From assembly GCA_040387855.1 (NCBI GenBank), contig JAZKCY010000001.1, forward strand, positions 381,857-445,856: 64,000 nucleotides of DNA, given 5' to 3'. A program made the position numbers and the translations under genes. A model generated the notes under the pieces. The model searched no databases. It was not told the DNA's origin and saw only the letters and a list, made by a program, of their open reading frames with translations. Origin of the DNA: Patescibacteria group bacterium. GTDB taxonomy: Bacteria > Patescibacteriota > Minisyncoccia > Phycocordibacterales > JAKAEA01. Each line of letters starts with the position of its first letter. The stretch's first letter is position 1. Shown here piece by piece: positions 1 to 64,000 of this stretch.

Positions 1-689
1 GGCTTTATTGTTTTATATGATTGAAAAAGATATTCATGAATTTGATCTTCAGTGACTTGTGCTACTTTGGCTGCTTCTGACCATGTAGCTGATCCATAAG
101 GTTCATTATGTGTTTCCCACATAATAATATTTTTATGAGAACTAAAACGCTTTATATATGTAGAATATGCATCAGTATAAACTTTGATTCCAGCAGGAGT
201 TTTTATAAGTTCCCATCGGAAGTTTCCATCTAGACTTTTTGGTTCACCTTCATAATTACCAGCTCCCATTACACATATAACAGAAATGTTATGCTTCTCA
301 GCTTTTGTTAAAAAGTCATCAAGATTTTTTGCATACTTTTTATGTAGTTCAAATTTACCATCTTTAAAATTGAATAGTGATTCCATCTGACAAAATGTAC
401 GAATTTTTGTAATTCCCATCGCTTGGATTTCTGCAAGATCTTTATCTATGAGCTTTGAATTGTATTTCTCATTAAGCCAATTATATTCTTCAACTCCATT
501 ATGCAAATCGAGCCATGGAAGATTAATACCAAGGTTATCGTTTGTATATGGTGAATTTGTGGAGCTTCGTACCAAAGCATTTGAACTTGAATAATGTGTT
601 GTGTGCTCTACCATGCTAAGCATGCAAATAAGTAAAATTATTCCTAGTAAGACACTATAAGCAATGATCAATCGGTGATAGTGAGTCAT
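1..689 (-). CDS. Glycoside hydrolase family 5-like (cellulase/mannanase-type), N-terminal signal/TM. Partial: the 3' end lies beyond the window start.
   Basis: Reverse-strand ORF opens at ATG 689..687 (MTHYHRLIIAYSVLLGIILL...). It is open to position 1, which is why it is missing from the ORF track (no in-window stop). It carries the GH5-type WETHNEP (NEP acid/base) motif and a GITKIRTF block. Confidence 0.6.
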   Translation of the reverse strand, partial: MTHYHRLIIAYSVLLGIILLICMLSMVEHTTHYSSSNALVRSSTNSPYTNDNLGINLPWLDLHNGVEEYNWLNEKYNSKLIDKDLAEIQAMGITKIRTFCQMESLFNFKDGKFELHKKYAKNLDDFLTKAEKHNISVICVMGAGNYEGEPKSLDGNFRWELIKTPAGIKVYTDAYSTYIKRFSSHKNIIMWETHNEPYGSATWSEAAKVAQVTEDQIHEYLFQSYKTIK

Positions 690-693
690 AGTT

Positions 694-2118
694 TTATTTT
701 TTAACAATATGGAATCCATTTGAAGGTGAAAATATTACTCCTAAGACCCCAATGCTTTCAATAATTGCAAAAAAGGGAATTAAAATTATTTGTGCTATAT
801 ACCAACCAATTCTTTTTACTACATTATGTATGCCGTGCTCATCTAGGTTAACTTTGAGTCCAATAACATAGAAAACAATGAAAGAAATAAATGAGAAATT
901 AGCAAAGAAATGTAGCCATGATGGGATAGAAAATCCCAAGAAAAAATAGGCAATAGTATAGAGAGCCGCGAAAGGTGCAATGGCCCATACGATTGTATTG
1001 AAACCAAGCAAAAGTCTCCATTTGAAATCGATTGGGGCATAGAGAGTAACTTTAAGTAGCCCTTCAAACCACCGACGTCGCTGACGAATAAAATCACCAA
1101 CAGAATGTGTTGATTGCTCTTCAATATATCCATTTACCCATCGAGATCTATATCCTTGTTGCATAGCAAGGAGTGACCAATAGGCATCTTCAGTAATTGA
1201 TCCTTTTGGACCAAAATCAAAACCAATCGATTTTTCTACATCATTTCTAACAACTATAAATGAGCCATGCAATCCAAAAATTGTAATACCTAAAAGGTGC
1301 TGAAAATGAAATCGTCCCAAATCGTCTCCGGTTCGAATACTGTCTGCAAGCGTTAAAATAGGATGTTCTTTCCATTTTCGGTGATAAAGAATAGTTCCTT
1401 GTCCTATTCGATATGTTTTTGCAGTTTCTTCTTCGCTAATCATTTCACAAATACCTTTGATACTTGAACTTGTAAGATGACTTTCTTCATCAAGATGAAC
1501 TATCCATGCGTCATTTGGTAGCTTGGAATTTTCAAGCGCATAATGAAGTGCACGTGCTTTATATAAAGAACCCTGTGAGGTTTTGTATGTCTGAGGTACG
1601 ACAATATATGATAAATGAGAGTTTTCTTTTGGAAGCTCTGGATTTTTTATATCAATAACTACTTCAATAATAAAAGGGAAGAATTGATTTCGTATCATTT
1701 CTTTTTGACAGTTTCGTATGGTTTGAGTAAGTGCTTCTGTATTTGTACCTCTAGATACGATACGGAATGAAACTAATGTCTTAATGGGTAGTACTGTATT
1801 TAAACTATGAGAATGTTCAAAACGAAGTAATCCAATGAATCCCATTACAGCAGGGATTGCAGCTGCCAACCATAAATATGCTCCTAAAGACCAAAGCTTT
1901 TCAAGTAGTGTATGAGGAGTCTGAGTAATTGGCCACAGATAATCTTGAATATAATACAAAATTACGATACCTAGAATGATGTAGATACTAGTTCGCAATC
2001 TGTGACCAGAAATTTTCCATAATTTCCAATCCCTTATTGGTTCAATTTCAGTATAGTAAAAATCACCGATAATATCGGAGAGAGTTACTTTTGAACGGGG
2101 AGATGCAGAGAGCTTCAT
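694..2118 (-). CDS. Processive family-2 glycosyltransferase (cellulose/chitin/hyaluronan-synthase-like polysaccharide synthase), multi-TM
   Basis: 474 aa with N- and C-terminal TM helices and a cytoplasmic GT-A core. It has the Q(R)xRRW-type motif (FIRQRRRWFEG) and D/ED motifs typical of processive beta-glycan synthases. Adjacent to a GH5 hydrolase gene. Confidence 0.7.
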   Translation of the reverse strand: MKLSASPRSKVTLSDIIGDFYYTEIEPIRDWKLWKISGHRLRTSIYIILGIVILYYIQDYLWPITQTPHTLLEKLWSLGAYLWLAAAIPAVMGFIGLLRFEHSHSLNTVLPIKTLVSFRIVSRGTNTEALTQTIRNCQKEMIRNQFFPFIIEVVIDIKNPELPKENSHLSYIVVPQTYKTSQGSLYKARALHYALENSKLPNDAWIVHLDEESHLTSSSIKGICEMISEEETAKTYRIGQGTILYHRKWKEHPILTLADSIRTGDDLGRFHFQHLLGITIFGLHGSFIVVRNDVEKSIGFDFGPKGSITEDAYWSLLAMQQGYRSRWVNGYIEEQSTHSVGDFIRQRRRWFEGLLKVTLYAPIDFKWRLLLGFNTIVWAIAPFAALYTIAYFFLGFSIPSWLHFFANFSFISFIVFYVIGLKVNLDEHGIHNVVKRIGWYIAQIILIPFFAIIESIGVLGVIFSPSNGFHIVKK

Positions 2119-2187
2119 TGACTTTTATAACAATAATGTAGAGATTGGAAACTAACATATATTTGTTACATTGTCAATTAATCTTTG

Positions 2188-2610
2188 TTAGGAAATAGGA
2201 TACTTCTTTTTCATATACTGGAATGACTTTTTGATGAGACTTAGGAGTACTTTCTCATCTACATCCTCAAGTTTATTTATATATAAACACCCGGCACTGG
2301 TTTTGTGCTTGCCCAGCTTTTTAAGATCGGGGTTATTTTGATTACCATTAATAATATAAAGTGTGAGGTTTTGTTTGCGAGGCGAGAATCCTACAAGTGG
2401 CCAGTCGCCCTCCTGAGTACTTCGTTCTGACTTGTAGTGATACATCCCAAAGCCAACAATACTTGGTCCCCACATTACCGCTTTTTCACCTGTCACTTTT
2501 TCAAACATCTCAAGTAGCACAAATGCATCTTTCTGCTTTTGATCAGGTTCAATGGATTTTAAAAACTTCTCAACACTTTCTTTTGTTGCTTTTGTTTTTA
2601 ATTCGGCCAT
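2188..2610 (-). CDS. DUF1801 (YdhG-like) family protein
   Basis: 140 aa. Overall resemblance to YdhG/DUF1801 proteins (N-term MAELKTKATKESVEKFLKSIE..., GPSIVGFGMYHYK). Confidence 0.5.
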   Translation of the reverse strand: MAELKTKATKESVEKFLKSIEPDQKQKDAFVLLEMFEKVTGEKAVMWGPSIVGFGMYHYKSERSTQEGDWPLVGFSPRKQNLTLYIINGNQNNPDLKKLGKHKTSAGCLYINKLEDVDEKVLLSLIKKSFQYMKKKYPIS

Positions 2611-2618
2611 GTTTTTAT

Positions 2619-3035
2619 TTATGCTTTTGGTCCAGCAATATTTACCATCCAGCTAATATCATATTTATCATTGAGAAGCCCAAACATGTCTCCCCATGGT
2701 GCTTTCTCTAACGGCATTGCAATATTTCCTCCTTCTGCAAGTTTATTCCAGTAGCCCTGGAGTTCTTCTTGATTATCTCCACTAAGAGAAATAGAAATAT
2801 TTCCACCTGCAATAAAAGGAACACCTGGAGGAGTATCAGATGCCATTAATGTCATACCGTTATCGGCCACGAGCATTGCATGCATAATCTTATCTGCATC
2901 TGCAGGACTGTGTGGCATGCCACCATCTTTAAAGGTGCTGAGATCCAATTTTCCACCAAACACTGTTTGATAAAACTGCATTGCTTCTTTGGCATTACCA
3001 TCAAAGTTGATATAAGGGTTTAGTTTACTTTGCAT
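2619..3035 (-). CDS. PhnB-like / VOC (glyoxalase-fold, 3-demethylubiquinone-9 3-methyltransferase-domain) protein
   Basis: 138 aa. MQSKLNPYINFDGNAKEAMQFYQTVFGG...MHAML...DKYDISWMVN is the typical PhnB-family pattern. Confidence 0.7.
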   Translation of the reverse strand: MQSKLNPYINFDGNAKEAMQFYQTVFGGKLDLSTFKDGGMPHSPADADKIMHAMLVADNGMTLMASDTPPGVPFIAGGNISISLSGDNQEELQGYWNKLAEGGNIAMPLEKAPWGDMFGLLNDKYDISWMVNIAGPKA

Positions 3036-3058
3036 AATGTTAAAAATTAAAAATAATA

Positions 3059-3541
3059 TTATTGTGTTGGTTCATCATCTGCTGATGGTCCGTAAATAGA
3101 TGGAACCTTTGCTCCCATTGCTCGGAGGAACGTGAGAAGCTGACCTCGGTGATGGATTGCATCAAAGAGGAACATCCATGACATATGATATCGAGTGTCA
3201 TGCATAGTTTCATTCCAACCAGCTTTTCCAGTCTCCCATACTTCATCAGTAATCGATTCAACAGCTTTCATTAATTCAGGCATACCTTCATCAAATTTTG
3301 AAAGCATGTCGGCTTTTGTGAGTCCATCCATTTCATGAGGATTGAAGCTTGGGATTCCGGTAGTAGCAATTGTTGCCAAGGCTTTCCATTGGATAGCAAG
3401 CTGACCTGCTAAGTTTCCTGCACTTCGAGCCCGTTCATGCACTTTATAATCATGCTTATCTTCAGGCAATGCCTCAATAGCTTTTCTGAATTTCGGTGCT
3501 TCTTCTTTTAGGACTTCGAGAAAAAATTGTTTATTTGTCAT
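3059..3541 (-). CDS. DinB/YfiT-like (DinB_2) metal-dependent hydrolase-fold protein
   Basis: 160 aa. Four-helix DinB pattern with conserved His residues (HDTRYHMSWMFLFDAIHHRGQL). Confidence 0.6.
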   Translation of the reverse strand: MTNKQFFLEVLKEEAPKFRKAIEALPEDKHDYKVHERARSAGNLAGQLAIQWKALATIATTGIPSFNPHEMDGLTKADMLSKFDEGMPELMKAVESITDEVWETGKAGWNETMHDTRYHMSWMFLFDAIHHRGQLLTFLRAMGAKVPSIYGPSADDEPTQ

Positions 3542-3608
3542 ATGCCCTGTACTTTAGCACTAATAGTTAAAATATAAAAAAAGTCGAATCTTGCCTCAAG
3601 CAAGTCGA

Positions 3609-3893
3609 CTAGGTTCCTCCGGGATCAGGGCCTCCACCACGCGCGTTCCACGTGGAGAGGGTATTGCCCCGGTCGTCTGCGAACTTGTGGGCGGCGTCGA
3701 ACACCTTTTGGGTCGTGTCGCCACCCACCTCGTGGAGGAAGGTGTACCTATCTGCCGGCGGAGTATCATCGCTGAATTCGTCGGGATACTCCGTGTGATC
3801 GTAGAAGGCCGTCATGGACCTTCCATCACTGCAGGCGTAAATCCGACCGCGATTGTAGAGTTCACGATCAAGCATCTCAGGTCGCGTATTCAT
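3609..3893 (-). CDS. Hypothetical acidic protein encoded in a ~60% GC islet
   Basis: 94-aa ORF. Its third codon positions are strongly GC-biased, unlike its neighbours. The opposite-strand ORF (3591..3950) is Arg/Gly-rich and reads as antisense. No recognisable domain. Confidence 0.4.
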   Translation of the reverse strand: MNTRPEMLDRELYNRGRIYACSDGRSMTAFYDHTEYPDEFSDDTPPADRYTFLHEVGGDTTQKVFDAAHKFADDRGNTLSTWNARGGGPDPGGT

Positions 3894-3986
3894 AAGACGC
3901 TCCCATGCGGCGAGGTTTGGTTGGGGTCTGAGATTATAATGCGCTACTGACTATAAAAGTCAACCACTATTTGCTAAGATAGGAAT

Positions 3987-4298
3987 ATGTCAAAGATAGA
4001 AATTTCTAGTGGTACAGCTCATCCATTACCAGACGATTTGCGAAAGGCTTTAGGCTCATCTCCGAAGGCTCTTGTATCCTGGGAGGATATTACTCCATTG
4101 GCCCGTAATGAATGGATTTGCTGGACTATATCTGTGAAGACTCAGGAAACAAGGGATGATCATGTAAAAAGAACTGTTGAAGAACTTATAGAAGGCAAGC
4201 GTCGACCTTGTTGTTGGATAGGCTGCATCCACCGCAAAGATAAAGCCATGAGTGCTTCTCAAAAATTTATACTTACTAAAAAAGCGAAAAAGAAATAA
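3987..4298 (+). CDS. YdeI/OmpD-associated (bacteriocin-protection-like) family protein
   Basis: 103 aa. The C-terminal CCWIGCIHRKDK motif and the size fit the YdeI-type domain. Confidence 0.45.
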   Translation: MSKIEISSGTAHPLPDDLRKALGSSPKALVSWEDITPLARNEWICWTISVKTQETRDDHVKRTVEELIEGKRRPCCWIGCIHRKDKAMSASQKFILTKKAKKK

Positions 4299-4305
4299 AT
4301 AAATT

Positions 4306-4677
4306 ATGAAAGAAGCTACAAAACAACACCGGATTTATACAATGACGTTTTCAAGTGTGTATCGTCTTTATATTACTAAAGTAGAAAGAAAAGGACGCAC
4401 CAAAACTGAAGTTGATGAAATAGTACGATGGCTTACGGGATACACACAGAAAAAATTGGATTCACAAATAGAGAAAACGGTAACGTTTGAAACTTTTTTT
4501 GATGAAGCTCCACATATGAATCCATCAAGGTCTCTCATTACAGGTAAAATTTGTGGAGTACAGATAGAAGAAATCAAAGAGCCTCTTATGCGAGAAATTC
4601 GATACCTCGATAAACTTATAGATGAATTGGCAAAAGGGAAGGCGATGGAGAAAATTTTGCGAAAAGTGCAAAATTAA
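4306..4677 (+). CDS. DUF2200 family protein
   Basis: 123 aa. Overall resemblance to DUF2200 ([38 protein letters not shown]). Confidence 0.55.
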
Positions 4678-5102
4678 ATTCTTGTAATAAGTGCATCTAC
4701 CTGTTTCTTCACTGCTTGAAATGTAGATTCAGATTCTAAAACGACAATAGTTTTATCTTTATTAATATCAGTATCAATTACATTCCATATTTCATGCTTG
4801 GGAATTTTTGCATGTAACGTTTGTTCACAGTATGTGGCGTGAGTTGGTTCCATAAATATTACGAGATCACTATCCTCGATCAGCTCTTTGGTAGTTTGGG
4901 TCCAATCTTTATTTGTATACTCAAGTATATTGTGATTCTGCAATGTATCTTTGGTATCCCAAGCTATCGCTCCTTCTATATTATTTACCGCATCAATGCC
5001 GCTTGATGTTGCTACCCAGTCTTTTATTTTGAGCGAGTTAAAATACGCCTCAGCCATTCTACTCCTAAATGTGTTGTTTGTGCATACAAAGTGAATTTTC
5101 AT
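4674..5102 (-). CDS. Low-molecular-weight phosphotyrosine phosphatase / ArsC-type arsenate reductase family
   Basis: 142 aa. N-terminal CX5R P-loop (VCTNNTFRS) and a conserved Asp downstream. Confidence 0.7.
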
Positions 5103-5178
5103 ATCTATAAGTATCCCAATAAATCAAATAAAATGCTAGTTGCTCTACATTAGTGGAAGTGAATGCTATACTTTTTCT

Positions 5179-5745
5179 ATGGGAAAAATAATCGCTGGAA
5201 TGTCCATGTCTGTGGACGGATATATTAATAATAAGGATGGCGGGGTAGGAGAGCTCTATACAGATTTTAAAGAAATGCATGATGTACCATCTTTTAAAGA
5301 AACCATAGCTACAACCGGTGCTGTTATTATGGGAAAGCACACATATGAAATGGCAGATCCGTTTGAGTGGGCTACTAGTGATTATGAATTCCAAACTCCT
5401 ATTTTTGTTTTGGTTCATACTGTTCCTGAAAAATATCCGCAAGGAAATGGCAAATTGAGCTTTATCTTTGTAACAGATGGAATTGAGAGCGCAGTTTCTC
5501 AGGCGAAAAAAACAGCAGGGGATAAAGATGTGCAGGTAATTGGTGCAAACACTATTCAGCAGCTTTTAAATGCTGGGCTTTGTGATGAATTGGTTGTAGA
5601 TATGATGCCTGTATTGCTTGGAAAAGGAATACGACTATTTGAAAATATAAATACAGATAAAATAAAGCTTGAAAGAGTTAAGGTGCTTGAGACAACTTCT
5701 CAAAGAACGAGTATTACGTTTAAAGTCGTGAAAACTAATAAATAA
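5179..5745 (+). CDS. Dihydrofolate reductase-like (RibD C-terminal domain family) protein
   Basis: MGKIIAGMSMSVDGYI... is the typical N-terminus of the RibD_C/YwjB family. I chose the ATG at 5179 rather than the TTG at 5140 used by the ORF track. Confidence 0.65.
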   Translation: MGKIIAGMSMSVDGYINNKDGGVGELYTDFKEMHDVPSFKETIATTGAVIMGKHTYEMADPFEWATSDYEFQTPIFVLVHTVPEKYPQGNGKLSFIFVTDGIESAVSQAKKTAGDKDVQVIGANTIQQLLNAGLCDELVVDMMPVLLGKGIRLFENINTDKIKLERVKVLETTSQRTSITFKVVKTNK

Positions 5746-5749
5746 AAAA

Positions 5750-5778
5750 GACGTCCTCAAGGGGGAACCTTGGGACGT
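5750..5778. terminator. Hairpin gacgtcc-N15-ggacgtc between convergent genes (bidirectional terminator candidate)
   Basis: 7-bp perfect inverted repeat. It starts 5 nt after the 5745 stop and lies 16 nt before the end of the minus-strand gene at 5794. It marks the boundary between 37% GC and ~60% GC sequence. Confidence 0.5.
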
Positions 5779-5793
5779 CTATGGACTGTTCTC

Positions 5794-6273
5794 TTAGTTT
5801 GCCGGGGTGGCGAGCTTGGCGGACAGTTCGTCCAAGCTCCTCTTGAGGTACCAGGCCTGGAACTCGATCTGCTTCATCATCTCGAGCCGGAGCTGGCTGA
5901 TCACCGCTTCGAGGGTGACCGTGTCCTCCTTGTTCGCTGGCTCGTTGGCGTTCTTGGCCATGAGCCGGCGCGCGACGGTGCGGAGCGTCGCGCACTTCTC
6001 CAGGCGGTCCCGGTTGAAGATGATCGAGAGTCCCTCGTCGGCGCTCAGGTTGGGGAACCTCTCCACGTCCTTGAGCAGGACGCCGACCGTCCGGCTCTCG
6101 TTCTCCGACTGCTTGAGCAGGTCGGTGTTGCCGGCGGCTCGCTCCTTGAGGAACTGCGCCTTGAGTTCCTGGAGGTTGGCCTGCTCTGCCGGCTTGGTGG
6201 TGGCGTCGGCGGCCATGAGCTGGCTCGGCATGAACGCGAGCAGGATCCCGAAGAGGGCGATGGATCGCAGCAT
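5794..6273 (-). CDS. Secreted coiled-coil hypothetical protein encoded in a ~60% GC islet
   Basis: Begins MLRSIALFGILLAFMPSQLMAADA (Sec signal with AxA site), preceded by GGAAGGAAG as the SD. High-GC codon usage. Both strands in 5735..6372 have long open frames, as expected for GC-rich DNA. I picked this frame for its signal peptide and protein-like composition. Confidence 0.45.
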   Translation of the reverse strand: MLRSIALFGILLAFMPSQLMAADATTKPAEQANLQELKAQFLKERAAGNTDLLKQSENESRTVGVLLKDVERFPNLSADEGLSIIFNRDRLEKCATLRTVARRLMAKNANEPANKEDTVTLEAVISQLRLEMMKQIEFQAWYLKRSLDELSAKLATPAN

Positions 6274-6445
6274 ACGATGCTTCCTTCCGTAATGAACTAA
6301 AACGAGTAAGGTGGCCGAAGTAGCAACCTTTAACTCCTTGCACTGTATACTACACATCTTACACTCTGTCAATAAAATGATGAGAGTTACTTTTATTAAT
6401 ACATAGTACTATATTCTTTTTATATAGGATGCTGACTAATATAAA

Positions 6446-6628
6446 TTATTGATCTTTATTTTCTTTCTTAAAGAATATTGTGATAAATGAAGGTAACATA
6501 ATTACTACACAAGTTATGTAAAGCCACGTATCTTCACGACCGTTTATCCACCAGATTATTCCAAGGAAAATAAGTGCTCCGATAAGTAATAGAGCTGCAA
6601 TAGCATGCACTTTAGATCTTGTTTTCAT
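6446..6628 (-). CDS. Small membrane protein (2 TM), hypothetical
   Basis: 60 aa with two hydrophobic helices. Confidence 0.4.
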   Translation of the reverse strand: MKTRSKVHAIAALLLIGALIFLGIIWWINGREDTWLYITCVVIMLPSFITIFFKKENKDQ

Positions 6629-6633
6629 ATATT

Positions 6634-7062
6634 TTATTTACTTGGAGTAAATTCAATTAACCATTCAATACCGTATTTATCTCGAAACATTCCGGCATAT
6701 GATCCCCAAGGACTATCACCCATAGGTCCTTCAACAGTGCCACCAACTGAAAGGCCATTAAATATTTTTTCTGCTTCTTCCTTAGTGTCAGTAGTAATTA
6801 AAATTTTACTTCGATTTTCGTTTTCATTTACAGCGCCCATAAATGAAGGCACATCGTTTGCTATCAAAACACTGCCATTACCAATGGGGAGAGCAATATA
6901 CATTACCTTCTCTGCTTCGGCTTCTGGCATTTGTACTTCTGCAGTTGCAATATCTTTAAAACGAACAATCTTTGAAAACTCACCACCGAATACTGATTTA
7001 TAAAATGTAAGCGCTTCTTCAGCGTTGCCGTTGAAGTTAATCCAAGGGTTTATTGTTGCCAT
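6634..7062 (-). CDS. PhnB-like / VOC family protein (paralog of 2619..3035)
   Basis: MATINPWINFNGNAEEALTFYKSVFGG...DKYGIEWLI. Clearly homologous to the 2619..3035 product. Confidence 0.7.
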   Translation of the reverse strand: MATINPWINFNGNAEEALTFYKSVFGGEFSKIVRFKDIATAEVQMPEAEAEKVMYIALPIGNGSVLIANDVPSFMGAVNENENRSKILITTDTKEEAEKIFNGLSVGGTVEGPMGDSPWGSYAGMFRDKYGIEWLIEFTPSK

Positions 7063-7087
7063 AGGGGGATCATATCATAGACGGCAA

Positions 7088-7121
7088 TAAAAAATCACCT
7101 TGCTCACAAGGTGATTTTTTT
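7088..7121. terminator. Terminator hairpin with the AAAAATCACCTTG...CAAGGTGATTTTT stem (family copy 1)
   Basis: Stem aaaatcacctt / aaggtgatttt flanked by A- and T-runs. Downstream of mscL. Confidence 0.6.
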
Positions 7122-7138
7122 GCAGGTAATTATGTGTG

Positions 7139-7540
7139 TTATGCAATAACCTGTGTGCAATATGAACAACGTTTTGCCTCAAGCGGGATTTCGCTAAGAC
7201 ATTCTTTGCACTTTTTGGTAGTTGGGTCTGCTGGGGCTTCCTTTCGTGATTTTGCAATTAGATAATTCATCGGTTTAATGACAAAGAAAAAGATTGCTGC
7301 TGCGACAAGAACAAATGATACAAGGGCGTTAATGAAATGACCATACATAAACTGACTACCATTCACAGTAAATGAAAGCCCCGCAAAATCTGGTACTTTT
7401 GCGATTGCACCTATAAGTGGAGTGAGGAGATCTGTTACTAATGCAGTGACAACCGTTCCAAAAGCCGCTCCGATAACAACACCGACTGCCAAGTCAACAA
7501 CGTTGCCTCTGAGTAGAAACTGCTTGAAATCTTTTATCAT
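7139..7540 (-). CDS. mscL: Large-conductance mechanosensitive channel MscL with a C-terminal CxxC...CxxC zinc-ribbon extension
   Basis: MIKDFKQFLLRGNVVDLAVGVVIGAAFG... is the MscL signature, followed by two TM helices. The C-terminus carries KKCKECLSEIPLEAKRCSYCTQ. Confidence 0.85.
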   Translation of the reverse strand: MIKDFKQFLLRGNVVDLAVGVVIGAAFGTVVTALVTDLLTPLIGAIAKVPDFAGLSFTVNGSQFMYGHFINALVSFVLVAAAIFFFVIKPMNYLIAKSRKEAPADPTTKKCKECLSEIPLEAKRCSYCTQVIA

Positions 7541-7603
7541 AAAATAATAATTATTTAAAACTAGTTATAGTATAACAAAAGTCCTGAACACTGTCGGGGT
7601 AAC

Positions 7604-7635
7604 AAAAAATCACCTTGATAAATAGGGTGATTTTA
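7604..7635. terminator. Terminator hairpin with the shared ...AAAAAATCACC stem (family copy 2)
   Basis: ggtaacaaaaaatcaccttgataaatagggtgatttt, downstream of the kinase gene. Confidence 0.55.
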
Positions 7636-7669
7636 AGTGCTCACATGGTTGGAAGCAATTCGAACCTAT

Positions 7670-8215
7670 TTAATGTGAGGTAACTTTGCTAATCCAGTTA
7701 ATAAGGTCTTGAGAAACTTCTTCAGGGGATCGATTACTTGTATCTATAATTACAAAATCATTTTGTTCACTATCTTTTTTCAGAAGGGAAGTAACATAGA
7801 CATTATCTTGGATAAATTTTTCTACTGACTTATTTGTAACTCTTTCAAGATTTTTGATACTTTCTTCTGTTTGATACCTACCTAATAATCTTTTCTCGAG
7901 GTTTTCTTTGTTGATGTCTAAAAAACAAACTACAGGACGTATCTCAAGCTTATTAGAAGCTTCAATTATTTCTGCTGGCTTCATGAAACCACAAATAATA
8001 GTAGATATTCTTTTTAGCAAATTACTTTTGCTTAGTTCTAACCAATATAAAGTCTCTGATTGTCTCCATATTCTATCGACATTATCAGGAACGCCTCGTT
8101 CGTCGAAGTCATGAATTTCAAAATTGTGAGAAAGCTTTGACTGAAGCAGGGGAATAAGAGTAGTTTTGCCTACGCCATTTGGACCGATGATAAGGAATAT
8201 GTTTGAGCTATTCAT
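7670..8215 (-). CDS. P-loop NTPase / small-molecule kinase-like protein (AAA_33/AAA_18-type)
   Basis: Walker A IIGPNGVGKTT at the N-terminus. I chose the start at MNSSNIF (8215). Confidence 0.5.
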   Translation of the reverse strand: MNSSNIFLIIGPNGVGKTTLIPLLQSKLSHNFEIHDFDERGVPDNVDRIWRQSETLYWLELSKSNLLKRISTIICGFMKPAEIIEASNKLEIRPVVCFLDINKENLEKRLLGRYQTEESIKNLERVTNKSVEKFIQDNVYVTSLLKKDSEQNDFVIIDTSNRSPEEVSQDLINWISKVTSH

Positions 8216-8255
8216 TTTTATAGTATACCAAAGGTTCAAAACATCTAGCTGGTAA

Positions 8256-8289
8256 CAAAAAATCACCCTGTAAAACAAGGTGATTTTTT
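8256..8289. terminator. Terminator hairpin with the shared ...AAAAAATCACC stem (family copy 3)
   Basis: ggtaacaaaaaatcaccctgtaaaacaaggtgatttttt. It lies 3' of the tRNA-Asn on the minus strand. Confidence 0.55.
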
Positions 8290-8294
8290 CGATG

Positions 8295-8366
8295 CTCCTC
8301 CGGCAGGGATCGAACCTGCGACCAATCGCTTAACAGGCGACTGCTCTACCGCTGAGCTACAGAGGA
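8295..8366 (-). tRNA. tRNA-Asn (anticodon GUU)
   Basis: Hand-folded cloverleaf. Acceptor stem UCCUCUG/CGGAGGA with one G-U pair. D stem GCUC/GAGC. Anticodon loop CUGUUAA. T arm GCAGG-UUCGAUC-CCUGC. Discriminator G. No CCA encoded. Confidence 0.85.
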
Positions 8367-8544
8367 ATATGCTTCGTTCTCTCGAGCTTGCGCTCGGGGA
8401 ACGAACTTTTAGCATCATAGCAAAAAAACAGAAAATGTAAATATTGGACTTTATATAGATTTTGGGTGCGTATAAAACAGACTGATCGTACGTCTGATAT
8501 ACTATAAGGGTAGGTGTAATAATTGGTATAATTTAACTATATAT

Positions 8545-8955
8545 ATGAGTATCAATATCAAAGCTACGAATTTGGAGTTAACAACAGAAATCGACGGGTA
8601 TCTTACAAAAAAGCTTGAATCATTGAAACATATTGTTGATTTTGATGCAGATAATGCTTTCGCTCAGGTAGAACTTGCAAAGACAACAAATCATCACAAA
8701 ACAACAGAAAGCATGTATCGTGCAGAAATAAATTACCGTGTTGATGGTATGAATGGCCGAGTAGTGAGTGAGAATGAAGATCTTAATGCTGCTATTGATG
8801 AAATGAAAGATCAGCTCGCTCGAGAAATCAAAGCAAAGCAAGAAAAGGACAGAGATGATAAGCGACATGGCGGAGCAGAGCTCAAACAAATGTCACGAGA
8901 AGATGGAGAAGCTGTAGCCGATGAAGTAGATGATAAATACGAAGACGTTCAGTAA
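8545..8955 (+). CDS. hpf: Ribosome hibernation-promoting factor / RaiA family (short form) with an acidic C-terminal tail
   Basis: MSINIKATNLELTTEIDGYLTKKLESL... is the HPF/YfiA signature. Confidence 0.8.
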   Translation: MSINIKATNLELTTEIDGYLTKKLESLKHIVDFDADNAFAQVELAKTTNHHKTTESMYRAEINYRVDGMNGRVVSENEDLNAAIDEMKDQLAREIKAKQEKDRDDKRHGGAELKQMSREDGEAVADEVDDKYEDVQ

Positions 8956-8968
8956 AATCTAAGTAAAA

Positions 8969-9832
8969 CTAGAGAGAAAGGATAAATGTATCGTAATCCA
9001 TTTCTTTTTTACCTTCAGGAACTACACGATCAATAAAGAGCTCATTATGTTCAAAATCATAGTGAGCTTTTTTGATGACTACACGAATCTTTTTATCTCC
9101 TTTTTGAGCGAAGAAAAAAGTGCCCGGCCATTGGTGGAATGCTTGGAACTTTAAGAATTCTTCATAGGGATTGTGCGTGAGAGAAAGCTCGCCATCTGCT
9201 TTTTCTATTTTTCGAGTGTAGGTTGCTTTTGAATGATCTTGTTCAAGAGGTGTAACTTCTCCTGCAATCCATTTTGGAATAGTCTTTACTAAAAGTTTTG
9301 CTCCAGCAGTAACAATTGCTTCTCCAAGTTGTTTTGCCAATGGTGGCCACGGCTCCATAATCACTTCCTCTTGAGCTAAAATTGGTCCATGATCCATTTC
9401 GGCATCAAGGAGCATAATAGTCACTCCTGTGCGTTTTACATCTTGCAAGATTGCAGTTTCGATAGGTGATGCGCCTCGAAGCTTTGGAAGGAGAGAACCA
9501 TGAATATTTAAAATGCCATGCTTCGGGCTATCAATTACTTCTTGCGGAATTATTTTTCCATACGCGACTACTACACCAATATCAAAATTGCCATTTTTAT
9601 ATGCATCGAGAAACGCAGGGTCTTTTAATTTTTCTGGCTGGAGAACTGGTACAGAATGTAATTCCGCCCATACTTTTACTGGAGGCGGAGTAATAACCAA
9701 ATCTCTACCTGCTGGTTTATCAGGCATAGTAACAATGAGGTCGGGAGTCATTCCTGATGCATGCATTTCTTCTAATACCATCACTGCATATCGAGGTGTG
9801 CCAAAAAAAACTATTTTAGGTTTATTGTTCAT
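8969..9832 (-). CDS. fmt: Methionyl-tRNA formyltransferase
   Basis: N-terminal formyltransferase domain (NIHGSLLPKLRGASPIE) plus C-terminal domain. It sits in the conserved def-fmt arrangement. Confidence 0.9.
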   Translation of the reverse strand: MNNKPKIVFFGTPRYAVMVLEEMHASGMTPDLIVTMPDKPAGRDLVITPPPVKVWAELHSVPVLQPEKLKDPAFLDAYKNGNFDIGVVVAYGKIIPQEVIDSPKHGILNIHGSLLPKLRGASPIETAILQDVKRTGVTIMLLDAEMDHGPILAQEEVIMEPWPPLAKQLGEAIVTAGAKLLVKTIPKWIAGEVTPLEQDHSKATYTRKIEKADGELSLTHNPYEEFLKFQAFHQWPGTFFFAQKGDKKIRVVIKKAHYDFEHNELFIDRVVPEGKKEMDYDTFILSL

Positions 9833-10364
9833 CTGATTGGTGTGTTTGAGGTGGCTGATCTTCTATATCTTCTGCTTTGTCTATAAAAAGAATTCCATCA
9901 AGATGATCTATTTCATGTTGAAAGATTTGTGCTAAAAGGCCTGCTGCTCCGCGTTCAAATTTTTCACCTTTCTCATTGTAGTATTCAATAGTTGCTTGAA
10001 TCGATCGTTGTACATTTCCATACAGCCATCGCACTGAAAGGCATCCTTCAGCCATTTTCTTTTTTCGCTTTGAGAGCTTGAGAATTTTTGGATTGATGCA
10101 TACTAGATCAACGGGAATATGGGTGTCTGGTTCTATATCTGGATAATTGGGAACAAATACTTTTCCTGATACGAGAAAAATACGCACAGGTTCACCGATT
10201 TGAGGTGCTGCAATAGCGACTGCATCATCTTCGCCATGCATGGCAATCTGCATGCGTTTAATAACATCTTTAATTTTTGGAGATATGATTTCTGAGACCG
10301 GTACATCTTGAGCTATGCCACGAAGTACAGGATCTCCTTTTTGAACAATGGGTACCATAGACAT
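9822..10364 (-). CDS. def: Peptide deformylase
   Basis: GIAAPQIG, EGCLS and HEIDHLDG motifs. The start is uncertain. I chose MSMVPIV so that it does not overlap the end of priA. Confidence 0.85.
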   Translation of the reverse strand: MSMVPIVQKGDPVLRGIAQDVPVSEIISPKIKDVIKRMQIAMHGEDDAVAIAAPQIGEPVRIFLVSGKVFVPNYPDIEPDTHIPVDLVCINPKILKLSKRKKKMAEGCLSVRWLYGNVQRSIQATIEYYNEKGEKFERGAAGLLAQIFQHEIDHLDGILFIDKAEDIEDQPPQTHQSDEQ

Positions 10365-10371
10365 GACTATA

Positions 10372-12267
10372 TTATAGAAGACTCTCCGGATCAACATTTA
10401 CAGAAATATGAGGTGGAAGAGAGAGAAGCCGCTCAAGTAAGTCTTTATTGACCCATGTGCCTTGATCAAGCTTGAGAAGTGCGTGCATTACGGTCTTTTT
10501 GTTTACGGTTTCAATAAATGCAGGGAATACAAGTGGATTGTAATCTTCCAAAAGCTTTTCTACAAAGTCCATATCACTCGTTACTTGTTCCCGGGTTCCT
10601 TTAATGGTGATTTTTATGAGATTACTAAATGGTGGGTAGCTAAGCTTTTTTCGCTCTTCGATTTCTTCACGATAAAAATCCATAAGATTGCCCTTTGTGG
10701 CATAATCAAAAATACGCTGGTTGCGTGATCGAGTCTGCACTACATAAATCTTTTGAGTAATAGATCTAATCTTCAAAAGAATATTCATGATTTTTTCGTT
10801 GATACGAAAATCAGGAATAGAGAAAAGGGAATCTATAGCTGCAACACCAGAGTTTTCTACTGGTTTCTCAAGATAGGTAAGGGCCATTTCAGTACCAATC
10901 AAAATACTGCCAGGTGAGTTGTAAAATTCATTAACCACAGCCAATGCTTGCTTGTGCGTAGTAATGCTATCTTTATCCATTCTAAAAATCTTCATGTCAG
11001 GGAACATGTTTTGAATAGTATTTTCAATAAGCTCGATGCCAATACCTAGAGTTGTGAGTTTCCAACTATCACAGTTTTTACATCGTTCTTCTGCACTTCT
11101 TCGTTCACCACATCGATGACATAAGAAAAAGTTTTCTTCACCACGATGAAGAACTACAGGCGCAGTACACTTAGTACACAAAACAGTAGTTCCACAATCA
11201 CCACACACAGTCATGGGAGCTAGGCCTCGACGTGCAGCAAACAAAAACAAATTCTCATTATGATCTTTGCTTTGCTGGATCAATGCATCAAGCTCTTCGC
11301 CAATAATTCGAAAATCTGGGCGATCGAGTGTCTTGTATCGCTTCATATCTACAACAACTTCTTTTGATGTAGAAATAGATCTAAATTTAAGGGGAGCAAG
11401 CTCGGCAAGATCACCTTGCTTTGTTCGCCATAATGTTTCAACACGCAATAGATGATCTCCAAAGATAAGTTTGGCACCAATCCGAAGTGCTAAGAATTCT
11501 GCAAATCTTCGTGTGTCTACATACGGACGTATTTGAGCTTTGTATCCGTTTGAACTTTCTCGTTCCAAAATAATAGTACCAATATCAGTCCGAGGAATTC
11601 CAAGAAATGATCCTGTTGTAATAATTAAAACTGGGTGTGGTTCTTCTATAATCTTATTCCAAGTATTTAAGATCTCTTTTTTAGAAAGTGAAGAGTTTAG
11701 AACATAGGTATATTGCTCGATACCTTTTGGAAGGGTACTAAAGATGCGCTTTGTATCTTGAATAGTGGGCAAACAAAACAGCACCGACTTTTTCTTAGCA
11801 AATTGCTCGCGGATCAAACTTTTGTAGTGAGCCAATCGTTCTTCTTCATCTGCTTGAATAGTATAAGGTTCGTGTCGTTCGTTTTGATCAGGTACACTAT
11901 CGGGAATATCTTTTTGTGGGACAACTTTTTCTGCTTGTTCCAAAATTACTTTTGGTGTGACAAGTGCAAGCACACTACCTGTAGATCCTGCAAAATATTC
12001 TGCAGCATCTTGAGCTGCTTTTATAAAGCCTGGGAGGAAGAGGGGAAGGACATTGAGCTTACCAATCTTTTTAAGTGTATAGGTAGAATTTTTTAAATCA
12101 GTTTTTGCTTCAGCTGCTGATTTCATGCCAATAACAAGAGCTGGTACTTCACGGCTTCGTATAGGCACTTTTACTATTGAGCCCGGTTTGATTTCAGACG
12201 TAGTGAAGTAGGAGAGCATTTCTGCGCCTATGCCGCGCGCTATGGGAACTACGTTTACGATGTACAT
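10372..12267 (-). CDS. priA: Primosomal protein N' (PriA)-like with degenerate helicase motifs and an intact Cys-rich zinc region
   Basis: PriA-like domain order with a 4xCxxC-type region (CGDCG...CTKC...CHRCG...CKNC). There is no GxGKT Walker A, and DEEH is replaced (IILERESSNGYK aligns to the lIvDEEHdssyK block). Confidence 0.7.
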   Translation of the reverse strand: MYIVNVVPIARGIGAEMLSYFTTSEIKPGSIVKVPIRSREVPALVIGMKSAAEAKTDLKNSTYTLKKIGKLNVLPLFLPGFIKAAQDAAEYFAGSTGSVLALVTPKVILEQAEKVVPQKDIPDSVPDQNERHEPYTIQADEEERLAHYKSLIREQFAKKKSVLFCLPTIQDTKRIFSTLPKGIEQYTYVLNSSLSKKEILNTWNKIIEEPHPVLIITTGSFLGIPRTDIGTIILERESSNGYKAQIRPYVDTRRFAEFLALRIGAKLIFGDHLLRVETLWRTKQGDLAELAPLKFRSISTSKEVVVDMKRYKTLDRPDFRIIGEELDALIQQSKDHNENLFLFAARRGLAPMTVCGDCGTTVLCTKCTAPVVLHRGEENFFLCHRCGERRSAEERCKNCDSWKLTTLGIGIELIENTIQNMFPDMKIFRMDKDSITTHKQALAVVNEFYNSPGSILIGTEMALTYLEKPVENSGVAAIDSLFSIPDFRINEKIMNILLKIRSITQKIYVVQTRSRNQRIFDYATKGNLMDFYREEIEERKKLSYPPFSNLIKITIKGTREQVTSDMDFVEKLLEDYNPLVFPAFIETVNKKTVMHALLKLDQGTWVNKDLLERLLSLPPHISVNVDPESLL

Positions 12268-12336
12268 ATATTAAGCGTATTTTAGCTTAAATACGTAAGA
12301 AATAATAATTGATCTTATGTGGGTTTTATTTTGTAA

Positions 12337-13896
12337 TTAAAACTCTCTTAAGATAGAAATCTTTGCTCCTATAGAATTGAGTCTGGTAACAATATCTTCA
12401 TACCCTCTATTGATCGAGTAAATGTTTCGGAGGATAGAAGTACCAGGAGCTGCTAGCATTCCAATCAAGAGAATTGCAGCTGGGCGGAGCGCTGGAGGGC
12501 AAATTACTTCTGCAGGCTTTAGCTTTGTAGGACCAGTGATATAGAGTCGGTGTGGGTCTACAAGATTTGTATTTGCTCCGAGTTTATCTATGTCTTTTGT
12601 ATAAATAGCACGTTTTTCATATGGCCAGTCGTGAAGAAGAGTAGTTCCTTTGGCTTGTGAGGCAATGATTGCAAAGAAGGGAAGATTGTCCATGTTGAGT
12701 CCTGGAAACGGACGGCATTCAATTTTTTCTTCAAGAGCAGTAAGCTTTGATGGTGATGTTTTAATATCTACTAAATTAGTATAGCCGTTGAGAGCTTTGT
12801 ATTTTTTTGAAAGCTTGTACTTGAATCCCATCTTCTCCAATTTGAGAAGTTCTAATTCTAGAAAATCTATTGGGGCTCGTTTAATAGTGAGAGAAGAGTT
12901 TGTAACGATAGCAGTAGCTAGGAAAAACATTGCGTCGATAGGATCTTCTGAAAGGTAGTAGGTAACAGGTTTGTCGATCTTTTCGATACCATGAATGGTA
13001 AGAGTTGTTGTTCCAATTCCTTCGATCTTAACGCCACAGGCTTCTAAGAAGTAACACACTTCCTGCACCATGTAATTTGCAGATGCAAATTTAATAACAG
13101 ATGTACCAGGAATAAGTGCAGCGGCAATAACAGCATTTTCAGTTACGGTATCTCCAGATTCATAGAGCACCATTTCAACAGGCTTAAGCACAGGTGCTTT
13201 TACAAGATAATGATTTTCTTTTGCTTCGATTTCAACTCCATAATTTTCTAAAGCATAGAGATGTGGTTTTACTGTACGTGAACCAAGCTTACATCCTCCA
13301 GGCTGAGGGAGATTAAACTTCTTAAATTGGTGAATAAGTGAACCAATGAGCATCACAATAGAACGAGTCTTTTCAGCTGCCACTTTATCCATGTTCTTAA
13401 GATCAATCTTTTCTGGTGGTTTGATTTCAAGATCGTTTCCATTCCATTTAATAGATACTCCAATAGACTCAAATACTTCTATCATACGCTGCACTTCTTC
13501 GATCTTAGGAACGTTCTTAAGAGTGGTTTTGTTTTTATTTAAAAGGGAAGCGGCAAGGATACCCATGGCTCCGTTCTTTGAAGTCTTTGTAATAATTTCA
13601 CCTGAAAGCTTGTGACCTCCTTCAATTTTTACGTTCAATGCACCCTTAGATACATGGACGATATCACGATTGAGCGCATCGCTAATCTTAGCCAACATTT
13701 CGGTAGATAGGTTTTGTTCACCTCGTTCGATGCGCGCGATAGCACTTTGAGTAGTCCCTAATTTTTGAGCAAATTCATGTTGGGTAATAGACCGTTCTTG
13801 TCGCAATGCAGAAATAAGTTTTCCAATTTGTAAAAGGTTCTTATCAGCAGATGTGGGTTCGGTAGCTACTGTCTGATTTTGGGTTTCTTCAGCCAT
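12337..13896 (-). CDS. murA: Fusion protein: N-terminal XRE-family HTH domain plus UDP-N-acetylglucosamine 1-carboxyvinyltransferase (MurA)
   Basis: Start MAEETQNQ at 13896. Residues ~25-85 form an HTH_3 (LRQERSITQHEFAQKLGTTQSAIARIERGEQNLSTEMLAKISDAL). The rest is a full-length MurA including the active-site PGGCKLG Cys. The ORF track's 584-aa version includes upstream read-through. Confidence 0.8.
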   Translation of the reverse strand: MAEETQNQTVATEPTSADKNLLQIGKLISALRQERSITQHEFAQKLGTTQSAIARIERGEQNLSTEMLAKISDALNRDIVHVSKGALNVKIEGGHKLSGEIITKTSKNGAMGILAASLLNKNKTTLKNVPKIEEVQRMIEVFESIGVSIKWNGNDLEIKPPEKIDLKNMDKVAAEKTRSIVMLIGSLIHQFKKFNLPQPGGCKLGSRTVKPHLYALENYGVEIEAKENHYLVKAPVLKPVEMVLYESGDTVTENAVIAAALIPGTSVIKFASANYMVQEVCYFLEACGVKIEGIGTTTLTIHGIEKIDKPVTYYLSEDPIDAMFFLATAIVTNSSLTIKRAPIDFLELELLKLEKMGFKYKLSKKYKALNGYTNLVDIKTSPSKLTALEEKIECRPFPGLNMDNLPFFAIIASQAKGTTLLHDWPYEKRAIYTKDIDKLGANTNLVDPHRLYITGPTKLKPAEVICPPALRPAAILLIGMLAAPGTSILRNIYSINRGYEDIVTRLNSIGAKISILREF

Positions 13897-13926
13897 GAAT
13901 TTGTGGTTAGTTCTAATGCTCAACAT

Positions 13927-13944
13927 TATAGCATATATGCTATA
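13927..13944. promoter_or_regulatory. 18-bp perfect palindrome TATAGCATATATGCTATA overlapping a TATAAT -10 box upstream of HTH-murA (candidate operator)
   Basis: Perfect dyad seen directly, 30 nt upstream of the murA start. On the coding strand it reads ttgcgc-N16-tataat, with the palindrome spanning the spacer and the -10. Confidence 0.5.
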
Positions 13945-13990
13945 TGGCGCAAATATACCGATTTCCATAACTATAGTATTCTGTATACAT

Positions 13991-14335
13991 ATGCCACCTA
14001 TGAAATTTGAAGGAGCTTCGTATGATGATGAAGGGAACAAACAAGAAGATACTTCTAAAGACAAGAAAATTGAACCAGGAGAGTATCCCATGTCTACATT
14101 TGAAGAAGTAACAGATGTTATGGTTCATAGATGCAGTCCTATAATATTACAGACTCGACATATTCATCCAAACATAATAGTAGAACAGATAAAACTCGCT
14201 GGAACCTATTCTACAAAACAAATTGTCGAGATACTTAACAATTCAACGTCATTAGATTGGAATATGAAACCAGGTTTTTATAAAGCCTTGGCGTTAGAAA
14301 TTGCCGAAAGAGTAAGAAGAAATAAGCTTAGATAA
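13991..14335 (+). CDS. Hypothetical protein
   Basis: 114-aa ORF starting MPPMKFEGASYDDEGN. The longer track ORF (13895..) overlaps the murA start region, so I used the internal start. No recognisable domain. Confidence 0.35.
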   Translation: MPPMKFEGASYDDEGNKQEDTSKDKKIEPGEYPMSTFEEVTDVMVHRCSPIILQTRHIHPNIIVEQIKLAGTYSTKQIVEILNNSTSLDWNMKPGFYKALALEIAERVRRNKLR

Positions 14336-14376
14336 GTTTGATTTGTAAATTCATCAGAAATCTATATTATTGACCT

Positions 14377-15390
14377 ATGTCTATGTTTTCTAAAAAGCTC
14401 GGGATTGATTTAGGTACCGCAAATACATTGGTGTTTTTACCGGGTAAAGGGATTGTGTTAAATGAACCATCAGTAGTTGCTATTTCTGAGCAAGATAATC
14501 GGATTTTGGCAGTAGGAGCCGATGCAAAACAAATGATTGGCCGAACTCCAGACAATATTATTGCGTATCGACCAATGAAAGACGGTGTTATTGCTGATTA
14601 CCGAGTTACTGAAGCAATGCTTAGATACTATATTAATAAAGCATTAGGTAAGTGGAGTTTTTTTAAGCCTGAAGTAATGGTTTCAGTGCCAGCCGGAGTT
14701 ACATCTACAGAACGACGCGCTGTTATTGAAGCTGCAATTAAGGCTGGAGCAAAAAATGCTTATGTAGTGAAAGAGCCTATTCTTGCTGCTATCGGAGCTG
14801 GTATTTCTATTCAAGAACCTGTAGGTCGCATGATTGTTGATATTGGAGGAGGTACAACAGACGTTGCTGTGATATCTCTTGGTGGTATTGTGTCGTGTAC
14901 ATCAGTCAAAGTTGCTGGAAATAAAGTGGATACTGCAATCATAGACTATATAAAGAAGACATTTAACCTTTCTATTGGAGATAAAACCGCTGAGGATATC
15001 AAAATTCAGATTGGATCGGCTATTCCGCTTGAAGAGGAACTCTCAATGACTATCAAGGGGCGTGATTTTGTAACTGGCCTTCCACGATCTGTTGAAATTA
15101 AAACTAATGAAATCGTAAAGTGTTTGGCAAAAGAACTTCGGGAGATGATTAATGCTATTAAGACTGTATTGCAGGATACTCCACCAGAACTTGCTTCAGA
15201 TATTATTGACCAGGGAATTATTATGACGGGTGGATCATCACAATTGAGAAATCTCCCAGAACTTGTATTCCGAAGAACTGGTGTTAAAGCCACTCTTGCT
15301 GACGATGCACTCTTTTGTGTTGCAAAAGGAACTGGTATTGCACTCGAACATCTTGATACTTACAAGAAGAGTATTATATCTAAGCGATAA
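14377..15390 (+). CDS. mreB: Rod-shape/actin-like protein MreB (paralog 1)
   Basis: GIDLGTANTLV N-terminal actin-fold phosphate-1 motif. Conserved throughout. Confidence 0.85.
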   Translation: MSMFSKKLGIDLGTANTLVFLPGKGIVLNEPSVVAISEQDNRILAVGADAKQMIGRTPDNIIAYRPMKDGVIADYRVTEAMLRYYINKALGKWSFFKPEVMVSVPAGVTSTERRAVIEAAIKAGAKNAYVVKEPILAAIGAGISIQEPVGRMIVDIGGGTTDVAVISLGGIVSCTSVKVAGNKVDTAIIDYIKKTFNLSIGDKTAEDIKIQIGSAIPLEEELSMTIKGRDFVTGLPRSVEIKTNEIVKCLAKELREMINAIKTVLQDTPPELASDIIDQGIIMTGGSSQLRNLPELVFRRTGVKATLADDALFCVAKGTGIALEHLDTYKKSIISKR

Positions 15391-16023
15391 ATGTTCCAGC
15401 TACCGCTTTCACATGCATATATAGTAGAAGGTAATGCTGAGGAGATTCGTCCAAGTCTTTTTGAGTTTCTTGAAAACACTCTCAAATTTCCAATAGCAGG
15501 TAATCCTGACTTTTGGCATGAGATTCATGAATCACTAACTATTGATGCTGCGCGTGCATTGCGAGAGACCCAGTCTAAGAAGGCCATCGGTGGAGATCGA
15601 AAAATATTCATTATCGAGGCAAGAGGCATGAGCATTGAAGCTCAAAATGCGTTGTTAAAGGCATTTGAAGAACCAACACCAGGTACTCACTTCTTTTTAA
15701 TACTTCCGTCTATAGAAGTTGTATTACCGACTCTTCGTTCACGAGTTCAAATAATTTCTGGACAAAATTCGTATGAGAATGCAAAGCAGCTTGCGCAAGA
15801 GTATAAAAAACTTTCTGTAGGTGACCGAATGAAAAAAGCTGCCGCTATTGCTGAAGAAAAAGATAAAGCTCTTGCTATGCAGATTGTGGATGGACTTATG
15901 TATGTAATGAGAGATTCACAGAAGCCATTTGTGATGCAAGAGCTATTACAATGTAGATCATATCTTAATGATAGATCACCATCAATAAAGATGATTCTCG
16001 AGCATATAGCTTTAATTATATAA
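15391..16023 (+). CDS. holB: DNA polymerase III delta-prime subunit-like (short, no P-loop)
   Basis: 210 aa. AAA-like clamp-loader core without Walker A. LPTLRSRVQ sensor-type motif. Confidence 0.55.
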   Translation: MFQLPLSHAYIVEGNAEEIRPSLFEFLENTLKFPIAGNPDFWHEIHESLTIDAARALRETQSKKAIGGDRKIFIIEARGMSIEAQNALLKAFEEPTPGTHFFLILPSIEVVLPTLRSRVQIISGQNSYENAKQLAQEYKKLSVGDRMKKAAAIAEEKDKALAMQIVDGLMYVMRDSQKPFVMQELLQCRSYLNDRSPSIKMILEHIALII

Positions 16024-16064
16024 AAAGTAGAATAAGTTTAAGAATCTGATACAATACACACACT

Positions 16065-16616
16065 ATGAATTACGATTTTTCACCGCTTAAAAAGAAATTA
16101 AAAGATGTAGAAGAATGGCTTAAGAAAGAGCAGTCACAGATTCGCACAGGGCGAGCTTCTTCTTCAATTCTTGATAATGTACGCGTAGATGCATATGGAA
16201 CTCCCACTCCATTAAATCAACTTGGCTCAGTATCAAATGAAGATCCGAGAACACTTAGAGTTTCATTGTGGGATACAAGCCAGATTAGAGACGCTGAAAA
16301 GGCAATTGTTGCAGCAAATCTTGGGGTAGCTGTAGCAGTGGATGATAAAGGAATCCGTGTTTCATTTCCTGAACTTACTGGTGAACGACGTTTGGCGGTA
16401 GTTAAAACAGCAAAGGAGAAAGCAGAACAAGCAAAAGTTTCCATTCGAAAGGTACGTGATGAAATTTGGAACGATATTCAGGCAAAGGAAAAAGAAGGTG
16501 GTATGGGAGAGGATGAAAAATTTAGATTTAAGGATACTATGGAAAAAGCAATTCAAGAGGCAAATAAGCTTGTTGATGAATTACATGCTCGAAAGGAAAA
16601 GGAAATTATAAGTTAG
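16065..16616 (+). CDS. frr: Ribosome recycling factor
   Basis: 183 aa. Conserved RRF pattern (IRTGRAS..LDNVRVDAYG). Confidence 0.9.
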   Translation: MNYDFSPLKKKLKDVEEWLKKEQSQIRTGRASSSILDNVRVDAYGTPTPLNQLGSVSNEDPRTLRVSLWDTSQIRDAEKAIVAANLGVAVAVDDKGIRVSFPELTGERRLAVVKTAKEKAEQAKVSIRKVRDEIWNDIQAKEKEGGMGEDEKFRFKDTMEKAIQEANKLVDELHARKEKEIIS

Positions 16617-16639
16617 TAACTCAATCTACATAAAATCAC

Positions 16640-17737
16640 ATGACTGTCATTATATTTTTAATTGTTCTCGCAGTACTAGTATTTGTTCATGAACTAGGAC
16701 ATTTTCTTGCTGCAAAGGCATCTGGCATTCGTGTTGATGAATTTGGTATTGGATTTCCACCAAAACTATTTGGATTTAAGCGTGGTGAGACAACATACAC
16801 ACTTAATGCAATTCCATTTGGAGGCTTTGTGAAAATTTTTGGTGAAAATCCTGATGAAGAATCTATTGGTGGACCAGATAAAGCTCGAAGTTTTTTCAAT
16901 AAGCCAAAATATCTTCAGGTTATGGTTCTTGCTGCTGGAGTTACATTCAATATTATATTTGCGTGGTTATTAATTTCTATTGGATTTATGATTGGTATGC
17001 CTGCTCAACAAGGATACTCATCACAGGTTGCTACAGAAAATTCACAAGCAACTATTCTTGCAGTACCTCAAGGTTCACCTGCTGAATTAGGAGGACTTAA
17101 AGCAGGAGATAAAGTAGTGAAACTTACTGCGGGTGCAGAAAGCACTCAGGGCAAGCTATCTGTAGAGCAAATTCAAAGTTTTGTTGCGACAAAAAAGGAT
17201 CAGCCGGTAACTTTTGATGTTACTCGTGGATCAGAGGCTATTTCTGTGCAAGTTACTCCTAAAGAAGGAATTGTGGCTGATAGAGCTGCTATAGGAGTAC
17301 AACTTGGTGAAGTAGGAATCTTGAAGCTCAATTTTTTCCAAGCTTTCATTGAAGGTGCAAAGTATACTGCATATATTATTCAGGCTACTGCTGTAGGGTT
17401 AGCTCAGTTTTTGTTCCAAGCGGTAACAGGTAGAGCTGATTTTGCTACTGTTACTGGTCCTGTAGGTATTGCGGGTATGGTTGGTGATGCTACACGACTA
17501 GGAATTGTATACCTTTTATCTTTCACAGCTATTATTTCTGTAAATCTTGCTGTTATCAATCTTATTCCGTTTCCAGCACTTGATGGAGGAAGAATTCTCT
17601 TTGTAATTATTGAAAAAATAAAGGGATCTGCAATTAGTCCAAAATTTGCTAATGCAGTGAATGCAGCTGGATTCGCATTATTGCTCTTACTTATGCTTGT
17701 TGTTACATTCAACGACATACTAAACCTCTTTAAATAA
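16640..17737 (+). CDS. rseP: RIP metalloprotease RseP (site-2 protease) with PDZ domain
   Basis: HELGH zinc motif in TM1. PDZ region. NLIPFPALDGGR motif. Confidence 0.85.
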   Translation: MTVIIFLIVLAVLVFVHELGHFLAAKASGIRVDEFGIGFPPKLFGFKRGETTYTLNAIPFGGFVKIFGENPDEESIGGPDKARSFFNKPKYLQVMVLAAGVTFNIIFAWLLISIGFMIGMPAQQGYSSQVATENSQATILAVPQGSPAELGGLKAGDKVVKLTAGAESTQGKLSVEQIQSFVATKKDQPVTFDVTRGSEAISVQVTPKEGIVADRAAIGVQLGEVGILKLNFFQAFIEGAKYTAYIIQATAVGLAQFLFQAVTGRADFATVTGPVGIAGMVGDATRLGIVYLLSFTAIISVNLAVINLIPFPALDGGRILFVIIEKIKGSAISPKFANAVNAAGFALLLLLMLVVTFNDILNLFK

Positions 17738-17821
17738 AAGTTGTCCACAGTTAACAGTAGTAGTGAGCGTGCTCATCTGATACAATAACTACATCACTAA
17801 ATTAGTTAAGTATTAAAAGCC

Positions 17822-18475
17822 ATGGGTATTTCAGAAATTAAAAAAATAGTAGCACTGACAACAATCCTTTCAGTTGCATCGGTTGGATTGTATGTTGCAG
17901 CTGAACCACAGATTTCAAGCGCACAGGCAACTGCAGATGATACTGTTATTATTACACTTAACGTTGATGCGGGTATCTCTATCACAAGTCCTGCAGACTC
18001 TTCAATGAGTACAAACTTGGGTGTTTCTGTAAATAAGGCTATTGCTACAACCACTTGGAATGTTAAAACTAATAACAATCTTGGATATACTCTTGCTGTA
18101 AAAGCATCTCAGGATCCTGCAATGCAGTCAGCTGGTGATGAAGTGTTAGATTACACTGAATCTGTAGGAGGTACACCTGAGACATGGTCTGTAGGTGCAA
18201 GTACCGCAGAATTCGGATATTCAGCATTCGGAACCGATGTTCCAACTGGTACATGGGGAACAGGCTCACAGTGTTCTTCAACTGTTAATGCAAACTCAAC
18301 TACTCTTAAGTACGTAGGTTTTAGTACATCTGATAAAACTATTGCAACACGATCTTCAACTACAACTCCTTCTGGCATTGATTCTACAGTATGCTATGCT
18401 GTAGAACAAAATGGTTTCTATATTCCATCTGGAACATATACAGCTACCATTACAGCAACTGCGACCACCCTCTAA
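17822..18475 (+). CDS. Secreted Ser/Thr-rich surface protein, WxL-domain-like
   Basis: Signal peptide. TTWNVKTNNNLGYTLAVKAS resembles the first WxL motif. Clear paralog of 19491..20237. Confidence 0.5.
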   Translation: MGISEIKKIVALTTILSVASVGLYVAAEPQISSAQATADDTVIITLNVDAGISITSPADSSMSTNLGVSVNKAIATTTWNVKTNNNLGYTLAVKASQDPAMQSAGDEVLDYTESVGGTPETWSVGASTAEFGYSAFGTDVPTGTWGTGSQCSSTVNANSTTLKYVGFSTSDKTIATRSSTTTPSGIDSTVCYAVEQNGFYIPSGTYTATITATATTL

Positions 18476-18498
18476 TTTAACTTGGTTACATAAATAAA

Positions 18499-19482
18499 AT
18501 GCCTAAGGTTGGAAAGAAAGCACAAATATTAGCGAGCTGGACTACTTTAATCCTACTTATCGCTATTTTACTGCCTCTTACTCCTGCCCAAGCTTTTGAG
18601 GTTTCAAACCAGAATGTAGAAGATAAGAACGACTTTGTTCTTGAACCGGGTAAAGTAGAACTATTCCTTAATCCTGGTGAAGAAGCAACAAAAGCTGTAA
18701 TAGTTACAAGCCGTATTCGAGAGACAACTACGTTTAAAATTGAAATCGAAGATTTCATTGGTTCGCGAGATGCAAATCAACCTGTAATTCTATTGGGTAA
18801 TGATAAAAGCCCGTATTCAATCAAAGATTCTATTGTTCCGGAAATTTCAGAGTTTACCTTGGAGTTTGGTCAACGAATCGCTATTCCTGTAAAAATTACA
18901 GTTCCTGAAGCAACACAACCAGGTGGATTTTATGCATCAGTACTTGTTTCAAGTCAGGCACGAGAAACTCCAGCAACAGCAGCCCAAGGACGTACACGAG
19001 TTGTATCACGAGTCGGATCATTGATGTTTATTCGTGTAAACGGTGATGCTAACGAAAGTGGAGCGGTAGAAGATTTTCGAATTGCGGGCGAAAAGAAGTC
19101 TGTGTATGAAAAAGGACCCTTCACATTTCAGGTGCTTTTCAATAACACAGGTAATGTGCACCTTGTACCGTATGGAACAGTCACAATCAAAAATACACTA
19201 GGTAAGTCAATTTCAACACTGCCTCTTGATGCTTATTTCTCTCTACCTAACTCATTGCGTCATAGAGAAGTGCAATGGTCATCTGGATTCCTTTTTGGAC
19301 GTTATAAAGCAGAATTAGACCTCAACCGTGGGTATGGTGGAACTATGGACCATAAAGAAATTACTTTCTGGGTACTCCCATGGAAAATCGTAGTTGCTGT
19401 ACTCTTTGGATTCCTTCTTATTTCTTCAATACTAGTTTATATTCTTCGAAATTTTGAATTTAAGAAAAAAGGAGCTAAGTAA
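18499..19482 (+). CDS. Cell-surface protein with N-terminal signal peptide and C-terminal TM anchor (DUF916/DUF3324-like architecture)
   Basis: 327 aa. The signal peptide ends AQA. Beta-rich body. C-terminal hydrophobic helix followed by KKKGAK. Confidence 0.45.
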   Translation: MPKVGKKAQILASWTTLILLIAILLPLTPAQAFEVSNQNVEDKNDFVLEPGKVELFLNPGEEATKAVIVTSRIRETTTFKIEIEDFIGSRDANQPVILLGNDKSPYSIKDSIVPEISEFTLEFGQRIAIPVKITVPEATQPGGFYASVLVSSQARETPATAAQGRTRVVSRVGSLMFIRVNGDANESGAVEDFRIAGEKKSVYEKGPFTFQVLFNNTGNVHLVPYGTVTIKNTLGKSISTLPLDAYFSLPNSLRHREVQWSSGFLFGRYKAELDLNRGYGGTMDHKEITFWVLPWKIVVAVLFGFLLISSILVYILRNFEFKKKGAK

Positions 19483-19490
19483 TTTAAGCT

Positions 19491-20237
19491 GTGAAAGGTA
19501 CTAAGCATTCAAAATTTTTATATCTCAATGCTTTTTTACCGGTTCTCTTTGTGTTTGCTGTGATGGGAAGTACAAACTATAAAATGGAAAGTGATACCGT
19601 AAACCCAGCTGGAAATCTTTCTACAAGTACAAATTACTCGCTCGGTGATACATTGGGAGAAGTTGGAACTGGTACTTCTACAAGTGCGACCTATGGGATG
19701 AATGCTGGTTTCTGGCAAATGCAGAGTGGATATATTTCTATCAGCGTAGAAGCTGATCAGGCAATGAGTTCTATTGGTGGCTTTTCTGGTGCTATTAGTA
19801 CATCCACATCCGTATGGACAGTTATTACTGATAACACTGCTGGGTATTCTTTGTTTGTACGGGCAGCTACAAGCCCTGCCCTTAAGAGTCCAGAAGATGC
19901 ATTCTTTTCAGATTATGATTTAGGAGGAGGAGCACCTCATTATGATTTTTCTGCTGATTCAAACTTATCTGTTTTTGGATTTACACCTGAGGGTGAAGAT
20001 ATTACTGATTTCTATAAGGACAATGGACTTGAGTGTAACAGTGGGGGATCAGATACTGTAGATAAATGTTGGGCTGGTTTTACTACAACAGATCAGGAAG
20101 TGTCACAAAGAGCAACATCAAATCATCCGTCTGGAACTCAAACAACATTAAAATATCGAGCAGAAGTGGGATCAAATAAACTTCAAGATGCTGGTTCATA
20201 TTCAGCTGAAATTACAGTAACAGCACTTATGCTTTAA
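19491..20237 (+). CDS. Secreted Ser/Thr-rich surface protein, WxL-domain-like (paralog 2)
   Basis: GTG start and signal peptide. SVWTVITDNTAGYSLFVRAATSPALKSPED is parallel to NLGYTLAVKASQDPAMQSAGDE in the 17822 product. Confidence 0.5.
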   Translation: MKGTKHSKFLYLNAFLPVLFVFAVMGSTNYKMESDTVNPAGNLSTSTNYSLGDTLGEVGTGTSTSATYGMNAGFWQMQSGYISISVEADQAMSSIGGFSGAISTSTSVWTVITDNTAGYSLFVRAATSPALKSPEDAFFSDYDLGGGAPHYDFSADSNLSVFGFTPEGEDITDFYKDNGLECNSGGSDTVDKCWAGFTTTDQEVSQRATSNHPSGTQTTLKYRAEVGSNKLQDAGSYSAEITVTALML

Positions 20238-20238
20238 T

Positions 20239-21609
20239 ATGTTAATTCGTATTTTACTAAGCACAATCATACTCCTCACTCCAGCACTTAGCTTTGCTGC
20301 GACAAGTAGCAATGGTGTTGACGTGAATATGTTTATACTGGGGTGTAATGATAACGCAATTTGTGAACCACTTTCTGGCGAAGATGTTAATTCTTGTCCA
20401 TTGGACTGTACGGTAATAACGCCACCTCCACCACCGCCTTCTAATTTTTCTGGACCTGCAGCACCGTATTCTGGTGGAGGATATTTTTCACCAGCAACGT
20501 ATACTTCTTTTGAAATAACTCCAGGTGATAATTATGCTGTTTTCACGTGGACAACAGACAACAACACTATCAATACATTTTCATGGGGAGAAACTCCTGA
20601 TTACGAATTTGGAAGTATGTCTGAAGTTACATATCACAAAAACCATTCGGTAAAAATCCAAGGTTTAAAACCAGGTGTCGATTATTATTATAAAATTACA
20701 ACGCAAGATGCTTCAGGAGCAACTCTTGTGAAAGATGGAACATATCGACTTCCTGTTTCAGAAGATCACACACCACCTTCAAATCCTAGTGCTTTTTATG
20801 CACAACAACGACAACAAGATGTCTTGCTAACATGGAAGAATCCAAAAGAATTGGATTTTAAAAATGTATTGATAGTAAGATCACCATACGGCTATCCGCA
20901 GAGTGGGTTGGAAGGAAAAATCGTATACGAAGGAAAAGGGAACTATGTTCTTGATTCTGATACTCAAATTGATGCTACCTATTACTACACAATTTTTGCA
21001 TATGATGAAGTATCAAACAGATCGTCTGGAGCAATAGCACGAATAAAAATTGTAGCCCCTGGATCACCAATACCTTCAAATTCAACAGTACCTCCGATTA
21101 CAGGAGAGGTTACTGCAAGTAGTACATTATCGCTTATCGATTTTGATTTTAGTCAAAGGGGGAGAGGTATTTCTTTTCTGCAAGATGTTGTACCGGTAAA
21201 TTCTGCTGATGCAATTACTGTGTCTCTTGCTCGTGAAAAAGTACCAAAAAATGTTAAATATATTGTGCTAACACTAAAAGATGAGGTTCCATGGAATTCA
21301 TACCTTTTCTCAGATAATTTTGATAAGACAACAAGTGAAACTTCAATTGCGGCATTAGAACGAGTTGGGGTGGTTGCTTTTGAACTAAATATTGCATATC
21401 AAGGTTCAGATTCTGTTACAAAAATTGAAGGATATTTTAAAACAACATCACTACAACCTCAGCTTGGGGAAAAGCGAGTGAGTTTTTGGGAAAATTTTCT
21501 TAAATTAACACATATCTATCGGGGTATTTTGCTAATAGTGCTTTTGATCATTATAATCATAATTCTGGGGATAATTCGGCACAAAAAAGACAAGCGAGCC
21601 ATGCTATAA
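20239..21609 (+). CDS. Secreted protein with two fibronectin type III domains and a C-terminal TM anchor
   Basis: Signal peptide and Pro-rich linker. Two FN3 units (FTWTTD...GLKPGVDYYYKI and LLTWKNPKE...ATYYYTIFAYD). C-terminal hydrophobic stretch plus RHKKDKR. Confidence 0.6.
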   Translation: MLIRILLSTIILLTPALSFAATSSNGVDVNMFILGCNDNAICEPLSGEDVNSCPLDCTVITPPPPPPSNFSGPAAPYSGGGYFSPATYTSFEITPGDNYAVFTWTTDNNTINTFSWGETPDYEFGSMSEVTYHKNHSVKIQGLKPGVDYYYKITTQDASGATLVKDGTYRLPVSEDHTPPSNPSAFYAQQRQQDVLLTWKNPKELDFKNVLIVRSPYGYPQSGLEGKIVYEGKGNYVLDSDTQIDATYYYTIFAYDEVSNRSSGAIARIKIVAPGSPIPSNSTVPPITGEVTASSTLSLIDFDFSQRGRGISFLQDVVPVNSADAITVSLAREKVPKNVKYIVLTLKDEVPWNSYLFSDNFDKTTSETSIAALERVGVVAFELNIAYQGSDSVTKIEGYFKTTSLQPQLGEKRVSFWENFLKLTHIYRGILLIVLLIIIIIILGIIRHKKDKRAML

Positions 21610-21621
21610 TAAGGCCTATAA

Positions 21622-24600
21622 ATGGGCACTATTTTTACGAAAAAACTTTTCAGTTCTTATGCTCTTTCTCTCTTCATTTTAGTTTCATTTATTGTAACTT
21701 CATGTTTTGGAATTGTGCTTCCAGAAGTTGCATCTGCTGCTCTCAACAAACAAATAAATTATCAAGGAAAACTTACAAATGCTTCTAATGTTGCAGTAGC
21801 CAACGGTACCTATGAAATGGTTTTTAATCTTTATACAGTTTCTTCTGGAGGATCTCCAATTTGGACTGAAACACGAAGTGGTGGAAGTGAGGTGACTGTT
21901 ACCAACGGACTTTTCAGTGTGATGCTTGGAGAAGTCGCAACACTTGATGCCGTAAATTTTAATCAGACATTGTACCTCGGAGTAACCATCGAAGCTGATG
22001 CAGAAATGTCACCTCGAAAAAAATTGGGAGTTGTGCCTGGTGCAATTGATTCAGAACGACTTGGAGGATTAAACAGTTCACAATTTTTACGAGCTGATGC
22101 AGCAAATGCAACATCAACTGCTTCTACATATCTTACTGTCACACAAAACGGAGCAGGAAAAATTGCAGAATTTTTTGGACCAAGTTCAGCATCAGTACTT
22201 TCAATTACAGCTGATGGAAAAGTGGGGATTGGCACAACAACTCCGTATGCAAAACTTTCGGTAGCGGGGGCAATTGTCGGTGAATATTTTGTTGGAACTT
22301 CAACTGCGACCTCTACACTTGGTGGAGGTCTTTCTGCAACTCGTTTCCAAGCAACAGCAACATCAACAATGGCAGGCATTAATCTTGCTTCTGGATGTTA
22401 TGCCATTGCAGGAGCATGTATTGGTGGATCAAGTCTGTTGGGGACTACAGGTCAGGTTGCATATTTTAGTGGTACCAATACTGCTGTAGGTACTTCATCA
22501 CTTTCGTTTGATAATGCTGGTAATGTGAGTATCGCTAAAAACTTGTTTGGAGGTATTTGGACTATTGACCAAAATGGTATTTTTTATGGTACTTCAACAA
22601 ATTCTCTTGGGGCATCGTATGGTAATTACACAGGATTTGCTGTTGCAGTAAATAGCGGAGGATATGTAATTGATGATCAGGGTAACACATTGTCAACATT
22701 ATTTGCTGATGAAGCAGGTAATTCACTTACTGCAAATTATGCAGCAAACAACTTTGGACAATTCTTTACCGGAAATGGTTTTACGTTAGATGCAAATAAT
22801 CAAAAAATCACAAGTATTGGTTTGGGATCTACATCAGCTCCTTCACTTTCTTTCAATAGTGATTCAAATACCGGTATCTTTTCTCCGGGTGCAGATAGTA
22901 TTGCATTCTCAATTGGTGGAGCAGAGCGAGTAACTATTGGATCAACAGGTAACTTTGGAATTGGAACAACATCACCATACGCAAAACTTTCAGTAGCAGG
23001 TGAAGTTGTTGCCTCACATTTTACTGCAACTTCGACAACCGCAACATCAACATTCGCAAATGGTTTAAATATTACTGGTGGATGTTATGCCGTAGCAGGA
23101 GTCTGTCTTTCATCAGGTTCAAGTCTTACTGGTACAACTGGCCAGCTCGCATATTTTAGTGGGACAAATACTGCGATTGGAACATCATCAATTTTCCTAG
23201 CAACAAATCAAAATGTGGGAATCGGTTCTACTACACCTGGTTCAAAACTTTCAGTAAACGGAACAGTTGCTGCTGATTCATTTAATGTTCTTACCAATAA
23301 TGAAGGTTATAAAATTAGAGGTACAACTATTTTGAATGCATCATCTTCAATTTCAAGTCTTACAATTGGTGTTAATGCGGGTGCAAATCTTGGAGGCAAC
23401 TCTTCTTCAAACGTTGCGATCGGATCATTTGCAATGAATTCTACATTGAGCGGAGATTCAAACATTGCCCTTGGATACAGTTCTTTGTACACAAATGAAA
23501 CAGGAAATAATAACATCGCTATTGGTTATTCTGCTTTAGATGCATTGCTTGCAAATTCAGATAACGTTGCGCTTGGTACAGAAGCAGGTAAAAATACTAC
23601 AGGTTCAAACAACCTTTTCTTAGGTCATGGAGCAGGATATAACGGCGGAACAAATGCGATTACTTCTGGCTCAAATAATATTCTCATTGGATACAATGTA
23701 ACTGGTACATCATCAACAGCAACAAACTTTTTAAATATAGGTAATGCACTCTATGGAAACTTATCAAATGGAAATATTGGAATTGGTTCAACATCGCCAA
23801 ACTCAAAGCTTTCTATTGTAAGCCAAAATGCTGTTGGTTTAGAGATTTCAGCTGGTGATGCTAATTCTTATACAGGACTTTCTCTTGGTAGACTTGCAGC
23901 TGATGCAAATTTCTCAATCGCTGGTACTGGAGGACAATGGGCTCAGGATGCTACATCAGGAGATTTAATTATACGAACACAAACTACTGATATGTTCTTT
24001 GATACGAATGGCGGAGTGGGCACCTCAGCATTTACTATTCTTTCAGGTAATGGAAATGTAGGAATTGGAACAACCTCACCTTATGCAAAACTTTCTGTAG
24101 CTGGAACTGTAGTTGGACAGAATTTTGTTGCGACATCAACAACTGCAACATCAACATTTGCTGGTGGTTTAGTTGCAGGAGGGACTACTGGTCTGATTGT
24201 ATTACAAAATGGAAATGTAGGAATTGGTACAACCACTCCTAATCAAGGCTCAGCTGGAGGAGGAGCCGCAAAAGTTTTAAGCTTCAGTGATCCTTTAAAT
24301 ACAGTATTAAGAGTTACTGGGGGAGATGTTAATGCTGTATTTCAAACTCTAAATAATGATGCTGTATATGTTGGACCTACATCGGCGCATTCCCTTAATT
24401 TGGTTACAGAAGGATCATCAAAATTAACCATATTAAGTGGAGGAAATGTTGGAATCGGTACTACAACACCATATGCAAAACTTTCAGTTGCAGGAACTAT
24501 TGTAGGAGCAAATTTTGTTGGTACCACAACTGCAACCTCTACACTTGGTGGTGGATTATCAGCAACTCGTTTTCAAGCGACAGCAACATCAACAATGGCA

Positions 24601-26688
24601 GGTATTGATCTTACTTCTGGATGTTATGCCATTGCAGGAACATGTCTTTCAACTGGTGGATCAAGTCAATGGACAACTGCCGGAAATAATATTCACTTTA
24701 ATACAGGTAATGTAGGTATCGGAACAACATCTCCATTATCAGCACTAGCTCTTGGTACATCTACAACCGCCGCGGGAACAGCTGGTATTTATGAGTTTTT
24801 AACACTCAATAGTGCTTCTGGTGCAACACAGTTTGGAAATCAAATGTATGTAGTAAATGCACCTACAGGATCTGCAAATACTATGGTCGCTCAAATGATT
24901 CGAGTTGAAGATAGTACTGCACTCACAAATACCGTGCGAGGTCTTGAAGTACAAGCACACAGAGGTACAAATACATTGGGAGAAAATACTGGAGTTTCAG
25001 CATTCGGAAGAACATTCGGTATTAAGGGAGTAACTATTGGTGATGCCGGTGGGACACTTGCACCTGCTGGAGTCTACGGAGAAACTCGAGGAACAACACA
25101 GGGTAACGCATTCCGAGGATATTCAAATACTATTACTTCATCAAACCTTTCATATTTGTATCAAGAAACATCCGCATTTACTGGTGATGTATTTCGAGCC
25201 GATGTAGGAAATGGAGCTGGATCATTTAGTGGAAATCTTTTGAGATTGCAAGTTGCCGGAGTAAATAAATTTAATGTAAGTGCACATGGGACAACTACCA
25301 TTGGGGATGGAGTGAATTTTGCAGGTCTTGTGGTCTCAAATGGAGCCCTTACTGTAAGTGGTACTGCTACCTCAACATTCTCAAATGGAATAAATATAGC
25401 AGGAGGATGTTTTGCTGTTTCAGGAAGTTGTTTGTCAACAGGTGGTACAAGTCTTATCGGAACGACTGGTCAGTTTGCGTACTTTAGTGACACAAATACT
25501 GCAGTTGGTACTTCATCATTATTCTTGGCAACAAATGGTAATGTAGGAATTGGAACTACCTCACCATATGCAAAGCTTTCTGTTGTTGGTGAAATAGTAG
25601 CTTCACACTTTACTGGTACCACAACAGCAACCTCAACATTGGGAGGAGGTCTTTCTGCAACTCGTTTCCAAGCAACAGCAACCTCAACGATGGCAGGTAT
25701 AAATTTAACTGGTGGATGTTTTTCTATTTCAGGAACATGTCTTTCAGCAGGTGGTGGCTCTGGAACGGTTGGAGCTGGAACTACAGGATATGTGCCATTT
25801 TATGCAGCAGGTGGAACAACACTTACTGCAACATCTTCACTATTTATAGCTGCAAATGGAAATATTGGAATTAACACTGTAAGTCCAACAGCAGATCGAC
25901 TTCACATTGGGGCAGATAGTTCATGGACTGGTCTTCGGGTAGATGCTGGAACTGCAGGAACAAGTGGTGCGTATATTGATTTTTATGATCATCTTGGATC
26001 AAAGGCCGGAGGATTCGTGTATGACGAACTTGATGGTGACTCATTAAAGTTTAAAACATATTTTGGAAGTAATGATATAAAATTCATCACAAATAATAGT
26101 GATGAGCGAATGACTATTTCGGGTGCTAATGGATATGTTGGTATAGGAACCACATCACCTTATGCCGCACTCTCAGTAGCCGGTGCATCTGGAGTTGTTG
26201 CTAATATTTTTAATGCGACATCAACTACTGCAACATCAACATTTGCCGGAGGTCTTTCAATTGCAACCAACGGATTGGTATATGATCGTTCAACGGGATA
26301 TGTGGGTGTGGGAACTGCATTGGCAAAACGAAAGCTTGATGTAACTGATGCTTCAAATCCTCAAATGCGTTTGAGTCAAACAAACAACTCTGTATTTTCT
26401 GATTTTAAGGTTGCAGCAACAACTGGAGATCTTACTGTAAGTATAAATACTACAGCTGAAAATGTTATATTCAATCAGCCATCCGGTACAACAGGAGCAA
26501 ACGTATGGGCTTGTCAGGGAGACGCATGTCCTACTGCATATCTAAATCTTGCTGATGGAGGTAACTTTGTAGCAGAAAAAGCATACTACTTTGGAAACGG
26601 ATTTAAGATCTCAACTGTAGATGCATCTACAACAGCTGTCTACGACACTACAAATACAATCATCCTACAATTCGACGAAGCACCGTAA
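21622..26688 (+). CDS. Giant (1688 aa) secreted Gly/Thr/Ser-rich repeat protein (tail-fibre-like / beta-helical adhesin-like)
   Basis: Signal peptide. At least 7 copies of a GNVGIGTT(S/T)PYAKLSVAG module. Five copies of a GC(Y/F)A(I/V)(A/S)G(T/A/V)C Cys pair. About 120-bp repeats of ~85-90% identity at 22283, 24506 and 25615. Confidence 0.6.
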   Translation: MGTIFTKKLFSSYALSLFILVSFIVTSCFGIVLPEVASAALNKQINYQGKLTNASNVAVANGTYEMVFNLYTVSSGGSPIWTETRSGGSEVTVTNGLFSVMLGEVATLDAVNFNQTLYLGVTIEADAEMSPRKKLGVVPGAIDSERLGGLNSSQFLRADAANATSTASTYLTVTQNGAGKIAEFFGPSSASVLSITADGKVGIGTTTPYAKLSVAGAIVGEYFVGTSTATSTLGGGLSATRFQATATSTMAGINLASGCYAIAGACIGGSSLLGTTGQVAYFSGTNTAVGTSSLSFDNAGNVSIAKNLFGGIWTIDQNGIFYGTSTNSLGASYGNYTGFAVAVNSGGYVIDDQGNTLSTLFADEAGNSLTANYAANNFGQFFTGNGFTLDANNQKITSIGLGSTSAPSLSFNSDSNTGIFSPGADSIAFSIGGAERVTIGSTGNFGIGTTSPYAKLSVAGEVVASHFTATSTTATSTFANGLNITGGCYAVAGVCLSSGSSLTGTTGQLAYFSGTNTAIGTSSIFLATNQNVGIGSTTPGSKLSVNGTVAADSFNVLTNNEGYKIRGTTILNASSSISSLTIGVNAGANLGGNSSSNVAIGSFAMNSTLSGDSNIALGYSSLYTNETGNNNIAIGYSALDALLANSDNVALGTEAGKNTTGSNNLFLGHGAGYNGGTNAITSGSNNILIGYNVTGTSSTATNFLNIGNALYGNLSNGNIGIGSTSPNSKLSIVSQNAVGLEISAGDANSYTGLSLGRLAADANFSIAGTGGQWAQDATSGDLIIRTQTTDMFFDTNGGVGTSAFTILSGNGNVGIGTTSPYAKLSVAGTVVGQNFVATSTTATSTFAGGLVAGGTTGLIVLQNGNVGIGTTTPNQGSAGGGAAKVLSFSDPLNTVLRVTGGDVNAVFQTLNNDAVYVGPTSAHSLNLVTEGSSKLTILSGGNVGIGTTTPYAKLSVAGTIVGANFVGTTTATSTLGGGLSATRFQATATSTMAGIDLTSGCYAIAGTCLSTGGSSQWTTAGNNIHFNTGNVGIGTTSPLSALALGTSTTAAGTAGIYEFLTLNSASGATQFGNQMYVVNAPTGSANTMVAQMIRVEDSTALTNTVRGLEVQAHRGTNTLGENTGVSAFGRTFGIKGVTIGDAGGTLAPAGVYGETRGTTQGNAFRGYSNTITSSNLSYLYQETSAFTGDVFRADVGNGAGSFSGNLLRLQVAGVNKFNVSAHGTTTIGDGVNFAGLVVSNGALTVSGTATSTFSNGINIAGGCFAVSGSCLSTGGTSLIGTTGQFAYFSDTNTAVGTSSLFLATNGNVGIGTTSPYAKLSVVGEIVASHFTGTTTATSTLGGGLSATRFQATATSTMAGINLTGGCFSISGTCLSAGGGSGTVGAGTTGYVPFYAAGGTTLTATSSLFIAANGNIGINTVSPTADRLHIGADSSWTGLRVDAGTAGTSGAYIDFYDHLGSKAGGFVYDELDGDSLKFKTYFGSNDIKFITNNSDERMTISGANGYVGIGTTSPYAALSVAGASGVVANIFNATSTTATSTFAGGLSIATNGLVYDRSTGYVGVGTALAKRKLDVTDASNPQMRLSQTNNSVFSDFKVAATTGDLTVSINTTAENVIFNQPSGTTGANVWACQGDACPTAYLNLADGGNFVAEKAYYFGNGFKISTVDASTTAVYDTTNTIILQFDEAP

Positions 26689-26698
26689 AAATACTGCT

Positions 26699-27460
26699 AT
26701 GATAATTTCCGAACTGAAAGATTTATTAAAAAATATTGTACGATGGGCATTTGCATTCATAGCTTTGTCTACTTTTTTCTTTCTATTTTCTACACAAACG
26801 GTGACGATAAAAGGCAGGGAAGTGCCAGTGCCTTGGATGACTGATTCATCATATACGATTCAGTTTTTTGATACATTACAGCGTACATTGATACCAAGTG
26901 AAGTAGATCTTATTGTTACAAATCCATTCGATGCTTTTTTTATAGAGGTTAAATTATCTTTATTTTTAGCCTTTATTGTATTGTCGCCTTTTCTTTTGTG
27001 GGGAATACTACGATACCTTTCGCCAGCATTAAAACAGTCAGAAAGAAAATCATTATATAAAGTTGTATTACCATCTACTATTTTGTTTTTTAGCGGATGT
27101 CTATTTGCATATGCATACATTATTCCTTCTACGATAAAAATAATGTATGCACATGCGCCCAATATCAAAGCAATTCAGTACTTCAATGTTAATGATTTTA
27201 TTTCATTAGCACTCATGATGATGGTTGCTACGGGAATAATGTTTGTTCTTCCTGTGTGCATGGTTATCTCAAGTTATCTTGGGATAGTTAACCCCGTTAT
27301 TTGGAAACAGTATTGGCGCCAGGCAATTTTTGGATGTCTGTTAGTTACAGCAGTAATCACACCCGATGGTAGTGGAATTACCATGGCAATGCTTGCGATT
27401 CCACTCTGTTTACTCTATATAGTAGGCCTTTTTATCAGCTGGCGGTATAAAACTAGTTAG
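26699..27460 (+). CDS. tatC: Twin-arginine translocase subunit TatC
   Basis: Six TM helices with a TatC-like pattern (LSPFLLWGILRYLSPAL, ILFFSGCLFAYAYIIP). ATG at 26699 sits 11 nt after the giant gene's stop. Confidence 0.75.
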   Translation: MIISELKDLLKNIVRWAFAFIALSTFFFLFSTQTVTIKGREVPVPWMTDSSYTIQFFDTLQRTLIPSEVDLIVTNPFDAFFIEVKLSLFLAFIVLSPFLLWGILRYLSPALKQSERKSLYKVVLPSTILFFSGCLFAYAYIIPSTIKIMYAHAPNIKAIQYFNVNDFISLALMMMVATGIMFVLPVCMVISSYLGIVNPVIWKQYWRQAIFGCLLVTAVITPDGSGITMAMLAIPLCLLYIVGLFISWRYKTS

Positions 27461-27504
27461 TATATACTTATAGATAAGTAAAGCTTATAAATTATATAAA
27501 ATCT

Positions 27505-27711
27505 ATGTTTGGATTAGGCGTACCAGAACTCATAATTATAGTATTAGCGTTTGGATTACTCTTTTTTGGTAGTAGTAAAATATCTGAATTTTCACGAAGT
27601 CTGGGAAGAATGTCTGGAGAATATAAAAAGAGCAAGCGTGAGATTGAAAAAGAAATTGAGGAAAGTGAACTAAAAACAACTGATCAGAAAAAAACTGATA
27701 CAACTAGTTAG
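27505..27711 (+). CDS. tatA: Twin-arginine translocase subunit TatA/E
   Basis: MFGLGVPELIIIVLAFGLLFFGSSKISEFSRSLGR is the canonical TatA N-terminus. Confidence 0.85.
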   Translation: MFGLGVPELIIIVLAFGLLFFGSSKISEFSRSLGRMSGEYKKSKREIEKEIEESELKTTDQKKTDTTS

Positions 27712-27725
27712 TTCTAATTTGGTAT

Positions 27726-27986
27726 ATGGCAGTACATCACAAACATACGGCTTCAGAAGAAGTACAAAAAAAGACACGTCGAAACATGATCAAACTTGCA
27801 CTTTTTGGAGGTGCTGCTTTTGTACTTGGGAAAGTATTTAATTCTGTTACTGAACATTTCTCAGATAAAGTAATACGTAATGTAGATTTTCAGAATTTCA
27901 ATTTTCAAGAATCAGAAAAAAAACTCACTATATCTGAAAAAGATGGTGAGCCACTGCTTATCATCGAAAAAGATTCATTTAAATAA
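27726..27986 (+). CDS. Small protein (86 aa) with a twin-arginine (Tat) signal peptide
   Basis: KKTRRNMIKLALFGGAAFVLG fits S/T-R-R-x-hydrophobic-hydrophobic-K plus an h-region. The gene lies immediately downstream of tatA. Confidence 0.5.
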   Translation: MAVHHKHTASEEVQKKTRRNMIKLALFGGAAFVLGKVFNSVTEHFSDKVIRNVDFQNFNFQESEKKLTISEKDGEPLLIIEKDSFK

Positions 27987-28001
27987 TTCTGCCTACATGC
28001 C

Positions 28002-29540
28002 ATGACGGACACTGAATTACAGGCACAAGCAGCACATGCACAAGGTTTAGCATACTTAGAAAAAGGTATGTTTGGTGAGGCACTATTTCATCTAAAAAAA
28101 GCAATTACATTAGTCCCTAATTATTTAGAAGCACACAACACTTTGGGGCGAGCCTATAATGAAACAGGTGACTTCGAGTTGTCTATACAAACATGTCTCC
28201 ATATACTAAGTCAAAATCCACAGGCATATTTTGTGTTACAAAATATTGCTAAATCGTATGGAGAAATGGGACGACACGCTGAAGCACTGTCGTATTATTA
28301 CAGGTATATCGCTCTTAGTCCTACTGCGGCTACAGCCTACAGTGACCTTTTTTTAACACTAAATTATCTACCAATGTCGCGTGAAGCAATGTTTGTAGAA
28401 CATTATAAGTTTCATATATTTGATAAAAATAATACAAATAGTAACTATCTGTATCAGAAAAATATTCATGATAGTAGTAAAAGAAAAATCAAAGTTGGTT
28501 ATGTTTCAGGGGATTTAAGAGAGCATCCTGTAGCGCATCTTTTTGTTCCTGTTATAAAAAATCATGACAGATCAAAATTCAATATTCATATCTATAATAA
28601 TACGCATAGTCAAGATGATGTTACCAAGAAAATAAAGAATTATGGTGATACCTGGCGCGATATACAAGCACTTTCGCATGAAGATACACTAGAACTCATT
28701 AGGTCAGATAATTTAGATATTCTTGTGGATTTATCTGGACATACTGGCAGTAATAGACTTTTGATTTTTGCAGCTCGGGCTGCTCCAATACAGGTAGCGT
28801 GGTTGGGATATATGAATACTACGGGTCTTAAAAATATGGATTATAGAATTACAGATTTTAATTTGTCAGTACCTGATTCTGAAAAATACTATACTGAAAA
28901 GTTATGGCGAGTTACAAATTCTTTTACGTTCGATCCACTTATGGAGTTGCCTGATATCGATGATTTACCAGCTTTAAAAAATGGGTTTATAACATTTGCC
29001 TCATTAAATAATTATAAAAAGATTACTTCTCATGTTTATGATGTATGGGCAGATATTTTAAGAAAGATACCAACATCACGCTTGGTATTTTCGCTCAAGG
29101 GTAATGACACGCTTAAACAGTCGGTACTTACAAAATTTGAACTAAGAGGTATTAGTTCAGATCGAATTAAAATAATTGATCAAAAATTGATTGAAGATTA
29201 TGTGAAATTTTTCAATGATATAGATATATTATTAGATCCATTTCCATTTACAGGGTGTATTACTGTATTTCATGGTCTGTGGGGTGGAGTGCCATCTATC
29301 GTTATGGAAGGAGTAACAGAATATGAGCGTAACGGTCCAACTGTTATGAAAAAAGTTGGATTAGATTCATGTATTGCACATAATCCTCAAGAATATGTAG
29401 ATATCGCAGTTTATTGGGCAAGTCATTTTGATGAATTGGCTGAATTGCGTAAAAAAATGCGTGAAAAGTTCCCTAAAAATGAGGATAAACTAGTAACAAA
29501 AGGCATTGAAGACGCATTTATAAAAATGTATAATAGATAG
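28002..29540 (+). CDS. TPR-repeat protein fused to a GT41 (O-GlcNAc-transferase-like) glycosyltransferase domain
   Basis: N-terminal TPRs. The C-terminal KIKVGYVSGDLREHPVAHLFVPV...NIHIYN block matches the OGT/GT41 catalytic-domain signature (LRVGYVSSDF.NHPTSHLM). Confidence 0.65.
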   Translation: MTDTELQAQAAHAQGLAYLEKGMFGEALFHLKKAITLVPNYLEAHNTLGRAYNETGDFELSIQTCLHILSQNPQAYFVLQNIAKSYGEMGRHAEALSYYYRYIALSPTAATAYSDLFLTLNYLPMSREAMFVEHYKFHIFDKNNTNSNYLYQKNIHDSSKRKIKVGYVSGDLREHPVAHLFVPVIKNHDRSKFNIHIYNNTHSQDDVTKKIKNYGDTWRDIQALSHEDTLELIRSDNLDILVDLSGHTGSNRLLIFAARAAPIQVAWLGYMNTTGLKNMDYRITDFNLSVPDSEKYYTEKLWRVTNSFTFDPLMELPDIDDLPALKNGFITFASLNNYKKITSHVYDVWADILRKIPTSRLVFSLKGNDTLKQSVLTKFELRGISSDRIKIIDQKLIEDYVKFFNDIDILLDPFPFTGCITVFHGLWGGVPSIVMEGVTEYERNGPTVMKKVGLDSCIAHNPQEYVDIAVYWASHFDELAELRKKMREKFPKNEDKLVTKGIEDAFIKMYNR

Positions 29541-29545
29541 TATCT

Positions 29546-29938
29546 ATGGCTATAAATGTATCGCGTAATCGAATTGACTTTAATGATATTCGTGCGGAGT
29601 CTGCTGAATTTAGAGACAGTGCAGAAAGTGTAAATGCAATTGGTAGTGCGTCAGGTGCTGAGGCAATTGATTATTCACTGGGCAATGTCGTAACAGCAAC
29701 AACAACTGGTGCAACTGTCTGGTCTGTGACAAATCCACCTGCATCAGGAAAAGCTGGGAGTTTTACCCTTATTCTTACAAACGGCGGTAGCCAGACTCAA
29801 ACATGGATGAGTGGTACAAAATGGCCAAGTGGAGCAGCGCCAACACTTACTTCGTCAGGGATAGATATACTTACCTTTTTTACGGTTGATGCTGGTACTA
29901 CATGGTATGGAGTGTTGGCAATGAGTGCTATGGCTTAA
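29546..29938 (+). CDS. Hypothetical Thr/Gly-rich protein
   Basis: 130-aa ORF, tightly spaced within the operon. No domain recognised. Confidence 0.35.
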   Translation: MAINVSRNRIDFNDIRAESAEFRDSAESVNAIGSASGAEAIDYSLGNVVTATTTGATVWSVTNPPASGKAGSFTLILTNGGSQTQTWMSGTKWPSGAAPTLTSSGIDILTFFTVDAGTTWYGVLAMSAMA

Positions 29939-29979
29939 TATTTTTTGATTATTGCACTATGTTTGGACTAGGAGCAAAA

Positions 29980-32900
29980 ATGAGAGCAATTCAACAAACG
30001 GTTGTAGCTATTATTGATAATAGTTATCTTTTTGGTTGGGGGAAAAATACTTCCGGTCAAATTGGTAATAGCTCATTAACGAGTCAATCAAGTCCTGTTG
30101 GTCTAGGTACAACTTCTGATTGGAAAATGCTCTCTGGAGCATACACATTTTCGGCGGGAATCAAGACAAATGGGACACTATGGACATGGGGCGCTGGGAT
30201 ATTCGGAACTTTGGGGGATAATACAGATTCAGTTGCAAAATCAAGTCCAATTCAAGTTGGAACACTCAGTGATTGGGATACTGTTAGTACAGCAAAATTT
30301 CATGCTTTAGCTCGTAAAACAAATGGAACGATCTGGGGATGGGGGTTTAATGGTGGTGGTCAACTTGGCCAAAATAATATTACAGATAGATCAAGCCCAG
30401 TTCAGATTGGGACTTTAGGTACTTGGACCCATATTTTTACCGGTGGTCAAATATCAGGTGCGCGAAAAAGTGATGGAACACTGTGGTCATGGGGCCGAAA
30501 CACCTATGGGGCACTTGGAATCAATGCTGCAGGAGATAGATCAAGTCCTATTCAAATTGGAACTTTGACAACATGGGATCATATGTCTTTCGGATACCGA
30601 ACTGGATTGGCAAGAAAAACCGATGGTACCATTTGGGGATGGGGCAATAACAATCTTGGACAAATTGGTAACAGTACGGTTGTTAACAGATCAAGCCCTG
30701 GACAAATCGGTACTCTTACAACCTGGAGTAGTATTCATGCAGGGAACTTACATGGTATAGGCCGAAGGTCAGATGGTACATTGTGGGGTTGGGGTTGGGC
30801 TGGAAAAGTTGGAGATAATACTGCAACCAATAAATCAAGTCCAGTACAAATTGGAACATTAAGCTCATGGCTACATGTCGCTACTGGTTATGACCACACA
30901 CTGGCAAAAAGATCAGATGGAACTATTTGGAGTTGGGGATATGCTACATACGGTCGTTTGGGGGATAATGCCACTACTGATAGATCGAGTCCTGTGCAAA
31001 TTGGAACACTAACAGAATGGGATTCCATTTTTGCAGGGAGCAGTTCTCATTCTTCGTTTGCTTTAAAAAGATATAATCTAGGTATGTTTGCATGGGGAGT
31101 AGGTTCCCTCGGTCAAATAGGAAATAATGATGTAAGTCAACAAGATAGTCCGTTACAAGTGGGTACACTCACTTCATGGGAGGGTGTAGCTGTTGGTGCT
31201 AGTACCGTGCATGCATGGAAATCAGATGGAACACTGTGGACATGGGGTAGAAACTCATACGGTCGTTTGGGAGATAACACAACCACGAACAGATCAAGTC
31301 CAGTCCAAATTGGTACCCTTAATGTATGGAAAATGGCAGCTTCAGGTACAGGCCACTCAAGTGCTGTAAGAACTAACGGAACATTGTGGTCATGGGGATC
31401 TGGTGCAAACGGAGAAATGGGAGATAACACAGCAATTTCTAAATCAAGTCCAGTACAAGTAGGAACACTCTCAATTTGGGCAGAAACGTCCGCAGGAAGT
31501 ACATTCACCGTTGCGCGTCGAACAAATAATACTATTTGGTCATGGGGTAGTAACTTGTATGGTCGTTTGGGTCAAAGCACTACTACAAATAGATCTAGTC
31601 CAGTGCAAATTGGAACATTAAGTAACTGGTCTGGTATTTCTGCAGGAGGCCAACATGCACTAGGAATAAAAACTGACGGTGGTATTTGGGCATGGGGTCT
31701 GAACACCTCTGGACAAATGGGAGATAATACTGCTGTTACAAAATCAAGTCCTGTTCGTATTGGGACTCTTACAAACTGGAAAGGTATTTCAGCGGGTGCA
31801 TCTCACAATGTTGCGTGGAAAACTGACGGATCATTATGGGCATGGGGAATAAATACAAACGGAAGATTGGGAGATAATACTACTACAACCAGATCAAGTC
31901 CTGTGCGTATTGGGACTTTATCTGATTGGGCTTCAGCTTCTGCCCAACTAGAGCATACTATTGCTCGAAAGACAGACGGTACGCTATGGGCCTGGGGAAA
32001 GGGAGACTATGGTCAGCTTGGAGATGGAATTGCACGACTTAAGAACACACCACTTCAAATCGGTACGCTAACAAACTGGGGAACTGTATCTATGGGAGCC
32101 TCACACACCGTTGCATGGAAAACAAATAATACTATTTGGGGATGGGGAATTGGGGGCCAAGTGGGAGACAATACCGCTGTTACAAGATCAAGCCCCGTAC
32201 AAATTGGAACGCTATCTACATGGCAATCTATTGATACTGGTGATTCACATACTGTAGCTATAAAGACTGACGGTACAATGTGGGCATGGGGAGCAAACAC
32301 GTCAGGCCAAGTAGGAGACAATACGAATGTTACAAAATCAAGTCCTGTACAGATTGGAACTTTAAACACATGGGCAAGTGTGTCGGCTGGAAATATTCAC
32401 TCTATTGCTCGAAAAACAGATAGTAGTATTTGGTCATGGGGACTTGGAAGTGTGGGTGCACTTGGAGATAATACAGCCACTACCAAATCAAGCCCGGTAC
32501 GAATTGGTACACTTAATACCTGGGCAAGTGTGACTGCTGGTGGAAACCACTCTCATGCAATAAAAGCTGATGGATCATTGTGGTCATGGGGTTACAATTT
32601 TTATGGGCAATTAGGCGATAGTTCAAATGTGGCTAAATCAAGTCCTGTTCGAGTTGGTACGCTCAATGATTGGTCAATTGTATCAGCAGGAATTCAGCAT
32701 TCATTAGCAATCAAAACAAACGGGACATTGTGGGCATGGGGATTTGGAACTTCCGGACAGCTTGGAGATAATACGGGTGGAACCTTCTCAAGTCCAATTC
32801 AAATTGGTACGCTCACTACTTGGGCTGGGGTGTCTGCAGGTGCAGAACACTCTCTTGGATGGAAAGCTGATGGAACTTTGTGGGCCTGGGGCTACAATGC

Positions 32901-33174
32901 ATCCGGACAATTGGGAGACGGTACATTTACTCAATATCTTAGTCCTATTCAAGTTGGTACGGTTTCTACATGGAGTACTGCTTCAGCTGGACCAAACCAC
33001 AGTGGTGCTGTGAGAGCCGATGGGACATTATGGATGTGGGGAACTCGTCTTAATGGTAGAATCGGAGATAACAACATGCCGGGTAAATCGAGCCCAATTA
33101 AAATAGGTACCATGAACGATTGGCGTACATTGGGTAACGGTCCAAATGGACTGATGAGTATTTCAATTAAATAA
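29980..33174 (+). CDS. RCC1/BLIP-II-type beta-propeller repeat protein (about 20 repeats), no signal peptide
   Basis: About 50-aa repeats (GTLWxWGxNxxGQLGDNTxxxxSSPVQIGTLxxW) occur at regular intervals. ATG at 29980 is preceded by AGGAG. The track's longer version starts at 29902. Confidence 0.7.
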   Translation: MRAIQQTVVAIIDNSYLFGWGKNTSGQIGNSSLTSQSSPVGLGTTSDWKMLSGAYTFSAGIKTNGTLWTWGAGIFGTLGDNTDSVAKSSPIQVGTLSDWDTVSTAKFHALARKTNGTIWGWGFNGGGQLGQNNITDRSSPVQIGTLGTWTHIFTGGQISGARKSDGTLWSWGRNTYGALGINAAGDRSSPIQIGTLTTWDHMSFGYRTGLARKTDGTIWGWGNNNLGQIGNSTVVNRSSPGQIGTLTTWSSIHAGNLHGIGRRSDGTLWGWGWAGKVGDNTATNKSSPVQIGTLSSWLHVATGYDHTLAKRSDGTIWSWGYATYGRLGDNATTDRSSPVQIGTLTEWDSIFAGSSSHSSFALKRYNLGMFAWGVGSLGQIGNNDVSQQDSPLQVGTLTSWEGVAVGASTVHAWKSDGTLWTWGRNSYGRLGDNTTTNRSSPVQIGTLNVWKMAASGTGHSSAVRTNGTLWSWGSGANGEMGDNTAISKSSPVQVGTLSIWAETSAGSTFTVARRTNNTIWSWGSNLYGRLGQSTTTNRSSPVQIGTLSNWSGISAGGQHALGIKTDGGIWAWGLNTSGQMGDNTAVTKSSPVRIGTLTNWKGISAGASHNVAWKTDGSLWAWGINTNGRLGDNTTTTRSSPVRIGTLSDWASASAQLEHTIARKTDGTLWAWGKGDYGQLGDGIARLKNTPLQIGTLTNWGTVSMGASHTVAWKTNNTIWGWGIGGQVGDNTAVTRSSPVQIGTLSTWQSIDTGDSHTVAIKTDGTMWAWGANTSGQVGDNTNVTKSSPVQIGTLNTWASVSAGNIHSIARKTDSSIWSWGLGSVGALGDNTATTKSSPVRIGTLNTWASVTAGGNHSHAIKADGSLWSWGYNFYGQLGDSSNVAKSSPVRVGTLNDWSIVSAGIQHSLAIKTNGTLWAWGFGTSGQLGDNTGGTFSSPIQIGTLTTWAGVSAGAEHSLGWKADGTLWAWGYNASGQLGDGTFTQYLSPIQVGTVSTWSTASAGPNHSGAVRADGTLWMWGTRLNGRIGDNNMPGKSSPIKIGTMNDWRTLGNGPNGLMSISIK

Positions 33175-33180
33175 TATTTT

Positions 33181-35124
33181 ATGGCAACCCTTACTGAAAT
33201 TCTAGAAATATCTGGAACATTAGAAAAAGCAGAAGAAATAGCTCGGCAATTAGTAGTGCAAGATCCAACATATATGTTGGATCTTCAGCTTATATTGAGC
33301 GCTCGTGGTAAAGTTGCAGAATCTAAAAAAATTATTGAAGATCTGAGTAATAAGTTTCCCAATGATCATAGAATAGCTTTCAACCAAGGATGGCACGTAT
33401 TGAATGAAGGTGATTTACAGCGGGGAATGGAACTCATAGATCGAGGAAGAAATGTGGGGGTATTTGGTTCACCCGCACTTCAAACAGATAAGCCCTTATG
33501 GGATGGGAAAAATGCCAAAGGAAAAACTATTTTACTTCGATGTGAAGGAGGATTGGGAGATGAAATTCTTAATATTCGTTTTGCTAAAGATATAGCAGAG
33601 AGAGGTGGAACAGTTATAGTAGCTTGTGATAAAGGTTTGCAAAGCGTGTTCTCTCGAGTTTCAGGCGTCGCCAAAACTATTTCTTTAGATCACATTCAAG
33701 ATGAGTACTTTGATGCATGGGTACCTGCTATGAGCGCTGTAAGAGTGTGTGGTCACACTTATGAAACACTTCCAAGTGAAGCTTATATTACTGCTTTACC
33801 AGAGAAAATTGCAGAATGGAATAAGACTGTTAATGCTGATAATGGAGTGTTGAAAGTTGGAATACGCTGGTCTGGCAATGCAGAATTTGAACATGAACAA
33901 ATGCGAAGATTCCCTTTCAAGCATATCTTGGATGTATTTGAAACTCCCAATGCTAAATTTTTTAGTTTACAACGTGATTCGGATTTGAAAGTGTTACCTC
34001 CTGAAGTTGTCGATTTAAGTGGTCTTATGAATACATGGGAAGATACAGCAGGAGTTATTGCAAACTTAGATTTAGTAATAACTTCATGTACAAGTGTTGC
34101 TCATATGGCGGCAGCAATGGGCAAAGAAACATGGATTATTGTTCCACTAATGCCATATTATACGTGGGCTATGCCTGGGAATAAAACTCCATGGTATAAA
34201 AGCGTGACGTTGTATAGACAAGAATCAGACACAAACTGGGAAGCCTCATTTATAAAGGTACGACAAGCATTAGAAGAATCGACAACTCAAGTAATACGTA
34301 CTAGTATTGATCCAATGCAAAATCACACAAAAAAGACGCTCCATTTCGTAGCAGGACTACCGCGTTCTGGTAGTACTATGCTCATTAGTTTGCTTGCCCA
34401 AAATCCTACTATTTTCGGTGCACCCGTTTCAGGTTTGGCTGGTATTGTAAACGGAGTAAATACTAATTGGGATAAAATAGAATTTCATAAGGAAGTTCCT
34501 AATGAAGAAGCAAAGATGTATACCTTGCGAGCTATTTTAGATAGCTATCATGCTGCAACATCTAAACCAATTATCCTAGATAAAGAGCGTCATTGGATTC
34601 GTTATATTTTATTGCTTGAAAAGTTATTAGACAGAAAAGTGAAAGTAATTGTTCCTGTTCGTCCTATTGCAGAAATACTCACTTCATTTGAAGTATTGCG
34701 ACAAAAGAATCCATTAACTCTCACAATGGTGGATGAAGTACTTGGTCCGAAATCTACATTATCTACACGTTGTGATTACTTTATGAATGAAGAAGGTCCT
34801 GTAGGGAGTTGTATCAATTATACTCGTGATGCTGTCATTTCCGGCTTGAGTGATCGTTTATTATTTGTGGATTACAATAAATTTATTGCTAATCCCGAGC
34901 GTGATCTAAAACGAATATATAGTTTCTTAGAAATCCCTTATTTTGAGCATGATTTGCATAACATAAAGCAGCTTACTATGAGTGATGATTCAATATGGAA
35001 GTATCCAGGATTACATGATGTTCGATCTGTCGTATCAAAAATCTCTGCTGATCCTATAAGTGTCCTTGGTCCTGAGCTTGTAGCAAAGTTTAGTCAGGGT
35101 GAACCATGGGAAAATTGGACATAA
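33181..35124 (+). CDS. Tri-partite enzyme: TPR-like N-terminus, GT9 (heptosyltransferase-like) glycosyltransferase, and a C-terminal sulfotransferase domain
   Basis: GT9 motifs KTILLRCEGGLGDEI and DLVITSCTSVAHMAAAMGKETWII. The C-terminus has a PAPS-binding-type LPRSGSTML P-loop (5'-PSB) and a downstream basic motif. Confidence 0.6.
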   Translation: MATLTEILEISGTLEKAEEIARQLVVQDPTYMLDLQLILSARGKVAESKKIIEDLSNKFPNDHRIAFNQGWHVLNEGDLQRGMELIDRGRNVGVFGSPALQTDKPLWDGKNAKGKTILLRCEGGLGDEILNIRFAKDIAERGGTVIVACDKGLQSVFSRVSGVAKTISLDHIQDEYFDAWVPAMSAVRVCGHTYETLPSEAYITALPEKIAEWNKTVNADNGVLKVGIRWSGNAEFEHEQMRRFPFKHILDVFETPNAKFFSLQRDSDLKVLPPEVVDLSGLMNTWEDTAGVIANLDLVITSCTSVAHMAAAMGKETWIIVPLMPYYTWAMPGNKTPWYKSVTLYRQESDTNWEASFIKVRQALEESTTQVIRTSIDPMQNHTKKTLHFVAGLPRSGSTMLISLLAQNPTIFGAPVSGLAGIVNGVNTNWDKIEFHKEVPNEEAKMYTLRAILDSYHAATSKPIILDKERHWIRYILLLEKLLDRKVKVIVPVRPIAEILTSFEVLRQKNPLTLTMVDEVLGPKSTLSTRCDYFMNEEGPVGSCINYTRDAVISGLSDRLLFVDYNKFIANPERDLKRIYSFLEIPYFEHDLHNIKQLTMSDDSIWKYPGLHDVRSVVSKISADPISVLGPELVAKFSQGEPWENWT

Positions 35125-35139
35125 TCCAATACGTTAAGT

Positions 35140-36459
35140 ATGAAACATTTCCATACAAATATTCAAGGATGGTTTTTTGCAGAATATTTTTTTGCTGACA
35201 TTGTTAAAAATGCACCTGATGGTGCGCATTTTGTTGAAGTTGGAAGTTGGAAAGGAAAGAGTGCTGTTTTTATGGCAGTTGAGATTGCCAACAGTGGAAA
35301 GCGAATAAAATTTGATTGTATTGACCATTGGAAGGGCTCGAAAGATACATACTTAGAAAACGAAGATCAAGCTGTTAAAGACGGTAATCTTTTTGAGGTT
35401 TTTAAAGAGAATATTGAGCCAGTACAAGAGTACATAAATGCTATCGATGGAGATAGCGCTGCTACAGCTTCACGTTATGCAGACGGATCTCTTGATTTTA
35501 TCTATATAGATGCTGCACATGATTATGAAAGCGTAAAAAGAGATATTAAGGCTTGGTTACCCAAATTAAAGTCAGATGGAGTCATTGCTGGGGATGATTT
35601 TACTGAAGCATTCCCTGGATTAGTTCAAGCTGTGCAAGAAATATTCCCTCAAGGATTATCAGTAATTCACCCTACATGGGTTGTGGATCGACGTACAATA
35701 AATTCAGAACAAGGATGTTCGATAATCTTTAGATGCCATACTGGTGATAATGTTCATGATGGAGTACGATTTGCTGGGGTAAGTAAAACAGAACTTGTTG
35801 TTAAGTGTTTTAAATCTATAGTGTCGGCAGCAGAAATTGTAAACCGTGATATTGAAATTGTGATTGTAGATGATCATTCAGAAAAGAAATGTATTGAAGC
35901 ACTTGAAGATGTGCTAACAACTTCACGACATCCACATAAAATAATTCATGTAACAGACACAGGTAATAAAGCATCGTTACGAGAATCATTCGAATATGCT
36001 CGTGATTATGGTAAAGAGCTTGTTTATTTTGTGGAGGATGATTATTTACACCTCCCTACATCATTACTGGAAATGATCGAGCAACAAACTGAGTTTAAAA
36101 ATAACTTAAACAATAAAGAAGTGGCATTTTATCCCGTTGATTATCCAGATCGATATCAACCTCAAGGAATATATCAATCAATGATAGTTCTTGGCAAACA
36201 CCGTCACTGGAGAACTACTCGACACTCAACACTTACTTTTTTTTCTTCTCGGAAAGCAGTTTTTGAATATTGGGAATTATTTGAAAAAATGTGGCAAGGG
36301 GAGGGTAATTTTGTAGATGAAGATCAAACGGTAAATAAACTGTGGGGTCCAGATATTCAGCTCTTTTCTCCAATTCCAACACTCGCTATTCATATGCAAT
36401 TCGAAGAACACAAACCTCCTTTTGTTGATTGGCAAAAGTATTGGGATGCTATACAGTAA
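35140..36459 (+). CDS. Fusion: class I SAM-dependent methyltransferase (Methyltransf_24/TylF-MycF/CmcI-like) plus GT-A-fold glycosyltransferase domain
   Basis: The N-terminus has VEVGSWKGKSAVFMA and DFIYIDAAHDYESV. The C-terminal ~250 aa (IVIVDDHS...YFVEDDYLH...HW(R)T...LAIHM) is paralogous to 37046..37816 and 37813..38580. Confidence 0.6.
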   Translation: MKHFHTNIQGWFFAEYFFADIVKNAPDGAHFVEVGSWKGKSAVFMAVEIANSGKRIKFDCIDHWKGSKDTYLENEDQAVKDGNLFEVFKENIEPVQEYINAIDGDSAATASRYADGSLDFIYIDAAHDYESVKRDIKAWLPKLKSDGVIAGDDFTEAFPGLVQAVQEIFPQGLSVIHPTWVVDRRTINSEQGCSIIFRCHTGDNVHDGVRFAGVSKTELVVKCFKSIVSAAEIVNRDIEIVIVDDHSEKKCIEALEDVLTTSRHPHKIIHVTDTGNKASLRESFEYARDYGKELVYFVEDDYLHLPTSLLEMIEQQTEFKNNLNNKEVAFYPVDYPDRYQPQGIYQSMIVLGKHRHWRTTRHSTLTFFSSRKAVFEYWELFEKMWQGEGNFVDEDQTVNKLWGPDIQLFSPIPTLAIHMQFEEHKPPFVDWQKYWDAIQ

Positions 36460-36463
36460 CACT

Positions 36464-37033
36464 ATGAAATTAAATCTTGGCTGTGGCTTCAATAAACTGG
36501 ATGGATATATAAATGTAGATAATTCGGCTGTATGTAAGCCTGATCAGGTGTTTGATATAGAATCGACCCCATGGCCTTGGCAAGATAGTTCGATTGACGA
36601 GATCAGATTAGATCATGTTTTGGAGCACATTGGTGTGGACCCAAAAACATATATTTCAGTATGGAAAGAAATATGGCGCGTATCAAAACCCAATGCTCAG
36701 ATTTTTATTCGAGTTCCACACTGGAGGCATGAAAACTTTGCACATGATCCTACACATGTACGTCCTATTACTCCTGTTGGTATTGCCATGTTTGATCAGC
36801 TACGTAACAGGGAAGACGAAAAGCGTGGAGGTCAAGAAACAAAGCTTGGACTTATGTATGCAATAGATGTTGCTATAGAACGTGTTGAATATGTGTTTGT
36901 CCCCGAAATACAGCAAGCTTTAGAAAAGAAATTTATATCTCAAGAAAAAGCTTCTTCACTTATGGAACATGAAAATAATGTATGTCAGGAAATTAAAATC
37001 GGTGTGCGAGTTATGAAGCCTTGTCGAGGCTAG
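36464..37033 (+). CDS. Class I SAM-dependent methyltransferase (Methyltransf_11-like)
   Basis: MKLNLGCGFNKLDGYINVD is the glycine-rich SAM-binding motif I. Confidence 0.6.
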   Translation: MKLNLGCGFNKLDGYINVDNSAVCKPDQVFDIESTPWPWQDSSIDEIRLDHVLEHIGVDPKTYISVWKEIWRVSKPNAQIFIRVPHWRHENFAHDPTHVRPITPVGIAMFDQLRNREDEKRGGQETKLGLMYAIDVAIERVEYVFVPEIQQALEKKFISQEKASSLMEHENNVCQEIKIGVRVMKPCRG

Positions 37034-37045
37034 CATCGATAAACT

Positions 37046-37816
37046 ATGAAATTAGATATTATTTTACGGACACATTCTTTAGGTAATGTGCATCCAGAAA
37101 AAAGAGTAATGACGGATTCTAAGGAAGAAATGCTTATTAAATGTGTTTTTTCTTTAATAAAATCAATAGATACTATCAAAGGTGCTCATGATATAAAGCT
37201 AGCAATAATAGATGATCACTCTTCTGAATTATGTATGCAGAAGCTTAAAAAAATGGTGAGTGATCTTAAATATCCCTATATATTAATACATCTTGAAGAT
37301 ACGGGAAATAATGCTTCTTTAAAAAAGTGTTATGAATATGCGCATGATAATGCGCGTGATGTTATTTATTTTGTAGAGGATGATTATCTACATAATCCGA
37401 GCGCTCTAGTAGAGATGATTGAATCATATGAGCTGTTCCAATCCAATTTAGGGGGAACAGATATCGCATTATTGCCGTATGATGATCCCGATAATTATAA
37501 ACCAGGTTGGATTCATCCCAGCCGAATAGTATTGAGCAAAAATCGCTATTGGAGAACAAATACAATTACAAATGGTACCTTCATGATATCAAAGAAAGTA
37601 CTATTGGATTTTTGGGATACATTTATGGCATTTACTCAATATGGTACAGGTTTGAAGTCTAATGAATCTGCAACAATAAATAAAATTTGGAGTGAGTCTG
37701 TTCGCCTTTTTACTCCTATGCCAAGCTTGGCAATTCATATGCATCATACATTGAGAATGTCTCCATTTATTGATTGGAAAAGTTTGTGGGATTCAATGGA
37801 TACATCACATTTATGA
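37046..37816 (+). CDS. GT-A-fold glycosyltransferase (DXD = EDDY), tandem paralog 2
   Basis: MKLDIILRTHS...IIDDHS...YFVEDDYLH...RYWRTN...LAIHMH. Its TGA overlaps the next gene's start (ATGA). Confidence 0.55.
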   Translation: MKLDIILRTHSLGNVHPEKRVMTDSKEEMLIKCVFSLIKSIDTIKGAHDIKLAIIDDHSSELCMQKLKKMVSDLKYPYILIHLEDTGNNASLKKCYEYAHDNARDVIYFVEDDYLHNPSALVEMIESYELFQSNLGGTDIALLPYDDPDNYKPGWIHPSRIVLSKNRYWRTNTITNGTFMISKKVLLDFWDTFMAFTQYGTGLKSNESATINKIWSESVRLFTPMPSLAIHMHHTLRMSPFIDWKSLWDSMDTSHL

Positions 37817-38580
37817 AATTAGATATTATTTTACGAACTCATTCTACAGGTAACTTGCGACCAGGCACACGTTTTCTACAAGTACCAAAAGAACAGTTGG
37901 TTTTAACATGTACCACTTCACTCATAAATTCTGCGAATCTCGTTTCGCCAGATGACCACGAAATAAAAATAGTAATAGTAGATGATCACTCAACAGAATC
38001 ATGCGTTGCTGGCTTGAAAAGAATTTTAGCAACTTCAAAACATCCAACACAACTAATTCAGATAGAACAACCGGGGCATGCTGCATCGCTTATGGCTTGC
38101 TATGAATATGGTAGAGATCATGCTCGAGATGTTATCTATTTTATTGAAGATGATTACCTTCACTTTCCGTCTGCGATCTCTGAAATGATTGAAATGTACG
38201 ATTGGGTAAAGGCTAGCCTGGGTGATAAAGAAGTTGCGCTCTTAGCAAATGATGATCCTGATAGTTATCGTAATCCTTGGATGGAACCAGCAAGGATTGT
38301 ATTAGGTAAGTATCGTCATTGGAGAACAAACTTGTTTTCTACTAGCTCATTTTGGTTTTCAAAAAAAACACTGCTTAAGTATTGGGACATTTATATGCGG
38401 CATACACATTACGGGGAACATGAAGTGATTCATGAGGGTACGACTGTCGATAGAGTATGGCGACATTCTGTTCAATTGTTTACTCCAATACCATCATTAG
38501 CTGTTCATATGGAATACACAGACAATATTGCTCCATTTGTTTATTGGGAAGGCCTGTGGAAAAGTATTATAGTGCCGTAG
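37813..38580 (+). CDS. GT-A-fold glycosyltransferase (DXD = EDDY), tandem paralog 3
   Basis: MKLDIILRTHSTGN...IVIVDDHS...YFIEDDYLH...RHWRTN...LAVHME. Confidence 0.55.
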   Translation: MKLDIILRTHSTGNLRPGTRFLQVPKEQLVLTCTTSLINSANLVSPDDHEIKIVIVDDHSTESCVAGLKRILATSKHPTQLIQIEQPGHAASLMACYEYGRDHARDVIYFIEDDYLHFPSAISEMIEMYDWVKASLGDKEVALLANDDPDSYRNPWMEPARIVLGKYRHWRTNLFSTSSFWFSKKTLLKYWDIYMRHTHYGEHEVIHEGTTVDRVWRHSVQLFTPIPSLAVHMEYTDNIAPFVYWEGLWKSIIVP

Positions 38581-38615
38581 TGTATAATCTAGAGTACGGA
38601 TTGGTATTCTAGATT

Positions 38616-39641
38616 ATGAAAAAACTACTAAATTTTGTTAAATATAATAACTTCTTTTCTCTCGGAGTTATGTTTCTGTTACTTGGAACTGGAGTGACTT
38701 TTGCTGCGAGTCCTACCGCACGTGATGCAATAGTTTTAAAAAATGAATCTGTTGTATCTATTGATAATACCTATATTATTAGTGTAAATTTAAATGCATT
38801 TAACCCAAATCTAAAGATTACTACAATTACTGAAGATGCAGTTAATTACAATGTAGGGTACAGCTACGATACAATTGATCTTATTGATGATATCTGGCAG
38901 CGTGCTACATTACAAAAAACGTTGGTAGTGTCTAAAGAAGCATTGCAAGGTAAAGATCTTGGATTATTTGTATCTGAGCAATTAAGTCAGATGGTAGATA
39001 GTCATTTGGCATATCTTAAAAATGTACAAAAGATAGAAATAACTAAAGGTGCTACACAAAAAATTGTTGCTACTGAATATTCCGGCCTTCTTGGAAGTGT
39101 ATTGAGTTCACAGGAAAAAGTATTCAATGGATATGTTCCTGTGATTCCTCCAGAAAATAAAGATGAAGAAAAGACAGAGACACTTGCTGTGAATGAAGAA
39201 CCAGAATCAGAACGATCAAAATCAATCGGAGCTGCAGAACGAGCTGCTATTCAACAGCAGAAAGATGAGGAAGCTCGACGACAATCTGAAGAAGCTAGAA
39301 TTAGAGATGAAGTGAATCGAATGCTTGAAGAACAAAATAAACCACAAGAAGAAGTTCCAGCTGAAACTGAAGAGCCAGCTCAACCAGTTGGATCTGCAAG
39401 TGGTAGTGAGTCAGAAATAGAAACTCCAACCCCGGAACCCACACCAACTCCGGAGCCTATACCAGAACCTGAACCAACTCCGACCCCAGAGCCAACTCCA
39501 ACACCGGAACCAGAACCCACACCAACCCCAGAACCTCAGCCTGAGCCAACACCGACTCCAGAACCAACTCCTACACCTGAGCCAGCACCAGAGGCCGAAG
39601 AGCCAGTTACAACCCCATCAGAACCTGCTCCTGATCAATAA
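38616..39641 (+). CDS. Secreted protein with a charged coiled-coil segment and a C-terminal (P-T/E-P) repeat tract
   Basis: Signal peptide ends AAS. The C-terminus is (T/E)P(T/E)P repeats of about 80 aa. Confidence 0.55.
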   Translation: MKKLLNFVKYNNFFSLGVMFLLLGTGVTFAASPTARDAIVLKNESVVSIDNTYIISVNLNAFNPNLKITTITEDAVNYNVGYSYDTIDLIDDIWQRATLQKTLVVSKEALQGKDLGLFVSEQLSQMVDSHLAYLKNVQKIEITKGATQKIVATEYSGLLGSVLSSQEKVFNGYVPVIPPENKDEEKTETLAVNEEPESERSKSIGAAERAAIQQQKDEEARRQSEEARIRDEVNRMLEEQNKPQEEVPAETEEPAQPVGSASGSESEIETPTPEPTPTPEPIPEPEPTPTPEPTPTPEPEPTPTPEPQPEPTPTPEPTPTPEPAPEAEEPVTTPSEPAPDQ

Positions 39642-39709
39642 AATACTGTTATTTTAGGCTTTATAATTAGTTTTGACCCAACAGGAATTTTCCTGTACTA
39701 TTCAACTAC

Positions 39710-40957
39710 ATGAAACAATCTTTTCTTTTCACAAAAACACGTCGGGAAGCACCAAAAGACGAAGTCTCAAAAAATGCTCAGCTTCTTATTAGAGCCGGAT
39801 ATATTCACAAAGAAATGGCAGGTGTGTATTCTTATTTACCACTTGGACTAAAAGTTTTAAATAATATTGAGAATGTTATTCGAGAAGAAATGAATGCAAT
39901 AGAAGGACAGGAAGTACAACTTACTGCGCTACAAGATAAAAATAAATGGGAAGCAGTAGATCGATGGGATGATAAGAATGTTGATGTATGGTTTAAGACT
40001 AAGTTAAAAAACGATACAGATATTAGTCTTGCGTATACTCATGAACCTGCAATTACTGTAGTAATGAAAGATTATATAACTTCATATAGAGATCTCCCTC
40101 AATATCCATATCAGTTTCAAACTAAATTTCGAAATGAAACACGAGCAAAAAGTGGAATCTTTCGTGGTAGAGAATTCTTGATGAAAGATTTGTATTCTTT
40201 CTCTAAAACTCAAGAAGAACTCGATACATTTTATGAGAAAGCTATTGTTGCATACAAAAATATATTTAATCGTGTGGGTCTTGGAGATAAAACATATTTA
40301 ACATTAGCAAGTGGTGGATCATTTGGTTCAAAATATTCTCATGAATTTCAAACACTTACTGGAGCAGGGGAAGATAATATCTATATCCATAAAGGGAAAA
40401 ATATAGCTATTAACGATGAAGTCTACAATGATGAAACTCTTGAAATGCTAGGTATTAAAAAAGAAGAATTAATACAGGATAAATCAGTTGAAGTAGGAAA
40501 TATCTACAAACTAGGGACATTTTATTCAGGACCACTTGAATTGAAATACACAACAAGTACAGGTGAAAGTAAGGAAGTTATTATGGGTAGTTATGGTATT
40601 GGTTTGGGACGTGTTATGGGAACCATAGTAGAAGTATTATCTGACGAAAAAGGTATTGTTTGGCCAGAAAGTATAGCACCATTTAAAATTCACCTTATAT
40701 TACTTGGTGGAAAAGATGATAAAGCAAAAAACTATGCTGATGAGCTCTACAAAAAGCTTAGTGAAAAAAATGTTGAAGTGCTTTATGACGATAGAGACGC
40801 TCGAGCAGGAGAAAAGTTTGCAGATTCAGATCTGATAGGAATTCCATATAGAGTAATAGTAAGTGACAAGGGAATGGAAGCTGGAAAACTAGAAATGAAA
40901 GTACGAAAGACAGGAGAGATACAAAGTATTACCGAAGAAGAACTGTTCACCCTATAA
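39710..40957 (+). CDS. proS: Prolyl-tRNA synthetase, short form with no INS editing domain
   Basis: The N-terminus is ProRS-like. Class II motifs (FRNETRAKSGIFRGREF). C-terminal anticodon-binding domain. 415 aa. Confidence 0.8.
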   Translation: MKQSFLFTKTRREAPKDEVSKNAQLLIRAGYIHKEMAGVYSYLPLGLKVLNNIENVIREEMNAIEGQEVQLTALQDKNKWEAVDRWDDKNVDVWFKTKLKNDTDISLAYTHEPAITVVMKDYITSYRDLPQYPYQFQTKFRNETRAKSGIFRGREFLMKDLYSFSKTQEELDTFYEKAIVAYKNIFNRVGLGDKTYLTLASGGSFGSKYSHEFQTLTGAGEDNIYIHKGKNIAINDEVYNDETLEMLGIKKEELIQDKSVEVGNIYKLGTFYSGPLELKYTTSTGESKEVIMGSYGIGLGRVMGTIVEVLSDEKGIVWPESIAPFKIHLILLGGKDDKAKNYADELYKKLSEKNVEVLYDDRDARAGEKFADSDLIGIPYRVIVSDKGMEAGKLEMKVRKTGEIQSITEEELFTL

Positions 40958-40973
40958 AGATTTAAAAAGTATA

Positions 40974-42041
40974 ATGTTCAAAAATTTCCGACAAAGACTT
41001 ACAAAAATGTTTAGCAATGAGATCGGCATCGATCTTGGAACTGCTAATACATTGGTCTATTTACGTGGTCGTGGAATTGTAATTAATGAACCATCAGTAG
41101 TTGCAATCAATCAGAAGACAGGAACTGTAGTTGCAATTGGAACACAAGCAAAAGATATGCTTGGACGTACTCCTCAGCATATTATCGCAGTAAAACCGCT
41201 TGTAGACGGAGTTATATCAGATTTTGAGGTGACAGAAGAAATGATTACCTATCTACTAAACAAAGCGCAGAAAGATACAAAAAAGTTTCTCGGTCCAAAA
41301 GTAGTGGTGGGTGTGCCATCAGGAATTACCAATGTTGAGACACGAGCAGTTCGAGATGCTACAAAAAACGCAGGAGCTAGAGAAGTATATATAGTTGAAG
41401 AGCCTATGGCCGCTGCTGTTGGTATTCGCTTGCCTGTAATGGAACCAGTTGGAAATATGATTATTGATATTGGTGGTGGAACAACCGATATTGCCGTTAT
41501 ATCACTTGGTGGTGTTGTTGTTTCAAAAAATCTAAAAATAGCAGGTGATAAGCTTAATGCAGATATCACTACCTATATCCGAAGTGAATTTAAAATTTTA
41601 ATTGGTGAAAAGACTGCAGAGCAAATTAAAATTACAATTGGCGCAGTATTGCCGGGAGAAACTCCCATGGAATCTATAATTAAGGGAAGAGATCTCGTTA
41701 CTGGTTTGCCACGTGAAGTAGTTATTACAGATGCTGATATCCGAGAAGCAACATCTCAATCTATAGAGACATTGCTTGAAGCTTCAAAAGAAGTTCTTGA
41801 AACTACACCTCCAGAAATTATTGCTGATGTCATGCACCGAGGGATTTACCTTACTGGTGGAGGGGCTCTTATAAAGGGACTTCATGTGTTACTTGCAGAC
41901 TTTCTGAAAATTCCTGTTCATGTGGCAGAGGATCCTCTTACTGCTGTTGCCCGTGGAACTGGTATTATTTTAGAAAATATACCAAAATATCAAGATATTT
42001 TGATTCAAAACGAAGATGATCTACCAGCCGCGAGATACTAA
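40974..42041 (+). CDS. mreB: Rod-shape protein MreB (paralog 2, in the mreBCD-mrdA operon)
   Basis: GIDLGTANTLVY. Full-length actin-fold. Confidence 0.9.
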   Translation: MFKNFRQRLTKMFSNEIGIDLGTANTLVYLRGRGIVINEPSVVAINQKTGTVVAIGTQAKDMLGRTPQHIIAVKPLVDGVISDFEVTEEMITYLLNKAQKDTKKFLGPKVVVGVPSGITNVETRAVRDATKNAGAREVYIVEEPMAAAVGIRLPVMEPVGNMIIDIGGGTTDIAVISLGGVVVSKNLKIAGDKLNADITTYIRSEFKILIGEKTAEQIKITIGAVLPGETPMESIIKGRDLVTGLPREVVITDADIREATSQSIETLLEASKEVLETTPPEIIADVMHRGIYLTGGGALIKGLHVLLADFLKIPVHVAEDPLTAVARGTGIILENIPKYQDILIQNEDDLPAARY

Positions 42042-42822
42042 ACGTAGAAGTCAAAAAAGAGCAGTCTCTGTTCTTATCATATTCGCTATTGCTGCTATTG
42101 TGGGTCTCATAAATTGGCTTTCTCCACAATTGTTTATGCCGGCAACACATGCTGCAGGTGTTCCTATCATGTACTCCCAAGCAGCTGTAGAAAATGCTAC
42201 AGATACTATTTGGGGAGTTTTAAAATCAAAACGAACGCTTCTTGAGCACAATCGTTCTTTGCGTGAACAACTAGCTCTCATGGAAGCTACTGTTTTAGAA
42301 AAAAATATTTTAACAGAAGAAAACGAATCACTACGAAAGTTACTAGGAAGAGAGAATGCATCCACTACTTCCATCGTAGCTCGAATTATTTCAAAACCAG
42401 GTTTTTCTCCTTATGACACTATTATAATTGATGCTGGAGATCAGGAGGGAGTTGTTGTTGGAGATACTGTTGTTGTTAACGGTTCAGTGCTTGTAGGCAA
42501 AGTTGCCACTACAGCTGCTCATAGTTCTAATGTTGTCCTGTATTCATCACCTGAACAGAAAGTTCAAGTGCTTATTGGTCCACAGGCCGTAGAGACCACT
42601 GCATTTGGAAAAGGAGGAGGGAATTTTGAAGTGAAATTACCTCGCAACGCCTCAATCAAAGAAGGAGACAGTGTTGTTATGGCAGAACATCCTGAATATA
42701 TATTTGGAGCAATTACTTCAATTCAAATTTCAGATGCAGACTCATTTGAAAAAGTTCTCTTTAGAAGTGCTATTGATGTGACAGAAACAAAATTTGTGAC
42801 TGTAGAGCAACCTATCAAATAG
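42016..42822 (+). CDS. mreC: Rod-shape protein MreC
   Basis: N-terminal TM, coiled coil (LREQLALMEATVLEKNILTEENESLRKLL), then beta-rich domain. Position after mreB. Confidence 0.75.
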   Translation: MIYQPRDTKRRSQKRAVSVLIIFAIAAIVGLINWLSPQLFMPATHAAGVPIMYSQAAVENATDTIWGVLKSKRTLLEHNRSLREQLALMEATVLEKNILTEENESLRKLLGRENASTTSIVARIISKPGFSPYDTIIIDAGDQEGVVVGDTVVVNGSVLVGKVATTAAHSSNVVLYSSPEQKVQVLIGPQAVETTAFGKGGGNFEVKLPRNASIKEGDSVVMAEHPEYIFGAITSIQISDADSFEKVLFRSAIDVTETKFVTVEQPIK

Positions 42823-42824
42823 TT

Positions 42825-43088
42825 ATGTCATACCGAATTCTTTTTGATTGCATCTTAGGTATCTCAATATTCTTTTTGCCTTGGTGGATTCCATTTTTAG
42901 CAGCTTGTATAGCCGTATTTTTTCTAGATTCATTTTATGAAATTGTTGTGCTGGGCGTGATCATTGATTCGCTGTATAATGCACCTATAGTTCGCTTTCA
43001 CAATATTCAGTTTGTAATTACATTTCTTGCTCTCTTTGTTACGTTGATAGGTTCATTTATAAAAAACAAATTAAGATTTTATAACTAA
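42825..43088 (+). CDS. mreD: Rod-shape protein MreD-like small membrane protein
   Basis: 87 aa with 3 TM. Placed between mreC and the PBP2 gene. Confidence 0.5.
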   Translation: MSYRILFDCILGISIFFLPWWIPFLAACIAVFFLDSFYEIVVLGVIIDSLYNAPIVRFHNIQFVITFLALFVTLIGSFIKNKLRFYN

Positions 43089-44803
43089 TGGTTAGGTTTA
43101 AGGACATTAAAAAAATATTCTCACGAAAAAGAACGTTTAATAATGTTGATATTGCTCCAGATGAGATTCTTATTGATGCATCAAATCTCCCAGAATTTGA
43201 TCAACATCAATTTGAAGGTCGAATTGAAAAACCGATTTCGCCGCGGATTATTATATTTCTCGGATTTATTTTTTTAGCAGTTGGTGGGGTATTCACATAT
43301 AAGGCTTGGTCACTTCAAATTGCTAATGGTGCAGAGTTTGCTGAGCGTAGTGAAAACAACAGCTTGCGTCATACTCTCGTATTTTCTGATCGAGGGGTTA
43401 TTTATGATCGCAATAAAACACTCTTGGCTTGGAATATTAAAAATCCTGAAGATGATGATTTCTCATTTAGAAGGTATGCAACAACAACAGGTCTTTCAAA
43501 TTTGATTGGATACATTAAATATCCGTCAAAAGACACCTCGGGTTTTTACTATCGAGAAGATTATCTCGGTATGGACGGAATCGAAAAGTTTTACAACGAA
43601 AAATTGAAGGGAACTAATGGTTTGAAAATTACCGAAACAGATGTTCACCGTACGGTGATTTCTCAGAGTGTATTGAATCCGCCAGAAACTGGAGGTGATG
43701 TTGTACTTTCAATAGATTCACGAATCCAGTCAAAGATGTATGACGTTATTGCACAAGTTGCACAGGAGCGTGGATTTACAGGAGGAGCTGGGGCAATGAT
43801 GGATGTTCGTACAGGGGAAATAATTGCTTCGGTTACATATCCAGAGTACAACTCTCAAGTACTCACCGATGGAACTGACCGTGAAAAAATCCAGCATTAC
43901 TTTACCGATAAAAGCACTCCTGTGCTCGATCGTGTTTCTTCTGGGTTGTATACACCTGGTTCTATTGTAAAGCCATTTATGTCTATTGCAGCGCTTAGTG
44001 AAAAGGTTATTACACCTGAAAAAGTGATTTATACAACAGGATCTATTTCACTTAAGAATCCATACAATCCAGATATTACCTATGTATTTCGTGATTGGAA
44101 AAATCATGGACCTGTAGATATGCGTAAAGCAATTGAACAATCTTCAGATGTGTATTTTTATGAGGTGGGTGGTGGATATCAAGATCAAAAGGGAATGGGG
44201 ATTTTAAATATAGAAAAATATTCTCGAATGTTTGGTTTTGGTCGCCCTGTAGGGTCAGACTTTTTTGGAAATAAAGCAGGAACAATTCCTAGTCCGGATT
44301 GGAAAAAAGCAACGTTTGATGGAGAAGAATGGACTGTGGGAAATACCTATCACTCGGTGATTGGTCAATATGGTTTTCAGGTAACGCCACTTCAGGTGGT
44401 GCGATCTGTAGCTGCTATCGCAAATTATGGAACGCTCGTTAAGCCAACTATTATTTCTGGAGACACAACAATGATGGATGAAACTGAAAAGATCAATTTA
44501 CCGCGGTCATATTTTAATGTGGCACATGAAGGAATGCGTCAGGCAGCTGTACAAGGCAGTGCACAGGCTCTCAATGTGTCATATGTGAAATTTGGAGCTA
44601 AGACTGGTACAGCAGAGCTTGGTGTAAAGAAGGATTTTGTAAACTCATGGGTAACAGGGTTTTTTCCTTATGAAAATCCCAAGTATTCGTTTGTTGTACT
44701 AATGGAGCGTGGACCGGTAAAAAACCTAGTAGGAGCTTCATCCGTTAGCCGACAGATCTTTGATTGGATGAATGTTAATACGCCAGAATACTTTGCAAAT
44801 TAA
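43088..44803 (+). CDS. mrdA: Penicillin-binding protein 2 (elongasome transpeptidase)
   Basis: SxxK (GSIVKPF), SSDVYF and KTGTA motifs. N-terminal TM and dimerisation domain. Its start overlaps the mreD stop. Confidence 0.85.
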   Translation: MVRFKDIKKIFSRKRTFNNVDIAPDEILIDASNLPEFDQHQFEGRIEKPISPRIIIFLGFIFLAVGGVFTYKAWSLQIANGAEFAERSENNSLRHTLVFSDRGVIYDRNKTLLAWNIKNPEDDDFSFRRYATTTGLSNLIGYIKYPSKDTSGFYYREDYLGMDGIEKFYNEKLKGTNGLKITETDVHRTVISQSVLNPPETGGDVVLSIDSRIQSKMYDVIAQVAQERGFTGGAGAMMDVRTGEIIASVTYPEYNSQVLTDGTDREKIQHYFTDKSTPVLDRVSSGLYTPGSIVKPFMSIAALSEKVITPEKVIYTTGSISLKNPYNPDITYVFRDWKNHGPVDMRKAIEQSSDVYFYEVGGGYQDQKGMGILNIEKYSRMFGFGRPVGSDFFGNKAGTIPSPDWKKATFDGEEWTVGNTYHSVIGQYGFQVTPLQVVRSVAAIANYGTLVKPTIISGDTTMMDETEKINLPRSYFNVAHEGMRQAAVQGSAQALNVSYVKFGAKTGTAELGVKKDFVNSWVTGFFPYENPKYSFVVLMERGPVKNLVGASSVSRQIFDWMNVNTPEYFAN

Positions 44804-44850
44804 TGTGAAAAAAGGTATACTTTGCTCAATTTTAAATTAAACAACGGCCA

Positions 44851-45321
44851 ATGAAAACTGATACAACACAGTACCTTACAAAAGAAAAACATGAAGAGCT
44901 TAAGAAAGAGCTCGAGCAACTTCGAACTGTAGGACGCCGTGAAGTAGCTGAAGAATTGGAATACTCAAAACAGTTGGGAGATCTTTCAGAAAATGCAGAA
45001 TATCATCAGGCACGAGAACGACAAGCTATTTTGGAAGAACGAATTAGTAAACTTGATGGACTCCTAAAGTCTGCATCTATTGTTGATGCTCATCATACAG
45101 AAGCCGTAAACGTGGGATCAGAAGTTGAGCTTCAGAAAGAAGGAAAAAAAGAAACAGTAAAATATACTATTGTAGGATCAGAAGAAGCAGACATGTCAAA
45201 GTTTAAACTTTCAGTTGCGTCTCCACTAGGACAAGCACTTCGGGGTAAAAAGAAAGGTGAAACATTTGTATTACAAACTCCTGGAGGAAAAGTGAGTTAT
45301 AAAGTTGTTAATATTGCGTAA
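44851..45321 (+). CDS. greA: Transcription elongation factor GreA
   Basis: N-terminal coiled coil with the acidic tip (GDLSENAEY) and a C-terminal FKBP-like domain. Confidence 0.9.
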   Translation: MKTDTTQYLTKEKHEELKKELEQLRTVGRREVAEELEYSKQLGDLSENAEYHQARERQAILEERISKLDGLLKSASIVDAHHTEAVNVGSEVELQKEGKKETVKYTIVGSEEADMSKFKLSVASPLGQALRGKKKGETFVLQTPGGKVSYKVVNIA

Positions 45322-45348
45322 GTATCTGAGTCAGCTTACACTTGAGTT

Positions 45349-47250
45349 ATGGCATCACTAGAAGAATTACGTGAAGCTCGGCTTCAAAAGCTAGAGCTTC
45401 TTAAAAAAGAGGGCATTAATCCATATCCTGCAAAAACAAAGCGTGATCATTCTATAGATCATGTTATTAGTAGTTTTGAAAATTTAGAGAAAGAACAAAC
45501 AACTATCACACTCGCAGGACGAGTAATGTCTATTCGAGCGCAAGGTGGATTGGTTTTCTTTAACTTATTTGACGGTACTGCAAAATTTCAAGGCTTACTA
45601 AAACAAGAAGAAGTAGATGCAAAAATCTATGATCTTTTTAATGCTGCAGTAGATATTGGAGACTTTGTAGAAGTAACCGGAACAGTATTTGTAACTAAGC
45701 GTGGAGAAAAAACACTCAGTGTTAAATCATGGGCAATGCTTTCAAAAACTATGTTGCCACTTCCAGAAAAATGGCATGGTCTACAGGATAATGATGAAAA
45801 GCTTCGTAAGCGATATTTAGATATTCTGTTTAATCCTGAACTTAAAGATCTTATAGAAAAGAAAGCAAAGTTTTGGCAATCAATGAGAAACTTTTTAATT
45901 ACTGAAGGTTTCTTAGAAGTTGAAACTCCAATTATAGAAAATACTACTGGAGGTGCAGATGCTCGACCTTTTGCTACTCACCACAATGCTTTAGATATTG
46001 ATGTATATCTTAGAATTTCAGCTGGTGAATTATGGCAAAAGAGATTAATGGTTGCTGGTTTTCCAAAAGTTTTTGAAATAGGACGAGTATTCCGAAATGA
46101 AGGAATGTCGCCAGAGCATGCTCAGGATTATACTCAGATGGAATTTTACTGGGGCTATGCTGATTATGAAAAAGGCATGGATTTAGTAGAGCGAATGTAC
46201 AAGTATGTAGCTCAGGAGACGTTTGGCAAACTTCAATTTAAAATTGGAGAATTTGATGTCGATTTAAACAAAACATGGGAACGATTTGATTATGCAGAAA
46301 CTATTAAGAAATTTACTGAAATAGATATTTCACAGGCTACTCTTCAAGAGATTGAAGAAAAATTAAGAGCACTTGAAATTAAATTTGATACTAATGGTTG
46401 GAACTTTTCTCGTGCAGTAGATATCCTTTGGAAATATTGTCGAAAGCAAATTAGTGGTCCTGGATTTCTAGTTAATGTACCAAAGTTTCTTTCACCACTT
46501 GCTAAGTCACATGAGGGAAATACAAATGTTGTACAGCAATTCCAGCCCCTCATTGCAGGTAGTGAGCTTGGGAAGGGTTATAGTGAGCTTAATGACCCAA
46601 TAGATCAAGCAGAACGATTTTTGGAGCAAGAGAAGCTACGTTTAGATGGTGATGAAGAAGCACAAATGAATGATACCGACTTTGTTGAGGCTCTTGAGCA
46701 TGGTATGCCTCCTACATGTGGGTTCGGAATTAGTGAGCGGTTATTCTCATATCTTGCAAATAAGCCTATTCGAGAAACTCAGATTTTCCCATTGATGAAA
46801 CCACTTCAAGAAGGTGGAGCAAAAAAGAAAGAAGCAAAAGTTGCGGTAGCTCTTATTAATAAGGGAGCAAACCTTGTAGGCTGGCAGGAAAAAAATGCTA
46901 TAGCTCATCTTACTGCAGCATTTGGCGCACGAAGAGGAAAAGAACTATTTAAATTTAATTCTGTAGCAACTTCGGATGATCAAAAGATTAATTTAAATAT
47001 TCAGCATGCTATCTTAATTAAAGATGCAGACTCATCTGATGCATTGTATAATGTATCTCACGTAGCAAAATCACAGGGACTCGAAGTTTCTGAATTTACC
47101 CGTGAAATGCTTGAGACAACCAACGATAAAAAGGTTGCTGAAAATACAAAGTCGAAACCTGTAAAAGATATAGAATTCCTTGGAGTTCTTGTCTTTGGGT
47201 ATAAATCAGAAGTTGACGAATTAACAAAACAGTTTAAACTTTCAGAATAA
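45349..47250 (+). CDS. lysS: Lysyl-tRNA synthetase (class II) with a ~150-aa C-terminal extension
   Basis: OB-fold N-domain and class II motifs 1-3 (FRNEG, GFGIGIDR-type). The canonical LysRS body ends near ...IFPLMKP (~aa 485). The remaining ~150 aa form an extra domain. Confidence 0.85.
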   Translation: MASLEELREARLQKLELLKKEGINPYPAKTKRDHSIDHVISSFENLEKEQTTITLAGRVMSIRAQGGLVFFNLFDGTAKFQGLLKQEEVDAKIYDLFNAAVDIGDFVEVTGTVFVTKRGEKTLSVKSWAMLSKTMLPLPEKWHGLQDNDEKLRKRYLDILFNPELKDLIEKKAKFWQSMRNFLITEGFLEVETPIIENTTGGADARPFATHHNALDIDVYLRISAGELWQKRLMVAGFPKVFEIGRVFRNEGMSPEHAQDYTQMEFYWGYADYEKGMDLVERMYKYVAQETFGKLQFKIGEFDVDLNKTWERFDYAETIKKFTEIDISQATLQEIEEKLRALEIKFDTNGWNFSRAVDILWKYCRKQISGPGFLVNVPKFLSPLAKSHEGNTNVVQQFQPLIAGSELGKGYSELNDPIDQAERFLEQEKLRLDGDEEAQMNDTDFVEALEHGMPPTCGFGISERLFSYLANKPIRETQIFPLMKPLQEGGAKKKEAKVAVALINKGANLVGWQEKNAIAHLTAAFGARRGKELFKFNSVATSDDQKINLNIQHAILIKDADSSDALYNVSHVAKSQGLEVSEFTREMLETTNDKKVAENTKSKPVKDIEFLGVLVFGYKSEVDELTKQFKLSE

Positions 47251-47260
47251 TTACAAATAT

Positions 47261-47905
47261 ATGAAAAATCGCAGTTCAAAAATAATAACAATAGTACTTG
47301 CTATAGTAGTAGTACTTATCGTTGGGGCATATCTTATTTACAAGTCAGTAGGTCCAAAGGTACTAGCATTCACTATAGAGCAACCATCATTGATTGCTAC
47401 AGGAAAGAAACTTTCAAATGTTGAAGTATGGGCAATTCAAAACAATGAAGGAAAAGAAGTTGCAGTAAAGCTTGGAGCCATGGAACTTCAGGAAGCAGAT
47501 GCAAATGGAAACCAGACATGGACAATGGAAGTGCCAGAAAAGCCATCAGCAGAGGTTACAAAGCTTGTCGCACGAGGTTATGCAAGTAGTTTCCGTGTTG
47601 GAACATTAGAACTTCCAGCCGCAACACCTGCAGATCTTAATGCAGAAGTATGGCCATCAAAATCAGTTGAAGGTATTACCGGAGGTATTAAATCTATTAC
47701 AGGTAAGAAAATGGAATTCGGAATGGATGTACCAGTAGGAGGAATGCTCAACGTGACCCTTGCTGACAACGTTAAAATAACCGATTCACGAGGACGACCT
47801 GCAGCAGTAAGCTTGCTTAAGCCACGAACTAGAATTGCAATTATCGGAGAATTTACAGACGATATTGAATTCATGGCAACAGCAATCGAAATTCTCGCTA
47901 AATAA
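47261..47905 (+). CDS. Membrane-anchored hypothetical protein
   Basis: N-terminal TM (IITIVLAIVVVLIVGAYLIY) followed by a soluble domain. Confidence 0.4.
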   Translation: MKNRSSKIITIVLAIVVVLIVGAYLIYKSVGPKVLAFTIEQPSLIATGKKLSNVEVWAIQNNEGKEVAVKLGAMELQEADANGNQTWTMEVPEKPSAEVTKLVARGYASSFRVGTLELPAATPADLNAEVWPSKSVEGITGGIKSITGKKMEFGMDVPVGGMLNVTLADNVKITDSRGRPAAVSLLKPRTRIAIIGEFTDDIEFMATAIEILAK

Positions 47906-47928
47906 ACCTCAAAATAACTTTAGTTTCA

Positions 47929-47962
47929 GAAAACAGCTTTACACATGAGTAAAGCTGTTTTC
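47929..47962. promoter_or_regulatory. Perfect 13-bp inverted repeat gaaaacagcttta-N8-taaagctgttttc
   Basis: Seen directly. Lies between the 47905 stop and the mraZ repeat array. No strong U-tract follows. Confidence 0.45.
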
Positions 47963-47984
47963 TATTGCCTCATTAAGCCATAAA

Positions 47985-48049
47985 GTGGATAAGTATGGTT
48001 GAGAATGGTTGAGAGTGGTATATAATGGTATGAAGTGGGATGAAGTGGT
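47985..48049 (+). promoter_or_regulatory. Array of seven GTGG(T/G)/TGGT(T/A) direct repeats at exact 10-bp phasing upstream of mraZ (candidate MraZ operator), overlapping a TATAAT box
   Basis: Motif positions 47985, 47996, 48006, 48015, 48027, 48035 and 48045. tataat at 48021-48026. mraZ starts at 48077. Confidence 0.6.
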
Positions 48050-48076
48050 ATATCCGACAAATAATAGAAACACATA

Positions 48077-48511
48077 ATGTTAATTGGCGAATATACACAC
48101 TCAATAGACGATAAGAACAGAATGTCTTTGCCAGCAAAATTCCGAAAGGAAGTTGGTAAGAAAGTCGTTCTAACTCATGGTCTAGATAATTGTTTATTCA
48201 TTTACCCACTAAAGGAATGGGAGAAGATTGCAGAGAAACTCTCTGGATTGAGTATGGGACAAGCAGATACTCGAGGGTTCAACCGATTTATGCTTGCAGG
48301 TGCAGCAGAAGTTGATGTTGATGCAGTTGGACGAATGCTTATCCCAGAGCATCTTGCCAATTTTGCAAAGCTTGAAGGAAAAGTAGTATGTGCTGGTGTG
48401 CATAACCGAATCGAATTATGGAACGAAACGACATGGATGGATTACAAGAAGAGAATTTCAGCACAAGCCGACCAACTAGCCGAAAAGCTCGGGGAGATCG
48501 GAGTATTGTAA
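48077..48511 (+). CDS. mraZ: Transcriptional regulator MraZ
   Basis: 144 aa with the duplicated MraZ domain. First gene of the dcw block. Confidence 0.9.
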   Translation: MLIGEYTHSIDDKNRMSLPAKFRKEVGKKVVLTHGLDNCLFIYPLKEWEKIAEKLSGLSMGQADTRGFNRFMLAGAAEVDVDAVGRMLIPEHLANFAKLEGKVVCAGVHNRIELWNETTWMDYKKRISAQADQLAEKLGEIGVL

Positions 48512-49416
48512 GTGCGCCATTTGGCCACATAAGTGTTCTTTTACATGAAGCAATAGATGGTTTGGACTTAAAGTCAGGCGATATCCTGCTTGATGGAACG
48601 CTCGGAAGCGGGGGACACACTGAAGGAGTGGTCAAACGACATGGAGATTCTATTAAGATAATCGCACTTGATGCAGATGAAGATGCTTTAGCTCGATCTA
48701 AAAAAAGATTGGCTGAGTATAAAAAATCTGACATTACCTTTGTTCAAGAGAATTTTAGAAATTTAGATAAAGTTCTAGATACTCTAAAAATAGAGCATGT
48801 TACTAAAGTGCTCTTGGATATCGGACTGAGTTCAAACCAATTTGAAGAGTCAGGAAGAGGATTCTCCTTCCAGAAAGATGAGCCTCTAGCTATGACTTTC
48901 AAAAAGAATCCATCTGAAGAAGATGTTACCGCACGAGTAATCGTCAATGAATGGAGTGAAGAAACACTCAATCTCATTTTGAAAGGCTATGGAGAAGAGC
49001 AGTTTGCCTACAAGATCGCAAAAGCGATTGTAGCAACACGCGAAGAATATCCCATAGAAACAACAGGAGAACTTGTAGCAATTATAGATGCTGTTGTGCC
49101 AGGGTGGTACAAGCACCGCAAAATGCATTTTGCAACAAAGACATTTCAAGCATTGCGAATTGCAGCAAATGATGAACTTAAGGCTTTGGAAGAGGGAATT
49201 AAAAAAGCCTTCGATAAATTGGAAAAAAATGGCAGATTAGCAGTCATATCATTCCATAGTTTAGAGGATCGCATCGTAAAACAATTTTTTAAACAGAAAC
49301 AAACTGAAGGTACGGCAATTCTTTTAACAAAAAAGCCAATTATACCCAGTGATGAAGAATTAGAAGTAAATAGAAGGGCACGTAGCGCAAAATTAAGAAT
49401 ATTAGTTAAACAGTAA
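48433..49416 (+). CDS. rsmH: 16S rRNA (cytosine1402-N4)-methyltransferase RsmH (MraW)
   Basis: HISVLLHEAIDGL, GTLGSGGHT and DIGLSSNQFE motifs. The exact start is uncertain: it is either the ATG at 48433 overlapping mraZ, or a non-ATG start near 48512. Confidence 0.85.
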   Translation: MDGLQEENFSTSRPTSRKARGDRSIVSAPFGHISVLLHEAIDGLDLKSGDILLDGTLGSGGHTEGVVKRHGDSIKIIALDADEDALARSKKRLAEYKKSDITFVQENFRNLDKVLDTLKIEHVTKVLLDIGLSSNQFEESGRGFSFQKDEPLAMTFKKNPSEEDVTARVIVNEWSEETLNLILKGYGEEQFAYKIAKAIVATREEYPIETTGELVAIIDAVVPGWYKHRKMHFATKTFQALRIAANDELKALEEGIKKAFDKLEKNGRLAVISFHSLEDRIVKQFFKQKQTEGTAILLTKKPIIPSDEELEVNRRARSAKLRILVKQ

Positions 49417-49420
49417 GCAT

Positions 49421-49750
49421 ATGAACTCACGAACAAAAACATTAAGTGTACCAGTATGGCATAAAGTTAGTACAAAGGTTCTTTTCTTTGTTCTTGCAAG
49501 CTGTCTTGTAACCGTGTTTGCTGTGTATGCTTTTATGGTGAATAAAACCATTATGAATGTGGTAGCTCGAGAAGATCTTGAGCAAGAAATTGCAAACCTA
49601 TCTTCAACAATAGGAGAACTTGAATTTAAATATATGAGTGTGAAGAGCAAAGTAACTCTTGATCTCGCATATGAAAAAGGATTTCAGGATGCTGTGCCAT
49701 CACAGTTTGTATCACGAACTGGTCCTGCACTTTCATACAACACTCGATAA
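49421..49750 (+). CDS. ftsL: Cell division protein FtsL-like (bitopic, coiled coil)
   Basis: 109 aa with a single TM and a coiled coil. Lies between rsmH and ftsI. Confidence 0.6.
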   Translation: MNSRTKTLSVPVWHKVSTKVLFFVLASCLVTVFAVYAFMVNKTIMNVVAREDLEQEIANLSSTIGELEFKYMSVKSKVTLDLAYEKGFQDAVPSQFVSRTGPALSYNTR

Positions 49751-49777
49751 TAGTCCGTGGTATACTAAAAGGGTATT

Positions 49778-51484
49778 ATGAGCTCCAACGTAACAAGAAT
49801 TCGACTTATTTCTATTGCAGTAATTATTTTTGCTGGAATGCTTGTTACAAAACTATATTATGTTCAAATCGTATCAGGTGATACGTTTTCAGAGCGTGCA
49901 GATCGACAATATACTCGTCCAGTTGGAGGGGTTTTTAATCGTGGAACAGTTTTCTTCCAAGCAAAAGATGGAACACTTATGGCAGCAGCGTCACTTAAGA
50001 CTGGATACACTGTTGCAGTAAATCCAAAGCTTTTAAAAAAGCCAGATGAAGTATATGAAAAAATAAATAAACTTTTACCACTTGAAAAAGAACTTTTTAT
50101 TACTAAAGCTACAAAGTTGAATGATCCTTATGAAGAAATTGCAAAGAGAATAGAACCTGATGTTGCTGTTTCTATAGATAATTTAAATATCCCAGGTGTA
50201 AATATTTATAAAGAAAAATGGAGATACTATCCGGGTGAAAATTTGGCATCACAAGTCTTAGGCTTCGTGGGTTTTAAAGGTGATTCACTCGGTGGACGAT
50301 ACGGTCTTGAAAATCAGTATGAAAGTGTACTAAAGCGAACTGATGAAAATGTGTATGTAAACTTTTTTGCTGAAATCTTTTCAGATATTCATAAAACCTT
50401 TACTGATACAGGTACAATAGAAGGAGATATTACATCAACTATAGAACCAAATGTTCAAACTTTCGTTGAAAAAGAATTGAAAGAACTAAATGAGAAGTTC
50501 AACTCAAAGCTTACTGGGGGAATCGTGATAGACCCAAATACTGGCGAGATAGTTTCAATGGCTGCATATCCTAGCTACAATCCAAATTCATTCCAAACCG
50601 AAAAGAATGTAGGTGTGTTTACAAACCCAATGGTACAAAATGTGTACGAAATGGGTTCTATTGTAAAACCTCTCACCGTAGCTGCGGGAATCGATTCAGG
50701 TGCTATTACTGCAGATACTACCTATTATGATGCAGGTTTTCTAACTATGAATGGTAAGACTATTTATAACTACGATAAAAAAGGAAGAGGTACGGTAGAC
50801 ATGCAGCAAGTGCTCAATAAGTCTCTCAACACTGGTGTATCGTTTATAGTTAAAAAAATGGGGAATAAAAAGTTCTCACAGTATATGCTTGATTTTGGTT
50901 TGGGCGAGAGAACAGGAATAGATTTACCAAACGAATCAAAAGGATTGGTTGAAAACCTAAAGAGTACTCGAGATATCGAACATGCCACTGCGTCATTCGG
51001 GCAAGGTATTGCTATGAGCCCAATTGCTATTACACGCGCACTTTCAACCTTAGCAAACGGAGGAAAATTAATTACTCCCCATGTTGTAAAAAAGATTGAT
51101 TACAAAGTGGGTTTTTCAAAAGAGATTACGTATCCTGAAGGTAAACAAGTGTTAAAGCCTGAAACATCAAAAGAAATATCTCGTATGCTTACCGAAGTCG
51201 TAGACAAAGCTTTGCTTGAAGGTAAAGTAAAAATGGATAATTATTCTATTGCTGCAAAAACCGGAACTGCTCAAATCGCAAACGGAGGAAGTAGAGGATA
51301 TACCGATGAGAAATATCTCCACTCATTCTTTGGATATTTCCCAGCAACTAATCCCAAATTTTTAGTTTTCTTGTATACTGTAGAGCCTCAGGGTGTGGAA
51401 TATGCCTCAAACTCTCTGACTGAGCCGTTTGTGGATATTACTAAATACTTGATAAACTATTACGAAGTACCACCAGACAGATAA
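49778..51484 (+). CDS. ftsI: Peptidoglycan D,D-transpeptidase FtsI (PBP3-class)
   Basis: GSIVKPL (SxxK), SLNTG (SxN) and KTGTAQ motifs. N-terminal TM. Confidence 0.85.
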   Translation: MSSNVTRIRLISIAVIIFAGMLVTKLYYVQIVSGDTFSERADRQYTRPVGGVFNRGTVFFQAKDGTLMAAASLKTGYTVAVNPKLLKKPDEVYEKINKLLPLEKELFITKATKLNDPYEEIAKRIEPDVAVSIDNLNIPGVNIYKEKWRYYPGENLASQVLGFVGFKGDSLGGRYGLENQYESVLKRTDENVYVNFFAEIFSDIHKTFTDTGTIEGDITSTIEPNVQTFVEKELKELNEKFNSKLTGGIVIDPNTGEIVSMAAYPSYNPNSFQTEKNVGVFTNPMVQNVYEMGSIVKPLTVAAGIDSGAITADTTYYDAGFLTMNGKTIYNYDKKGRGTVDMQQVLNKSLNTGVSFIVKKMGNKKFSQYMLDFGLGERTGIDLPNESKGLVENLKSTRDIEHATASFGQGIAMSPIAITRALSTLANGGKLITPHVVKKIDYKVGFSKEITYPEGKQVLKPETSKEISRMLTEVVDKALLEGKVKMDNYSIAAKTGTAQIANGGSRGYTDEKYLHSFFGYFPATNPKFLVFLYTVEPQGVEYASNSLTEPFVDITKYLINYYEVPPDR

Positions 51485-51502
51485 TTCCAGATAATAAATC
51501 AT

Positions 51503-52813
51503 ATGAAAACGTTATTTAAGAAAGCAGTTATTTCTATTCTTAGTTGGGAGGCTCGGATGGTTTTGAAGAAATATAAACCAAAGATTGTAGGAGTAACCGG
51601 ATCAGTTGGAAAGACTTCTACAAAAGATGCTATTTACACAGTCCTTTCAGCAAAATTTAAAACTCGAAAAAGTCAGAAAAGCTTTAATAGCGAATTTGGA
51701 GTGCCGCTTACAATTTTAGGATTGCCAAATGGTTGGAATAATCCTTTTATTTGGTTGCTAAATATTATAGAGGGATTTTTGTTTTTTGTTTTGCCATTTA
51801 AATATCCCGAGTGGCTCGTACTTGAGATTGGAGCTGACATGCCTGGTGATATTAAGAAAATTACTGAATGGGTAAAACCTGATGTTTCTGTTATTACTCG
51901 TTTTGGAGATGTTCCTGTGCATGTGGAATTTTTCCCATCTATTGAAGATCTCATAAATGAAAAGGGGCATCTTGCACGAGCATTAAAGCCAGATGGAACT
52001 CTTATTTTAAATAATGATGACAAGCGTGTTATTGCTTTTGGTGAAAGTGATCTCCATAAAAAAATTACCTATGGTAGAGAATTTGGTGCACAGGTACATG
52101 CAACAGATGAACGAATTGCTTACAAGAAATATGAAAATTCAGAATTAGAATTTCCAGAGGGAATTAATTTTAAGATTAATCATGCAGGCACAAGCATACC
52201 GGCATATGTGCATGAGACACTGGGATATCAGCACATGTATCCCATCTTAGCAGCAACTGCTGTGGGTATTTCACAAGGGATGAATCTTGTTGAAATTTCA
52301 GAAGCACTAGAAAATCATCAGTCACCAAAAGGACGAATGCGGCTTATTGCAGGAAACAGAGATACTCTTATTGTAGACGATACCTACAACTCTTCTCCTG
52401 TGGCTGCTCATGCTGCACTTGAAGCACTTACTGAACTTAAACTTGCTGGAAGAAAAATCGCTGTTCTTGGAGACATGATGGAGCTTGGTGATTATTCAAT
52501 TGATGAACATAAAAAGATAGGGGAAGCAGCTGCAAAGACTGTTGATTTGTTTGTGGCTGTGGGTATTCGAATGCGAGGTGCTGCAGAGGCTGCGCTTGAT
52601 GCACAGATGGATGAAATGAGTGTTATGCAGTTTGATACATCAGTTGAAGCCGCACAGTTCTTAGAGAAAATAATTAAGCCCGGAGATATTGTGCTTATTA
52701 AAGGCTCTCAGTCTATGCGTATGGAACGAGCAGTAGAAGAAATCATGAGACATCCAGAACATGCAGAAGATCTCTTAGTACGCCAGGATAAACAGTGGAT
52801 TGCTAAAAAGTAG
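51503..52813 (+). CDS. murF: UDP-N-acetylmuramoyl-tripeptide--D-alanyl-D-alanine ligase MurF
   Basis: VGVTGSVGKTSTKD P-loop and the Mur ligase middle and C-terminal domains. Confidence 0.85.
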   Translation: MKTLFKKAVISILSWEARMVLKKYKPKIVGVTGSVGKTSTKDAIYTVLSAKFKTRKSQKSFNSEFGVPLTILGLPNGWNNPFIWLLNIIEGFLFFVLPFKYPEWLVLEIGADMPGDIKKITEWVKPDVSVITRFGDVPVHVEFFPSIEDLINEKGHLARALKPDGTLILNNDDKRVIAFGESDLHKKITYGREFGAQVHATDERIAYKKYENSELEFPEGINFKINHAGTSIPAYVHETLGYQHMYPILAATAVGISQGMNLVEISEALENHQSPKGRMRLIAGNRDTLIVDDTYNSSPVAAHAALEALTELKLAGRKIAVLGDMMELGDYSIDEHKKIGEAAAKTVDLFVAVGIRMRGAAEAALDAQMDEMSVMQFDTSVEAAQFLEKIIKPGDIVLIKGSQSMRMERAVEEIMRHPEHAEDLLVRQDKQWIAKK

Positions 52814-52857
52814 TTTTTTAGGTAGTTTTACATAATGACTTGCTAAGCAGGTCTAAG

Positions 52858-52929
52858 GGCCTCATCGTCTAACGGTTAGGACAGAAGCTTCTCAAGCTTT
52901 AAATCGGGGTTCGATTCCCCGTGAGGTCA
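52858..52929 (+). tRNA. tRNA-Glu (anticodon CUC)
   Basis: Hand fold. Acceptor GGCCUCA/UGAGGUC with one G-U pair. Anticodon stem GAAGC/GCUUU. Loop UUCUCAA. T arm CGGGG-UUCGAUU-CCCCG. Discriminator A. Confidence 0.75.
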
Positions 52930-52976
52930 CATTTACTCTCAAAATCACATCAGTATGGGTGTGCTATACTTCACCC

Positions 52977-54209
52977 ATGCCTGATAAGTCTCCTACAGAA
53001 AAACAGCGAGAAATGAGAGATAAGATAGTCGGAGATCAAAAGCGCCTAGGTGCTGTTGAGCAAACGACCCTTGTTAATTCCATCGAGGAAGAGTCATTCG
53101 ATCGTCTCACACGCCTTGCTTCAAAGCTATTAAAGACTCCTGTCTCATTTGTTACGCTTCTCGAAAAAGATCGTGATTTTGTGAAGAGTCATTATGGTCT
53201 GCCTCAGCCTATTTCAGAAAGCCGAGAAATTACTGCTCATCCTTCTTTTTGCCAACATATAATCACTCATCGTGAGCCTCTTATTATTGAAGATGCTCGT
53301 ACTTCTGAAATATTTAAAGATTTTCCATCTGTTAAACACATGGGTGTTGTGGCATATGCGGGAATGCCACTTATCACTCCTGAAGGGTATGCACTAGGTA
53401 CATGCTGTGTTCTTGATTTCAAAAAACGAAGTTGGACCGATGATGAAATTGAAATTCTCTCCGAGCTCACTAAATCAGTTTTAACTGAAATAGAATTGCG
53501 TAAACTTACTGTGAAACTTGAGAAAGAGACCGCTACAAAAGATGAATTCATTTCTATTGCTGCTCATGAGTTGAAGACACCTTTAACCAGTCTTAAAATG
53601 TTTTCTCAACTTTTACATAAAAAGATGATTATGGAGAAAGAAGAGCGTTTTATACCTGAGGTCAAAAAAATTGATGGGCAAGTCACAAAGATTCATAGTC
53701 TCATTTCACAGCTTTTTGATACAAGCTCAATGCAGAGAAGCAACATTTCCCTGCAAAAAAATGATGTAATTATTAATGAACTTATTGAAAAGACCGTAGA
53801 AGAATTTGTTGGCGATACATCAGAAGGGAAGCCCCCAATTATATTCACTACACAAGCTCTCTTTACCGTTTGCGTTGATCAAGATCGAATTACTCAGGTA
53901 GTAAGAAATTTACTTTCAAACGCGTTTAAGTATGCGCCGCATTCACAAAAAATTGATATTACTATTGAAGAAATAGATTCTCGTATAAAAGTATCTGTAA
54001 AAGATTATGGTCCAGGTATTTCAGAAGTTGAATCAAAAAAGATTTTTGATCGATTTTATCAAGTAAAAAATCCTAATGATCATGTGCCTGTCGGATTAGG
54101 ACTTGGATTGTATATTTGTGCAACGATTATTCAGGCGCATGGTGGTGTACTTGGTGTGGAAAGTGAGTTGGGTAAAGGTTCTACCTTTTATTTTACACTG
54201 CCAAAATAG
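52977..54209 (+). CDS. Cytoplasmic sensor histidine kinase with N-terminal GAF domain (orphan, no response regulator nearby)
   Basis: GAF-like region, HisKA H-box (AAHELKTPLTSL) and HATPase_c G-boxes (GLGLGLYIC...GKGSTFYFTLP). No TM. Start could be the GTG at 52959. Confidence 0.75.
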   Translation: MPDKSPTEKQREMRDKIVGDQKRLGAVEQTTLVNSIEEESFDRLTRLASKLLKTPVSFVTLLEKDRDFVKSHYGLPQPISESREITAHPSFCQHIITHREPLIIEDARTSEIFKDFPSVKHMGVVAYAGMPLITPEGYALGTCCVLDFKKRSWTDDEIEILSELTKSVLTEIELRKLTVKLEKETATKDEFISIAAHELKTPLTSLKMFSQLLHKKMIMEKEERFIPEVKKIDGQVTKIHSLISQLFDTSSMQRSNISLQKNDVIINELIEKTVEEFVGDTSEGKPPIIFTTQALFTVCVDQDRITQVVRNLLSNAFKYAPHSQKIDITIEEIDSRIKVSVKDYGPGISEVESKKIFDRFYQVKNPNDHVPVGLGLGLYICATIIQAHGGVLGVESELGKGSTFYFTLPK

Positions 54210-54326
54210 TTTGTTGAAGTTTGATTTTATTCTTCTATTTAGATACTCTAGCCTACAGAGTCGAGCAATCGACAAAGCTTTTGTACGCAGCTTGAAGCGT
54301 ACCGTTTGACAAGGAAAGGAAACGAC

Positions 54327-55010
54327 ATGTTTCCACAGAGAATTCGTGACCAACGGGGGTGGATCAAGGTGTATGAGGAACAGGGGGCCTACTGGCGACA
54401 CAATGGCCATGCCACTGCTCCTCATGCACTCCTCACAAAGGGAGATCACTCTGACGGTTTCTTTTTGAGCAGACTTGTCACGGATGACGATACGTTGCTG
54501 GGTGAAGCGTCCTCAGATCTGATGGACGCTTCGCGTGAGATTCTTGATCTGTGGAAGGTTAAGCGGATCGTAGGGCCTCAAACCGGCGCGACCAAACTCG
54601 CCCAAGCAGTCGCTGGGAAGATGCTGTTGGTCACCGGCAACAGCGTCGGTTGGGCTTCGCCAAAGAAGCCTGATGATGGCAAAGGCCCGATGACCTTCGA
54701 CGATCCTGCCAACATGGTCATGCCGGGGGAGATCGTCCTTCTCTGCGAGGACGTGGTGACCACTGGCGGTAGCGTGAAGCAGGCTGCCGATGCTGTCACG
54801 GCTGCAGGTGGGATCGTCCTGCCGTTTGTCCTTTCCCTCGTGAATCGTGGAGGACTTGAAGTTGCCCACGGTCGGAAGGTGATCGCGCTCATCAATCAGC
54901 CGATGAAGACTTGGTCACCGGCCGACTGCCCGTTGTGCCCGCGTTCCGAGGCGATCAGTCCCAAGCGCCCGGATGGCAATTGGCTTCGTCTCACCAAACA
55001 TGCTGCCTGA
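54327..55010 (+). CDS. Type I phosphoribosyltransferase (orotate PRTase-like) encoded in a ~60% GC islet
   Basis: PRPP-binding motif IVLLCEDVVTTGGSV. Overall orotate-PRTase-like order. AAGGAAAGGA is the SD. GC-rich third codon positions. Confidence 0.6.
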   Translation: MFPQRIRDQRGWIKVYEEQGAYWRHNGHATAPHALLTKGDHSDGFFLSRLVTDDDTLLGEASSDLMDASREILDLWKVKRIVGPQTGATKLAQAVAGKMLLVTGNSVGWASPKKPDDGKGPMTFDDPANMVMPGEIVLLCEDVVTTGGSVKQAADAVTAAGGIVLPFVLSLVNRGGLEVAHGRKVIALINQPMKTWSPADCPLCPRSEAISPKRPDGNWLRLTKHAA

Positions 55011-55056
55011 CAACAGGTGGTTTTTTTATTATCTAAATAGAAGCTATACTATCCTT

Positions 55057-55587
55057 ATGAATTACATCTATCACTGGGTGCCAGAAGATATGCAAGGAGA
55101 TACACTTTATCCATTAAATATACTAAAAGATCTCCATCCAGATTTGTATGCAACAGAAGCTTTAAAATATACAGGACGTGAACGAGTAATGCAGCAACAA
55201 ATTCCAATACTCAATTGTTTATGGAATGATGTTATTCATTTTTCTCCCATTCATCCATGGATAATTAAACAAGCACTTATTGATGCAGGAAGAACAAAAT
55301 CATTTACAACAAGTTTTTTTGAAATTGATCCACACCTTTTAACTCCAGAAAATACTATTGTCTATTTACATAAACACACGGACAAAACACATAAAATGAC
55401 TGAAGAGAACTTTGCCAAATTTGATCCAGATAATGTTGGTCAGTATGCAGAGCTTCCTCAAGTTACAAAAGACTACTATAAAGAAATGTATGGAAAAGGG
55501 GAGCGACCACTATTATTTGTAGGAGTACCGCATATTTTATATAAAGGTTCTATTAATACTAATGAAATAAAAAGAATCAGCTTGTAA
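55057..55587 (+). CDS. Hypothetical protein (host-like low GC) between two GC-rich islets
   Basis: 176-aa ORF. No domain recognised. Confidence 0.4.
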   Translation: MNYIYHWVPEDMQGDTLYPLNILKDLHPDLYATEALKYTGRERVMQQQIPILNCLWNDVIHFSPIHPWIIKQALIDAGRTKSFTTSFFEIDPHLLTPENTIVYLHKHTDKTHKMTEENFAKFDPDNVGQYAELPQVTKDYYKEMYGKGERPLLFVGVPHILYKGSINTNEIKRISL

Positions 55588-55591
55588 TGTT

Positions 55592-55619
55592 TTGACAGTA
55601 AAGGTAGATATGGTATAAA
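55592..55619 (+). promoter_or_regulatory. Near-consensus sigma70-type promoter TTGACA-N16-TATAAA (extended TGg) driving the GC-rich ORF at 55643
   Basis: ttgaca at 55592-55597 and tggtataaa at 55611-55619. Followed by AAAGGAG-N7-ATG. Confidence 0.5.
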
Positions 55620-55642
55620 GCAGGCTGAAAGGAGAACCTTCC

Positions 55643-56035
55643 ATGGCTAAAAAGCCTGCTGCTCGCGTTCGTCGTGGAGTAGACTTCGTCGAACAAATGA
55701 GGGTGTTACTCGCTAATGCAAAGTTCGAGGCTGGAAACGTCTACCATCGAACGGCTGTCGATGTCCTCGTGCTCATAGACGATGCTCGACAGCCGCGAAG
55801 CGAAGACCCATTACCCATTGTTAGGGTAAAGTGCAATGCACGATCCAGGAGGATCGCTGATTGGCTCGGGCTCGAGGTTGCACTTTTTTCAGTTGAGCAA
55901 AAAGCTGTCGTTGCCACAGGGACACTCAACATCGATGGTGAAGTGTGTTTTCGGAACACTAAGCCAGGTGCATATGAGCTTCGACCGTGGTCTGTTGAGC
56001 AAAATACATCCGTCCCCCCAGAGGTTAATTCTTAG
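55643..56035 (+). CDS. Hypothetical protein encoded in a ~55-58% GC islet
   Basis: 130 aa. Strong SD. High-GC codon usage. No recognisable domain. Confidence 0.45.
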   Translation: MAKKPAARVRRGVDFVEQMRVLLANAKFEAGNVYHRTAVDVLVLIDDARQPRSEDPLPIVRVKCNARSRRIADWLGLEVALFSVEQKAVVATGTLNIDGEVCFRNTKPGAYELRPWSVEQNTSVPPEVNS

Positions 56036-56152
56036 GGTGGCGGTTTTTTTATTGACATCCTACTCAACGATACGATACACTTATTTATAAGTATGAAAAC
56101 ATACGCACAACATTTTGGTTTTGCCGTCCGACCCGTCTTTATTCCTATCCAT

Positions 56153-56236
56153 GGGAGATGTTTTGCTGTATATAAAAACTAATTTTGTTTTAAATATAAT
56201 TTTTAGAAACATCTCCCGCAAGGAGATGTTTTTGTT
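56153..56236 (+). promoter_or_regulatory. Three copies of the GGAGATGTTTT element arranged as mutually exclusive hairpins (A ... A' loop A + T-run): attenuator-like leader or terminator
   Basis: gggagatgtttt at 56153-64. Its complement aaacatctccc is at 56206-16. ggagatgttttt at 56222-33 is followed by gttt. The A'-A pairing makes a 10-bp stem with a cgcaa loop and a U-tract. Confidence 0.45.
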
Positions 56237-56337
56237 TGGAATATGTGCGGTACTTGAGGTAATGCATATGTTCCAGACTGGATGTTTGGAGTTTGCAACG
56301 TAGCAAGCTTGTTCTTTCAATCAGATTGGAGTACGTC

Positions 56338-56811
56338 ATGAGTCTTGTTCATGTTGAGGCTACCCGTGGCAGTGTCGCACTCACGATCTCGGCCGTCGCC
56401 GGTACTCGAGCCTGTGCTGTGCTCGATCGTTTGGCTGAGCCTCACAACGGCACAAAAACCATCTCGGTCTTTCCCGAACCATGGGTCGACAATCGTCGGC
56501 ATGGTCTCGTGACCTTGGTGAAAGGGATCGATGTGAAGATCCCACTCACACTTGTGCGGGTGAATCGATCAGAGGATGCTGAGGGTGTGCTCATGGTCGA
56601 TGCCATGGGTGTCGATGTGACATTATTCTCAATGCCGTACCGAGTGGATGAAGGACGAGGGTTGTGTCTCATGTCCATCGGTGCTCATGTCGTCGACGGA
56701 CAGATCGACAAGATCGCTCGCAATGTTCTGGCCATTCTTGCTGCATGCACAAGCTTTGCTAAGGATGCTCAGGGTCGAATGTATTTTGATCCACATCTGA
56801 AGCTCAGCTAG
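56338..56811 (+). CDS. Hypothetical protein encoded in a ~60% GC islet
   Basis: 157 aa from ATG 56338. High-GC codon usage. No confident domain. Confidence 0.45.
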   Translation: MSLVHVEATRGSVALTISAVAGTRACAVLDRLAEPHNGTKTISVFPEPWVDNRRHGLVTLVKGIDVKIPLTLVRVNRSEDAEGVLMVDAMGVDVTLFSMPYRVDEGRGLCLMSIGAHVVDGQIDKIARNVLAILAACTSFAKDAQGRMYFDPHLKLS

Positions 56812-56822
56812 GTGCAAGTATT

Positions 56823-56850
56823 CTGGAAGCGTATCGCTTCCAGTTTTTTA
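56823..56850. terminator. Rho-independent terminator ctggaagcg-tat-cgcttccag + TTTTTT (bidirectional, between convergent genes)
   Basis: 9-bp GC-rich stem followed by a U-tract. The minus-strand gene ends at 56848. Confidence 0.7.
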
Positions 56851-57447
56851 TTTGGGAAAATATCTTTGCTCGGCAAATGTTAATTCTGCTTCAGACAATT
56901 CTTTTTTGCTTGCAAATGCCCATAGCTCAAAATCTTGTATTCGTCTTTTCCCAATTACAGATTTAAAGCCAACTGATTTCAAAGAATATAAAAGTACAGG
57001 AAGCGTAAAACCTGTTTTATGTGTCATATATGTTTTACCTTCTGCTATTGCTTTGCGAAAACCATAGAGCATATCTAAAGGGGTGACTGGACCCTCAGGG
57101 GACATATATATTTCTTCAAGTAATTTACCCTCAGCCACTAAAGATGCAATAGCTTGAAGATCTGGGCATGCGATAAGCACAAATCCATCAGAGTTAAGAA
57201 CACGAATAAATTCATCAAATGCTTTGTGAACCTCTTGTGGATAGAGATGTTCTACGGTATGAGATGTAAACACAGCATCAAAAGATTCTGTGGCTATTTG
57301 TGGCATATTGGTTATATCACCAACAACATCTGGTTTTAGTTCGGGATCAAGATCTAATCGTGTTTCTTTCCATTCATCAGGTTCAAATGATACAGGGATT
57401 TCTCGGTAGGTCTTTTCACCACTACCTGCATGTAAAAGTGATTTCAT
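56848..57447 (-). CDS. Class I SAM-dependent methyltransferase (Methyltransf_11-like)
   Basis: Typical motif spacing (DVVGDITNMP, FDAVFTSHTVEHL, LNSDGFVLIACPD). Confidence 0.6.
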   Translation of the reverse strand: MKSLLHAGSGEKTYREIPVSFEPDEWKETRLDLDPELKPDVVGDITNMPQIATESFDAVFTSHTVEHLYPQEVHKAFDEFIRVLNSDGFVLIACPDLQAIASLVAEGKLLEEIYMSPEGPVTPLDMLYGFRKAIAEGKTYMTHKTGFTLPVLLYSLKSVGFKSVIGKRRIQDFELWAFASKKELSEAELTFAEQRYFPK

Positions 57448-57467
57448 AGATGCCAGTAATACAGTGA

Positions 57468-58295
57468 TTAATACACTCGCTCAATATTATCTAAATGTTC
57501 TTGATACGTTCGTGCTGTATGGATCTTTCCATTGTCATCATGCAAATAGAAAAATGCATCTGTTTTTCCAGGATTTAATGCTGCTTCAATTGCAGCTTCA
57601 CCAGGATTTGAAATTGCTGATGGGGGAAGTCCTTTGTTTTTGTACGTATTAAATGGTGATTCGATGTATTTGTCAGCAGGGACTACTTTTGGCCACCACT
57701 TAGTCTTACTACCTTTTGCATATTGAAGTGTGGCATCCATATCGAGTGACATTCCTTCAAAGAGTCGATTCCAGATCACACCTGAAATAATCTTCATGTC
57801 ACTTTTACTTCCTGCTTCTCGTTGAATGATAGAAGCTATTTTAATTGCAGTGTCCATATTAATGACATTTGTTTTAAGCTTTTCATTGCTCTCAACTACT
57901 TCTTCATTAAATGCAGTTATGATCTTTTTACTTACATCAGGTGCTTTTGCACGAAGGGGGACTACATAATTGCCAGGGAAAAAATATCCTTCAGTTGCAC
58001 CTTTGGTTGCTTCAGAATGAATGGCGAGTAACTTTCGCTTTTCAGTTTCAGACCATCCAAGAGTTTTACCAAATCGTTCAATAACTTCTTCTTTGCGCAT
58101 ACCTTCAGTGATTCGTACATTACGTAAATATGGATTAGCAATATTTTGATACATCTCAACTGCTGTGAGACCAAAATAAGATTTCATCTTAAAAAAATAT
58201 CCACCAAAAATAATACCAATAGAAAGAAACGATATGCCCACTACGAGAAGGCCCGACTTCTTTTTTGATGACTTCTTTTTCTTGAGTTTTTTCAC
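57468..58295 (-). CDS. mltG: Endolytic murein transglycosylase MltG (YceG-like)
   Basis: Lys-rich N-terminus plus TM. YceG domain motifs (GYFFPGNY, GLPPSAISNPGEAAIEAALNP). Confidence 0.8.
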   Translation of the reverse strand: MKKLKKKKSSKKKSGLLVVGISFLSIGIIFGGYFFKMKSYFGLTAVEMYQNIANPYLRNVRITEGMRKEEVIERFGKTLGWSETEKRKLLAIHSEATKGATEGYFFPGNYVVPLRAKAPDVSKKIITAFNEEVVESNEKLKTNVINMDTAIKIASIIQREAGSKSDMKIISGVIWNRLFEGMSLDMDATLQYAKGSKTKWWPKVVPADKYIESPFNTYKNKGLPPSAISNPGEAAIEAALNPGKTDAFFYLHDDNGKIHTARTYQEHLDNIERVY

Positions 58296-58404
58296 TTTGT
58301 TATTATATCCTGGATAGTCAGACTACTCAATGAATATTTCATGAAATATTTCCATTTTTCGTACGACTATAGTAGTGTAATACTTCTATTCTATATATAA
58401 ATAT

Positions 58405-59973
58405 ATGAAAAAAGCGACATTATCTATTTTAGCTCTAGCAACTATTCTCTTTGGAATAACCATTATAGAAGTACATGCTCAAACAGCGGACGCAACAGTT
58501 ACAGTGACTACACCCGGACCAATTCAACCAGGGCAGTATATAGATGTGTCATGGAGTCTTTCTGAAGAAGATCACAGATCAAGAGATTGGATAGGTCTTT
58601 ATAAATCAGGTGCAACAAACTCATCATATTTAAATTGGAAGTATGCTGAGGATCCACAAGGCTCAGCTTCTCTATATGTACCTCGAGAATCAGGTACCTA
58701 TGAAATCCGGTATATGTCACGTAATGGATTTACGAGTATTGCCAAAAGTTCTAGCTTTACTGTAGGGACGGGAACTGATGGTGGAAATAATAACGGAGGC
58801 AATAATGGCAATGCAACAACAACATCTGGGTATTCTTTAACATTGTCATCTACAAATATTCAATCTGGACAACCGCTTCAAGTATCATGGAAAACTCCCG
58901 ACGATGTTTCTATTTCAAGAGATTGGATTGCTGTGTTTAAAAGTAATTCACAAAATAATAATTATCTCGATTGGGCATATACTTCAGGTAATCGAGAGGG
59001 AACACTGAATCTCTACCCACCAAAAGAAGCTGGATCATATGAGGTTCGATATTTAAAAAAGAATGGGTACACCAGTGTGGCTGAAGTAGCGTTCACTATT
59101 ACTGTTGTAGGAACGAATCCGGATAATGGCAATGGAACTACTACTCCAAATCCCAATCCTGGAACAAATAGTTATAGTGTAACTGCATCTCCGTCTGGAA
59201 ATATATCACCGGGTGCTACTGTCACAATTAGTTGGACAGCACCTCAGGACACAAAGATCTCAAGAGATTGGGTGGGGATTTTTGGTGTTGGTACATCAAA
59301 CCGACAATACTATGAATGGAGTTATACAAATGGAAGAACAGGATCGGTAACACTTAAAGCACCTACAACTGAAGGGGATTATGAAGTAAGATATTTAAAA
59401 AATAATGGATATACAAGTGTTGCAAAGAGTGCTCCATTTAAAATACAACTCGGTAGTATCCCAAATAATAAAAAGATTATAGCTTTTGGTGATAGCTTAA
59501 CTGCTGGTTTTGGAGCTACTGAAGGGAATGATTATGTATCTGTGCTGTCTCGAAGAATTAATCAGCCTATAGAAAATGCTGGAGTCATAGGTGATACAAC
59601 TGCTGAGGCGCTTACTCGCTTGGAAACAAGTGTTTTAAGTAAAAATCCTGATGTTGTCATAATTCTTTTGGGAGGTAATGATGTAATTCAGCGTGTGCCT
59701 CGATCTGAAACATTTGAAAATATTAAAACCATAATAGAAAGAATTAAAGCACGAGGTGCCGATGTTGTTTTAGTGGGAATTCATCAGACTATCTACAATT
59801 CAAATTACAGATCAATAGCCAATCAAACAGATTCGTATTTTGTTCCTGAAGTATTGAGTGGGATTTTAGGACGTAATGATTTAACCGCAGATCTTATTCA
59901 TCCAAATGATGCAGGGTATGTGATAGTCGCTCAGAGAATTGATCCTGTAGTGCGAGTTGCTTTAGCACAATAA
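58405..59973 (+). CDS. Secreted SGNH/GDSL hydrolase with three tandem ~100-aa N-terminal repeat domains
   Basis: Signal peptide. Three copies of (ISRDWIxxFK...YLxWxY...GxYEVRYLKxNGYTSVA). The C-terminus has GDSL (AFGDSLTAG), GGNDV and DLIHPNDAGY motifs. Confidence 0.7.
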   Translation: MKKATLSILALATILFGITIIEVHAQTADATVTVTTPGPIQPGQYIDVSWSLSEEDHRSRDWIGLYKSGATNSSYLNWKYAEDPQGSASLYVPRESGTYEIRYMSRNGFTSIAKSSSFTVGTGTDGGNNNGGNNGNATTTSGYSLTLSSTNIQSGQPLQVSWKTPDDVSISRDWIAVFKSNSQNNNYLDWAYTSGNREGTLNLYPPKEAGSYEVRYLKKNGYTSVAEVAFTITVVGTNPDNGNGTTTPNPNPGTNSYSVTASPSGNISPGATVTISWTAPQDTKISRDWVGIFGVGTSNRQYYEWSYTNGRTGSVTLKAPTTEGDYEVRYLKNNGYTSVAKSAPFKIQLGSIPNNKKIIAFGDSLTAGFGATEGNDYVSVLSRRINQPIENAGVIGDTTAEALTRLETSVLSKNPDVVIILLGGNDVIQRVPRSETFENIKTIIERIKARGADVVLVGIHQTIYNSNYRSIANQTDSYFVPEVLSGILGRNDLTADLIHPNDAGYVIVAQRIDPVVRVALAQ

Positions 59974-59999
59974 ATACTTATTAAAAATAGAAACAATAC

Positions 60000-60040
60000 A
60001 CCCCCAGTCGCCTCTACGACTGGGGGTGGGTTTGGTGTTT
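60000..60040. terminator. GC-rich hairpin cccccagtcg-cctcta-cgactggggg between convergent genes
   Basis: 10-bp perfect stem. T-rich on the minus-strand side. The minus-strand gene ends at 60077. Confidence 0.55.
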
Positions 60041-60076
60041 CGAAACAAAGAGCTGTGAGTTACTGTTGGTATGTCG

Positions 60077-60694
60077 CTACTTCGCGATATCAGCCGCGTG
60101 GGTTTTGAAGTTCACAATGTAGGAGAAGGCTTGCACCTTCCTACCTGAGTTCTTCACAGCCGTGAACGTACCCATTTCTGGGTTGCTCAAGACCTTGGGG
60201 AAGATCTTGATCCGCTTGCCCGGAGCAAGTTCGATCGGTTTCCCATCTTGAAGCCCTTTGAGCGTGACGCTGAACGAGAACGTGTTCTCGACTTCAGCAT
60301 ACGACTCACGGGCTGTCATCATGGGATCGACGTAGAGCTTGTTCTTGGGACGGTCGGCGTTCCTCGGCGGCAGTTCCGGTGTTGCCGGTGCTGTTGTCGG
60401 GGTAGCCACCTTCGCGGGCTGCTGACCAGATTGACCTGTGAGGATCCCGTTTAGGCTGATCAGCTTAGGCGGGGTGAGCTTCACGATGGTCGGCTGGGCT
60501 GGCTTTGCCGCCCGCCTGGTCGATGGCTGGGTTTGCGCGGTCGGCTTGGTTGTCGGTCCCATGGTGCTTTCACCACGCGGACCAAACCAATGAGCCGGCA
60601 GTGGCCAACCTAGATCCTTGAGGTGGTTGATCCCTGCGACACAAGCTCCGAACAGTACGATTCCAACAGCTAACGGAATGGACATCTTAATCAT
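60077..60694 (-). CDS. Membrane-anchored Pro/Thr-rich hypothetical protein encoded in a ~58% GC islet
   Basis: Start MIKMSIPLAVGIVLFGA (a TM helix), preceded by GAGGA as the SD. A P/T/A-rich linker is followed by a ~90-aa C-terminal domain. High-GC codon usage. Confidence 0.45.
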   Translation of the reverse strand: MIKMSIPLAVGIVLFGACVAGINHLKDLGWPLPAHWFGPRGESTMGPTTKPTAQTQPSTRRAAKPAQPTIVKLTPPKLISLNGILTGQSGQQPAKVATPTTAPATPELPPRNADRPKNKLYVDPMMTARESYAEVENTFSFSVTLKGLQDGKPIELAPGKRIKIFPKVLSNPEMGTFTAVKNSGRKVQAFSYIVNFKTHAADIAK

Positions 60695-60849
60695 CGAATT
60701 CCTCGGTAGGACCACAACAAATGGTCTCAGTTTCTCTTGCTGTATTATATCACACTATTATGCATATTGTCAATATATAAAAAGAGGGTAATAATCATGT
60801 GTAATAGCCGTCATTAAAGCCGTAGAATTAGCAGTTAACTATAAAATAT

Positions 60850-60936
60850 ATGGCAGATGAAACAGAAGAAGAATCTAATGAAACGGTAAACGATCCTGAC
60901 CACAACTCTGGAGATGATGGTCAAGATGGTAAATAA
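60850..60936 (+). CDS. Possible small acidic peptide (28 aa: MADETEEESNETVNDPDHNSGDDGQDGK)
   Basis: ORF below the track size cut-off. The stop is followed by a clean terminator. Could well be non-coding. Confidence 0.2.
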   Translation: MADETEEESNETVNDPDHNSGDDGQDGK

Positions 60937-60940
60937 AAAT

Positions 60941-60971
60941 AAAAAAGCCTCACATATATGAGGCTTTTTTA
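60941..60971. terminator. Bidirectional rho-independent terminator aaaaagcctca-tatata-tgaggcttttt
   Basis: 11-bp stem flanked by an A-run and a T-run. Lies between the small ORF and the KGG gene. Confidence 0.7.
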
Positions 60972-60987
60972 TTATGCAGATATAAGC

Positions 60988-61176
60988 TTATGCTTGTAAT
61001 CTGCGTGATCTACTTCGTCGTCCACCTTTTCTACCAGCTTCTCGAGCTTCATCTGATGTAAATTCGTGTGCAGTACCTCTTTCGTGAGCTGCCTTGCCTC
61101 CACGGCTGGCAATTTCTTTCTGTTTTTCTTTATCCATACTTGCGAAGCCTCGTCTGCTCGTATTATTTCCTGCCAT
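60988..61176 (-). CDS. KGG-repeat general stress protein (YciG/con-10-like)
   Basis: 62 aa. RGFASMDKEKQKEIASRGGKAAHERG and GRKGG repeats. Confidence 0.65.
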   Translation of the reverse strand: MAGNNTSRRGFASMDKEKQKEIASRGGKAAHERGTAHEFTSDEAREAGRKGGRRSRSRRLQA

Positions 61177-61292
61177 AAGTTAATTCACAATTGGCCAATA
61201 ATACCGACCTACAGTACTTCAGACGTACACAAGAGGAAAAATTACAATAGTTGTGACTGTATCTTGCTAATAGTATTTGTCAACCAGGACTT

Positions 61293-61739
61293 TTATCGCG
61301 TAACACTAATTATTTCTCCCAATTCTGCACTCGGTGCTGTTAGTGTAATTCTTTTTGTCGTTGCATCTTGCAGAATAGTATAGCCAGTTGTGTATTCTGT
61401 CGACGTGATAGAGCCATTAGATGGGTCAACCGGTATGTCAGTCATGTAATTTGGAATAATACAGTCACGAATATCATACGCTGATGAACTAATGATTGTT
61501 GCAGTGGCTGGTAATGCTCCTTCAGCACAGGTAAACGTGCCTTTATTGTCTGCGATATTTTGGCCTACAGCATTTAATACCGCATTTACATTACTGATTC
61601 GTTGAGTATTACGGGCCTGAGCAAATTGTCTGCCGGGATTTACAGCAACGAGTACAACTGTAGCTAATACAGCTATGATGCCAATGACAACTAATACTTC
61701 TATTAGAGTAAAACCCTGTTTTTTATGTGTGTATTTCAT
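61293..61739 (-). CDS. Type IV pilin (prepilin with N-terminal methylation motif)
   Basis: MKYTHKKQGFTLIEVLVVIGIIAVLATVV is the class III signal G|FTLIE. Confidence 0.8.
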   Translation of the reverse strand: MKYTHKKQGFTLIEVLVVIGIIAVLATVVLVAVNPGRQFAQARNTQRISNVNAVLNAVGQNIADNKGTFTCAEGALPATATIISSSAYDIRDCIIPNYMTDIPVDPSNGSITSTEYTTGYTILQDATTKRITLTAPSAELGEIISVTR

Positions 61740-61783
61740 ATATACAAGTAAATAACACTCTATATAAAATAAACCTCAAGAAT

Positions 61784-62176
61784 TTATTTAGAATTATGAA
61801 AGATTCTATCTTGTTGCTGGATTAGTAAAGTATCAGATGAAATAGTAGTCATAAATTCTGAGTATGAAAGGGTACTAGATGCAATTGTTGTATACGTATA
61901 TGTATCCAGTTCGGTCGAAATACTACTGATGTAACATGTCTTTGAAAACACAGGATAATATTCGTCTCCAGAATATATAGCATTAGACTGTAATTGCATT
62001 TGTGCTATTTCCGAACATGATAGTGCAGCAAATAAAGTTTCTTGCTTGTCGAGGTTAATTAAATAGGTCTGTTGAAGAAAACGGGTTCTAAGTACAAGAC
62101 TCAGACTAGCAACTGAAAAAAATCCACTGATAAGAATAACAGATAAGAGTGCGACAAATCCTGAAGTATATTTCAT
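61784..62176 (-). CDS. Pilin-like minor pilus component (non-canonical N-terminus)
   Basis: MKYTSGFVALLSVILISGFFSV hydrophobic N-terminus. Lies within the pilin operon. Confidence 0.4.
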   Translation of the reverse strand: MKYTSGFVALLSVILISGFFSVASLSLVLRTRFLQQTYLINLDKQETLFAALSCSEIAQMQLQSNAIYSGDEYYPVFSKTCYISSISTELDTYTYTTIASSTLSYSEFMTTISSDTLLIQQQDRIFHNSK

Positions 62177-62361
62177 GTCTCACTAAGCATTAAAAAATTG
62201 GTTTCTAATTCTTGTGTGATCCTTACATCCATATACTGAGAAAAAGTGCTAAAAGACACCAGGGAGAAGCATGATACGGTAATTAGACCTGAAAGCAATG
62301 CACTATATATGATAGTTTCGATAAGTGTAAAGCCAGATCGGTTTTTTATAGTAGGTATCAT
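62173..62361 (-). CDS. Minor (pseudo)pilin, 62 aa
   Basis: NRSGFTLIETIIYSALLSGL is the prepilin cleavage/methylation motif. Confidence 0.6.
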   Translation of the reverse strand: MIPTIKNRSGFTLIETIIYSALLSGLITVSCFSLVSFSTFSQYMDVRITQELETNFLMLSET

Positions 62362-63631
62362 AATAATGTTGTGATCGTGGTCCCTTCGCAGTCAATATCT
62401 TTGGGTGCTTGCATATATTCTTTTACAGGTACAGACATGACCTGGCTTGTTGTTGCCACATCTATTTTTGAAATATGATTACGGGCAGTTGTAAGGCTTG
62501 CATAGATACTTGAGTTTAGAATACAAAATCCAGTAATAGTACTTTTGAAGTATGCTGAGGTGATAAGTGTGGGTGAAAGAGGATTTGAACTATCAACCAT
62601 AACAAACTCGGGATTTTGTGGAAGTGTAGATCGCTTTCTACCAATATATAAAATATCTCCAGCTCGAATAATTTTCTGTGAATCTTCATTGCCGCTAAAT
62701 GATATAGATGAAACTTCTAAAATACTTGAAGGATTAGAAACATTTAGAATTATTACGTCTTTTGTATTACCAGAAGTTGCGAGATAGGCATAGGGCCAAT
62801 CTACTGTTATGTCATTTATATTGTGGTTTATTTCACGTGAGCCAAGCCACACTGGTTGCGATGGGTTTTCTACATCGAAAATATGAAATTCTCTTCCTGC
62901 GGTACGGTGAGTACCAATATATACTCGAGATCGATAATACTGAATACTTATGGCATCAGGATATGAGCCACTTACACCAGGGAGTGTTGCCTTCGAAATA
63001 CTTGTTGCTGACAATGGTTCGGCAATATCTACTATGTGAAACTGGGTAGTTGTTCCTGTAGCTGCTATAAACATATGTGATTGAGTCACGTCAACAGCTC
63101 GGATGCCTTGGTTTAAATGTATCTTAATAGCTTGAGAAGTATCTGAAATGTCTTTTGGAAATATATAAAGACTTGGTTCTGTTGTGCTTGATACCAATGC
63201 TCCTACATATACATGATCATTCAGTACATCGAGCGATGTAGCATTTGGGACAGTTATTTCTTTGAATGTAATTGAATGGGACTGCTGAATAGGAATCCCT
63301 CCGCAGTCATCTCCATAATCCATGAGGGTTTGTGTGTCTGCATGAAGTACTTGTGCATTAATTGCGACAAGACACGGTGTGGAGTACGATAAATTTTTCC
63401 AGGATGTTGTAGCTGTTTCATTCAGAATAAGATTTTTAATAGTTTGAGTGCTCTTTACGAGAGTTTGTAGTTGAGCTCTTAACGTAGTAGTTCTTTCCAC
63501 TGATGTATATGTAGTGCTTAATGATAGTGTCACTATTGAAACTGTAAACGCAGAAAGGGCTAATGCAATTGTTAATTCAATAAGCATACTACCTCTCGTC
63601 AAAGCTTTTTTTGAGAAATTGTAATTCTTCA
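62358..63631 (-). CDS. Prepilin-type protein fused to an LVIVD-repeat beta-propeller domain (candidate pilus-tip adhesin)
   Basis: Leader MKNYNFSKKALTRG | SMLIELTIALAL. Five or more LVIVD-like blades (HVYVGAL, HMFIAATG..FHIVDIAEP, RVYIGTH..FHIFDVENP, YAYLATSG..VIILNVSNP, ILYIGRK..FVMVDSSNP). The track's longer ORF starts at 63713. Confidence 0.6.
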
Positions 63632-63762
63632 TGAGTAATTGAAACCTCTGTTGAGGCGAGATTTTGAAGTGCACTGAAATAAAGCGTAGTATCGACCCAA
63701 ATTCCTGATGCACACAAGATCATAATAATTCCCAAGGTGATAGCTAATTCTAGTACTGACAT
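63586..63762 (-). CDS. Possible small pilin-like ORF (58 aa)
   Basis: MSVLELAITLGIIMILCASGI is a hydrophobic N-terminus but has no Gly before the helix. It overlaps the next gene's start by 45 nt. Below the track cut-off. Confidence 0.2.
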
Positions 63763-63786
63763 ATATATACATGTAAAGTAACTATT

Positions 63787-64000
63787 TCAATGCTTAATAT
63801 TCTGAGTGATGCTGTAGAGTGGAGTGAGCATTGAAAGTGCAACAAAACCTACAATTAGTCCCATTACGATCATAAGTAGCGGCTCAAGCATTCTTGAATA
63901 TGCTTTTGAAAGAGATTCAACCTGCTCATCCAATAACTCAGCACAATATATACATGTCTCTGGAAGTGTTCCTGCCATTTCTGCTGTTGCGAGTAATGTA
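63787..64000 (-). CDS. pilC: Type IV pilus assembly platform protein PilC/GspF family, C-terminal end (partial; the 5' end lies beyond the window)
   Basis: LEPLLMIVMGLIVGFVALSMLTPLYSI is the conserved C-terminal TM segment of GspF/PilC. The ORF is open to the window end. Confidence 0.6.
   Translation of the reverse strand, partial: TLLATAEMAGTLPETCIYCAELLDEQVESLSKAYSRMLEPLLMIVMGLIVGFVALSMLTPLYSITQNIKH

Follow-up and report, generated by a model that had tools for sequence, protein, structure and literature searches.

A gene on the minus strand of the 64-kb stretch of DNA analyzed here (the window), which comes from an ultrasmall patescibacterium, encodes a prepilin fused to a seven-bladed LVIVD β-propeller. 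By analogy with characterized pilins, its product is probably a modular minor type IV pilin of the priming/tip complex, which would display the propeller at the tip for binding. The fusion itself had been proposed in an initial annotation, and all of its structural elements held when tested. The features that carry this reading are compiled in Table 1.

Table 1. Coordinates of the propeller prepilin, its parts, and the neighboring features in the window (a slash marks the leader cleavage site)
Feature	Position	Strand	Basis or remark
LVIVD-propeller prepilin CDS	62358..63632	minus	424 aa + stop
Class III (prepilin) leader MKNYNFSKKALTRG	63591..63632	minus	predicted cleavage after Gly14
Mature N-terminal α1 helix, aa 15-71 (57 residues)	63420..63590	minus	AF2; Glu19 = +5
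Vestigial pilin head, aa 72-121	63270..63419	minus	short hairpin, small helix, conserved Cys87...Cys110
Seven-bladed LVIVD β-propeller, aa 122-424	62361..63269	minus	AF2, Pfam, Foldseek
Blades 3-5, aa 210-347	62592..63005	minus	near-invariant polar residues in A-B and C-D loops
Single repeat passing Pfam LVIVD on its own, aa 274-309 (blade 4)	62706..62813	minus	PF08309
Platform gene 3' end (PilC/GspF/ComGB type)	63787..64000	minus	PF00482 T2SSF 6.6e-9; runs off the window
57-aa ORF (MSVLELAITLG...)	63592..63762	minus	doubtful; slot of a ~150-aa Glu5 minor pilin in most relatives
62-aa minor pilin, MIPTIKNRSG/FTLIE	62173..62361	minus	Pfam N_methyl 1.7e-4
130-aa minor pilin-like protein without Glu5 (MKYTSG/FVALL...)	61784..62176	minus	GspK/PilX/ComGG-like cap position
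148-aa canonical pilin (KKQG/FTLIEVLVVIGIIAVLA)	61293..61739	minus	N_methyl 4.4e-9, TIGR02532 4.8e-8, GspG 3.9e-7
Small KGG-repeat protein gene	60988..61176	minus	after the pilin genes here, in L001, and in L003
Terminator-like hairpin	60938..60973		after the KGG-repeat gene

RESULTS

Gene boundaries and the class III leader

The longest open reading frame at this place (62358..63713, minus strand, 451 aa) opens with a GTG, a start that we rejected because its 27 extra residues have no counterpart in homologues. The ATG that yields MKNYNFSKKALTRG/SMLIELTIALAL lies at position 63632. The initial annotation had given no strand and had ended the feature at 63631, one base short of the true start; the interval 62358..63631 is out of frame and contains 32 stops, and open reading frame analysis places the gene on the minus strand. 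The call deposited at NCBI (P0001, V4519_02470) is a 409-aa protein that starts at Met16 (63587) with the N terminus MLIELTIAL, and the leader is therefore left out of the NCBI record.

The leader has Gly at −1 and is followed by Ser at +1, Glu at +5, and an uncharged hydrophobic stretch. In the alignment of 76 family members (A1), the −1 column holds Gly in 64/64 nongap rows and the +5 column holds Glu in 70/70, the 12 rows without Gly being gene calls begun at an internal Met or fragments; homologue leaders in this alignment comprise 4 to 36 aa and end in Gly. Because both residues are conserved family-wide, the class III signal is more than a chance motif, in agreement with the prepilin start read in the initial annotation. 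Neither Pfam N_methyl (PF07963) nor TIGR02532 exceeded its threshold on the propeller prepilin itself, and the two models matched 9 and 2 of the 76 members, respectively; the family profile aligned the leader region with Geobacter PilA-N (E=0.0015). Judged from sequence, the Ser at +1 together with the missing threshold match to either model counts against the modular-pilin reading. Standard annotation hides this family: N-methylation models miss most of its members, and gene callers often cut the leader off, as happened in the deposited record of the propeller prepilin.

A heuristic screen (regular expression plus hydropathy) for a prepilin peptidase, i.e., a polytopic protein with a GxGDxK motif, returned no candidate in the window, which covers 64 kb of a 981,549-bp contig, nor up to 10 kb from the gene in 66 related loci; this negative result counts against the modular-pilin reading. 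PilD is present in other Patescibacteria (TM7x locus one).

A reduced pilin module

The long N-terminal helix of the mature protein leads into a vestigial pilin head, the propeller taking the place of the usual globular one. In the vestigial head, the two cysteines (C87 and C110) lie in TPC and GxDCGG motifs and are invariant in alignment A2. The AF2 model places strands of the head hairpin at residues 81-83, 88-91, and 95-98, and the hairpin head probably packs on the propeller. Modeled alone, the N-terminal module (aa 1-124) reached a pLDDT of 71.6 overall and of ~50 in the head, with low confidence beyond the helix, and this model gave zero Foldseek matches.

Among NCBIfam models, ComGE matched 28 family members (best 5.1e-6), PilV matched 9 (best 3.4e-7), and GspI/XpsI matched 8 (XpsI 5, GspI 3), all below curated cutoffs, and the propeller prepilin itself matched none of these four. 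Since the head of the isolated module is poorly predicted, the apparent resemblance of the pilin module to the GspI/PilV/ComGE class rests on these subthreshold HMM matches, which lie mostly on the N-terminal helix, and on gene order.

A seven-bladed LVIVD propeller with one conserved face

AF2 with the family alignment produced a model with a mean pLDDT of 91.4 and a pTM of 0.83, in which the propeller lies mostly at pLDDT 93 to 98. Its 27 strands between residues 122 and 423 were assigned to seven blades of four strands each, strand 122-126 providing the velcro closure. The propeller that had been proposed is thus predicted with confidence, and the earlier count of "at least five" blades is to be replaced by seven. 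Four canonical repeats (FHIVDIAEP, FHIFDVENP, VIILNVSNP, and FVMVDSSNP) and three degenerate ones (ITFKEITVPN, LYIFPKDIS, and ISKIDVATT) can be read from the sequence as LVIVD-type outer strands. The LVIVD assignment passed the Pfam threshold on the propeller prepilin (PF08309, 26.5 bits versus a gathering score of 20.2, E=4e-6), as the initial annotation had anticipated; the same model matched 71/76 family members (best 2.1e-33), and Pfam Beta_propel matched 42/76. Foldseek searches against the PDB retrieved seven- and eight-bladed propellers with E values of ~1e-9 to 1e-7. PilY1, with which a comparison had been suggested earlier, was found neither in the Pfam results of the 76 members (PilY1/PilC propeller family PF05567, IPR008707) nor among the best 50 Foldseek PDB matches, and the Pfam results of the 76 members held no RCC1 match.

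Conservation in alignment A1, mapped on the AF2 strands, is strongest on one polar face of blades 3-5, where E248, H250, E267, N269, H270, N271, N273, T286, S287, D317, and R332 are near-invariant; blades 1, 6, and 7 are variable.

At E≤1e-30, the family comprises 7,177 cluster representatives; this figure also covers non-pilin LVIVD proteins (thousands of surface proteins found by the family profile). All named sources are Patescibacteria. Some relatives carry extra modules, such as C-terminal repeats (P0143) or many propellers (P0101).

A conserved filament operon

Approximately 60 loci of different species share one gene order: ATPase, platform, Glu5 minor pilin, propeller pilin, Glu5 minor pilin, Glu5-less minor pilin, and major-like pilin. 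In most of them, T2SSE and T2SSF genes lie directly upstream of the pilin genes. The assembly ATPase (~370-430 aa), whose gene precedes that of the platform, is of the GspE/PilB type without N-terminal domains (GspE 1.9e-122 and PilB 2.6e-114 versus PilT 5.9e-51). This is the H-I-J-K order known from the minor pilins of T2SS, Com, and T4aP, and the propeller pilin, which always occupies the second pilin slot, sits at the I (GspI/PilV/ComGE) position.

The operon described in the initial annotation, with pilC, a major pilin, and two minor pilins, is recognizable in the window and agrees with the order in ~60 species as regards the pilC end, the major-like pilin, and the minor pilins; one of the two "minor pilins" is however a 62-aa headless stump, and the other lacks Glu5. 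No H-like gene was found within the window. The 57-aa ORF in that slot was rejected as a true pilin: both leader and Gly are lacking, its frame is closed by a stop nine codons 5' of the ATG, and phmmer detected no homologue in the 66 related loci. This ORF is a relic or else no true gene. The gene after the propeller pilin gives weak ComGF/GspJ-type matches; the 62-aa product (weak ComGD, GspJ, and ComGF matches) is a shortened, "headless" orthologue of the 105- to 180-aa GspJ/ComGF-like pilin that occupies this slot elsewhere. The minor-pilin set thus looks eroded in this genome, its first member being missing or reduced to a relic and its J-like member to a 62-aa stump. This erosion counts against the modular-pilin reading. 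In the fourth slot, a Glu5-less pilin is conserved: the 130-aa protein has 47 phmmer matches among ORFs of the related loci. Both genes are tightly linked to what precedes them, the ATGA start of the 62-aa gene overlapping the propeller-pilin stop and that of the 130-aa gene overlapping the 62-aa gene. Among the pilins of this operon, the 148-aa protein shows the highest conservation (E=1e-65 to its orthologue in L001) and is likely the major subunit.

DISCUSSION

The propeller prepilin fits the modular type IV pilins as defined by Raynaud et al. in 2021, which combine an N-terminal pilin module with a domain that is not pilus specific. The same architecture, a prepilin N terminus followed by LVIVD repeats (IPR012902 - IPR013211 x n), is in fact listed in their Dataset S1, where thirty InterPro proteins in seven architectures, one including IPR019198, fall under "prepilin + LVIVD" (PMC8179133); IPR013211 is the LVIVD repeat entry (PMC10210494). 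Candidate phyla supply several of the representative modular pilins in that work, which gives for this one the architecture only, with a motif "of unknown function" (PMC8179133); the present analysis adds a predicted structure, the operon context, the place within the minor-pilin set, and the size of the family. Most family members escape an architecture search because N_methyl is detected in only 9/76. Our literature search for LVIVD together with pilin returned no paper linking both. Better known modular pilins are Streptococcus sanguinis PilB (vWA) and PilC (lectin), CofB, TcpB, and ComZ, in which a module is grafted on a pilin, as here, and which have been modeled at the tip for steric reasons; the grafted modules differ, and S. 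sanguinis PilB keeps a small but complete pilin fold in its pilin module, unlike the hairpin-reduced head of the propeller pilin.

The closest functional parallel is PilX2 of the saccharibacterium Nanosynbacter lyticus TM7x, a minor pilin with a heptabladed propeller that is likewise encoded among other pilins (PMC11623550). Its deletion halved host binding (4.6% versus 10.6% of hosts bound) while pili still formed, and PilX2 was proposed as a tip adhesin (PMC11623550). Its propeller is of the RCC1 type, as opposed to the LVIVD type here, and it was reported to have no predicted PilD signal, in contrast to the invariant Gly(−1) and Glu(+5) of our family (PMC11623550). The operon layout differs as well, the TM7x pilins lying in a separate locus, and PilX2 enters this comparison by its description, not by its sequence. 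In type IVa systems, PilY1/PilC is a β-propeller protein that acts with the PilV-PilW-PilX complex, primes assembly, and serves as tip adhesin (PMC7541494, PMC8179133). PilY1 is, however, a non-pilin that joins the tip complex noncovalently, whereas the propeller here is fused to the pilin module. The operon itself recalls the GspH-I-J-K, ComGD-GG, and FimU-PilVWX sets, i.e., four minor pilins in series, the last without Glu5 (GspK and ComGG), as in the related operons. Known GspI/PilV/ComGE proteins have ~100-190 aa and no propeller, as against 424 aa with a propeller here.

These parallels lead to the following model. A prepilin peptidase encoded elsewhere would cut the propeller prepilin after Gly14, and the mature pilin would join the J-like and the Glu5-less K-like pilins in the membrane, all three being presumably coupled in translation via the ATGA overlaps. 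This complex would then prime polymerization of the 148-aa pilin and end up at the distal tip. A tip position is proposed for the propeller pilin since a propeller of ~300 residues fits only there; modular pilins have been modeled as tip exposed because their bulky module clashes with adjacent subunits within the body of the filament, and adhesion has been demonstrated for S. sanguinis PilB (PMC8179133). Two pilins without Glu5, GspK and ComGG, have been proposed as tip subunits too (PMC8727766). At the tip, the propeller would be the binding module of the filament, directed toward a component of the host cell surface, and the propeller pilin would correspond to PilV and PilY1 joined covalently. 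The modular-pilin and PilY1 analogy, the PilX2 mutant, and the GspH/I/J/K-like set all favor such a tip-adhesin role, as we infer it. The variable blades 1, 6, and 7 and the C-terminal modules added in relatives also suggest outward-facing functions.

The filament may alternatively serve DNA uptake and not attachment, the operon being comG-like and devoid of a retraction ATPase. We think it unlikely that it specifies a Com-type competence pseudopilus in which the propeller pilin acts as a DNA receptor at the tip, or as a device for cell wall passage or holding, for nucleotide scavenging. ComGE is the commonest match of the pilin module, and the resemblance to comG lies in a short ATPase (also matching ComGA, 6.7e-76), a short platform (ComGB, 1.2e-34), and five pilins; PilT, PilM/N/O, and PilD are missing from the operon, and RecR, RmuC, and DnaB genes lie nearby in the related loci L001 and L003. 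A need for scavenging would be in keeping with the metabolism of Patescibacteria, which are not known to make nucleotides. The propeller, however, is acidic in 97% of family members (median pI 4.9, net charge −11), which does not favor unspecific DNA binding; the surfaces with which known pilins bind DNA are electropositive. The ATPase and platform also match GspE/PilB and GspF/PilC better than ComGA and ComGB, the major pilin comes last in the operon rather than first as in comG, and comEA or comEC was not found beside the operon in L001 and L003.

There is a minor chance that the propeller is mainly an assembly part and not an adhesin, its invariant polar face docking minor pilins or sensing a signal, e.g., a metal ion, and thereby priming or regulating the filament. 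A conserved polar patch of the kind seen on blades 3-5 is unusual for a host-specific adhesin site and might rather mark an interface with another protein or a metal or catalytic site. That conservation peaks on this face and not in variable loops, that the gene is a fixed operon member in ~60 species, and that its translation is coupled to that of the two pilins after it all speak for an assembly part. So do two properties of PilY1: together with minor pilins, it primes T4aP assembly (PMC7541494), and its propeller binds calcium (PMC11623550). Priming and adhesion are nevertheless not exclusive in PilY1, TM7x without its propeller pilin still makes T4P-2 filaments (PMC11623550), and the variable blades and extra modules of relatives again point outward.

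A bolder reading, to which we assign a rather slim likelihood, makes the propeller pilin indispensable to the core of the main Paceibacteria-type filament, as a PilV-like nucleator and a PilY1-like tip protein in one polypeptide. The blade 3-5 patch would then be metal dependent or catalytic, the tip would carry an enzyme or a receptor for a universal ligand, acting on the host envelope, and the variable blades would set host range. If true, such a PilV-PilY1 fusion with an active patch would represent a new host-engagement mechanism for a large share of uncultivated bacteria.

It is improbable that the protein is not a filament subunit at all and that its class III-like N terminus only anchors a surface propeller (an enzyme or binding protein), as in the substrate-binding proteins of the archaeal bindosome. 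The vestigial head, which folds poorly alone, the near-invariant His, Glu, Asp, and Asn residues, which could form an active or metal site, and the thousands of non-pilin LVIVD relatives would suit a mere anchor; the fixed position within the minor-pilin set, including a Glu5-less partner, and the ATGA coupling to neighboring pilins would not. Glu5, moreover, is invariant in the family, and this residue matters for filament packing and is not known to be needed for mere anchoring. Finally, it is very improbable that the leader is untranslated and that an unprocessed signal-anchor protein starts at Met16, as in the NCBI annotation, since the AGAGGT three bases 5' of that ATG (63591..63596) is merely the codons of Arg13-Gly14 and, although the gene calls of 12/76 family members open at or close to this ATG, an in-frame leader with invariant terminal Gly is found in 64/76 homologues, the start at 63632 yields a short basic leader as prepilins typically have, and related loci normally show an overlap with the preceding gene.

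Among these possibilities, a modular minor pilin that displays its propeller at the tip is the most likely. Functional modules grafted on pilins and propellers at pilus tips had been established before, and what is added here therefore concerns scope and detail, not principle. The propeller pilin is not a one-genome oddity but a fixed operon member in ~60 species and part of a family of thousands of clusters. Patescibacteria in culture live attached to other microbes. For host recognition in the large Paceibacteria/Parcubacteria branch, the propeller pilin, with its well predicted structure, is a concrete candidate for the part of the filament that binds the host.

RESULTS

Start codon and leader. 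The reading frame that the initial annotation described as a prepilin fused to an LVIVD propeller is real, but its end at 63631 lies one base off and out of frame. The ATG is at 63632 on the reverse strand, and the 424-aa product, here called the propeller pilin, begins with MKNYNFSKKALTRG/SMLIELTIALALSAFTVSIV (slash, predicted cleavage site). A short, basic leader provides Gly at −1 and Glu at +5, followed by an uncharged hydrophobic stretch. This class III signal holds throughout the 76-sequence family alignment (G in 64/64 and E in 70/70 non-gap rows of the respective columns); rows without these columns are fragments or gene calls from an internal Met. Because homologues keep both residues, the start at 63632 is settled. 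An SD-like AGAGGT at 63591..63596 (−) simply corresponds to the Arg13-Gly14 codons. The identical protein on record, “hypothetical protein” V4519_02470 from a Patescibacteria MAG (981,549-bp contig), was deposited with 409 aa and lacks the leader because its start was placed at Met16 (ATG at 63587). Since 12 of the 76 family gene calls have lost the leader in the same way, class III signals of this family are systematically underannotated. The N-methylation models PF07963 and TIGR02532 gave no match to the propeller pilin.

Predicted structure and family. PF08309 (LVIVD) matches aa 274-309 with 26.5 bits against a gathering score of 20.2 (E = 4e-6), and seven LVIVD-type outer strands are readable in the sequence, four canonical (FHIVDIAEP, FHIFDVENP, VIILNVSNP, and FVMVDSSNP) and three degenerate (ITFKEITVPN, LYIFPKDIS, and ISKIDVATT). 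AlphaFold2 with the family alignment (mean pLDDT, 91.4; pTM, 0.83) predicted a single helix (aa 15-71), followed by a segment (aa 81-105) that contains three very short strands and a small helix; another 27 strands lie within aa 122-423. We group the 27 strands into seven four-stranded blades, where the initial reading of the sequence had at least five; strand 122-126 would close the last blade velcro-style. Foldseek against the PDB returned generic seven- and eight-bladed propellers (E, ~1e-9 to 1e-7; TM, ~0.5, whole-query normalized), among them beta-TrCP WD40, kelch, and designer propellers and the Bacteroides B12-binding lipoproteins BT1954 and BT2095; PilY1 was absent from the best 50 matches. 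Prediction of the isolated N-terminal module was confident for the helix only, and Foldseek found no structural match for it, which indicates a vestigial pilin head that probably leans on the propeller.

A search among 5.8 billion proteins returned 100 relatives, the next best after the identical protein sharing 30 to 41% identity at comparable length. Pfam detected LVIVD in 71 of the 76 aligned members (best, 2e-33), the Beta_propel family in 42, and N_methyl in only 9, and the N terminus of the family profile aligns with Geobacter PilA-N (E = 0.0015). An exhaustive profile search covering 1.84 billion cluster representatives recovered 7,177 of them at E ≤ 1e-30. Among the top 150, over 100 are complete proteins of 400 to 560 aa that share this architecture, and the others are giant multipropeller proteins. 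The relatives P0101 (one of these giants; 1998 aa; class III signal MNGNKG/FLLVE and then many LVIVD propeller units) and P0143 (810 aa; same architecture plus C-terminal S/T-rich repeats) are elaborated versions. Taxa given in the record titles are Kaiser-, Taylor-, Lipton-, Zambryski-, Giovannoni-, Sung-, Vogel-, Doudna-, and Colwellbacteria, Paceibacteria, and Minisyncoccia; the label “uncultured Candidatus Saccharibacteria” on many assemblies may be generic. Two full Patescibacteria-type operons (L021 and L029) occur in MAGs labeled Pseudobdellovibrionaceae and Gammaproteobacteria, and these contigs are probably misbinned.

C87 and C110 (motifs TPC and GxDCGG) are nearly invariant in the family. 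Conservation otherwise centers on blades 3 to 5, where the conserved residues (E248, H250, E267, N269, H270, N271, N273, T286, S287, D317, and R332) sit in A-B and C-D loops that share one face, and blades 1, 6, and 7 are variable. A host-specific adhesin site would not be expected to show such an invariant polar patch; the patch may form an interface with other minor pilins or the protein’s own hairpin, or else a metal or catalytic site.

Operon in the window and in relatives. The claimed operon with pilC and pilins was recovered as the 3′ end of a PilC/GspF-type gene and three further pilin genes on the same strand. ATGA stop/start overlaps join the propeller pilin, 62-aa, and 130-aa genes, suggesting coupled translation, and the hairpin downstream likely ends the transcription unit.

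Features of the pilin operon and of other genes in the window (slash, predicted cleavage site)
Feature	Position	Strand	Remarks
PilC/GspF-type platform gene, 3′ end	upstream of propeller pilin	−	extends beyond window
57-aa ORF, MSVLELAITLG...	63592..63762	−	pilin-helix look; no leader/Gly
Propeller pilin, longest ORF	62358..63713	−	GTG start
62-aa “headless” pilin, MIPTIKNRSG/FTLIE	62173..62361	−	N_methyl 1.7e-4; leader and alpha-1 only
130-aa pilin-like protein, MKYTSG/FVALL	second gene 3′ of propeller pilin	−	no Glu5
148-aa canonical pilin, KKQG/FTLIEVLVVIGIIAVLA	third gene 3′ of propeller pilin	−	N_methyl 4.4e-9; GspG 3.9e-7
KGG-repeat gene	after pilin genes	−	likely same transcription unit; then hairpin
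Strong terminator-like hairpin	60938..60973	−	16 pairs, then T run; right after KGG-repeat gene
584-aa ORF	12337..14091	−	Cro/C1-type HTH, aa 93-144; EPSP-synthase/MurA-type domain, aa 157-571
MreB-like genes (two)	14377..15390; 40974..42041		recognized by eye only
Five successive genes	17822..26688	+	N-terminal hydrophobic segments; last, 1688 aa, zero Pfam matches
Gene within five-gene run	20239..21609	+	sub-threshold weak fn3 and purple-acid-phosphatase N-terminal matches
GT41/TPR, sulfotransferase, methyltransferase, GT2 cluster	28002..38580		glycosylation cluster
1090-aa protein	29902..33174	+	~18 RCC1 repeats (RCC1-like domain E = 5e-249), several RCC1 propellers
Two adjoining genes	37046..38580	+	near-identical start MKLDIILRTHS...
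522-aa protein	58405..59973	+	secreted-looking; C-terminal GDSL/SGNH hydrolase domain, 4e-23

Homologue-carrying contigs and 64 loci from species-representative genomes were analyzed with phmmer and a regex script. Gene order is identical in ~60 loci: a GspE/PilB-type ATPase (~370 to 430 aa), platform (~350 to 400 aa), Glu5 minor pilin (~150 to 180 aa), propeller pilin, second Glu5 minor pilin (~155 aa), Glu5-less minor pilin (~135 aa), and a well-conserved last pilin (~155 aa). For the ATPase, GspE (1.9e-122) and PilB (2.6e-114) are much closer matches than PilT (5.9e-51); the N-terminal domains of these proteins are missing from it. Neither PilT, PilM/N/O, nor a prepilin peptidase was found among the operon genes or in the 10 kb around them.

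NCBIfam models matched the 76 members as ComGE (28), PilV (9), and GspI/XpsI (8); the following gene has weak ComGF and GspJ matches, and the second gene lacks Glu5, as do GspK/ComGG (PMC8727766). On these grounds, the operon carries the universal H-I-J-K core set of minor pilins with the propeller pilin at I, the order matching that of T2SS, Com, and T4aP systems. These assignments denote resemblance rather than membership, since all the matches fall below curated cutoffs and depend mainly on the helix. The window’s lineage has a reduced minor-pilin set, with no H-like gene and with the 62-aa pilin as a stump, a shortened orthologue of 105- to 180-aa J-like pilins. The 57-aa ORF, occupying the slot where relatives have a ~150-aa minor pilin, has no homologue in 66 related loci and is a relic, or else no genuine gene.

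Other genes in the window. The 1090-aa protein, of the same propeller type as Saccharibacteria PilX2 and without a class III signal, lies within the glycosylation cluster, as do the two adjoining genes whose near-identical starts suggest tandem duplication. The five-gene run may be a surface-protein cluster. In the N-terminal part of the 522-aa protein, the eukaryote-type SKICH domain (1.4e-13) matches repeats, of which three similar units can be seen in the sequence, and the 584-aa ORF is either an unusual fusion or overextended.

DISCUSSION

The combination of a prepilin N terminus with LVIVD repeats has been listed before: among the modular pilins that Raynaud et al. (2021) compiled in Dataset S1 are 30 proteins in which IPR012902 precedes one to thirteen units of IPR013211, the LVIVD repeat entry (PMC10210494). 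That study characterizes the repeat no further than as a motif without known function. Our literature search found no paper connecting LVIVD repeats with pilins.

We propose that a prepilin peptidase encoded elsewhere cuts the predicted site after Gly14, and that the mature propeller pilin would associate in the membrane with the J-like and Glu5-less pilins, forming a priming complex. This complex would prime polymerization of the 148-aa pilin, the propeller pilin staying at the distal end. For bulky modules, Raynaud et al. argue that the filament tip is the best place, because Streptococcus sanguinis PilB modeled in the filament body clashes sterically (PMC8179133). At the tip, the propeller would act as a binding module, so that the protein would correspond to PilV and PilY1 joined covalently. 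The propeller pilin belongs neither to the PilY1 family nor to the RCC1-type PilX2 proteins. Alternatively, the filament may serve DNA uptake; the comG-like layout and lack of a retraction ATPase fit this role, but the family’s propellers are acidic (median pI, 4.9), which argues against unspecific DNA binding. For a tip-borne binding module, the closest experimental support is found, by analogy, in a different lineage of Patescibacteria: the TM7x minor pilin PilX2, whose heptabladed propeller is of the RCC1 type, is needed for efficient host binding and not for filament formation (PMC11623550).

New here are the confident seven-blade model with its vestigial head, the invariant processing motif that annotation often masks, the size of the family, and the fixed I position of the propeller pilin in a compact E-F-H-I-J-K-G operon (ATPase, platform, four minor-pilin slots, and major-like pilin) across ~60 species.
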